NCBI GenBank assembly: GCA_963973915.1
Contig: CAXBBM010000003.1
Coordinates: forward strand, 99,003-123,002
Direction of reading: 5' to 3'
DNA: 24,000 nt
DNA from: an uncultured Polycyclovorans sp.
GTDB taxonomy: Bacteria > Pseudomonadota > Gammaproteobacteria > Nevskiales > Nevskiaceae
Positions 1 to 24,000 of this stretch are shown in pieces. The notes beneath the pieces are model-generated. The model was not told where the DNA came from. It did not search any database and saw nothing but the letters and a program-made list of their open reading frames with translations. Numbering within the stretch: the first letter of the stretch is position 1; each line of letters begins with the position of its first letter. A program made the position numbers and the translations under genes.

Positions 1-626
1 CGCAGCCGATCACGAAGCCGAAGTAGATGCCGGAATTGCGGATGAACCGGAACTCGCCGCGCCCCACCTCCTGGAACATCTGGTTGAGCAGTTCCTTGTC
101 TTTCACCAGATTGCTCACGACCATGTCCTTGAGGTCGAACACCGCGTTCAGGTCGCTGCCGACCTTCGCCATGATCTCTTCGATCATCTCCGGTGCCTTG
201 TCTTGAACGCGCCGGATCATCGCGCGCTTCATTGAGGCGGGCGCTGCGCTCCACAGGCCCGGTGAATAGTGTTCGAACACCTCTTGCACGATGTCCTCCA
301 CCGCCACGCGCAAGGGCTGGTCGATGGCCATGGCCACGCGCAGCGGGTCCAGTCGTTCGAACAGTTCCTCGGGCTTGAGCAGGCGCGCGGTGAGGGTGTC
401 GCAGGCGATGGACGCCATCCGCTCCGCGTTGCGCGGAACGATGCCCTGCCAGCCCAGATACGGCGGCTTGAGACCGATAAACCTGAGCGGGCGGAACATC
501 ATGTAGATGGCCGCGATCTTGGTGCCGTAGCCGATGGCCGCCGCCACCAGCGGCATGGAGGCGTAAAGAAACCAGTTGGCCTGCACGTCGGCCAGAATGC
601 CGTGCAGCCAGTGTGTGTCGAGCATG
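1..626 (-). CDS. Membrane protein, DUF445-like (N-terminal part; gene continues beyond window start)
   Basis: Absent from the ORF track because it runs off the edge. Hand translation of the minus strand from ATG at 626-624 stays open to position 1: MLDTHWLHGILADVQANWFLYASMPLVAAAIGYGTKIAAIYMMFRPLRF...GEFRFIRNSGIYFGFVIGC. It has an N-terminal hydrophobic segment. The family assignment is from memory of DUF445/YjiN-type proteins. Confidence 0.5.
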
Positions 627-680
627 CCGTCCCCCGTTTTGGCCTGTCGCGCCGGGTTGTCGCCCGCCAGACCAAACACT

Positions 681-689
681 TGTTAGAAT
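681..689 (+). promoter_or_regulatory. Candidate extended -10 promoter (TGTTAGAAT) for the MaoC-gcdH unit
   Basis: TGnTAGAAT lies in an AT-richer patch of the 154-bp divergent intergenic region, about 90 nt upstream of the 781 start. No experimental support. Confidence 0.3.
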
Positions 690-780
690 TGTGCGTTCAG
701 TCTAATCAATCCAGCCGCCCGCGGGGACGAAAACGGGATGCGGCTGGCCAAATTCGTTCACAAGCACAGGATCACCGAGC

Positions 781-1281
781 ATGGCGGTCAAGACCGGCTG
801 GGAAGGACGTTTCTTCGAGGATTTTGAGGTGGGCGATGTCTACCCCCATCCGCTGGGCCGCACGCTCACGCAGAACGACAACATCTGGTTCACGCTGATG
901 ACGCAAAACACCGCGCCATTGCATTTCGACCAGCATTACGCGGCGCAGACCGAGTTCAAGCGCCCGCTGATCAACTCCTGTCTGACGCTGTCGCTCGTCA
1001 CCGGCCAGAGTGTCACCGACATCTCGCAGAACGTGTTCGCGAATCTGGGCTGGGACGAGGTGCGGTTGCCGAACCCGGTGTTCGAGGGTGACACCGTCTA
1101 TTCGCGTTCCGAGGTGCTGGAAATGCGCGAGTCACGCTCACGGCCCGACGTGGGCGTGGTCACGGTGCGCACCGAGGGGCACAACCAGGACGGCGTCCTG
1201 GTGATTTCATTCCGCCGCACGCTGCTGGTCTATCGCCGGGGCAAGAAGCCGCAGGTGGCCCGCCCGCAGACCGCAGGCTGA
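781..1281 (+). CDS. MaoC-family (hotdog fold) enoyl-CoA hydratase/dehydratase
   Basis: 166-aa ORF. The opening [10 protein letters not shown]...[25 protein letters not shown] and the size are typical of single-domain MaoC dehydratases (mesaconyl/itaconyl-CoA hydratase-like). Confidence 0.8.
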
Positions 1282-1355
1282 GTCCCGCAGGCCGCAGGTC
1301 AAGCGATGGCGTGGTCAGTTTTTTCTCACCCTTTATTCAGGAACCCGAACCCCAA

Positions 1356-2534
1356 ATGAGCAAAGCCAGTTTTCAATGGGAAGACCCGCTGCTGCTGGAA
1401 TCTCAGCTCAGTGACGAAGAGCGCCTGGTGCGCGAAGCCACGCGCGACTACTGCCAGGAGCGCCTGCTGCCGCGGGTGCGTGACGCGCACCGGCATGAGC
1501 ATTTCGACCGCGAGATCATGAACGAGATGGGCGCGCTGGGCCTGCTGGGCGCCTCCCTGCACGGCTACGGCTGCCCGGGCGTGAGCCACGTCGCCTATGG
1601 CCTGATCGCGCGCGAAGTGGAGCGCGTGGACTCCGGTTATCGCTCGGCCATGAGCGTGCAGTCGTCGCTGGTGATGTATCCGATCTACGCCTATGGCACC
1701 GAGGCACAGAAGCAGAAATACCTGCCGAAACTCGCCAGCGGCGAATGGGTGGGCTGTTTCGGCCTGACCGAGCCGGATCACGGGTCCGATCCCGGCAGCA
1801 TGATCACCCGCGCCCGCGCCACCGACGGCGGCTATCTGCTGAGCGGCGCGAAGATGTGGATCACCAACTCGCCGATTGCCGACGTGTTCGTGGTCTGGGC
1901 CAAGGACGACGCCGGGCAGATTCGCGGCTTCGTGCTCGAAAAAGGCATGAAGGGTCTGTCGGCGCCGAAGATCGAGGGCAAGTTCAGCCTGCGTGCCTCG
2001 ATCACCGGCGAGATCGTCATGGACTCGGTGTTCGTTCCGCAGGAAAACCTGCTGCCCGAGGTGAGCGGACTCAAGGGGCCGTTCGGCTGCCTCAACAAGG
2101 CGCGCTACGGCATCGCCTGGGGCGCGATGGGTGCGGCGGAGTTCTGCTGGCAGGGCGCACGGGACTACACCCTGGGCCGCAAGCAGTTCGGCCGGCCGCT
2201 CGCGGCCAACCAGCTCATCCAGAAAAAGCTGGCCGACATGCAGACCGAGATCACCCTGGGCCTGCACGCCGCATTGAGGGTGGGACGCCTGATGGACGAG
2301 GGCATGGCCGCGCCGGAAATGATCTCGCTCATCAAGCGCAACAACTGCGGCAAGGCCCTGGACATCGCCCGCGTTGCGCGTGACATGCACGGCGGCAACG
2401 GCATCTCCGACGAATACCACGTGATTCGCCACGTGCTGAACCTGGAAGCCGTCAATACCTACGAAGGCACGCACGACGTGCATGCGCTGATCCTCGGGCG
2501 GGCGCAGACCGGCATCGCCGCGTTCGGCGGCTGA
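1356..2534 (+). CDS. gcdH: Glutaryl-CoA dehydrogenase
   Basis: Start trimmed to ATG 1356 ([18 protein letters not shown]...), giving 392 aa. There is near-collinear similarity to remembered Pseudomonas GcdH ([84 protein letters not shown]). Confidence 0.9.
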
Positions 2535-2556
2535 GACGCTCTGACCGGCGCTGGGA

Positions 2557-2592
2557 GCGGGGTGGGCGGCGCAAAAGCCTGCCTCACCCCGC
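2557..2592. terminator. GC-rich hairpin in the convergent gcdH/MFS gap (possible bidirectional terminator, no U-tract)
   Basis: GCGGGGTG (2557-2564) pairs with CACCCCGC (2585-2592). Further inner pairs (GGC GGC / GCC-t-GCC) surround the loop GCAAAA. The hairpin sits between the stop of gcdH (2534) and the stop of the minus-strand MFS gene (2617). Confidence 0.35.
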
Positions 2593-2616
2593 AATCGGCG
2601 CCGCCGCAGCGCCCAC

Positions 2617-4203
2617 TCAGCCGTGATATTCGGCGGGCGCGGCCGGGCCGTGGACCTGGGGCGCCCGTCTGGCGATCCAGATCACCGGAATCAGCACGAT
2701 GGCCGCCAGGGCGAGAAACTCGAAGTTGTCCATGAACGCCAGAAAGCTGGCCTGCCGCGTGACCTCGGCGGCCATCACCGCCTGGCTTGTGAGCGGATCC
2801 CCGAGTGACTGCATGGCCGACATCGTCTCTTGATAGGCCGGATCCAGCGGGCTGATGCGATCGACCAGATGCACCTGGTGTGACTGGGTCTGTCGTGCCA
2901 GAAACGTCGTCATCAGTGAAACGCCGATGCCGCCGCCGAGGTTGCGCGAGAGGTTGAAAATGGCCGACGCATTGCCCAGTTCAGTCGTCGGCAGGCCCAC
3001 ATAGGCCAGCCCCGAGATCGGGACGAACAGCAGACCCACGCCCAGCAGCTGGGCCGTGCGCAACCAGATCAACTGATCCTCGGAGACGTTGAGGCTGATG
3101 CTGCCCATGGCCAGCATGGCCAGCGACAGGGAAAAGAACCCCAGACTCACCAGCAGCCGCTCGTCCACGCGACCGGTGATGCGGCCCACCAGGGGCATCA
3201 TGAAGGCCATCACCAGCGCCGCCGGCGACATCACCAGGCCCGCGCCCAATGCGCTGTAGCCGAGCATTGACTGCATCAGCAGCGGCAGCATCACGGTGGC
3301 GCTCATCAGCGTCCCGTACATCGCCGCGATCATCAGATTGCCGACGGCGAAATTGCGGTTCGCCAGCAGGCGCAGGTTGATGATCGGGTGCGCATGGCTC
3401 AGTTCGCGCCGAATCATGAAGGTGAAACTCAGCACGCAGACCACGACCAGCGTGCGGATCAGATTCGATGCGAGCCAGTCCTCCTGCTGGCCCAGATCCA
3501 GAATCAGTTGCAGCGACCCCATGCTGATCGCGATGAGCGCAAAGCCCCAGGGGTCGAAGCCGCCCCGTTCGGCGGCAGCGCGCTGTCGCGCCTGCTGTGC
3601 GGGCGGGTCATGCAGCAGCCGCGTGCCCAGCATGAACAGCAGCACGCCGACCGGCGCGTTGATCAGGAATATCCAGTGCCAGCTGTATTGATCGGTGAGA
3701 AAGCCGCCCAACGGTGGGCCCAGCGCCGGACCGACAATCACCGCCAGCCCGTAGACCGCGATGGCCATGCCCCGTTTTTCGGGCGGGAAGGCTTCATTGA
3801 GGATGGCCTGGGAGACGGGCTGCAGGGCGCCACCGGCCATGCCTTGCACGACGCGCCCGAGAATCAGCATTTCCAGCGAAGGCGCCAACCCGCAGGCGAC
3901 CGAGGCAAGGGTGAAGATCGCCAGCGATCCGAGGTAGTAGCGCTTGCGGCCGATCCGGTCCGACAGCCAGCCGGTCATGGGCAGGATGATCGCGTTGGCG
4001 ACCAGGTAACTGGTCAGCACCCAGGTGGCCTCCTCGCGGCTGGCCGACAGCGACCCGGCAATGTGCAGCAGCGAGACGTTGGCGATGGACATGTCCAGCA
4101 CTTCCATGAACGCCGCCATGCCGCAGATGACGGCGATCACGTAGGGCGAACGGACGCGCGTGTTCCCGCTGGCCGGCGTCGCCGTTGCGCCGGCGTCGCT
4201 CAC
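2617..4203 (-). CDS. MFS drug efflux transporter, EmrB/QacA (DHA2, 14-TMS) subfamily
   Basis: 528-aa highly hydrophobic ORF with MFS motifs (LSDRIGRKR, LGRVVQGMAGGAL). Its GTG start overlaps the upstream HlyD gene stop (GTGA at 4200-4203). Confidence 0.85.
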   Translation of the reverse strand: MSDAGATATPASGNTRVRSPYVIAVICGMAAFMEVLDMSIANVSLLHIAGSLSASREEATWVLTSYLVANAIILPMTGWLSDRIGRKRYYLGSLAIFTLASVACGLAPSLEMLILGRVVQGMAGGALQPVSQAILNEAFPPEKRGMAIAVYGLAVIVGPALGPPLGGFLTDQYSWHWIFLINAPVGVLLFMLGTRLLHDPPAQQARQRAAAERGGFDPWGFALIAISMGSLQLILDLGQQEDWLASNLIRTLVVVCVLSFTFMIRRELSHAHPIINLRLLANRNFAVGNLMIAAMYGTLMSATVMLPLLMQSMLGYSALGAGLVMSPAALVMAFMMPLVGRITGRVDERLLVSLGFFSLSLAMLAMGSISLNVSEDQLIWLRTAQLLGVGLLFVPISGLAYVGLPTTELGNASAIFNLSRNLGGGIGVSLMTTFLARQTQSHQVHLVDRISPLDPAYQETMSAMQSLGDPLTSQAVMAAEVTRQASFLAFMDNFEFLALAAIVLIPVIWIARRAPQVHGPAAPAEYHG

Positions 4204-5342
4204 GGCGGGGCTTCCGCGAGGCGCGCGCCGCCCTGTTCACGCAGGTCCACGCGCGGAATTACGGACATGCCGGGGGCCAGGTGCAGGGCGGGGTCGGGCG
4301 CGGGATCGAACACCAGCTTCACCGGCACGCGCTGCACCACTTTCACGAAATTGCCGCTCGCGTTTTCAGGCGGCAGCAGGCTGAACGCTGAACCCGTGCC
4401 GGCCTGCAGGCTGTCCACCCGGCCGCTGAAATGCCGACCGGGATAGGCGTCCACCTCGATCTCGACGGGCTGGCCGACACGCAGGTCTTCGAGCTGGGTT
4501 TCCTTGAAGTTGGCGACCACCCAAGGCTGGTCGCCGACCAGGGCCAGCACCGGTGTGCCCATCTGTACCTGCGAGCCGGGCAGCACGTTCTTGCGCGTGA
4601 CCCGACCGGCGACCGGCGCGGTGACGCGGCAGTAGCGCAGCTGCAACGCGGCCTGGTCGCGCGCCGCCTGGGCCTGGGCCACGGCGGCCTCGGCACTGGC
4701 CAGAGCCGCCTCCTGGGCCGCGATCTGCTGGGCCAGCGTCTGCGCGCCGCGCAGCCCGGCCTGCACGCCCTCGGCCTCGGCCTGCAGCGCCAGATGACTG
4801 CTGCGGGCCTGTTCCAGCACCTGACGCGGGATTTGGTCCTTGGCGAACAGCGCTTCGTAACGACGTTCGTCGGCGGCGGCCTTTTCGGCCCGGGCGCGGG
4901 CGCTGCGCACCGCCGCGGCCGCCTGGGCAAGTGCGGCGGGGGCGCGTGTGCGGGTCATGTCCAGCTCGGCGCGGGCCACCTGCACCCGCGCCTCTGCAGC
5001 GGCCAGGTCGGCGCTGACCTGCCGCAGGCGCGCCTCGTGATCGGCGGGATCCAGTTCAAACAGCAGTGCCCCGGCCTCGACCCTCTGGTTGTCGGTGACC
5101 GGCACCCTGACCACCGTTCCGGAAATGCGGGGCGCGATCATGGTGATGTTGGCCTGGATGTAGGCATCGTCGGTCGACGTGTGGCCACGGTTCATCCACC
5201 AGAACAGGCCCAGCCCCAGTGCCACCAGGGCCACTGCCAGCAGCCATGGCCATCGGCGCGGCGCCGCAGCGGCGGTGGGGGCATCGGCAGGCTGGGGCGT
5301 GTTCATCGTCAGGTTCTCGGCAGAATCGGTGTGGGGGCTCAC
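4200..5342 (-). CDS. HlyD-family membrane fusion protein (EmrA-like)
   Basis: 380 aa with a single N-terminal TM segment (WPWLLAVALVALGLGLFWW), a DDAYIQANI motif, a long Ala/Gln-rich coiled-coil and a C-terminal beta-barrel region. The GTG start overlaps the OMP stop (GTGA). An alternative ATG lies at 5306. Confidence 0.85.
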   Translation of the reverse strand: MSPHTDSAENLTMNTPQPADAPTAAAAPRRWPWLLAVALVALGLGLFWWMNRGHTSTDDAYIQANITMIAPRISGTVVRVPVTDNQRVEAGALLFELDPADHEARLRQVSADLAAAEARVQVARAELDMTRTRAPAALAQAAAAVRSARARAEKAAADERRYEALFAKDQIPRQVLEQARSSHLALQAEAEGVQAGLRGAQTLAQQIAAQEAALASAEAAVAQAQAARDQAALQLRYCRVTAPVAGRVTRKNVLPGSQVQMGTPVLALVGDQPWVVANFKETQLEDLRVGQPVEIEVDAYPGRHFSGRVDSLQAGTGSAFSLLPPENASGNFVKVVQRVPVKLVFDPAPDPALHLAPGMSVIPRVDLREQGGARLAEAPP

Positions 5343-6694
5343 AGGCCGAAGCCGGATGCGTGTCCGGTGGCGGCGGCAAGGTTCAGCCGGGCCTGTTGCT
5401 GGGCGGCTTGTGCATTCACGAGCTGGCTGCGGGCACGGGCAAGGTTGGCCTGGGCGGCGACCACATCAAGGTTGTCGGCCACGCCGTGCCGGAAGCGATC
5501 GCGCGCAGAGGCCAGCTCGCGCTGCGCCAGTTCCAGTGCGGCGTGCGCCGCGCGCGCCTGTTCGGCCGTGTTGCCCACGGTGACCACGGCAAGCAGCACG
5601 TCTTCCTCGACCTGACGTTGCAGGGCGGCCAGTTGCAGTCGCTGTTGCTCGATGCGCAGTTCGGACGCGGCCCTGTCAGCCTGCAGGGCGCCGCCGGCGT
5701 AGATCGGCAGACTGAGCTGAGCGCCGATGCGATAGGTGTCCTGCTGGTCCCAGCGATCGGTCGTGGTGGACAGGCCATAGTCGGCGACCAGCGACAGCGT
5801 CGGCAGGCGGCGGCGGCTGGCCTGCGCGTACCGCGCCTCGGCTTCGGCCATCGTGGCGTCGAGCAGCGCAAACTCGGGCCGGTCACGTCGTGCCTGCGTC
5901 AGGGCGGCTTCCGGCCCCGGCGTCTCGTCCCCCTCGGGGGCTTCAAGCGCGCCCTGTAGCGTCAGTGGCGCGGGGTCCAGCGGCAGTTCGCTGAGACCCT
6001 GCAGCCGCAACTGCGAACGCGCCAGCAGGGTCTGCGCTTCCGACCGTGTGTAGCGGGATTGCGCCACTGCCGTTTGCGCGCGGAGGACGTCCACGCCGGA
6101 TGCGACGCCCGCTGCGTGCTGGTCGTGCGCCAGCGTGTCCAGTTCCATGGCCAGGTCCAGGTCGGCCTCGGTGCTGGCCAGATTCTCGCGAGCGGCCAGG
6201 GCGCGGATGAATGCGAGGGCGACTTCAGAGGCCAGGCGTTCACGATCGAGATCGGCCCGCGCCTGCGCGGCGCGTACCGCCGCGTCCGCTGCCGAGCCGG
6301 CGCTGATCTGGGCCAGGTCGATCACCGCCTGCGACAGGCGCAGCCGTGCGTCGAACACGCCGAACGGCCCGATCAGCGAAGGCAGACCCGGAAACTCCAG
6401 TCCCAGCGTGTCGGGATTGACGGTTTCGCGGGTCGCGGTCGCCCCCGCGCTCAGGTGGGGGCGCAATGCGGCATCCGTCGCGACCGCCCTTTGCCGCGCG
6501 ACGGCCACCTCGCGGTCTGCCACGCGGGGGCCGGCGGCGCAGCGCTGGGCCCGTTCGATCAAGGTTTGCAGCGTGAGCCCTTCGGCGGCGGGCAGATCGG
6601 AACAGGGGGTCTGGGCACGCGCCGCACCCAACGCCATCGACCCGGCCATCGCCAGGATGATGCCGACGCGGGCCAGCGATAAATGATCATTCAT
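5339..6694 (-). CDS. TolC-family outer membrane efflux protein
   Basis: Start trimmed to ATG 6694 (MNDHLSLARVGIILAMAGSMALGAARA|QTP signal peptide). The body shows the repeated alpha-helical/beta OMP-efflux pattern. The start overlaps the marR stop by 8 nt. Confidence 0.8.
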   Translation of the reverse strand: MNDHLSLARVGIILAMAGSMALGAARAQTPCSDLPAAEGLTLQTLIERAQRCAAGPRVADREVAVARQRAVATDAALRPHLSAGATATRETVNPDTLGLEFPGLPSLIGPFGVFDARLRLSQAVIDLAQISAGSAADAAVRAAQARADLDRERLASEVALAFIRALAARENLASTEADLDLAMELDTLAHDQHAAGVASGVDVLRAQTAVAQSRYTRSEAQTLLARSQLRLQGLSELPLDPAPLTLQGALEAPEGDETPGPEAALTQARRDRPEFALLDATMAEAEARYAQASRRRLPTLSLVADYGLSTTTDRWDQQDTYRIGAQLSLPIYAGGALQADRAASELRIEQQRLQLAALQRQVEEDVLLAVVTVGNTAEQARAAHAALELAQRELASARDRFRHGVADNLDVVAAQANLARARSQLVNAQAAQQQARLNLAAATGHASGFGL

Positions 6695-7202
6695 GCTGAT
6701 TATTCGGGTTGTTCGGAGTGGTCGCGTGCTGCACCAGTCGAACCAGCAATTCCTGCAACAGCGCGCGCTCACCGGGGCTCAGCGGTTCGAGAAATCGTGC
6801 CTCCTCGTCTTCCAGCGCCGGCTGAAGCCGGGCAATCCAGCGCTCGCCCTGGGGCGTGAGGCTCAGGGTGTTGGCCCGGCGATCGGTGGCTGAACGCTTG
6901 CGCGACACCAGCGCCCGCCGTTCAAGGTCGTCCGCCATCTTCATGGTGGTCGTCCGGTCAGTGCCCAGCAGGGCCGAGATTTGCGCCTGACTCAAGCCGG
7001 GGCGCTGCAGCAGCAGGCGGACCAGGGCGAAATGCCGCGCTTGCAGTCCCGACGGCTGGATGACCGCGTCCAGGCCACGAATCAGCTCGAGTCGCGCCCG
7101 CGCCAGGACGAATCCCAGGTGATCACAGAATTCTTCCGGGATGGGATTCGAGAGGTCGTCGGCAGGGGCGCATGCGGTGCGGGGCCGAATCCGGGTGGGC
7201 AT
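6687..7202 (-). CDS. MarR-family transcriptional regulator
   Basis: 171 aa with a winged-helix core (LSQAQISALLGTDRTTTMKMADDLERRALVSRKRSATDRRANTLSLTPQG). It is the first gene of the efflux operon, and an AT-rich patch at 7225-7250 upstream is the likely promoter/operator zone. Confidence 0.85.
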   Translation of the reverse strand: MPTRIRPRTACAPADDLSNPIPEEFCDHLGFVLARARLELIRGLDAVIQPSGLQARHFALVRLLLQRPGLSQAQISALLGTDRTTTMKMADDLERRALVSRKRSATDRRANTLSLTPQGERWIARLQPALEDEEARFLEPLSPGERALLQELLVRLVQHATTPNNPNNQHE

Positions 7203-7420
7203 CGAAGGGTAGGGGCAGCGAAAGAATGCTCAGTATTGCTGATTAAAAGAACGCCGTCCATGCCTCAGAACACCTGCGCACATGGCCTGCCGCTAGTGGG
7301 TCGCTCAGGTGGCTGCGGCGGCGCGTTCTCGGGCGGGTGGCGGCCACGCTGAAGCCCGCCGCCTCCAGTGCCAAGACGGCTGTGCTTTCCACTTAGGTTC
7401 GGCTCAGTGCAGCCCGTCGG

Positions 7421-8065
7421 TCAGGCGTCGGTCACGGTCGTCGGCACCGGCGGCAGGGCGCTGTCGATCATGTGATCGATGAAGCGGACCACGGACGCTT
7501 GATCGACGCTCGCGAAGCGCATCATCACGATCATGTGGGCCTGGCCGACGAGAATGCGCGCGGCATCGCCGGAAATGACCGCCGGGCAGATCGAGCCGGC
7601 GGTACGGCCCGCTTCGATCATCTGCTCGAACATGTCGATGATGCGTTCCTGCACCTCGACGTAATGCAGCCAGACGCCCTCGCGGACCGAGGTGCTCCAG
7701 TCCAGCCAGACCCGCATGTGCTGTGGTTGCGCGTCAACGCAGGCCTGGAAGGCGTGAAATATGTCGAGCACACGGCTGCGCACATCGGCGGCGGTGGCCC
7801 CGACTGCCATGACCGCATACAGAAATTGTTCGATCTCCCTCAGCACGGCATCAAGCAGGCGTTCGCGGGTGGGGAAATACTCGAAAACGGTGGCCACCGA
7901 CACCGCTGCAAGGCGTGCAACGTCGGCGTGACCGGCCCTGGCGGTGCCGCGCTCGGCGAACGCGGTGATGGCGCAGTCGAGCAACTGGCGCTTGCGCGCC
8001 TCGCGGTCCATGCGCCGGCGCGGCGGCTTGTCTGCAGGACGTGTTGTCGGGGCGGATTTGTTCAT
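7421..8065 (-). CDS. TetR/AcrR-family transcriptional regulator, divergent from the CuMMO operon
   Basis: N-terminal HTH (RKRQLLDCAITAFAERGTARAGHADVARLAAVSVATVFEYFPTRERLL) followed by a helical ligand-binding domain. The start is set at ATG 8065 (MNKSAPT...). The ORF is also open to ATG 8119, and neither start has a clear SD. Confidence 0.85.
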   Translation of the reverse strand: MNKSAPTTRPADKPPRRRMDREARKRQLLDCAITAFAERGTARAGHADVARLAAVSVATVFEYFPTRERLLDAVLREIEQFLYAVMAVGATAADVRSRVLDIFHAFQACVDAQPQHMRVWLDWSTSVREGVWLHYVEVQERIIDMFEQMIEAGRTAGSICPAVISGDAARILVGQAHMIVMMRFASVDQASVVRFIDHMIDSALPPVPTTVTDA

Positions 8066-8182
8066 CGCGCGAAAGATAGCAGCGCCGGGGGCTCCCGTCC
8101 TGCCGCGCGCTGCGCGCATGTCGGTCGCGTCGGGCCGTGAACAGGGCAGTTGCGTGGACCAGCGCCATTCGTCGGCGCGATG

Positions 8183-8211
8183 TTGACAACTCTATCAATT
8201 TGGTTTCTAGT
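8183..8211 (+). promoter_or_regulatory. Candidate sigma70 promoter for xmoC overlapped by an inverted repeat (possible TetR operator)
   Basis: Consensus -35 TTGACA at 8183-8188, a 17-nt spacer, and a weak -10 TCTAGT at 8206-8211. TTGACA-ACTC-TATCAA (8183-8198) is an inverted repeat of TTGAYA half-sites. It lies in the only AT-rich patch of the 364-bp tetR-xmoC spacer. Confidence 0.3.
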
Positions 8212-8259
8212 CCAGTCCATAGACCCCGATCACGGGGCTCGCGGTGAGGAGACAAAAAG

Positions 8260-8415
8260 ATGAAATCAATCGATCGATCGGCCCGTTTGTCGGCACGGAT
8301 CGCGCGCCGCGTCGAAGCGGTTGCACCTCGCCCTCGCTTCAGCTCAGTTGTGTGTCCGGCGCGCGACGTCGGCCCGGTGTGCCCGGCCGGTTTCGGCCCG
8401 TTTTTAACCCGTTGA
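8260..8415 (+). CDS. Candidate 51-aa upstream/leader ORF in the xmoC 5' leader
   Basis: ATG 8260 is preceded by TGAGGAGA (8245-8252), the same SD octamer that precedes xmoC (8415-8422). Translation: MKSIDRSARLSARIARRVEAVAPRPRFSSVVCPARDVGPVCPAGFGPFLTR. The stop TGA 8413-8415 abuts the xmoC SD. The peptide is Arg-rich with a lower GC3 than neighbouring genes, so it may be non-coding. Confidence 0.3.
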   Translation: MKSIDRSARLSARIARRVEAVAPRPRFSSVVCPARDVGPVCPAGFGPFLTR

Positions 8416-8429
8416 TGAGGAGAACCACC

Positions 8430-9224
8430 ATGTCGATCCAAGCGTCGTCAATCCCTTCCGCCCGGGTGCCCAGTACGCCCAAGGCGGAGAAGATGTTCAA
8501 CCTAGGGCCCGTTGCCATCGGCTGGGGGCTGTTGCTCGCAATCTACGCCGGGTTTCGCCTTTACCAGGGCGCGTTCTCGTTCGAGTACGGACTGGATGCC
8601 ACCTCGCCGGAATTTGCGACCTACTGGCTCACCTTGTTCCAGATCGAGGTGCCGCTGATCTTCGGCAGCGGCCTGTGCATCTGGTTGTACCTGTGGTTCA
8701 CCCGCGACCGCGACATGGACAACATGAGCGGTGAGACCGAGCTGAAGCGTTACTTCGGTCTGCTGGCCTGGTTCATGATGTACACCTTCTCGTTTCTGTG
8801 GATCGCCAGCTTCTTCGGTGAAGGCGACGCCACCTGGCACCAGACGGTGATCCGCGATACCGCGCTCACGCCCAGTCACATCGTGGTGTTCTACGCCTGC
8901 GTGCCGATGTACATCGTGTTCGGCGTCAGCAGCCTGCTGTATGCGACCACGCGCATTCCCGCGTTCGCACGGGGCTATTCGCTGCCTCTGATCATGGCGG
9001 TGCTTGGCCCCGGCCTGATTCTGCCCAACCTCGGCTTCAACGAATGGGGCCATGCGTTCTGGATGACCGAAGAAATCTTCAGCCATCCCCTGCACTGGGG
9101 CTTCCCGATTCTGGGCTGGACCGGCCTTGCCCTGGGCGGTTTGTTCATCCAGGTGATCGGCCGCATGGCCGTGTTGTTCAAGGAAGTCGGCGGTCCGCCG
9201 GCAGAAGACGCAGACCTGGCCTGA
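8430..9224 (+). CDS. xmoC: Copper membrane monooxygenase subunit C (PmoC/AmoC family)
   Basis: Start trimmed to ATG 8430 (SD GAGGAG 8417-8422), giving 264 aa. Family signatures: GEGDATWHQTVIRDTALTPSHI (Asp/His/His site) and LGFNEWGHAFWMTEEIFSHPLHWGF (Asn/His/His site). The protein is collinear with remembered M. capsulatus PmoC. Confidence 0.93.
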   Translation: MSIQASSIPSARVPSTPKAEKMFNLGPVAIGWGLLLAIYAGFRLYQGAFSFEYGLDATSPEFATYWLTLFQIEVPLIFGSGLCIWLYLWFTRDRDMDNMSGETELKRYFGLLAWFMMYTFSFLWIASFFGEGDATWHQTVIRDTALTPSHIVVFYACVPMYIVFGVSSLLYATTRIPAFARGYSLPLIMAVLGPGLILPNLGFNEWGHAFWMTEEIFSHPLHWGFPILGWTGLALGGLFIQVIGRMAVLFKEVGGPPAEDADLA

Positions 9225-9248
9225 GTCGCCAAGGTGCAGCACGGCGCC

Positions 9249-9270
9249 CGACCCCCGGCTGCGGGGGTCG
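9249..9270 (+). other. Perfect 9-bp GC hairpin in the xmoC-xmoA spacer (RNA stability/processing or partial terminator candidate)
   Basis: CGACCCCCG (9249-9257), loop GCTG, CGGGGGTCG (9262-9270), located 25 nt after the xmoC stop. No U-tract follows. Confidence 0.4.
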
Positions 9271-9385
9271 CGAGGCCTGATGACAAAAACGCTGTCGTCC
9301 AGCAGGGATCCGAGTCCGGCGCCGCGCCCAGCGCGCCGGCCGGCAAGAGTCTGGACAGACATAGAAGAATTCGAGGAGGGTGCCC

Positions 9386-10225
9386 ATGACTGAAAATGAC
9401 CGTGCGATTCTGAAAGTGTCCGAGCTGTCGCCCCAGGCGATCGGCTGGTCGCGAACGCTGGACCTGTTGATCATCGTTGTCGCCGCCTTCCTGATCTGGT
9501 CGGTGTCGCACATCAGTTTCCTGCTGCTCGGGGGCGACTGGGATTTCTTCATCGACTGGAAGGATCGCCAGTATTGGATCCTCATCATCCCGATCACCAC
9601 CATCATCATGGCGGCCTCGTTCCAGGCCATATTCTGGAATCTGTTCCGTCTCCCGATCGGCGCCACGGCAAGCCTGCTGCTGCTGTTGCTCGGCACCTGG
9701 ATCGTGCGTTACCACAGCTGGGAGGGGCTGGCCTATTTCCCCATCAGCCTGGTGGTGCCCGGAACCTGCCTCATGGGCGCGCTGGTGCTCGACGCCATTC
9801 TGGTGCTGTCGCGCAGCTGGCTGGTGACCGGCATGTTCGGCGCAACGCTGTACGGCCTGCTGTTCTATCCCGCCAACTGGACGTACATGGCCGGCTATTT
9901 CCAGCCGGTGATGAACATGGGCGACATGACCTCGGTCGCGGACCTGATCGGCTACGTCTTTCCGCGTGCCGGAACCCCCGAATACATCCGCATCATCGAG
10001 CGCGGCACCCTGCGCACCTTCGGTGACACGCCGACCTGGGTGTCGGCGTTCTTCGCCGCGTTCGTGTGCATCTTTTTGTATTACCTGTTCTGGGGTCTCG
10101 GTGTGCTGGCCTGCAATGCACGCTTTTTCCCGGTGGGCGAGCGCTTCAAGTCCCTCTACGGCGCCAAGGGCGCCAAGGACCAGACCGCCGGTGGCCCGGT
10201 CACCCAGCCAGGAGCCTCATCATGA
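9386..10225 (+). CDS. xmoA: Copper membrane monooxygenase subunit A (PmoA/AmoA family)
   Basis: ATG 9386 sits 6 nt after SD GAGGAGG (9373-9379), giving 279 aa. Signatures: GGDWDFFIDWKDRQYW, FYPANW and RAGTPEYIRIIERGTLRTFG. The stop overlaps the xmoB start (ATGA). Confidence 0.93.
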   Translation: MTENDRAILKVSELSPQAIGWSRTLDLLIIVVAAFLIWSVSHISFLLLGGDWDFFIDWKDRQYWILIIPITTIIMAASFQAIFWNLFRLPIGATASLLLLLLGTWIVRYHSWEGLAYFPISLVVPGTCLMGALVLDAILVLSRSWLVTGMFGATLYGLLFYPANWTYMAGYFQPVMNMGDMTSVADLIGYVFPRAGTPEYIRIIERGTLRTFGDTPTWVSAFFAAFVCIFLYYLFWGLGVLACNARFFPVGERFKSLYGAKGAKDQTAGGPVTQPGASS

Positions 10226-11511
10226 GCCTGCATCTCCGCATGCCGCGTCGCGGCCTGAGTCTGTCGCTGTTGCTCGCGGTGATGACGTTTGCCAGCACGC
10301 TGGTGCCGGTGCCCGTTGCCGCGCACGGCGAACGCGCCACCGAACCGTATATCCGCACCCGCACCGTGCACTGGTACGACGTTACCTGGTCGACGCAGCA
10401 GGTGGGGGTCAACGAGACGGTGACGGTGGAAGGCAAATTTCACCTGTTCACCGACTGGCCTGATGCCGCGTCCAAGCCGGAACTGGCGTTTCTGTCGAAT
10501 GCCACGCCTGGCGCGGTGATGACCCGCGTCGAGTCGTACATCAACGACATGCCGGCGCAACAGTCGGTAAGTCAGCTGGAAGTTGGGGGCGACTACAGCT
10601 TCAAGCTGGTGATGGCCGGTCGCGTGCCCGGTCGCTGGCACCTGCATCCGGTGCTCAGCGTGCATGGCGCAGGCCCCATCGTCGGGCCCGGCCACTGGGT
10701 CGAAGTCACCGGCAGCGCGGCGGACTACAAGCTGCCCATCACCACCATGACCGGCGAGGTGATTGACGACCTTCAGCACTACGGCGTCGCGCGCCTGCAG
10801 TTGTGGCAGGCCGGTTATGCCTTGATTGCCGTCGCCTGGATTTTCTGGTGGATCCGCCGGCCGCTGATCGTGCCGCGCTGGAATGCCATCCGTAAGGGAC
10901 GCGAAGATCTGCTGGTCACGCGCACCGATGACCGGGTCGCGGCCGCCATGCTGGTGCTGGTGCTGGTGGTGGTGATCTTCGGCTACCACCACGCCACTCA
11001 AAAGTATGAGTACGTGGTGCCACTGCAGGCCGGCTCGTTCAAGACCAAACCCCTGCCGCTGCCGCCCCCCGAAGTGGCGGTGCAAATGAAGGACGCCACC
11101 TACGACGTCCCCGGCCGCAGCCTGCGGCTCGACGTCGAGGTCACCAACCAGTCCGACTCACCGATGCGCCTCGGGGAATTCACCACCGCCAACCTGCGCT
11201 TCCTGAACAAGTCGCTGGCCGTGGCCTTGGCCGGGGTCGATCCCTCGTTCCCCAAGGACCTGGTTGCGGGTTCCGGCCTCAAGCTCAGCGACGATTCGCC
11301 CATCGCCCCCGGCGAGACGCGGACCATGCGTATCGAGGCCACCGATGCGGCCTGGGAGATCGAACGGCTTGTCAGCTTCCTGACCAACGTCGACAGCCGC
11401 GTGGGCGGCATGCTGTTCTTCTTTGACGCGCAAGGACAGCGCCACATGGTGGAAGTGTTCGGCCCGATCATCCCGGTGTTCACCCAGTTGCAGCTCGCGC
11501 AACGTCACTGA
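10222..11511 (+). CDS. xmoB: Copper membrane monooxygenase subunit B (PmoB/AmoB family)
   Basis: Start trimmed to ATG 10222 (SD AGGAG 10210-10214), giving 429 aa. The signal peptide ends VPVAA|HGERATEPYIRTRTVHWYD. Other features are GRWHLHPVLSVHGAGPIVGPGHW, two central TM helices, and a C-terminal cupredoxin domain (LGEFTTANLRFL, APGETRTMRIEATDAAWE, GMLFFFDAQG). Confidence 0.93.
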   Translation: MSLHLRMPRRGLSLSLLLAVMTFASTLVPVPVAAHGERATEPYIRTRTVHWYDVTWSTQQVGVNETVTVEGKFHLFTDWPDAASKPELAFLSNATPGAVMTRVESYINDMPAQQSVSQLEVGGDYSFKLVMAGRVPGRWHLHPVLSVHGAGPIVGPGHWVEVTGSAADYKLPITTMTGEVIDDLQHYGVARLQLWQAGYALIAVAWIFWWIRRPLIVPRWNAIRKGREDLLVTRTDDRVAAAMLVLVLVVVIFGYHHATQKYEYVVPLQAGSFKTKPLPLPPPEVAVQMKDATYDVPGRSLRLDVEVTNQSDSPMRLGEFTTANLRFLNKSLAVALAGVDPSFPKDLVAGSGLKLSDDSPIAPGETRTMRIEATDAAWEIERLVSFLTNVDSRVGGMLFFFDAQGQRHMVEVFGPIIPVFTQLQLAQRH

Positions 11512-11524
11512 GGGTTACGGCCAA

Positions 11525-12112
11525 ATGCAGAATCGATCGGCTTACCGCGGGTTACGCGCCGCGCTGCTCACCTGCGGCGCGGTGCTGGGGTTGGCGCTGT
11601 GTCAGGGGGCGGGCGCGCACGGCGGTCTGTCGATCGACGACGACATGTGCAAGCTGCGCCTGGGGCCGTTCAACATGCACTTCACCGGCTATCAGCCGGC
11701 GATCAATGGTAACCGCGAGTTCTGCGAAGACATTCCCAAGGTCGGCCATACCATCGTGGTCATGGATGCGATGGACCCCGAGTTGCGCGAAATGCCCATC
11801 GAGGTGCGGATCATTCGTGACACCGGCGACGAGCGCCAGCTCGATGCGATCACCGTGGCGCATCTGCCCCCGAAGATCTACGAATCGGGCAGCGTGCCGC
11901 TGGAATACAGCTTCACCACGCCGGGCAGGTTCGTCGGCCTGGTGACGGCCGGTGACCAGGGGCAGTACACCTCGCGCTTTCCGTTCAGTGTGGGCATTCC
12001 ACCAAAGCGCTACGGCTTCTATCTGCTGTTTGTTGGCGTCGCGCTGCTGGGCTTCGGGCTCTACCGTTATTCGGGAATGAAGCGACAACGCCAGATGGCC
12101 GACCAGATCTGA
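11525..12112 (+). CDS. Secreted, C-terminally membrane-anchored protein in the xmoD position (PmoD/AmoD-like, putative copper-binding)
   Basis: ATG 11525 lies 13 nt after the xmoB stop, giving 195 aa. Signal peptide MQNRSAYRGLRAALLTCGAVLGLALCQGAGA|HGG. The domain is rich in Cys, Met and His (DDDMCKLRLGPFNMHF, EFCEDIPKVGH, VVMDAMDPELREMP). A C-terminal TM helix YGFYLLFVGVALLGFGLYRY is followed by a basic tail. Homology to PmoD is inferred from position and architecture, not verified. Confidence 0.55.
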   Translation: MQNRSAYRGLRAALLTCGAVLGLALCQGAGAHGGLSIDDDMCKLRLGPFNMHFTGYQPAINGNREFCEDIPKVGHTIVVMDAMDPELREMPIEVRIIRDTGDERQLDAITVAHLPPKIYESGSVPLEYSFTTPGRFVGLVTAGDQGQYTSRFPFSVGIPPKRYGFYLLFVGVALLGFGLYRYSGMKRQRQMADQI

Positions 12113-12127
12113 GTCTGGCCGGCCATC
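12094..12127. terminator. Hairpin in the convergent junction between the xmo operon and the minus-strand CoA operon
   Basis: GATGGCCGACCAGA (12094-12107), loop TCTGAG, TCTGGCCGGCCATC (12114-12127), giving 14 pairs with one A/C mismatch. The loop contains the stop codon of the xmoD-position gene. There is no U-tract on either side. Confidence 0.35.
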
Positions 12128-12143
12128 CGGTTGCGGCAAGCGA

Positions 12144-12929
12144 TCAAACCCTGAAGTCGGGCTTGCGCTTTTCCAGGAAGGCGTTGACGCCCTCGCGATG
12201 CTCCGGGCTCTTGGCCGCGAGCACGAAGTGCGAGGACACCTGGTCGAGATGGGTGGTGAAGTCCAGGTGCAGGCCCTGGTACGCCGCCCGCTTGGTCAGA
12301 CGCATCGCGGTGGCGGCGCCGTCGGCCAGACGACGCGCCAGTGCACGGGCCTCGTTCTCCAGCTCCGCCAGCGGCACCACGCGATTGAACAGGCCGATGC
12401 GCCGGCCTTCCTCGGCTTCGACGAAATCGCCGGTGAGCAGCATCTCCAGCGCGCGCGGCAGGCCGACGATACGCGGCAGCAGCCAGGCGCCGCCGTCGCC
12501 GGGAACCAGGCCGATCTTGACGTAGCTCGCCGCCACCCGCGCGTTGTCGGCAGCGACGCGAAAATCACATTGCAGCGCCATGTCCAGGCCGGCCCCGGTG
12601 GCCGCGCCCTGCATCGCGGCCACGACCGGCTTGTCGATCTGCATCATAAGTTTCGGAATGCGATGCACGCCCGACCACAGCTTGGTCTTGTGGATCGACG
12701 GCGGACCTTCCAGCTCGCGCTTCATGTCGTGCAGATCGCCACCGGCGCAGAAATGACGGCCGTTGGCGCGCAGCAGCACGGCACGCACGGCGTCATCGTC
12801 GTGGCATTGCTGCAGGGCCGCGACCCAGGCATCGAGCATGGGCTCGTCGAAGGCATTGCCGGCGTCCGGCCGGTTGAGGACGATTTCGCCGACGCCGTCG
12901 ACGATGCTGAACAGCAGGGGTGCGGTCAT
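12144..12929 (-). CDS. Enoyl-CoA hydratase/isomerase (crotonase superfamily)
   Basis: 261 aa: GEIVLNRPDAGNAFD...RANGRHFCAGGDL...AAMQGAATGAGLDMALQCDFRVA, a typical crotonase fold signature. Confidence 0.88.
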   Translation of the reverse strand: MTAPLLFSIVDGVGEIVLNRPDAGNAFDEPMLDAWVAALQQCHDDDAVRAVLLRANGRHFCAGGDLHDMKRELEGPPSIHKTKLWSGVHRIPKLMMQIDKPVVAAMQGAATGAGLDMALQCDFRVAADNARVAASYVKIGLVPGDGGAWLLPRIVGLPRALEMLLTGDFVEAEEGRRIGLFNRVVPLAELENEARALARRLADGAATAMRLTKRAAYQGLHLDFTTHLDQVSSHFVLAAKSPEHREGVNAFLEKRKPDFRV

Positions 12930-12995
12930 GTGCAGGGGTTCCTGTGAGAGTGGGCCAGGCTCAACGCCCGGCGTACGAATGAAGGTGCAACGGAT

Positions 12996-13799
12996 TCAGC
13001 TGGCACGCGCGAGGATGGCGCGGGCGCGTTCGACGACCGGGCGATCCACCATCTGGCCGTTGAGCGCCACGGCGCGGCCGTCGGCGCTGTCGTCGGCCGC
13101 GACCACGCGGCGCGCCCAGTCGATGTCGGCCGGGGTCGGGCCGAAGCCGCGATGCACCGGCGCGATCTGCTGCGGGTGGATGCACAGCTTGCCCGTGAAG
13201 CCGAGCGAGGCGGACCGTCGCGTGTCGGCCTCGACCACGTCAGGATCGGAGAAGCTGGTGGTCACGCCGTCCACCGGCGAGGGCAGGCCGGCGAGGCGCG
13301 AGGCCAGCACCAACTGCATGCGGTAGGGATCGAGCACCGGCTCGTCGCCGGGAATGGCCAGGTCCAGGCGCAGGTCGATGCTGCCGAACACCAGGCGCTC
13401 GGTGCCGTTCGCCGTGGCGATGTCATCCAGCCGCGCCAGGCCCAGGCCACTTTCGATGGTGGGCAGCACCGGGCGCGCGGCGGCAAGGTGCAGTTCGGTG
13501 ACCAGCGCGCCGGACTCGGCCTTGGGCAGCACGATGCCGGCGATGCCGGGCAGCCCGCACAGCGCGCGATCCGCCGCGAACCACGGCGTCTGCTCGCCGT
13601 TGATGCGCAGCCAGATCGGTCGCGCGGCGTCGAGGCTGGCGCGCACCGCGGCGCGCGCGTCGTCCTTCTCGGCCGGTGGCACCGCGTCTTCCAGATCGAC
13701 GATCACCGCGTCGGCGCCGCTGGCGATGGCCTTGGCGATGCGTTCGCAGCGGTTGCCCGGCACGAACAGGTAGCTGCGCGCGGGGATCACGACAGCCAC
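12996..13799 (-). CDS. HpcH/HpaI-CitE family acyl-CoA lyase (citramalyl/malyl-CoA lyase-like)
   Basis: 267 aa with a GTG start: RSYLFVPGNRCERIAKAIASGADAVIVDLEDAV...GKLCIHPQQI, characteristic of CitE-like lyases. The start overlaps the upstream PrpD-family gene by 13 nt. Confidence 0.85.
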   Translation of the reverse strand: MAVVIPARSYLFVPGNRCERIAKAIASGADAVIVDLEDAVPPAEKDDARAAVRASLDAARPIWLRINGEQTPWFAADRALCGLPGIAGIVLPKAESGALVTELHLAAARPVLPTIESGLGLARLDDIATANGTERLVFGSIDLRLDLAIPGDEPVLDPYRMQLVLASRLAGLPSPVDGVTTSFSDPDVVEADTRRSASLGFTGKLCIHPQQIAPVHRGFGPTPADIDWARRVVAADDSADGRAVALNGQMVDRPVVERARAILARAS

Positions 13800-15157
13800 C
13801 CCTGGACGCTGGCCTCGCTCTCGAGATTCCAGACCCGCTGGATGATCGCCTTCATCTCGCCATCGCTTGCGCCGCGCGCGTAGGACGCGAGCCTTTGCGC
13901 CTTGTCCTCGAGTTCCGGCCGGCTAAGCGTGTTGCCGGGATCGCCCTTGGGTTCATCGACACGCGCCTCGAAGCTGCGGCCGTCGGTGGTCTTGACCCAG
14001 ACCTTGCCGATCCAGCGCGCCGGGTAGGCGCCTTCGACTTCCGCATCGAGCGTCATGCGCACCTTCTTGCGCACCGCGACCACCTTGGCATCCAGGTAGT
14101 GCGCGTCGAAATCCGGCAATTGCGCGCGGCCAAAGACGGCGATCAGACCCAGCACCGTGCCCATGGAGAACTTGGACTGATGCACGGAGGACGGTTCGAC
14201 CACCGGCGCCAGCACGTCGATGGCGCTCTGGTGCACGCCGCACAGCACGTCGGCGAGATCCTCGTGCTTGAGGTTTTCGCGCTGCATGAGGGTTTGCAGC
14301 GCATCGGCGGCCGGGTGCGTGTGACGGCAGGACGCATGGAACTTGAAGGAGGACTCGGCCAGGGTCCATCGCGTGCCCAGGCCATCGACCAGCTTGGCCG
14401 GGTCGGCGCCCTCGGACATCGAGGCACCCATGCCACCGGCACCTTCCAGCGCGCGCCGCGCACCGGTATAGCCGTCGGCGGCCAGCTCCGCGGCGGTGAT
14501 GCCGGCCATCGCGGCATGCGCGCAGTGCAGCTGCTTGGACTGTGCGCCTTCGCGCAGGTATTCCCAGAGCCCGCCGGCCTGCGTCGCCGCACTGCCGAAG
14601 GCCCAGGCCATCTGCTCGGCATTCAGGTTGAGCAGGCGTCCGGCGGTGGCCGCCGCCGCGATGCAGCCGACCGTCGCCGTGGTGTGGAAGCGCTTGTAGT
14701 GCGCGCGGCCCAGGAACTCGCCGATGCGGATGCCCACCTCGTAACCGGCGACGATGGCTTCCAGCATCTGCGCGCCGCTGGCCTTGCGCGACTGTGCGAG
14801 GGCCAGCGCCGGCCCGAACACCACGGCGGCGGCGTGAAACACCGAGCCGTTGTGCACGTCGTCCTGCTCGACCATGTGCGAGGCGCCCGAGTTGAGCATG
14901 GCGGCGAACAGCGGATCGACGCGCTTGCGCGAGGTCAGCAGTTCGGCATCGCCGGGCTTGGCGTGGCGCTCGACGAAGCGCTCCAGCGCCTGCACCGGTT
15001 CGCCGCTGCGGCCGGCAAGGGCGCAGGCCATCCAGTCCAGGAACAGATCTTCGGCGCGGCGCAGCACATGGGCTGGAACGCGGGCGCAGGAAATCTCGGC
15101 GGCGAAGCGGGCGAGTTCGGCGCCCTGGTCGGCGGCGGGGGTGAGGGTGAGAGTCAT
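13787..15157 (-). CDS. MmgE/PrpD-family protein (2-methylcitrate dehydratase-like, function unknown)
   Basis: Start trimmed to ATG 15157 (MTLTLTPAADQG...), giving 456 aa. The length and motifs (SGASHMVEQDDVH, GFHTTATVG-like KRFHTTATVGCIAAAA, FKFHASCRHTHPAADA) fit the PrpD family. Confidence 0.85.
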   Translation of the reverse strand: MTLTLTPAADQGAELARFAAEISCARVPAHVLRRAEDLFLDWMACALAGRSGEPVQALERFVERHAKPGDAELLTSRKRVDPLFAAMLNSGASHMVEQDDVHNGSVFHAAAVVFGPALALAQSRKASGAQMLEAIVAGYEVGIRIGEFLGRAHYKRFHTTATVGCIAAAATAGRLLNLNAEQMAWAFGSAATQAGGLWEYLREGAQSKQLHCAHAAMAGITAAELAADGYTGARRALEGAGGMGASMSEGADPAKLVDGLGTRWTLAESSFKFHASCRHTHPAADALQTLMQRENLKHEDLADVLCGVHQSAIDVLAPVVEPSSVHQSKFSMGTVLGLIAVFGRAQLPDFDAHYLDAKVVAVRKKVRMTLDAEVEGAYPARWIGKVWVKTTDGRSFEARVDEPKGDPGNTLSRPELEDKAQRLASYARGASDGEMKAIIQRVWNLESEASVQGWLS

Positions 15158-15194
15158 GTGCGGTTCTTTGAATGGGTGAGAAAAGGTGCTGGGT

Positions 15195-16373
15195 TCAGAT
15201 CGCCTTGGCCGCGCGCAGATCGGCGATGTCGGCGTCGCTGTAGGCGAGTTCTTGCAGGATCGCGCGCGTGTGCGCGCCGAGGGCCGGCACCGGGCCGAGC
15301 CGGACATCGTCGGCATCGCGTCGTCCCGGTGGAATCAGCACCGGAATTTCGCCGCCCGGAATCGGCACCCGGTCCCAGCGGCCGCGCGCGGCGAGTTGCG
15401 GGTGGTTCCAGACCTCGTGCACGTCGTTGATGCGGCCATTGGCGATGCCGGCCTCGTCGAGCCGGCGCACCAGTTCCCCGATGCCGATGTCCTTGAATGC
15501 CGCGGTCGCGATCTCGTCGATCTGTTCGCGATGTGCCACGCGCTGGGCGTTTCCGGCAAACCGCGCGTCGTCCGCCAGCTCCGGTTGCTGCAGCACGACG
15601 CGCGCAAACAGCTTCCACTCGCGGTCGTTCTGCACGCCCAACAGCACGCTGCCGCCGTCGCCGGCCGTGAACGGGCCATAGGGGTAGATCGTCGCGTGCG
15701 CCGCACCACTGCGCGGCGGCGGACTGGCGCCGTCCAGCCCGAAATACAAGGGGTAGCCCATCCACTCGGTCATCGACTCCAGCAGGGCGATGTCCACGCG
15801 CCGGCCGCGGCCGGTACGGCCGCGCTCCAGCAGCGCCGCGAGGATGCCGCTGTAGGCGTACATGCCGGCGGAAATGTCAGCGATGGAATTGCCGGCCTTG
15901 GCCGGTGCGTCGGCGGTGCCGGTGATCGACAGAAAACCGGATTCGGCCTGGATCAGCAGGTCGTAAGCCTTTTTCTCGACATAGGGACCGCTGTCGCCGT
16001 AGCCGGAGATGTCGCAGACGATGATGCGCGGATCGCGCGCCGACAGGGCCTCGTAGGACAGGCCCAGCCGCGCCGCCGCACCGGGGGCCAGGTTCTGCAC
16101 CAGCACGTCGGCCTTGGCCACCAGTTTCATCAGCGCGGCATTGGCCTGCGGGTGCTTGACGTCCAGCGTCAGGCTTTCCTTGCTGCGGTTGCACCAGGCG
16201 AAGTGCGAGGCCACCCCCCGCGCGCGCTGGTCATAGGCGCGGGCGAAGTCGCCGCCCTCGGGCCGTTCGATCTTGATGACACGCGCGCCGAGATCCGCGA
16301 GGTGTCGCGTTGCCAGCGGAGCCGCGATGGCGTGCTCAAGAGAGACGACCAGCAGGCCATCCAGCGGCAGCAT
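15195..16373 (-). CDS. Family III CoA-transferase (CaiB/BaiF family)
   Basis: Start trimmed to ATG 16373 (MLPLDGLLVVSLEHAIAAPLATRHLADLGARVIKIERPEGGDFAR...), giving 392 aa. The start shares one nucleotide with the upstream ACAD stop (TGATG). The 5' two-thirds of the 761-aa track ORF is an out-of-frame read-through of that ACAD. Confidence 0.88.
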   Translation of the reverse strand: MLPLDGLLVVSLEHAIAAPLATRHLADLGARVIKIERPEGGDFARAYDQRARGVASHFAWCNRSKESLTLDVKHPQANAALMKLVAKADVLVQNLAPGAAARLGLSYEALSARDPRIIVCDISGYGDSGPYVEKKAYDLLIQAESGFLSITGTADAPAKAGNSIADISAGMYAYSGILAALLERGRTGRGRRVDIALLESMTEWMGYPLYFGLDGASPPPRSGAAHATIYPYGPFTAGDGGSVLLGVQNDREWKLFARVVLQQPELADDARFAGNAQRVAHREQIDEIATAAFKDIGIGELVRRLDEAGIANGRINDVHEVWNHPQLAARGRWDRVPIPGGEIPVLIPPGRRDADDVRLGPVPALGAHTRAILQELAYSDADIADLRAAKAI

Positions 16374-17536
16374 CAGAACGACCTCGGCAGGCCGAGCACG
16401 TGTTCGGCCACGTACGAGAAGATCAGGTTGGTGGAGATCGGGGCGACCTGATACAGCCGCGTCTCGCGGAACTTGCGCTCGACGTGGTATTCCGACGCGA
16501 AGCCGAAACCGCCGTGGGTCTGCAGGCAGACGTTGGCGGCCTCGAACGAGGACTTGGCGGCCAGGTACTTGGCCATGTTGGCCTCCGCACCGCAGGGCTG
16601 GTGCGTGTCGAACAGCTCGCAGGCACGCCAGCGCATCAGGTTGGCCGCCTCGACCTCGATGAAGGACTCGGCGATCGGGAACTGCACGCCCTGGTTCTGG
16701 CCGATGGGCCGGTCGAAGACCACGCGATCGTTGGCGTAGCGCGTGGCGCGATCCACGAACCAGTAGCCGTCGCCAATGCACTCGGCGGCGATCAGGGTGC
16801 GCTCGGCGTTGAGGCCGTCGAGGATGTACTTGAAGCCCTGGCCTTCCCTGCCGATCAGGTTCTCCTCGGGAATCTCCAGGTTGTCGAAGAACACCTGGTT
16901 GGTCTCGTGGTTGACCATGTTCGGGATCAGGCGCATCTCCATGCCGTGGCCGACCGCCTGGTCGAGATGCACCATGAAGATCGACATGCCCTCGGACTTG
17001 CGCTTCACCTGGTCGATGGGCGTGGTGCGCGCGAGCAGGATCATCAGCTCCGAATGCTGCAGGCGCGAGATCCACACCTTCTGGCCGTTGACGACGTAGC
17101 GGTCGCCCTTCTTGACTGCCGTGGTCTTGAGCTTGGTGGTGTCGGTGCCGGTGGTCGGTTCGGTCACGGCCATGGACTGCAGGCGCCATTCGCCACTGGC
17201 GATCTTGGGCATGTACAACTGCTTCTGCTGCTCCGAGCCGTGACGCAGCAGGGTGCTCATGTTGTACATCTGCCCGTGGCAGGCACCCGCATTGCCGCCA
17301 CAACGGTTGATTTCCTCCATGACCACCGACGCCTCGGCCAGCCCCAGCCCCGAGCCGCCGTATTCCTGCGGAATCATCACCGACAGCCAGCCCGCTTCGG
17401 TCAGTGCCTTGATGAAGGCTTCCGGGTAGCCGCGCTGTTCGTCGATCTTCAGAAAATATTCGTCGGGGAAGCGGCTGCACAGGTCGCGCAGCGCATCGCG
17501 CATTTCCGGGAACCGCTCGTGTCGTTCAATGGGCAT
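16373..17536 (-). CDS. Acyl-CoA dehydrogenase
   Basis: 387 aa with typical ACAD architecture (QKQLYMPKIASGEWRLQSMAVTEPTTGTDT, VNGQKVWISR, HGGFGFASEYHVERKFRETRLYQVAPISTN). Confidence 0.9.
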   Translation of the reverse strand: MPIERHERFPEMRDALRDLCSRFPDEYFLKIDEQRGYPEAFIKALTEAGWLSVMIPQEYGGSGLGLAEASVVMEEINRCGGNAGACHGQMYNMSTLLRHGSEQQKQLYMPKIASGEWRLQSMAVTEPTTGTDTTKLKTTAVKKGDRYVVNGQKVWISRLQHSELMILLARTTPIDQVKRKSEGMSIFMVHLDQAVGHGMEMRLIPNMVNHETNQVFFDNLEIPEENLIGREGQGFKYILDGLNAERTLIAAECIGDGYWFVDRATRYANDRVVFDRPIGQNQGVQFPIAESFIEVEAANLMRWRACELFDTHQPCGAEANMAKYLAAKSSFEAANVCLQTHGGFGFASEYHVERKFRETRLYQVAPISTNLIFSYVAEHVLGLPRSF

Positions 17537-17572
17537 GAGTTGTGATGGGGGATTTCAGTGGTGGTGGAGGCA

Positions 17573-18028
17573 TCAGGCGGCGGCGCGCCGGCGCAGCAGG
17601 CGCAGCGGCGTGTAGACCAGCACATCGTGGCCGTGCTGGTTGATCACGCGGTTACGGCTGCGGACCAGGCCGCGGTCGCCCTTGGAGGTGGTGCGGGCCT
17701 CGATGACCTCGCACTCGACGTGAATGGTATCGCCCACGCAGGTGGGTGCGCGCACGTCAACATCGGCATGTAAAAACGCAAGGCCGGTGTGCTGGATGGC
17801 GGGGGTGAGCAGGCCCTCGGCGAAGCTCATGACCAACACGCCGGGCACGACCTTGGCCGGCAACGACAGGCCCTCGCGCGCCGCGTGGTTGGTGAACACT
17901 TCCTCGGTGAGCCAGGTCAGGTTCACGAAGCTGCCGAGGTCGGCCTCGGCCAGCGTGCGGCCGGCGCTGCGGAAGCGGAAACCGACGGGCAGATCTTCGA
18001 AGTGAAAGCCGATGCCGATGGTCTTCAT
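17573..18028 (-). CDS. MaoC-like (hotdog) acyl-CoA hydratase/dehydratase
   Basis: Start trimmed to ATG 18028 (MKTIGIGFHFEDLPVGFRFRSAGRTLAEADL...), giving 151 aa. ATGA overlap with the upstream CoA-transferase stop. Confidence 0.8.
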   Translation of the reverse strand: MKTIGIGFHFEDLPVGFRFRSAGRTLAEADLGSFVNLTWLTEEVFTNHAAREGLSLPAKVVPGVLVMSFAEGLLTPAIQHTGLAFLHADVDVRAPTCVGDTIHVECEVIEARTTSKGDRGLVRSRNRVINQHGHDVLVYTPLRLLRRRAAA

Positions 18029-19269
18029 GCCGCACCGTTTGCAACGGCAGGGGTCGCGACGCCGCCTTGGGTGACGGCCAGGATGGCCGCCTCGTCGTAG
18101 CCGATTTCGCGCAGCACCTCGGCCGTGTGCTCGCCCAGGCGCGGGGCGGGACGGGTAGGGCCGGGCGGGCTGTGCGACCAGGTGCTGGGCACCGACATCG
18201 ACAGCAGCGTGCCCTCGCTGGGGTGTTCGACCGGCGAGAAAAAGCCCACGGCGCGCAGATGCGGGTCGTCGAGCAGGCTGTCGGGCGTGTGCATGGGCAT
18301 GCAGGGAATGTCGGCCTCCTCCAGCGCCTGCATCCATTCGGCGGTGGTGCGCATCGGCATCTGCTCGGCGACGAAGCGGTACAGCGCGTCGATGTGCTGG
18401 GTGCGGGTGGTGAGGCTGGCGAGCCGGGGGTCGGCGTCGAACATCTGCGGTTGGCCGATCAGCGCGCAGAAGCTTTTCCACTGCCGGTTGGAGTAGATCA
18501 GGGCGCAGATGTGGCCGTCGCGCGTGGGGTAGGGCCGGCGTTCGTGTGCCAGCAGGCGCGCGTAGCCGGCCGGCCCCTCGGCGGGCACGAAACTGCGTCC
18601 ACCCAGGTGATCGCCCATGACGAACTGGGTCATGGTCTCGAACATCGGCACGTCGACGCTCTGGCCCTCGCCGCTGCGTTCGCGATGCAGCAGCGCGGCG
18701 AGAATCGCGCCCACCGCGCTGAGCCCGACCGTGCGGTCGGCGATGGTGGTGGGCACGTAACGCGGGGTCGGGCTGCCGGCCATCAGCGACAGCGCCGGCA
18801 GGCCGGCCGCGCCCTGGATCAGATCATCGTAGGCCGGTCGATCGCCATACGGACCCGCACGGCCATAGCCGAACACGCCGACATAAACGATGCGCGGATT
18901 GACCGCGCGCACTTCTTCGTACGACAGGCCCAGCCGCGCCATCGCCTGCGGACGCACGTTGTAGATCAGCACGTCCATGTTCTCAGCCAGGCGCAGCAGC
19001 GCGGCGCGCGCCTCGGGACGCTTGAGGTCGAGCACCATGCTGCGCTTGCCGCGATTGGCGTTGAGGAAGATCGCGCCCATGCCGGGCGAGCGCATCGGGC
19101 CGATGCCGCGTGTGCCGTCGCCCTCCGGCGGTTCGACCTTGAGCACCTCAGCCCCGTACTCCGCCAGAATCTGCGTGGCATAGGGCCCCATCAGCACCGT
19201 GGTCAGGTCGAGGACGCGCACACCGTTCAGGGGTCCGGACATGGTGTCGCGCTCAGCGTTGGTCAGCAT
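18025..19269 (-). CDS. Family III CoA-transferase (CaiB/BaiF family), second copy
   Basis: 414 aa: GPLNGVRVLDLTTVLMGPYATQILAEYGAEVLKVEPPEGD...AYDDLIQGAAGL. An alternative start is ATG 19242. Confidence 0.88.
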   Translation of the reverse strand: MLTNAERDTMSGPLNGVRVLDLTTVLMGPYATQILAEYGAEVLKVEPPEGDGTRGIGPMRSPGMGAIFLNANRGKRSMVLDLKRPEARAALLRLAENMDVLIYNVRPQAMARLGLSYEEVRAVNPRIVYVGVFGYGRAGPYGDRPAYDDLIQGAAGLPALSLMAGSPTPRYVPTTIADRTVGLSAVGAILAALLHRERSGEGQSVDVPMFETMTQFVMGDHLGGRSFVPAEGPAGYARLLAHERRPYPTRDGHICALIYSNRQWKSFCALIGQPQMFDADPRLASLTTRTQHIDALYRFVAEQMPMRTTAEWMQALEEADIPCMPMHTPDSLLDDPHLRAVGFFSPVEHPSEGTLLSMSVPSTWSHSPPGPTRPAPRLGEHTAEVLREIGYDEAAILAVTQGGVATPAVANGAA

Positions 19270-19278
19270 GGCAGCGCG

Positions 19279-20913
19279 TCATGGTGTCACGGCTTCTTCG
19301 GCAAACCGTTTCGCGGTTTCGCGCAGCTGGAATTTCTGGATCTTGCCGCTCGCGGTACGCGGAAAGCTCTCGACGATCTCCACGCGTTCGGGCCAGTAGT
19401 TGCGCGTCATGCCGGCCTCGCCCAGATAGGCGCGCAGCGTTGCAAGGTCGAAATGCTGGCCCGGTTTCAGACTCACGAAACAGCAGCCGGTCTCGCCCAG
19501 GCGCGGGTGCGGCATGCCGACCAGCGCCGCATCGACGATGGCCGGGTGCCGGTAGAGCAGGTTTTCCACCTCGACCACCGGCACGTTCTCGCCACCGCGG
19601 ATGATGATGTCCTTGCTGCGCCCGGTGATGCGGACGTAGCCATCGGCGTCGAGGCGCGCAAGATCGCCGGAGTCGAACCAGTCTTCGTCGTCCATGCCGT
19701 AGGCCTCAGGCTTGAGCAGATAGCCGAGAAAATTGGACGGCGAGTGAATCAGAAGCCGGCCTTCTTCCCCCACGGGAAGATCAACGCCATTGGCATCGAC
19801 GACCCGCACGCGCACCCCGGGCAGCGGTGAGCCGTCGGCGCTGAACACCTTTTCGGGCGGTGCCTCGGGCGCGGTGACGGTGACGGCCCCGTTCTCCGAC
19901 ATGCCGTAGACCGACAGCAGCTTGATGCCGAGGCGCGCCACCGCCTGTTCGGCCAGCGCGTGGGGAATCGGCGCGCCACCGCAGGCGAAGATGCGCAGCG
20001 CCACCTCGGAGGCCGGCGGTGCGGTGCTGACCGTCATCAGGTCGGCCAGAAACGGCGTCGCGGCCATGGTGAAGCTGCACTGCTGTTCCTGAATGATGGT
20101 CCAGGCGCGCGCCTTGTCCCACACGTCCATCAGCGACAGCGTGGTCTGCAGCACGATGGGCAGCCACATGCCATACAGAAAGCCGGTCTGGTGCGCCAGC
20201 GGCGAGCCCATGAACACGGCATCGCTGCCGGTCAGGCCCAGCCGTTCGATGTAGGGCAGCACATTGGCGAGCAGGGTGTTGGAGGAGTGCATCACGCCCT
20301 TGGGCATGCCGGTGGTGCCGGAGGTGTAGAGCAACTGCACGATCTCGTCAGCCGACAGCGGCGGATCGAGGGGCGGCGTGTCGCAGGCCGCCAGCAGGAC
20401 ATTCTCGAAGCCTTCGGCACCGTCGTCGCCGACCACCACCAGTTGCTTGAGGTGCGGCAGCCCCGGCCTCAGCGACCGGACCAACGCCGCATGATCAAAC
20501 CCGCGGAACAGCTTGGGCACGATGACCACGCGTGACTGCGCGTAGGCGAGCATGAACGACAGCTCGCGCTCGCGGAAAATCGGCATCATCGGATTGCTGA
20601 CCGCGCCGCTGCGCAGGCAGCCGAGGTGGATGGCCACGAATTCCCACCAGTTGGGCAACTGGAACGACACCACGTCGCCACGCTGCACGCCGAGTCGCAG
20701 CAGGTTGCCGGCAATGCGCCGGCTGGCATCGTCGAGTTCGCGATAGGTGATCGACCGCGGGGCCGAGCCCTCGCGAAAATCGTGGATGGCGACCCGGTCG
20801 GGATGGGCCGCCACGGCATCGTCAAAGAAACGCAGCATCGGAACGTCGCGCCACTCGCCGTTGCGGCGCAAGGTCTCGGCACGTGAGGCGCGAATGATGG
20901 GATCGAGAAGCAT
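19279..20913 (-). CDS. AMP-dependent acyl-CoA synthetase/ligase (cyclohexanecarboxylate-CoA ligase/FadD3-like subgroup by motif memory)
   Basis: Start trimmed to ATG 20913 with SD AGGAGA, giving 544 aa. It has the AMP-binding motif LLYTSGTTGMPKGV, FQLPNWWEF, and the C-terminal SGKIQKFQLR. Confidence 0.88.
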   Translation of the reverse strand: MLLDPIIRASRAETLRRNGEWRDVPMLRFFDDAVAAHPDRVAIHDFREGSAPRSITYRELDDASRRIAGNLLRLGVQRGDVVSFQLPNWWEFVAIHLGCLRSGAVSNPMMPIFRERELSFMLAYAQSRVVIVPKLFRGFDHAALVRSLRPGLPHLKQLVVVGDDGAEGFENVLLAACDTPPLDPPLSADEIVQLLYTSGTTGMPKGVMHSSNTLLANVLPYIERLGLTGSDAVFMGSPLAHQTGFLYGMWLPIVLQTTLSLMDVWDKARAWTIIQEQQCSFTMAATPFLADLMTVSTAPPASEVALRIFACGGAPIPHALAEQAVARLGIKLLSVYGMSENGAVTVTAPEAPPEKVFSADGSPLPGVRVRVVDANGVDLPVGEEGRLLIHSPSNFLGYLLKPEAYGMDDEDWFDSGDLARLDADGYVRITGRSKDIIIRGGENVPVVEVENLLYRHPAIVDAALVGMPHPRLGETGCCFVSLKPGQHFDLATLRAYLGEAGMTRNYWPERVEIVESFPRTASGKIQKFQLRETAKRFAEEAVTP

Positions 20914-20926
20914 CGGATTCTCCTGA

Positions 20927-22189
20927 TTATCGGCTGCTGGAAACATTCCGGCGTACATCACGGAACGGGATGTCGGTGTCGGTACTGGGTTCTCTGGGCA
21001 GGCCGAGCACGCGCTCGGCGATGATGTTGCGCTGGATCTCGTCGGTGCCGCCGGCAATGGAGCAGGCCGGCACCGAGACCAGGATTTCGGCGATCAGCCC
21101 CTGTTCCGGTCCATCCTCACCGGCCAGCATCGCCGCCGCGCCGCTGATGCTGGCGTGGGCACGCGCTGCGGCCCGGGCCAAGTTGCTGGCGGCCAGCTTG
21201 CCCAGCGAACCTTCCGCGCCCGGCGGCTGGCCGCTGGCACGGGCGGCGCGGGCGCGGGCGGCGGTCCACTCGGCGGCACGCTCGATCATCAGCGCGCGCG
21301 CCACGTCCTGGCGCACCACGGCATCGTCGATGCGGCCGGTGCGTTGCGCGCGTTCCAGCAGCAGGTCGGTACGGCCGGCGCGCTGGGCGTACCACTTGTA
21401 GGGCTCCATCACCGCGGCGTATTCGGCCTTGAGTTCTTCGTAGATGCGGCCCTCACCGAGTTGCAGCCGCCCCCAGTTGCGCATGGAGTCGGCCATGCGC
21501 CGCTCGTGTGCCAGCGTGGTCAGCGCCACCTTCCAGCCTTCGCCGAGCGGGCCGACCAGTCCGTCGCGGCCGATGCGCGCATCGGAGATGAAGACCTCGT
21601 TGAACGAGGCATAGCCGTTCATCTGCCGCAGCGGTCGTACCTCCACGCCGTCCTGGTGCATGGGCAGCACGAAAAAGCTCAGGCCGCGATGCTTGGGCAC
21701 GTTCCAGTCGGTGCGTGCCAGCAGGATGCCGTAATGCGCGTGCTGGGCGCTGGTGGTCCAGACCTTCTGGCCGGTCACGGTCCAGCCTTCGGCGTCCTCG
21801 GTCGCCCGCGTGGTCACGCCGGCAAGGTCCGAGCCGCTGCCGGGCTCGCTGAACAACTGGCACCAGGTGTCTTCGCCGGTCAGCAGGCGCGGCAGCAGGC
21901 GGCGCTTCTGATCGTCGGTGCCGTGTTCGAGCAGGGTGGCGGCCACCAGCAGGCGCACGCCGAACTGCGCGACGCTGACGGCGCCGACGGCGCGCATCTC
22001 GTCTTCGGCCACGGCGGCGAGCGCGGGCGACAGCCCGCGGCCAAACCACTGTTCTGGCCAGGACGGGCAGCCCCAGCCGGACTCGATCAGCCGGCGACGC
22101 CATTCGGCCAGGCCCAGTTCGGGGCTCCAGTTCTGCGCCAGCCAGGCGCGGACCTCGTCACGCACGGAGGCTTCGGTGGGGGGGCTCAC
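20927..22189 (-). CDS. Acyl-CoA dehydrogenase family protein (downstream member of an adjacent pair)
   Basis: 420 aa with a GTG start overlapping the upstream ACAD stop (GTGA): CQLFSEPGSGSDLAGVTTRA, VTGQKVWTTSAQHA, SIAGGTDEIQRNIIAERVLGLP. Confidence 0.88.
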   Translation of the reverse strand: MSPPTEASVRDEVRAWLAQNWSPELGLAEWRRRLIESGWGCPSWPEQWFGRGLSPALAAVAEDEMRAVGAVSVAQFGVRLLVAATLLEHGTDDQKRRLLPRLLTGEDTWCQLFSEPGSGSDLAGVTTRATEDAEGWTVTGQKVWTTSAQHAHYGILLARTDWNVPKHRGLSFFVLPMHQDGVEVRPLRQMNGYASFNEVFISDARIGRDGLVGPLGEGWKVALTTLAHERRMADSMRNWGRLQLGEGRIYEELKAEYAAVMEPYKWYAQRAGRTDLLLERAQRTGRIDDAVVRQDVARALMIERAAEWTAARARAARASGQPPGAEGSLGKLAASNLARAAARAHASISGAAAMLAGEDGPEQGLIAEILVSVPACSIAGGTDEIQRNIIAERVLGLPREPSTDTDIPFRDVRRNVSSSR

Positions 22190-23364
22190 GGGCGGTCTCC
22201 GGCGGTGCGTGCCGCAAGGCTCAGCACGTAGCGATCACGATGTTCGGCGGCGCTGCCGAGCAGTACCGACGAGCTCTGCGCGCGCTTGAAGTAAAGGTGG
22301 GTGTCGTGTTCCCAGGTGAAACCGATGCCACCGTGGAGCTGTACGGCCTCCCGCGCGGCGAGCATGAAGGCGTCGGACGCCAGCGCCTTGGCAACGGACG
22401 CGACCTCGCGCAGCGGGGAAGGATCTTCGGCGGCCCGTTCGCAGGCGCGGTAGGCCGCCGAGCGCGCAAACTCCACGTCCAGCAGCAGGTCGGCGAGTCG
22501 GTGCTTGATGGCCTGAAAGCTGCCGATGGGCCGCCCGAACTGGATCCGCATCTTGGCGTAGGACACCGTGGCGTCGAGCAGGGCCTGGGCGCCGCCCACC
22601 ATCTCGGACGCCAGCGCCGCCAGCGATTCATCCATGGCCCGGTCAAGACCGGGGCCTGCGGCGCCTTCCTCGCTGAGCAGCAGCGCTTCGGCGCCGGTGC
22701 ATTCCACGCGGGCCAGCCGTCGTGTGGGGTCAAGGCTGTTGAGCGCGCGAACCTGCAGGCCGGGCGCGCCCGCGCGCACCGCGAACAGCGACAGACCTTC
22801 GTGGTCATGGCTGCCGGGGGCGCGCGCCACCACCAGAATCAGATCGGCCACATGGCCGTCCAGCACGTAGGTTTTCACGCCGTCCAGGCGCCAGCCCCTG
22901 TCGGTCTTGCGGGCGGCGACGGTGGTGCGATGGGGGTCCCAGTGGCCGTCCGCTTCGGCCACCGCCAGGGTGGCGAGTTGGGTGCCGTCGCAGAGCTGCG
23001 GCAGCCATTCGTCCCGTGGCCCCGGCGCGGCGGCGTTCACCAGCGCGTTTGCCGCCAGCACCGATGAGGCCAGATAGGGCGCGCAGACGTTTGCGCGCCC
23101 CAGTTCCTCCATCACGATGCCCAGTTCGACCTGGCCAAAACCCTGACCGCCAAGCGACTCGGGCACCTGCACGCCAGACAGGCCCAGGTCGCTGCACAGG
23201 CCGTTCCACAGTTCGCGGTCAAGGCCGGTGTCGCTGGCCATCTGTTGGCGCGTCCGTGCGGTGGGGGCGTGCGTGCGGCAGAAGCGCGCAATGCTGTCGC
23301 GGAACTGTTGCTGCTCAGCGGTAAAGGCAAATTGCAGGGGAGGGTTGGCGACGGCGGCGTTCAT
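22186..23364 (-). CDS. Acyl-CoA dehydrogenase family protein (upstream member of an adjacent pair)
   Basis: Start trimmed to ATG 23364 (MNAAVANPPLQFAFTAEQQQFRDSI...), giving 392 aa. C-terminal LHGGIGFTWEHDTHLYFKRA. ATGA overlap with the upstream monooxygenase stop. Confidence 0.88.
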   Translation of the reverse strand: MNAAVANPPLQFAFTAEQQQFRDSIARFCRTHAPTARTRQQMASDTGLDRELWNGLCSDLGLSGVQVPESLGGQGFGQVELGIVMEELGRANVCAPYLASSVLAANALVNAAAPGPRDEWLPQLCDGTQLATLAVAEADGHWDPHRTTVAARKTDRGWRLDGVKTYVLDGHVADLILVVARAPGSHDHEGLSLFAVRAGAPGLQVRALNSLDPTRRLARVECTGAEALLLSEEGAAGPGLDRAMDESLAALASEMVGGAQALLDATVSYAKMRIQFGRPIGSFQAIKHRLADLLLDVEFARSAAYRACERAAEDPSPLREVASVAKALASDAFMLAAREAVQLHGGIGFTWEHDTHLYFKRAQSSSVLLGSAAEHRDRYVLSLAARTAGDRP

Positions 23365-24000
23365 CGCAGCACGAATCCTTCGTAGCCCTTGGCGGCCACC
23401 TCGTCGCACTTCATGCGGTAGTTGGGGGTGCCGCCGATGTAGACCAGAAAGCGCGGGATGCCGTCGGCGGTGTCGGTGTCGACAAACCAGGCGTCGTTGG
23501 ACAGCAGCAGCCCCTGAGTCACTTCATAGGCATGGCGGGTCCATTCGCGCTCGGCTTCTGCGGTGGTTTCAATGTGCGCCTTGCCGGTCTTCAGCATGTG
23601 CCCGATACAGTCGCTGACCCAGTCAACGTTCTGTTCGATGCAACGCGGAATGTTGCAGAAGGAGGCGGCGTTGTGGGGGCCGACCAGGGTGAACAGATTG
23701 GGGAAACCGCTTACCTGCAGGCCCAGGTAGGTCTCCGGCCCGTTCTTCCACTTTTCGGTCAGTTTCTGGTCACCGCGCCCGCGAATGTCGATGCGCTTGA
23801 ACGCGCCGGTCACCGCGTCGAAGCCGGTGGCGAAGATCAGCACGTCGAGTGGATATTCGCGGTCTCGGGTTTTCACGCCGGCAGGCGTGATGCGCTCGAT
23901 CGGGTTGTCGGGCAGGTGGACGAGTTCAACGTTGTCCTGGTTGTAGACCTCGTAGTAGTGCGTCTCCATGGGCACGCGCTTGGTGCCGAAGCCGTGCGTC
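23361..24000 (-). CDS. Flavin-dependent Baeyer-Villiger-type monooxygenase, C-terminal part (5' end beyond window)
   Basis: The reading frame is open to the window edge (THGFGTKRVPMETHYYEVYNQDNVELV...). LDVLIFATGFDAVTG, GFPNLFTLVGPHNA and the C-terminal pattern resemble type I BVMOs (cyclohexanone/acetone monooxygenase class). The N-terminal FAD/NADPH motifs are not in the window. Confidence 0.75.
   Translation of the reverse strand, partial: THGFGTKRVPMETHYYEVYNQDNVELVHLPDNPIERITPAGVKTRDREYPLDVLIFATGFDAVTGAFKRIDIRGRGDQKLTEKWKNGPETYLGLQVSGFPNLFTLVGPHNAASFCNIPRCIEQNVDWVSDCIGHMLKTGKAHIETTAEAEREWTRHAYEVTQGLLLSNDAWFVDTDTADGIPRFLVYIGGTPNYRMKCDEVAAKGYEGFVLR

What the first reader, a model, noticed from the sequence alone, without database searches (positions are those of the whole stretch)
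7421..12112. Divergent copper membrane monooxygenase operon (xmoCAB plus a fourth gene) next to a TetR regulator, outside any methanotroph or nitrifier gene context
Seen in sequence:
- Three consecutive + strand genes are unmistakable PmoC/AmoC, PmoA/AmoA and PmoB/AmoB homologues in C-A-B order.
- XmoB matures to an N-terminal His (VPVAA|HGE...) and keeps the WHLH pair, which is the CuB His-brace ligand set.
- XmoC keeps D-x3-H plus the TPSH His (CuC-type Asp/His/His). It also keeps N-x3-H plus a His 14 residues later (NEWGH...SHPLH, CuD-type Asn/His/His).
- By eye the proteins align collinearly with remembered M. capsulatus Bath PmoCAB but carry many substitutions. For example, the Met residues around the PmoA H-x3-M...GDWD segment are Leu/Gly here.
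- The window holds no methanol dehydrogenase, formaldehyde pathway or hydroxylamine oxidoreductase genes. The flanks are a TetR regulator, an efflux pump and acyl-CoA metabolism.

Established knowledge:
- The CuMMO family includes pMMO and AMO.
- It also includes short-chain alkane/alkene monooxygenases in Actinobacteria (hmoCAB, bmoCAB) and in some Beta/Gammaproteobacteria (xmoCABD lineages).

Inference: this is an uncharacterised CuMMO lineage, probably substrate-inducible (adjacent TetR) and acting on a hydrocarbon or other non-methane, non-ammonia substrate.
Basis: partly seen in the sequence, partly recalled or inferred. Interest (0 to 1): 0.9.

Follow-up and report, generated by a model that had tools for sequence, protein, structure and literature searches.

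The report
Orphan copper monooxygenase operon with regulator
This is an intact four-gene operon for a copper membrane monooxygenase in a Nevskiaceae bacterium; it belongs to an already recorded group of such enzymes that probably oxidise small hydrocarbons rather than methane or ammonia, and its neighbouring regulator has a conserved DNA target.

Summary
Window 8430-12112 (+) holds xmoC, xmoA, xmoB and a fourth gene. A TetR gene lies divergently upstream at 7421-8065 (-).

- **Family.** Pfam E-values are 5e-85, 1e-77 and 2e-143. All CuB, CuC and CuD ligands are kept. dN/dS is 0.09-0.19.
- **Fourth gene.** It is a PmoD/AmoD homologue (PDB 6CPD, E 3e-22). Its motif is the AmoD type Cx8MHxnC, not the CuA-forming type.
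- **Lineage.** XmoA is 41-48% identical to AMO, pMMO and Pxm, and 36% to actinobacterial Hmo. It sits in a 100%-bootstrap clade with Nevskiaceae MAGs (86-96%), Rhodoferax, Bradyrhizobium and Solimonas aquatica. This clade is already listed in the literature as CuMMOs of unknown or alkane-linked function, so it is not a new lineage.
- **What is new here.** The regulator is of the LuxR/HapR type. A 16-bp palindrome (8183-8198) overlaps a TTGACA hexamer. It is unique in the window and recurs in every xmo locus with this TetR upstream of xmoC.

The efflux pump and the acyl-CoA genes are lineage-specific neighbours. The substrate remains inferred, most likely C2-C4 alkanes. Verdict: a new member of a known kind, of moderate interest.

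The parts
7421..8065 (-). TetR-family regulator of the LuxR/HapR/OpaR/SmcR subtype (214 aa; the ORF extends to 8119)
   Evidence: Pfam TetR_N 1.2e-08. NCBIfam's best match is HapR NF040929 at 2.4e-29, but 102 bits is below the 350 cut-off. PDB OpaR 8zf3 scores 1.3e-31, with HapR, LuxR and SmcR at 1e-24 to 1e-29; the next TetR class scores only 1e-7. Homologues of 214 aa begin at MNKSAPTT. dN/dS is 0.15 against L003.
8183..8198 (.). Imperfect palindrome TTGACAACTCTATCAA, the putative TetR operator; TTGACA at 8183-8188 doubles as a -35-like hexamer
   Evidence: It is the only match in the window; 0.04 are expected by chance. It is the best-conserved block of the tetR-xmoC intergenic alignment, including L020 where the rest has diverged. 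It is a perfect palindrome in L002 (TTGACAACATTGTCAA). It is found in all seven TetR-bearing xmo loci held at the time and in none of the other 76 loci. It also occurs in L087 and beside TetR homologues in the non-xmo loci L085 and L089. The half-site ATTGATA equals the half-site of an SmcR target (PMC2859563).
8183..8211 (+). Candidate sigma-70 promoter directed at xmoC: TTGACA, 17 nt, TCTAGT
   Evidence: Read from the sequence. The -10-like hexamer is semi-conserved (TCTAGT, TGTAGT, TGAAGT, TGGAAT). It was not called by the consensus scan, which found 0 promoters, so this is inference only.
8212..8429 (+). Long leader of xmoC. It contains a conserved small hairpin (8224-8238), a GAGGAG-N8-ATG motif that opens a 51-codon uORF (8260-8415), and a terminator-like hairpin with a T-run (8385-8398)
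   Evidence: The uORF start and length are conserved in L001, L003 and L005. The peptide is poorly conserved and GC by codon position is flat, so it is probably not an ordinary gene. The leader is not unusually structured (z +1.6) and has no Rfam match.
8430..9224 (+). xmoC (264 aa), CuMMO subunit C with CuC-type and CuD-type ligands
   Evidence: Pfam AmoC 4.9e-85. PDB AmoC and PmoC score 2e-69 to 1e-61. E131, D133, H137, H150, N204, H208 and H222 are invariant in 23 of 23 clade loci. A conserved AGGAG RBS precedes the ATG.
9386..10225 (+). xmoA (279 aa), CuMMO subunit A
   Evidence: Pfam AMO 1.3e-77. It reaches 99% identity to a public cluster, and the identical protein is on record in many assemblies.
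10222..11511 (+). xmoB (429 aa), CuMMO subunit B with signal peptide and CuB His brace
   Evidence: Pfam Monooxygenase_B 2.3e-143. M. capsulatus PmoB scores 1.3e-121 over residues 16-420. H35, H140 and H142 are conserved; H50 and H74 (the Bath bis-His positions) are also present.
11525..12112 (+). xmoD (195 aa), a PmoD/AmoD-family periplasmic copper protein with signal peptide and C-terminal membrane helix
   Evidence: PDB 6CPD PmoD scores 3.4e-22 over residues 40-157. There is no Pfam or NCBIfam model hit. The motif C42-x8-M51-H52...C67 is the AmoD-type Cx8MHxnC of Fisher 2018. It follows xmoB in nearly all related loci. The mature N-terminus HGG is invariant.

Best explanation
The region is a functional xmoCABD operon of a Nevskiaceae gammaproteobacterium (relatives labelled Panacagrimonas or Nevskia).

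**Enzyme.** XmoC, XmoA and XmoB would assemble into the usual trimeric copper membrane monooxygenase of the inner membrane. It keeps the PmoB-type His brace (CuB) and the PmoC-type CuC and CuD sites. It would use O2 and membrane-derived reductant to hydroxylate a small hydrophobic substrate. The most likely substrate is a C2-C4 alkane oxidised to its alcohol. Methane and ammonia are not expected as growth substrates.

**Accessory protein.** XmoD is an AmoD-type copper protein tethered to the membrane by a C-terminal helix. It would act as an accessory factor, in copper supply, electron transfer or stabilisation.

**Regulation.** Transcription is controlled from the divergent intergenic region by the adjacent LuxR/HapR-type TetR protein. 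It binds the palindrome TTGACAA-N3-TATCAA. That site overlaps the -35 hexamer of a candidate xmoC promoter, which points to repression by occlusion and autoregulation.

**Shown.** Gene content and order, ligand conservation, purifying selection, clade membership, and the co-occurrence of TetR with the palindrome.

**Inferred.** The substrate, the XmoD role, the promoter, the direction of regulation and any inducer.
For: - **Family membership and ligands:**
- **Operon compactness:** ATGA overlap of xmoA and xmoB, and a 13-nt gap between xmoB and xmoD.
- **Purifying selection:** dN/dS is 0.09-0.19 on all five genes, against 0.09-0.10 for flanking housekeeping-type genes.
- **Phylogeny:** the window lies in a 100%-bootstrap clade with Nevskiaceae MAGs, Rhodoferax, Acidovorax, Bradyrhizobium, Extensimonas and Solimonas aquatica. 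It is separate from AMO (41-42% identity), comammox AMO (40-42%), pMMO (45-47%), Pxm (48%) and actinobacterial Hmo or Rhodococcus ZPP (36-37%).
- **Alkane link:** eight non-Nevskiaceae clade loci (L010, L015, L017, L019, L020, L021, L023, L025) carry an aldehyde dehydrogenase, an acetyl-CoA hydrolase/transferase and/or a PQQ quinohaemoprotein alcohol dehydrogenase within 10 kb. None of the sister-lineage loci do.
- **Literature:** this group is treated as of unknown function (PMC6215863; PMC8630023). Rochman 2020 could not be read here. From my own knowledge, it linked related betaproteobacterial xmoCABD clusters to ethane and propane but not methane.
- **XmoD:**
- **Regulator and operator:**
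Against: - No member of this clade has been characterised biochemically.
- The window itself has no alcohol or aldehyde dehydrogenase and no copCD next to the operon, unlike many relatives.
- NCBIfam scores XmoC and XmoB just above or above its bacterial AMO equivalog cut-offs (323 vs 319; 549 vs 336).
- The consensus scan called no promoter.
- LuxR/HapR-type proteins can activate as well as repress.
- The palindrome lies 232 nt from the xmoC start and 118 nt from the tetR start, so it might serve tetR autoregulation only.
- My tree is neighbour-joining and lacks Haliea EmoA, Nocardioides BmoA and the Rochman reference sequences.
Confidence: 0.6

Rival explanations
1. It is a true particulate methane monooxygenase, and Nevskiaceae are overlooked methanotrophs.
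For: Gregoire 2023 classed a Nevskiaceae MAG as a putative methanotroph on these genes and noted that this is untested. XmoB passes the TIGR03079 cut-off (450 vs 395). All pMMO copper ligands are kept.
Against: XmoA and XmoC fail the TIGR pMMO/AMO equivalog cut-offs (252 vs 318; 277 vs 281). XmoA is only 45-47% identical to pMMO and lies in a separate, well-supported clade with non-methanotrophs. No C1 genes occur in 24 kb, nor within the 10-kb flanks of the relatives inspected. From my own knowledge, Rochman 2020 found no methane assimilation by carriers of related genes.
Confidence: 0.08
2. It is an ammonia monooxygenase, supporting heterotrophic nitrification or ammonia co-oxidation.
For: NCBIfam AmoC_BACT and AmoB_BACT cut-offs are passed. 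The best PDB hits for XmoA and XmoC are AMO structures. The xmoCABD order with an AmoD-type fourth gene resembles gammaproteobacterial amoCABD.
Against: AmoA_BACT is not passed (274 vs 290). Identity to AMO is 41-42%, and the window lies outside the AOB plus comammox clade, which has 99% bootstrap. No HAO is nearby. The hosts in the clade are heterotrophs.
Confidence: 0.05
3. It is a CuMMO for another substrate class: alkenes such as ethylene, oxygenates such as acetone, or alicyclic hydrocarbons whose acids feed the flanking CoA cluster.
For: CuMMOs are promiscuous, and acetone- and ethylene-oxidising members are known. A flanking AMP-ligase scores 682 bits on the cyclohexanecarboxylate-CoA ligase model (cut-off 792), and the neighbouring ACADs resemble pimC/pimD and cyclohexanecarboxyl-CoA dehydrogenases. 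A preprint links a CuMMO to methylated cycloalkanes (listed). This synteny is kept in all Nevskiaceae loci.
Against: The flanking genes are on the opposite strand. All score below their model cut-offs. They are shared only among close relatives, where synteny is uninformative. Other clade members carry different neighbours.
Confidence: 0.2
4. It is a decaying or silent horizontally acquired cluster with no current function.
For: GC is slightly lower than in the flanks (0.62-0.65 vs 0.66-0.72). The clade's phylogeny is incongruent with taxonomy. copCD is lacking beside the operon.
Against: All reading frames are intact, all ligands are kept, and dN/dS is 0.09-0.19. The RBS, the operator and the regulator are conserved.
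Confidence: 0.02

Closest known systems
Proteobacterial xmoCABD clusters of Solimonas aquatica DSM 25927, Bradyrhizobium spp. and Rhodoferax/Polaromonas (Khadka 2018; Rochman 2020)
   Same: Same well-supported XmoA clade (64-72% identity). Same C-A-B-D order and the same AmoD-type fourth gene. All copper ligands are kept, and the hosts are non-methanotroph, non-nitrifier bacteria.
   Different: The Nevskiaceae version lacks the downstream copC, copD-cytochrome c fusion and conserved 300-aa gene. It also lacks nearby alcohol and aldehyde dehydrogenases. Instead it carries a divergent LuxR/HapR-type TetR with a palindromic site.
Particulate methane monooxygenase PmoCAB of Methylococcus capsulatus Bath (PDB 1yew, 3rgb, 7s4h)
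   Same: Collinear full-length alignment of all three subunits. CuB ligands H33/H137/H139, CuC ligands D156/H160/H173 and CuD ligands N227/H231/H245 all have equivalents. Even the Bath bis-His positions H48/H72 are present. The Bath residue numbering is from my own knowledge.
   Different: XmoA identity is 45-47% and it lies in a separate clade. PmoA H40, M42 and M45 are Ser, Leu and Gly here. There is no C1 metabolism context.
Bacterial ammonia monooxygenase, gammaproteobacterial amoCABD type (PDB 9cl6, 9leg, 9pxf)
   Same: Best PDB scores for subunits A and C. Operon order C-A-B-D with an AmoD-type (Cx8MH) fourth gene.
   Different: XmoA identity is 41-42% and the window lies outside the AMO clade. 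AmoA_BACT is below its cut-off. No HAO context.
Actinobacterial hydrocarbon monooxygenase hmoCAB of Mycolicibacterium chubuense NBB4, and the Rhodococcus sp. ZPP CuMMO
   Same: A CuMMO used on C2-C4 alkanes and alkenes in a heterotroph. An AMP-binding ligase gene lies nearby in both.
   Different: XmoA identity is only 36-37%. No PmoD-type gene follows hmoB. The putative regulator is AcoR-type, and the genes are plasmid-borne.
Vibrio LuxR/HapR/SmcR/OpaR quorum-sensing master regulators (TetR family)
   Same: Far the closest solved relatives of the window's regulator (E 1e-24 to 1e-31 over about 180 residues). The palindromic target shares the ATTGATA half-site.
   Different: It is far below the NCBIfam equivalog cut-off (102 vs 350 bits). 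It is found in Nevskiaceae next to oxygenase operons rather than as a global quorum-sensing regulator. No Qrr or autoinducer context was examined.

Membership tests
Copper membrane monooxygenase (CuMMO) superfamily | Three subunits matching PF04896, PF02461 and PF04744 above gathering scores, encoded together | tested here: met
   285, 261 and 478 bits against cut-offs of 26.7, 27.5 and 22.7. The genes are adjacent in C-A-B order.
Copper membrane monooxygenase (CuMMO) superfamily | Conserved copper ligands: subunit B N-terminal His plus HxH; subunit C D-x3-H...H and N-x3-H...H | tested here: met
   XmoB H35, H140 and H142. XmoC D133, H137, H150, N204, H208 and H222. All align to pMMO and AMO and are invariant in the clade.
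Copper membrane monooxygenase (CuMMO) superfamily | Copper-dependent, acetylene-sensitive monooxygenase activity | not testable with these tools
   This needs enzyme or whole-cell assays.
Particulate methane monooxygenase (pMMO) | PmoA groups within pMMO clades, or passes the TIGR03080 equivalog cut-off | tested here: not met
   252 bits against a 318 cut-off. It lies outside the pMMO and Pxm branch. Identity is 45-47%.
Particulate methane monooxygenase (pMMO) | Host genome encodes methanol dehydrogenase and C1 assimilation | not testable with these tools
   Only 24 kb of the genome is available. None were found there or in the 10-kb flanks of the relatives inspected.
Bacterial ammonia monooxygenase (AMO) | All three subunits pass the NCBIfam AmoC/A/B_BACT equivalog cut-offs and group with AOB or comammox sequences | tested here: not met
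   C scores 323 against 319 and B scores 549 against 336, so both pass. A scores 274 against 290 and fails. The tree places the window outside the AMO clade, which has 99% bootstrap.
Proteobacterial orphan/alkane-associated xmoCABD clade (Solimonas, Bradyrhizobium, Rhodoferax type) | XmoA is monophyletic with those sequences | tested here: met
   The clade has 100% bootstrap in an NJ tree of 58 sequences. Identity to members is 58-96%, against at most 53% to any other lineage.
Proteobacterial orphan/alkane-associated xmoCABD clade (Solimonas, Bradyrhizobium, Rhodoferax type) | A fourth gene, xmoD, lies directly after xmoB | tested here: met
Proteobacterial orphan/alkane-associated xmoCABD clade (Solimonas, Bradyrhizobium, Rhodoferax type) | Growth on, or induction by, ethane or propane and not methane | not testable with these tools
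   This rests on Rochman 2020, which is not held here, and on my own knowledge of its abstract.
PmoD/AmoD copper protein family | Signal peptide, cupredoxin-like periplasmic domain with two invariant Cys, and a C-terminal membrane helix | tested here: met
   6CPD scores E 3.4e-22. C42 and C67 are invariant. The N-terminal signal sequence and the C-terminal hydrophobic stretch FYLLFVGVALLGFGLY are read from the sequence. The family architecture is as described.
PmoD/AmoD copper protein family | The CuA-forming Cx7MxHxnC motif | tested here: not met
   The motif is C-x8-M-H (the AmoD type) in the window and throughout the clade.
LuxR/HapR-type TetR regulators | Sequence equivalence to HapR/LuxR (NCBIfam NF040929) | tested here: not met
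   102.5 bits against a 350 cut-off. It is nevertheless by far the closest solved subfamily.
LuxR/HapR-type TetR regulators | A palindromic target with ATTGATA-type half-sites | tested here: inconclusive
   A conserved palindrome with this half-site lies next to the gene and its homologues. It resembles an SmcR site. Binding was not tested.

The most novel reading that the evidence does not exclude
The LuxR/HapR-type TetR and its 16-bp palindrome form a dedicated, portable control module for oxygenase operons. It occurs beside CuMMO genes here and beside Rieske oxygenase genes in more distant homologues. Its effector would reveal the native substrate of this orphan CuMMO. That substrate might be something other than C2-C4 alkanes, for example an alicyclic hydrocarbon channelled into the adjacent cyclohexanecarboxylate-CoA-ligase-like cluster. 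It would be one of the first CuMMO operons with an identifiable regulator-operator pair.
Probability: 0.15. Interest if true: 0.7.

Novelty: new member of a known kind. Interest (0 to 1): 0.4.

Why it matters
**Annotation risk.** Orphan CuMMOs are routinely annotated as methane or ammonia monooxygenases. NCBIfam passes two of the three subunits here as AMO. This leads to claims of methanotrophy or nitrification in groups such as Nevskiaceae.

**Carbon-cycle inference.** Placing this operon firmly in the non-methane, non-ammonia clade helps to avoid that error.

**A route to the substrate.** Regulation of CuMMO operons is almost unknown; a review calls it a neglected area. The conserved TetR-palindrome pair is therefore a concrete handle. 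Binding and ligand screens could identify the inducer, and hence the substrate. The pair could also seed a short-chain hydrocarbon biosensor.

**Distribution.** The identical XmoA protein occurs in many public assemblies. This organism is therefore widespread in sequence data, whatever the reason.

Tried and rejected
- **Rfam.** A gathering-threshold scan of the whole window found nothing.
- **Leader folding.** Folding 8215-8440 gave z +1.6, less stable than shuffles, so a riboswitch-like element is rejected.
- **Promoter scan.** The consensus scan found no promoter in 7300-12300. My promoter is therefore only a reading of the conserved TTGACA.
- **The uORF as a gene.** GC by codon position is flat, the synonymous-to-non-synonymous ratio is 4:6, and the peptide is poorly conserved. 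It is rejected as an ordinary gene and kept as a leader feature.
- **XmoD in family libraries.** Pfam and NCBIfam gave no family. Identification came only from the PDB sequence search.
- **Papers.** Rochman 2020 could not be read by DOI or PMC id. The sand-filter preprint held nothing relevant.
- **TetR as regulator of the efflux pump.** Rejected, because the pump has its own MarR and is absent in L003 and L005, while TetR, the palindrome and xmo stay together.
- **Acyl-CoA cluster as the downstream pathway.** Not adopted. The genes are on the opposite strand, score below their model cut-offs, and are shared only among close relatives.
- **TetR homologues at 58% identity or less.** They are not always next to xmo, so the link is lineage-limited.

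Full report
**1. What is there**

The window has high G+C (0.61-0.72). ORF listing and domain scans give this map:

| Coordinates | Strand | Gene |
|---|---|---|
| 781-1281 | + | MaoC-type hydratase |
| 1311-2534 | + | acyl-CoA dehydrogenase |
| 2617-6772 | - | MFS, HlyD and outer-membrane-factor efflux cassette |
| 6687-7202 | - | MarR |
| 7421-8065 | - | TetR |
| 8430-9224 | + | xmoC |
| 9386-10225 | + | xmoA |
| 10222-11511 | + | xmoB |
| 11525-12112 | + | fourth gene (xmoD) |
| from 12144 | - | enoyl-CoA hydratase, CitE-like lyase, MmgE/PrpD, two family-III CoA-transferases, an AMP-ligase and three acyl-CoA dehydrogenases |

- The three Xmo proteins match PF04896, PF02461 and PF04744 with E-values of 4.9e-85, 1.3e-77 and 2.3e-143.
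- Start sites were refined by homology and ribosome-binding sites.
- xmoA and xmoB overlap by ATGA, and xmoD starts 13 nt after xmoB. This fits one transcription unit.

**2. Metal sites**

- XmoB aligns over residues 16-420 with M. capsulatus PmoB at E 1.3e-121.
  - His35 follows the signal peptide, and His140/His142 match the HxH pair.
  - The two Bath 'bis-His' positions are also His here (H50, H74), although they vary within the clade.
- XmoC keeps E131, D133, H137, H150, N204, H208 and H222. All are invariant in 23 related loci.
His46 of pMMO and AMO is Ser, Asn or Gly in most of this clade.
- The pMMO residue numbering and site names come from my own knowledge of the published structures.

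**3. The fourth gene**

- Pfam and NCBIfam give no hit. The PDB sequence search finds PmoD of Methylocystis sp. Rockwell (6CPD) at E 3.4e-22.
[quoted passage not shown] This is the PmoD/AmoD architecture described by Fisher et al. 2018 (PMC6189053).
- Its motif is C42-x8-M51-H52...C67. This is the Cx8MHxnC type that Fisher et al. equate with AmoD. It is not the Cx7MxHxnC type, to which CuA formation was confined.
- The motif is conserved across all related loci.
- The predicted mature N-terminus, A|HGG(L/V)(S/A)(M/I)D-D-C, is also conserved, so the first residue is an invariant His.

**4. Which lineage**

- XmoA reaches 99% identity to a public cluster named 'methane monooxygenase/ammonia monooxygenase subunit A [Gammaproteobacteria bacterium]'. 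The identical 279-aa protein is on record in at least 23 contigs, including NCBI MAG GCA_002706265.1.
- A scan of one genome per species returned 80 loci. The nearest are MAGs labelled Panacagrimonas, Nevskia or Nevskiaceae, at 86-96% identity over the trimmed alignment.
- I built a neighbour-joining tree of 58 XmoA sequences with 100 bootstraps. References came from PDB alignments (AMO 9pxf, 9leg, 9cl6; pMMO 1yew, 6cxh) and from plasmid records (hmoCAB of M. chubuense NBB4, Rhodococcus sp. ZPP, pxmABC of Methylomagnum).
- The window falls in a Nevskiaceae subclade with 100% support.
- That subclade lies inside a 100%-supported clade with Rhodoferax, Acidovorax, Sterolibacterium, Methylibium, Bradyrhizobium, Vitreoscilla, Extensimonas soli and Solimonas aquatica.
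- This clade is sister (99%) to two further proteobacterial lineages. It is separate from AMO plus comammox AMO, from pMMO and Pxm, and from the actinobacterial enzymes.

| Reference group | XmoA identity |
|---|---|
| AMO | 41-42% |
| comammox AMO | 40-42% |
| pMMO | 45-47% |
| Pxm | 48% |
| Hmo / Rhodococcus ZPP | 36-37% |

**5. What is already known**

- Khadka et al. [quoted passage not shown] - Awala et al. 2021 list Polaromonas, Rhodoferax and Solimonas aquatica CuMMOs as of unknown function.
- Rochman et al. 2020 (ISME J 14:714) is not held. From my own knowledge of its abstract, it tied such xmoCABD clusters in Rhodoferax and Polaromonas to ethane and propane use and excluded methane assimilation.
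- Nevskiaceae MAGs with these genes have been reported and read as putative methanotrophs, explicitly untested (Gregoire 2023). Nevskiales MAGs with 'pmoCAB' appear in a 2026 groundwater survey.
- I found no biochemical characterisation of the clade.
- The lineage is therefore known but functionally orphan.

**6. Context across relatives**

- tblastn synteny shows TetR(-) | xmoCABD(+) | ECH(-)... in all Nevskiaceae loci that reach far enough.
- The efflux cassette with MarR is present in the window, L001, L006/L007 and L087. It is absent in L003 and L005, where MaoC and ACAD abut TetR. The pump is therefore not part of the unit.
- I clustered the neighbours. Outside the Nevskiaceae subclade, xmoCABD is usually followed by CopC, a CopD-cytochrome c fusion and a conserved protein of about 300 aa with no Pfam match.
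- Eight clade loci (L010, L015, L017, L019, L020, L021, L023, L025) also carry an aldehyde dehydrogenase, an acetyl-CoA hydrolase/transferase or a PQQ quinohaemoprotein alcohol dehydrogenase within 10 kb. None of the sister-lineage loci do.
- This supports a route from hydrocarbon to alcohol, aldehyde, acid and acyl-CoA for the clade. The window itself has none of these genes, nor copCD, within 24 kb.
- The window's flanking CoA genes score below all NCBIfam cut-offs. The closest models are:
  - cyclohexanecarboxylate-CoA ligase (682 vs 792 bits);
  - pimC/pimD-like dehydrogenases;
  - RipB/Ich-like hydratase and RipC/Ccl-like lyase.
- These genes are on the opposite strand and are shared only among close relatives. 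I do not count them as evidence of function.

**7. The regulator**

- The TetR is not a generic one. Its closest solved relatives are OpaR, HapR, LuxR and SmcR, at E 1e-24 to 1.3e-31 over about 180 residues. The next TetR class scores about 1e-7.
- It is far below NCBIfam's HapR equivalog cut-off (102 vs 350 bits).
- I aligned the tetR-xmoC intergenic regions. The best-conserved block is TG-TTGACAA-N3-T(A/G)TCAA-TA. It is a perfect palindrome in L002 and is recognisable in L020, where everything else has diverged.
- In the window it is 8183-8198 and is the only match; 0.04 are expected by chance.
- The strict pattern occurs once in each of the seven TetR-bearing xmo loci then held, and in none of the other 76 loci.
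- A relaxed pattern also finds it in three further places:
  - between tetR and xmoC in L087;
  - between a 45%-identical TetR homologue and a Rieske oxygenase operon in L085;
  - just upstream of a 48%-identical homologue in L089.
- A 55%-identical homologue lies downstream of an xmoCABD-copC-copD cluster (L084).
- The half-site ATTGATA equals that of an SmcR target.
- TTGACA of the palindrome, a 17-nt spacer and TCTAGT could form a promoter toward xmoC with the operator over its -35 hexamer. The consensus scan did not call it, so this is inference.
- Other lineages have AcoR-like or Crp/Fnr-type genes upstream of xmoC instead. A review notes that CuMMO regulation is essentially uncharacterised.

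**8. Functionality**

- dN/dS against L003 is 0.15 (tetR), 0.10 (xmoC), 0.11 (xmoA), 0.09 (xmoB) and 0.19 (xmoD).
- The flanking genes give 0.09-0.10.
- The cluster is under purifying selection and is not decaying.

**9. Verdict**

  - It is a non-methane, non-ammonia-type CuMMO with a PmoD/AmoD-type fourth gene and a linked TetR.
  - It belongs to an already recorded orphan clade.
  - The substrate (most likely C2-C4 alkanes, about 0.55-0.6) and inducibility remain inferred.
- The added value is fourfold:
  - the lineage placement;
  - the AmoD-type assignment of the fourth gene;
  - the separation of accidental neighbours from the unit;
  - the regulator-operator pair, which makes the substrate question experimentally approachable.

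Noticed in passing
window 8212-8429: The xmoC leader is about 210 nt long. It has a conserved GAGGAG-N8-ATG motif that opens a 51-codon uORF (8260-8415), which ends just before the xmoC RBS. It also has a terminator-like hairpin with a T-run (8385-8398) and a small conserved hairpin (8224-8238). uORFs of the same length occur in L001, L003 and L005, but the peptide is poorly conserved and GC by codon position is flat. Its position recalls amoR upstream of amoC in Nitrosococcus. Possible attenuation or translational coupling is untested.
   Followed up: partly
window 11525-12112, and the xmoD genes of 24 further loci (L001-L078): Every XmoD in the set has the same predicted signal-peptide cleavage. 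It leaves an invariant N-terminal His (A|HGG(L/V)(S/A)(M/I)D-D-C), ten residues before the Cx8MH motif. An amino-terminal His suggests a His-brace-like copper site. I did not find this discussed in the parts of the PmoD paper that I read.
   Followed up: partly
window 2617-7202: The MarR, outer-membrane-factor, HlyD and MFS efflux cassette next to TetR is a variable insert. It is present in the window, L001, L006/L007 and L087, and absent in L003 and L005.
   Followed up: yes
window 781-2534 and 12144-23409: The flanking CoA cluster includes an AMP-ligase close to the cyclohexanecarboxylate-CoA ligase model (682 bits, cut-off 792). It also has pimC/pimD-like acyl-CoA dehydrogenases, an Ich-like hydratase, a Ccl-like lyase and an MmgE/PrpD protein. 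It looks like an alicyclic or dicarboxylic acid degradation cluster. Any link to xmo is unproven.
   Followed up: partly
window 8430-11511: NCBIfam passes XmoC (323 vs 319) and XmoB (549 vs 336) as 'bacterial ammonia monooxygenase' equivalogs, although the tree puts them outside AMO. Automatic annotation will mislabel this clade. This feeds claims of methanotrophy or nitrification in Nevskiaceae.
   Followed up: yes
L090-L092 (contigs carrying the identical XmoA): The exact 279-aa XmoA is indexed in 122 blocks of the public collection. These include a Tara Oceans marine metagenome, a 'viral' metagenome and MAG GCA_002706265.1. The organism is either cosmopolitan or a recurrent contaminant of sequencing samples.
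   Followed up: no
L010-L042, L073, L078 (downstream of xmoD): In other lineages xmoCABD is followed by copC, a copD-cytochrome c fusion (about 650 aa), a conserved protein of about 300 aa with no Pfam match, and small periplasmic proteins with no Pfam match. This extended operon is missing beside the Nevskiaceae version.
   Followed up: partly
L085 6583-6598, L089 5975-5990: TetR homologues of 45-48% identity carry the same palindrome next to Rieske ring-hydroxylating oxygenase genes, or just upstream of their own gene. The regulator-operator pair therefore seems to be a module reused with different oxygenases.
   Followed up: partly
window 12095-12126: A 13-bp stem-loop with one mismatch spans the xmoD stop codon, between the convergent xmoD and enoyl-CoA hydratase genes. 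It has no T-run. It may be a bidirectional terminator or an mRNA-end stabiliser.
   Followed up: no
window 15195-17536: The 761-aa ORF at 15195-17480 (-) overlaps, in another frame, a 387-aa acyl-CoA dehydrogenase ORF at 16373-17536 (-). Only its C-terminal half is a CoA-transferase domain. The long ORF is probably an artefact of high G+C, covering two real genes.
   Followed up: no

Follow-up and report, generated by a model that had tools for sequence, protein, structure and literature searches.

A PmoD/AmoD homologue of the Cx8MHxnC subclass encoded at the end of a Nevskiales xmoCABD operon

The xmoCABD locus and the architecture of XmoD

PmoD/AmoD proteins are the accessory most tightly linked to CuMMOs, the enzymes that start the oxidation of methane, ammonia and short alkanes. 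Within the window, the whole 24,000-nucleotide stretch of DNA that we analysed, the genes for CuMMO subunits C, A and B are followed by a fourth gene, xmoD. The genes of the locus and the parts of XmoD are as follows.

7421–8119, minus strand: TetR-family regulator gene, upstream of xmoC and divergent from it (Pfam TetR_N, E = 1.2e-8)
8430–9224, plus strand: xmoC, CuMMO subunit C (Pfam AmoC PF04896, E = 4.9e-85; NCBIfam AmoC_BACT, 323 bits)
9386–10225, plus strand: xmoA, CuMMO subunit A (Pfam AMO PF02461, E = 1.3e-77)
10222–11511, plus strand: xmoB, CuMMO subunit B (Pfam Monooxygenase_B, E = 2.3e-143)
11525–12112, plus strand: xmoD, PmoD/AmoD family, Cx8MHxnC (amoD/orf5-type) subclass, 195 aa, last gene of the operon
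11525–11617, plus strand: Sec-type signal peptide, residues 1–31 (n, h and c regions; predicted cleavage AGA↓H)
11618–11647, plus strand: N-terminal arm H32-GGLSIDDDM41; His32 is the predicted mature residue 1, 10 residues ahead of Cys42
11627–11995, plus strand: periplasmic cupredoxin-like beta-sandwich, residues 35–157 (AF2; top Foldseek matches 6cpd_B and 6cpd_A)
11648–11680, plus strand: C42-x8-M51-H52 segment, beta1–beta2 hairpin (HMMER alignment to 6cpd_A; conservation)
11717–11737, plus strand: E65-F-C67-E-D-I-P71 loop; C67 is the second of the invariant Cys and corresponds to PmoD Cys65; the columns of the loop are invariant or nearly so
12011–12109, plus strand: C-terminal transmembrane (TM) helix (about residues 163–184) and basic tail MKRQRQMADQI (AF2, hydropathy)

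The start of xmoC is likely the ATG at 8430, the mechanical open reading frame opening at 8244, and the xmoA stop and xmoB start overlap in the junction sequence ATGA. XmoB has a predicted mature N-terminus at A↓HGE and an HLH motif at residue 140, which fits CuB-type ligands. As the first-pass annotation had stated, xmoD starts 13 nt after xmoB (TGA at 11509–11511, ATG at 11525), and a Shine–Dalgarno-like GAGGG ahead of it overlaps the xmoB stop. A TTG start at 11423, overlapping xmoB, was rejected, because 95 of 121 homologues begin at a Met aligned with 11525 and the Shine–Dalgarno-like motif lies ahead of that codon. With dN/dS values of 0.12–0.23 against four Nevskiales orthologues, xmoD is a genuine gene on which purifying selection acts.

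A scan of 7300–12400 showed no sigma-70-like promoter and no terminator-like site 3' of xmoD, which ends 31 nt short of a convergent gene for an enoyl-CoA hydratase. We infer that the TetR-family gene is a candidate regulator of the operon. Genes of acyl-CoA metabolism flank xmoCABD in the window, no hao was found there, and neither copC nor copD lies downstream of xmoD. The closest matches to the host are Polycyclovorans and Panacagrimonas metagenome-assembled genomes (Nevskiales, Gammaproteobacteria), a heterotrophic-looking lineage.

The first-pass annotation had proposed a signal peptide cleaved at AGA↓HGG to leave His as residue 1, an acidic run and C-x8-M-H segment followed by a second Cys (C67, EFCEDIP), and a single C-terminal TM helix with a basic tail, and the sequence bears each of these features at the positions given. 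The signal peptide comprises a basic n-region (MQNRSAYRGLR), an h-region of 14 residues (AALLTCGAVLGLAL) and a c-region (CQGAGA) that places Ala at −3 and −1 and His32 at +1 of the predicted cleavage site. Ala occupies −1 in 111 of 121 homologues and −3 in 94 of them, and the residues upstream of His32 vary, invariance setting in exactly from His32 onward. A lipoprotein reading (LALC26) was rejected, Leu at −1 being unfit for a lipobox and Cys26 being S, P or A in homologues. The mature protein then runs through DDDMC42KLRLGPFNM51H52F, and the segment VVMDAMDPELREMP is found among its metal-type residues. The AF2 model (mean pLDDT 91.2) has strands across residues 35–156 and a helix at 163–194 that includes the hydropathy peak (164–182); the tail would be cytoplasmic in the inner-membrane topology that this arrangement suggests.

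Family, subclass and gene order

A phmmer search of the PDB with XmoD gave a sole match, PmoD 6cpd_A (E = 3.4e-22, residues 40–157). Consistent with this, Foldseek superposed the AF2 model on 6cpd_B with E = 3.1e-13, a target-normalised TM score of 0.84 and an rmsd of 2.2 Å over 125 columns (39% identity), and the matches after PmoD were weaker by more than 8 orders of magnitude and were generic Ig-like domains. Scans of XmoD against Pfam and NCBIfam assigned no family, in line with the report that no profile family exists for PmoD/AmoD (Fisher et al. 2018, PMC6189053). Members have instead been delimited by a signal peptide, two invariant Cys (CxnC), a C-terminal TM helix and a length of 150–250 aa (PMC6189053); XmoD has the signal peptide, the CxnC pair and the TM helix, is 195 aa long, and adds the fold and adjacency to a CuMMO. 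Because 6CPD is its sole PDB match, the superposition on it reaches a TM score of 0.84 and the gene stands in a xmoC-A-B-D context, XmoD is a true PmoD/AmoD homologue, a membrane-anchored and predicted periplasmic protein. The PmoD/AmoD/AmoE-like architecture noticed at first reading, and the cupredoxin/PmoD fold for which an AlphaFold check had been suggested, are thus both borne out.

The motif C42-KLRLGPFN-M51-H52 ... C67 is of the Cx8MHxnC form, the amoD/orf5-type subclass that has already been described (PMC6189053). When XmoD is compared with the proteins of a Nitrosomonadaceae locus, identity is 53% to AmoD and 35% to the AmoE encoded beside it; with comammox loci, identity is 55–63% to D1, 40–52% to D2 and 30–41% to E. 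By these sequence measures XmoD belongs to the Cx8MHxnC subclass and is nearer AmoD than the AmoE/orf4 paralogues. An orthologue from Solimonas aquatica (Ga0070002_111104), 61% identical to XmoD, appears as an in-operon Cx8MHxnC protein in Supplementary Data 2 of PMC6189053, so the suggestion that XmoD might be an undescribed partner falls away. Taken alone, the xmoD locus adds little to a family that is already known.

What the locus does show is how closely the D gene keeps to its operon. Of the related non-Nitrospira loci, 25 have complete upstream sequence, and every one of these 25 shows the order xmoC-A-B-D, which bears out the co-occurrence with xmoCAB that was to be checked; xmoB immediately precedes the D gene in 3 more loci that are truncated by contig ends. 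This linkage spans Gamma-, Beta- and Alphaproteobacteria and includes loci without copC. Within the sequence available for each locus, the window's clade retains the D gene and shows no copC, whereas 63 of the 80 related loci carry copC after their D genes. Rochman and colleagues reportedly described xmoCABD clusters in alkane-using Betaproteobacteria in 2020. Over the long range, XmoD is 53–62% identical to nitrifier AmoD, whereas XmoC, XmoA and XmoB are only 37–48% identical to their counterparts; between operons of the hydrocarbon type and those of the ammonia type, it is thus XmoD and not the catalytic subunits that is conserved best.

Conserved residues and candidate copper ligands

Searches at E ≤ 1e-3 returned 1431 XmoD homologues, and there are 657 clusters at 50% identity. 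H32, G33, D40, C42, H52 and C67 are invariant in the 77–121 homologues that could be compared, with both Cys invariant across the 121 close homologues and 98–100% conserved across 149 diverse representatives. In the diverse set, conservation is 100% for C42, 98% for C67, 89% for H32, 74% for H52 and 64% for M51. The expectation that the Cys/Met/His positions are kept among orthologues thus held for Cys42, Cys67, His52 and His32 and failed for the Met cluster and His75: the Met cluster noticed at first reading is present (M80, M83 and M90), but its members and His75 swap with L, I or V, or with P or R, in homologues, and these four residues were rejected as ligands.

We then compared these positions with the CuA site of PmoD Met49242_1452, to which two monomers each contribute Cys41, Met49 and His51 (PMC6189053). 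In the HMMER alignment to 6cpd_A, Cys42 matches PmoD Cys41, His52 matches His51 and Cys67 matches Cys65, with a shared 10-residue Cys–His spacing. The motif reads Cx8MH because PmoD Met49 aligns with Asn50 of XmoD and Met51 with PmoD Ile50; the suggestion that C42, M51 and H52 correspond to the PmoD ligands is therefore upheld for Cys42 and His52, the only residues that align with CuA ligands, and not for Met51. Position 50 is variable and polar across homologues (N/A/S/T/R/K), and position 51 takes M, L, A, I or V across the family, the pattern of a buried residue. Met51 thus occupies a core-type position and is unlikely as a CuA ligand, being out of register with Met49 and replaceable by L, A, I or V.

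These alignments bear directly on a model in which XmoD dimerizes and the bridging Cys42 thiolates, together with His52, form a CuA-like mixed-valent dicopper centre that passes electrons to XmoCAB. Such a centre has been shown in vitro for alpha-methanotroph PmoD, two of its ligands and the fold have counterparts in XmoD, and pmoD/amoD is, in the words of a 2026 review, 'proposed to be an electron-transfer partner'. However, XmoD does not have the C-x7-M-x-H register, and CuA has been reported for Cx7MxH proteins only, and in PmoD the substitution Met49Ala abolishes the centre (PMC6189053); with the CuA Met out of register, a homodimeric CuA centre is not expected as the working state of XmoD. 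N. europaea AmoD likewise keeps two of the three ligands by homology modelling, and no site was modelled for it (PMC6189053); in the available part of the main text of that paper, the Cx8MHxnC subclass is not among the classes reported as CuA-tested. Moreover, the PmoD centre is oxygen-unstable according to the 2026 review, and both Cys are universally conserved even though Cys65 is dispensable for CuA (PMC6189053). We therefore consider electron transfer through a CuA-like centre an unlikely role for XmoD. The 6CPD crystal contains a Cys41–Cys65 disulfide (PMC6189053), and if that bond is native, Cys42 and Cys67 would be structural residues and not ligands.

Among the candidate ligands, only the two Cys are more conserved than the predicted N-terminal His. 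This His lies exactly 10 residues ahead of the first Cys in 119 of 121 close homologues and in 107 of 130 diverse representatives; His32 and Gly33 are present in 119 of 119 aligned close homologues, in which Asp40 is also invariant. In an AF2 model of mature XmoD, pLDDT falls below 50 for mature residues 1–4, which leaves the His32 arm without a confident placement. The AF2 strands, read together with the conservation pattern, suggest by strand alternation that Cys42 and His52 lie on opposite faces of the hairpin, and His52 and His113 are no more than candidates for the second ligand of a histidine-brace site.

This His has stayed beyond the reach of published experiments. The crystallized alpha-methanotroph PmoD, the one member studied in detail, has no equivalent of His32, and the published PmoD/AmoD constructs carry an extra N-terminal Ser-Met. 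We tentatively raise the possibility, about which we remain more doubtful than confident, that in the AmoD-type majority of the PmoD/AmoD family the Cu site that matters physiologically uses the free N-terminal His in an H-x9-C arm and is not a homodimeric CuA; such a site could be histidine-brace-like or of a His/Cys kind. It would have escaped detection because the dissected PmoD is without the His and because Ser-Met blocks the alpha-amine, and our literature search found no paper pairing PmoD with a histidine brace. If the reading is true, XmoD and AmoD would pass copper to subunit B, at its chemically similar N-terminal site A↓HG(E).

Proposed role and comparison with known systems

On balance, we favour a model, by analogy with studied family members, in which XmoD, tethered to the membrane, serves the CuMMO as a copper-handling accessory. 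As judged from its sequence and conservation, the precursor would be a Sec substrate cleaved between Ala31 and His32, leaving a cupredoxin-like beta-sandwich of ~130 residues in the periplasm, a fold supported by homology, with one C-terminal helix presumably holding it to the inner membrane. Copper may be bound near the N-terminus by Cys42, Cys67 and His52, probably with the mature N-terminal His32. XmoD would then acquire, hold or insert copper where XmoCAB faces the periplasm, a step suggested by the operon linkage and by the Methylosinus mutant, in that M. trichosporium OB3b with a disrupted pmoD has a growth defect that depends on copper (PMC6189053). Every tested PmoD/AmoD family member binds copper, and the authors of that work treat electron delivery, copper loading and structural stabilization as equal possibilities (PMC6189053). 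Actinobacterial CuMMOs function without any PmoD (PMC6189053), so an accessory of this type is not universally required.

Structural stabilization would make XmoD a subunit or tether, the C-terminal helix of which docks on XmoC or XmoA, with copper secondary. The TM segment is indeed better conserved than a plain anchor requires: among close homologues the commonest residue of a column has a mean frequency of 0.58 in this segment and of 0.31 in the signal-peptide h-region, Gly176 is G, A or S in nearly all sequences, and the aromatic residues Tyr166 and Tyr180 are conserved. The extra helix in AOB cryo-EM structures, however, belongs to a different small protein, and the most conserved parts of XmoD are the periplasmic domain and its His and Cys positions, which a purely structural role leaves unexplained; we regard such a role as decidedly improbable. 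General periplasmic copper buffering or detoxification by a protein that hitch-hikes genomically with xmoCAB without acting specifically on the enzyme is the least credible account, because, although many PmoD paralogues lie outside pmo/amo operons, bind copper and adjoin copC, multicopper oxidase or PCuAC genes (PMC6189053) and copC commonly follows D genes, Cx8MHxnC is the subclass tied to the operon and 98.5% of PmoD in the 2018 dataset came from species that encode a pMMO/AMO homologue (PMC6189053), and the short spacer after xmoB and the linkage across three proteobacterial classes, even in loci without copC, speak for the operon.

The locus also shows that a minimal xmoCABD operon, in a lineage of neither nitrifiers nor methanotrophs, has retained an amoD-type protein as its only accessory.

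Copper sites with an N-terminal His (histidine braces), in which the terminal amine, the His1 imidazole and a second His hold copper in a T-shaped N3 geometry, occur in PmoB/AmoB (CuB), CopC, PCuAC-like PmoF, YcnI and LPMOs. These proteins carry the His directly after an AxA signal-peptidase site, and the sequence of XmoD would place its His likewise; XmoB of this operon (A↓HGE) and the CopC proteins encoded beside AmoD in related loci (A↓HAQ, A↓HSM) fit this pattern too. No sequence or fold-level match of histidine-brace proteins to XmoD was found, the top Foldseek matches after PmoD being Ig-like. The CuA domains of cytochrome c oxidase subunit II and N2O reductase have a cupredoxin-type beta-sandwich like that of XmoD, and the PmoD structure fits theirs to about 3 Å across about 80 C-alpha atoms (PMC6189053). 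None of them was among the top 50 Foldseek PDB matches to the XmoD model, the Hx34Cx3Cx3Hx2M CuA motif is absent from XmoD, and the candidate ligands of XmoD sit elsewhere in the fold.

PmoD of Methylocystis sp. Rockwell (6CPD, Cx7MxHxnC) is, like XmoD, encoded in the operon after subunit B and has the first Cys, the His and the second Cys in register. It differs in that Met42 and Met44 are Lys and Arg in XmoD, and in that its mature N-terminus, EGGAGPEAMSMGNM-C, is Met-rich and has no His, whereas that of XmoD, HGGLSIDDDM-C, has a His and an acidic run.

The nearest relatives are the Cx8MHxnC proteins of beta-AOB (AmoD), comammox Nitrospira (AmoD1) and Solimonas, the nitrifier proteins in this group being 49–62% identical to XmoD. 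The XmoD locus differs from the related AmoD loci in its Nevskiales host, in having no hao in the window and no copC or copD downstream, and in carrying a single D gene where beta-AOB have an E-D pair and comammox Nitrospira an E-D1-D2 triplet. XmoD nevertheless shares with these proteins the signal peptide, the beta-sandwich and the C-terminal TM helix, together with the predicted A↓HGG mature N-terminus and the position right after subunit B.

Identity and fold of XmoD

The fourth gene of the xmo operon follows three genes that Pfam and NCBIfam identify unambiguously as AmoC, AmoA and AmoB family subunits. Its location 13 nt after xmoB, noted in the first-pass annotation, is borne out by the reading frame and by the stop and start positions:

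11509–11511: TGA stop codon of xmoB
11525 (ATG) to 12112, forward strand: xmoD, 195 codons

A GAGGG Shine–Dalgarno-like motif overlaps the xmoB stop. xmoD is a real gene, with a dN/dS of 0.12–0.23 against four Nevskiales orthologues and 1,431 homologues at E ≤ 1e-3 (657 clusters at 50% identity) in a collection of 5.8 billion proteins. The product has the architecture first described for it: a signal peptide with a basic n-region (MQNRSAYRGLR), a hydrophobic core of 14 residues and an AGA c-region, which makes Ala31↓His32 (arrow, predicted cleavage) the best signal-peptidase site; a C-x8-M-H segment (HGGLSIDDDM-C42-KLRLGPFN-M51-H52); a second cysteine, C67, within EFCEDIP; and, at the C-terminus, a single hydrophobic helix and then the tail MKRQRQMADQI.

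No Pfam or NCBIfam model matches XmoD. [quoted passage not shown] Rockwell (E = 3.4e-22, residues 40–157). The AlphaFold2 model (mean pLDDT 91.2, from an alignment of 77 homologues) consists of a signal helix, a β-sandwich (35–156) and a helix (163–194), and Foldseek places it on 6CPD with E = 3e-13, a target-normalised TM-score of 0.84, an r.m.s.d. of 2.2 Å and 39% identity; the lower-ranked matches are generic Ig-like domains (E > 1e-4). Taken together, these results settle the choice, previously left undecided, between a PmoD homologue and an analogous partner: XmoD is a true homologue. The PmoD/AmoD family is defined by a signal peptide, two invariant cysteines, a C-terminal transmembrane helix and linkage to genomes encoding copper membrane monooxygenases (CuMMOs) (Fisher et al. 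2018, PMC6189053).

Across 121 close homologues (at least 51% identical to XmoD), H32, G33, D40, C42, G47, H52, F53, E65, F66, C67, D69, P71, G74 and D81 are invariant, as are core glycines and aromatics. The Met cluster highlighted earlier is present in XmoD, yet its columns are not kept as Met (M80 is L/M, M83 is I/V/L and M90 is M/L/I), and the His75 column is H/P/R.

Motif class and the CuA ligands

The CuA centre of PmoD is formed by Cys41, Met49 and His51 in a Cx7MxH motif, the type of alpha-methanotroph PmoD and AOB AmoE; another class linked to operons, Cx8MHxnC, accounts for 13.4% of sequences and is the counterpart of AOB amoD (PMC6189053). The first-pass annotation had raised Cys42, Met51 and His52 as possible counterparts of these ligands; Cys42 and His52 are in register, and Met51 falls on Ile50.

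Residue correspondence between XmoD and PmoD (HMMER alignment)
Cys42 of XmoD: Cys41 of PmoD
Asn50 of XmoD: Met49 of PmoD
Met51 of XmoD: Ile50 of PmoD
His52 of XmoD: His51 of PmoD
Cys67 of XmoD: Cys65 of PmoD

By this alignment, XmoD is of the Cx8MH/amoD type. Paralogue similarity agrees: in the Nitrosomonadaceae locus amoCAB-E-D-copC, XmoD shares 53% identity with AmoD and 35% with AmoE. In comammox Nitrospira loci it is closest to the middle one of three tandem paralogues. Independent homology modelling of Nitrosomonas europaea AmoD agrees, with just two of the three CuA ligands retained.

Leu takes the place of Met51 in 7 of the 121 close homologues, and Ala, Ile or Val does so in wider representatives. 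Because positions 49 and 53 are aromatic and position 50 is variable and polar within a predicted β-strand (residues 49–56), the pattern is that of a core-facing residue, and Met51 is probably not a ligand, as judged from residue alternation rather than geometry. Column conservation is 100% for Cys42, 98% for Cys67, 94% for Gly33, 89% for His32, 74% for His52 and 64% for Met51. A CuA electron-transfer dimer is unlikely for XmoD: its Met is out of register, and CuA formation is reported for Cx7MxH proteins only. The main text of PMC6189053 lists Cx8M, Cx9H and CxnC as the other classes tested; no Cx8MH protein was found among them there.

The N-terminal histidine

The part of the first-pass annotation that holds most strongly is the predicted N-terminal His. 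Among the close homologues, the region before residue 32 varies in length and composition, with Ala at −1 (111/121) and −3 (94/121), and invariance begins precisely at His32-Gly33. Of the 50%-identity cluster representatives with complete N-termini (130), 107 have His exactly 10 residues ahead of the first cysteine, and about 10 more have it 1–2 positions off; His at this position occurs across all motif classes seen among them (Cx8MH, Cx9H and Cx8M). Since signal peptidase does not need His at +1, we infer that it must be the mature N-terminus that is under constraint. In the AlphaFold2 models, pLDDT is 64 for precursor residues 31–40 and does not reach 50 for residues 1–4 of mature XmoD.

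The predicted N-terminus of AOB AmoE likewise reads A↓HG. Alpha-methanotroph PmoD, the one branch that is well studied, is the exception: a search with the 6CPD sequence yielded 120 such proteins, and all of them begin A↓EGGAGPEAMSMGNM-C, a Met-rich arm without the His that XmoD has. The same gene clusters encode other proteins predicted to begin with His, namely AmoB/XmoB (A↓HGE) and CopC (A↓HAQ, A↓HSM). Two nitrifier clusters, L025 (7300–9718) and L073 (7302–9083), encode three such families in succession: AmoE-like (A↓HGA, A↓HGK), AmoD (A↓HGG) and CopC (A↓HS, A↓HA). The third comammox D-type paralogue differs, its start reading ...AEAQHFHELDKNFC.

Published constructs are described as carrying an extra N-terminal Ser-Met, which would block the free α-amine. 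A supplementary table of PMC6189053 has an 'H1' column, so its authors tracked the residue, which is undiscussed in the main text; in the searchable literature, no paper pairs 'PmoD' with 'histidine brace'. Tentatively, AmoD-type proteins may rely on the N-terminal His site, rather than on CuA, as their working copper site.

Operon context and proposed role

At the DNA level the window shares 96.6% identity with an uncultured Polycyclovorans MAG contig across 4.2 kb and 91.6% with a 'Panacagrimonas sp.' MAG across 16.6 kb, which places the host among the Nevskiales gammaproteobacteria. Of the 80 related loci compared, 25 outside Nitrospira have their upstream sequence complete, and every one of these reads xmoC-A-B-D; B-D is still visible in three more that a contig end truncates. 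These loci come from Nevskia, Panacagrimonas, Solimonas, Bradyrhizobium, Sterolibacterium, Rhodocyclales, Rhodoferax, Acidovorax, Methylibium, Hyphomicrobium and Nitrosomonadaceae. In 63 of the 80, the D gene(s) are followed by copC, which was not found in window positions 12113–13000, the nearest Nevskiales relatives or Bradyrhizobium loci, leaving a minimal xmoCABD (L002–L006, L009, L010, L012 and L013, set against L037 of Solimonas aquatica, L044, L046, L073 and others). The genes hao, copC and copD are all missing from the window.

A divergent TetR gene and convergent acyl-CoA metabolism genes flank the operon, and the surroundings include:

About 2600–7400: MFS transporter, HlyD-type adaptor, outer-membrane efflux protein and MarR regulator genes, between acyl-CoA genes and the TetR/xmo unit
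8385–8398: GC-rich hairpin then a T-run (GGCCGGTTTCGGCC CGTTTTT), about 30 nt 5′ of the likely xmoC start
9225–9385: untranslated 160-nt spacer between xmoC and xmoA; xmoA and xmoB overlap (ATGA)
12144–23975, reverse strand: convergent genes for enoyl-CoA hydratase, HpcH/citrate-lyase-beta-like lyase, MmgE/PrpD, two family-III CoA transferases, four acyl-CoA dehydrogenases and an AMP-dependent ligase

The efflux block is present in related locus L002 and syntenically missing from L003 and L004, indicating an indel adjoining the operon. The reverse-strand run may represent a cluster for the degradation of dicarboxylate or branched acyl-CoA compounds. The NCBIfam 'equivalog' models for bacterial AMO are passed by XmoC (323 versus a cut-off of 319 bits) and XmoB (549 versus 336), and XmoA scores below (274 versus 290). 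Given these passes beside acyl-CoA genes and no hao, automatic annotation would probably mislabel 8430–11511 as AMO.

Beyond its observed homology, fold, operon linkage and strong constraint, XmoD would be exported, cleaved at Ala31↓His32 and tethered through its C-terminal helix as a periplasmic domain that may bind copper near its N-terminus by some combination of Cys42, Cys67, His32 and His52. We lean slightly towards XmoD being dedicated to handling copper for the enzyme encoded with it, because a Methylosinus pmoD mutant has a copper-dependent growth defect, because all family members tested bind copper whatever their motif (PMC6189053), and because the D gene stays directly after xmoB even where copC was not found in the sequence available for the locus. 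Conservation also counts towards this role. In tblastn comparisons of window 8430–12112 with comammox Nitrospira and Nitrosomonadaceae (loci L014–L075), D is 53–62% identical and the catalytic subunits 37–48% (C 42–48%, A 38–42%, B 37–43%), an order reversed within Nevskiales (D 80–84%, CAB 86–95%). At long range, between hydrocarbon- and ammonia-type operons, XmoD is thus the more conserved in sequence, which suggests that what it does is independent of the substrate.

A mainly structural role through the C-terminal helix is improbable: transmembrane conservation (Gly176, Tyr166, Tyr180) and a 2026 preprint that tentatively assigns unidentified comammox AMO helices to AmoD/E-like proteins give some support, but pMMO and AOB AMO structures have not shown PmoD. 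The names clash in the recent literature: in AOB AMO cryo-EM, 'AmoD' and 'AmoE' denote a transmembrane helix and a soluble protein of two helices, small proteins unrelated to the PmoD homologues of orf5/orf4 (PMC12804982, PMC13058606). A generic copper buffer, very improbable here, fits paralogues outside operons better than the operon-locked subclass of XmoD. The two cysteines are disulfide-bonded in the 6CPD crystal; if this is native in the periplasm, Cys42 and Cys67 are structural under every reading of the role, and the ligand candidates would be His32, His52 and acidic residues.

XmoD adds to a known, named subclass and will not surprise specialists. Its Solimonas aquatica orthologue (Ga0070002_111104, 61% identical) is listed as Cx8MHxnC, CuMMO operon, organism group 'other' (PMC6189053, Supplementary Data 2), so such genes in such organisms were already catalogued in 2018. 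What makes the case worthwhile is the near-universal predicted N-terminal His, together with the minimal xmoCABD of a non-nitrifier: comammox Nitrospira loci have a tandem trio of D-type genes and amoCAB lies a few kilobases away, whereas here a single xmoD follows xmoB.
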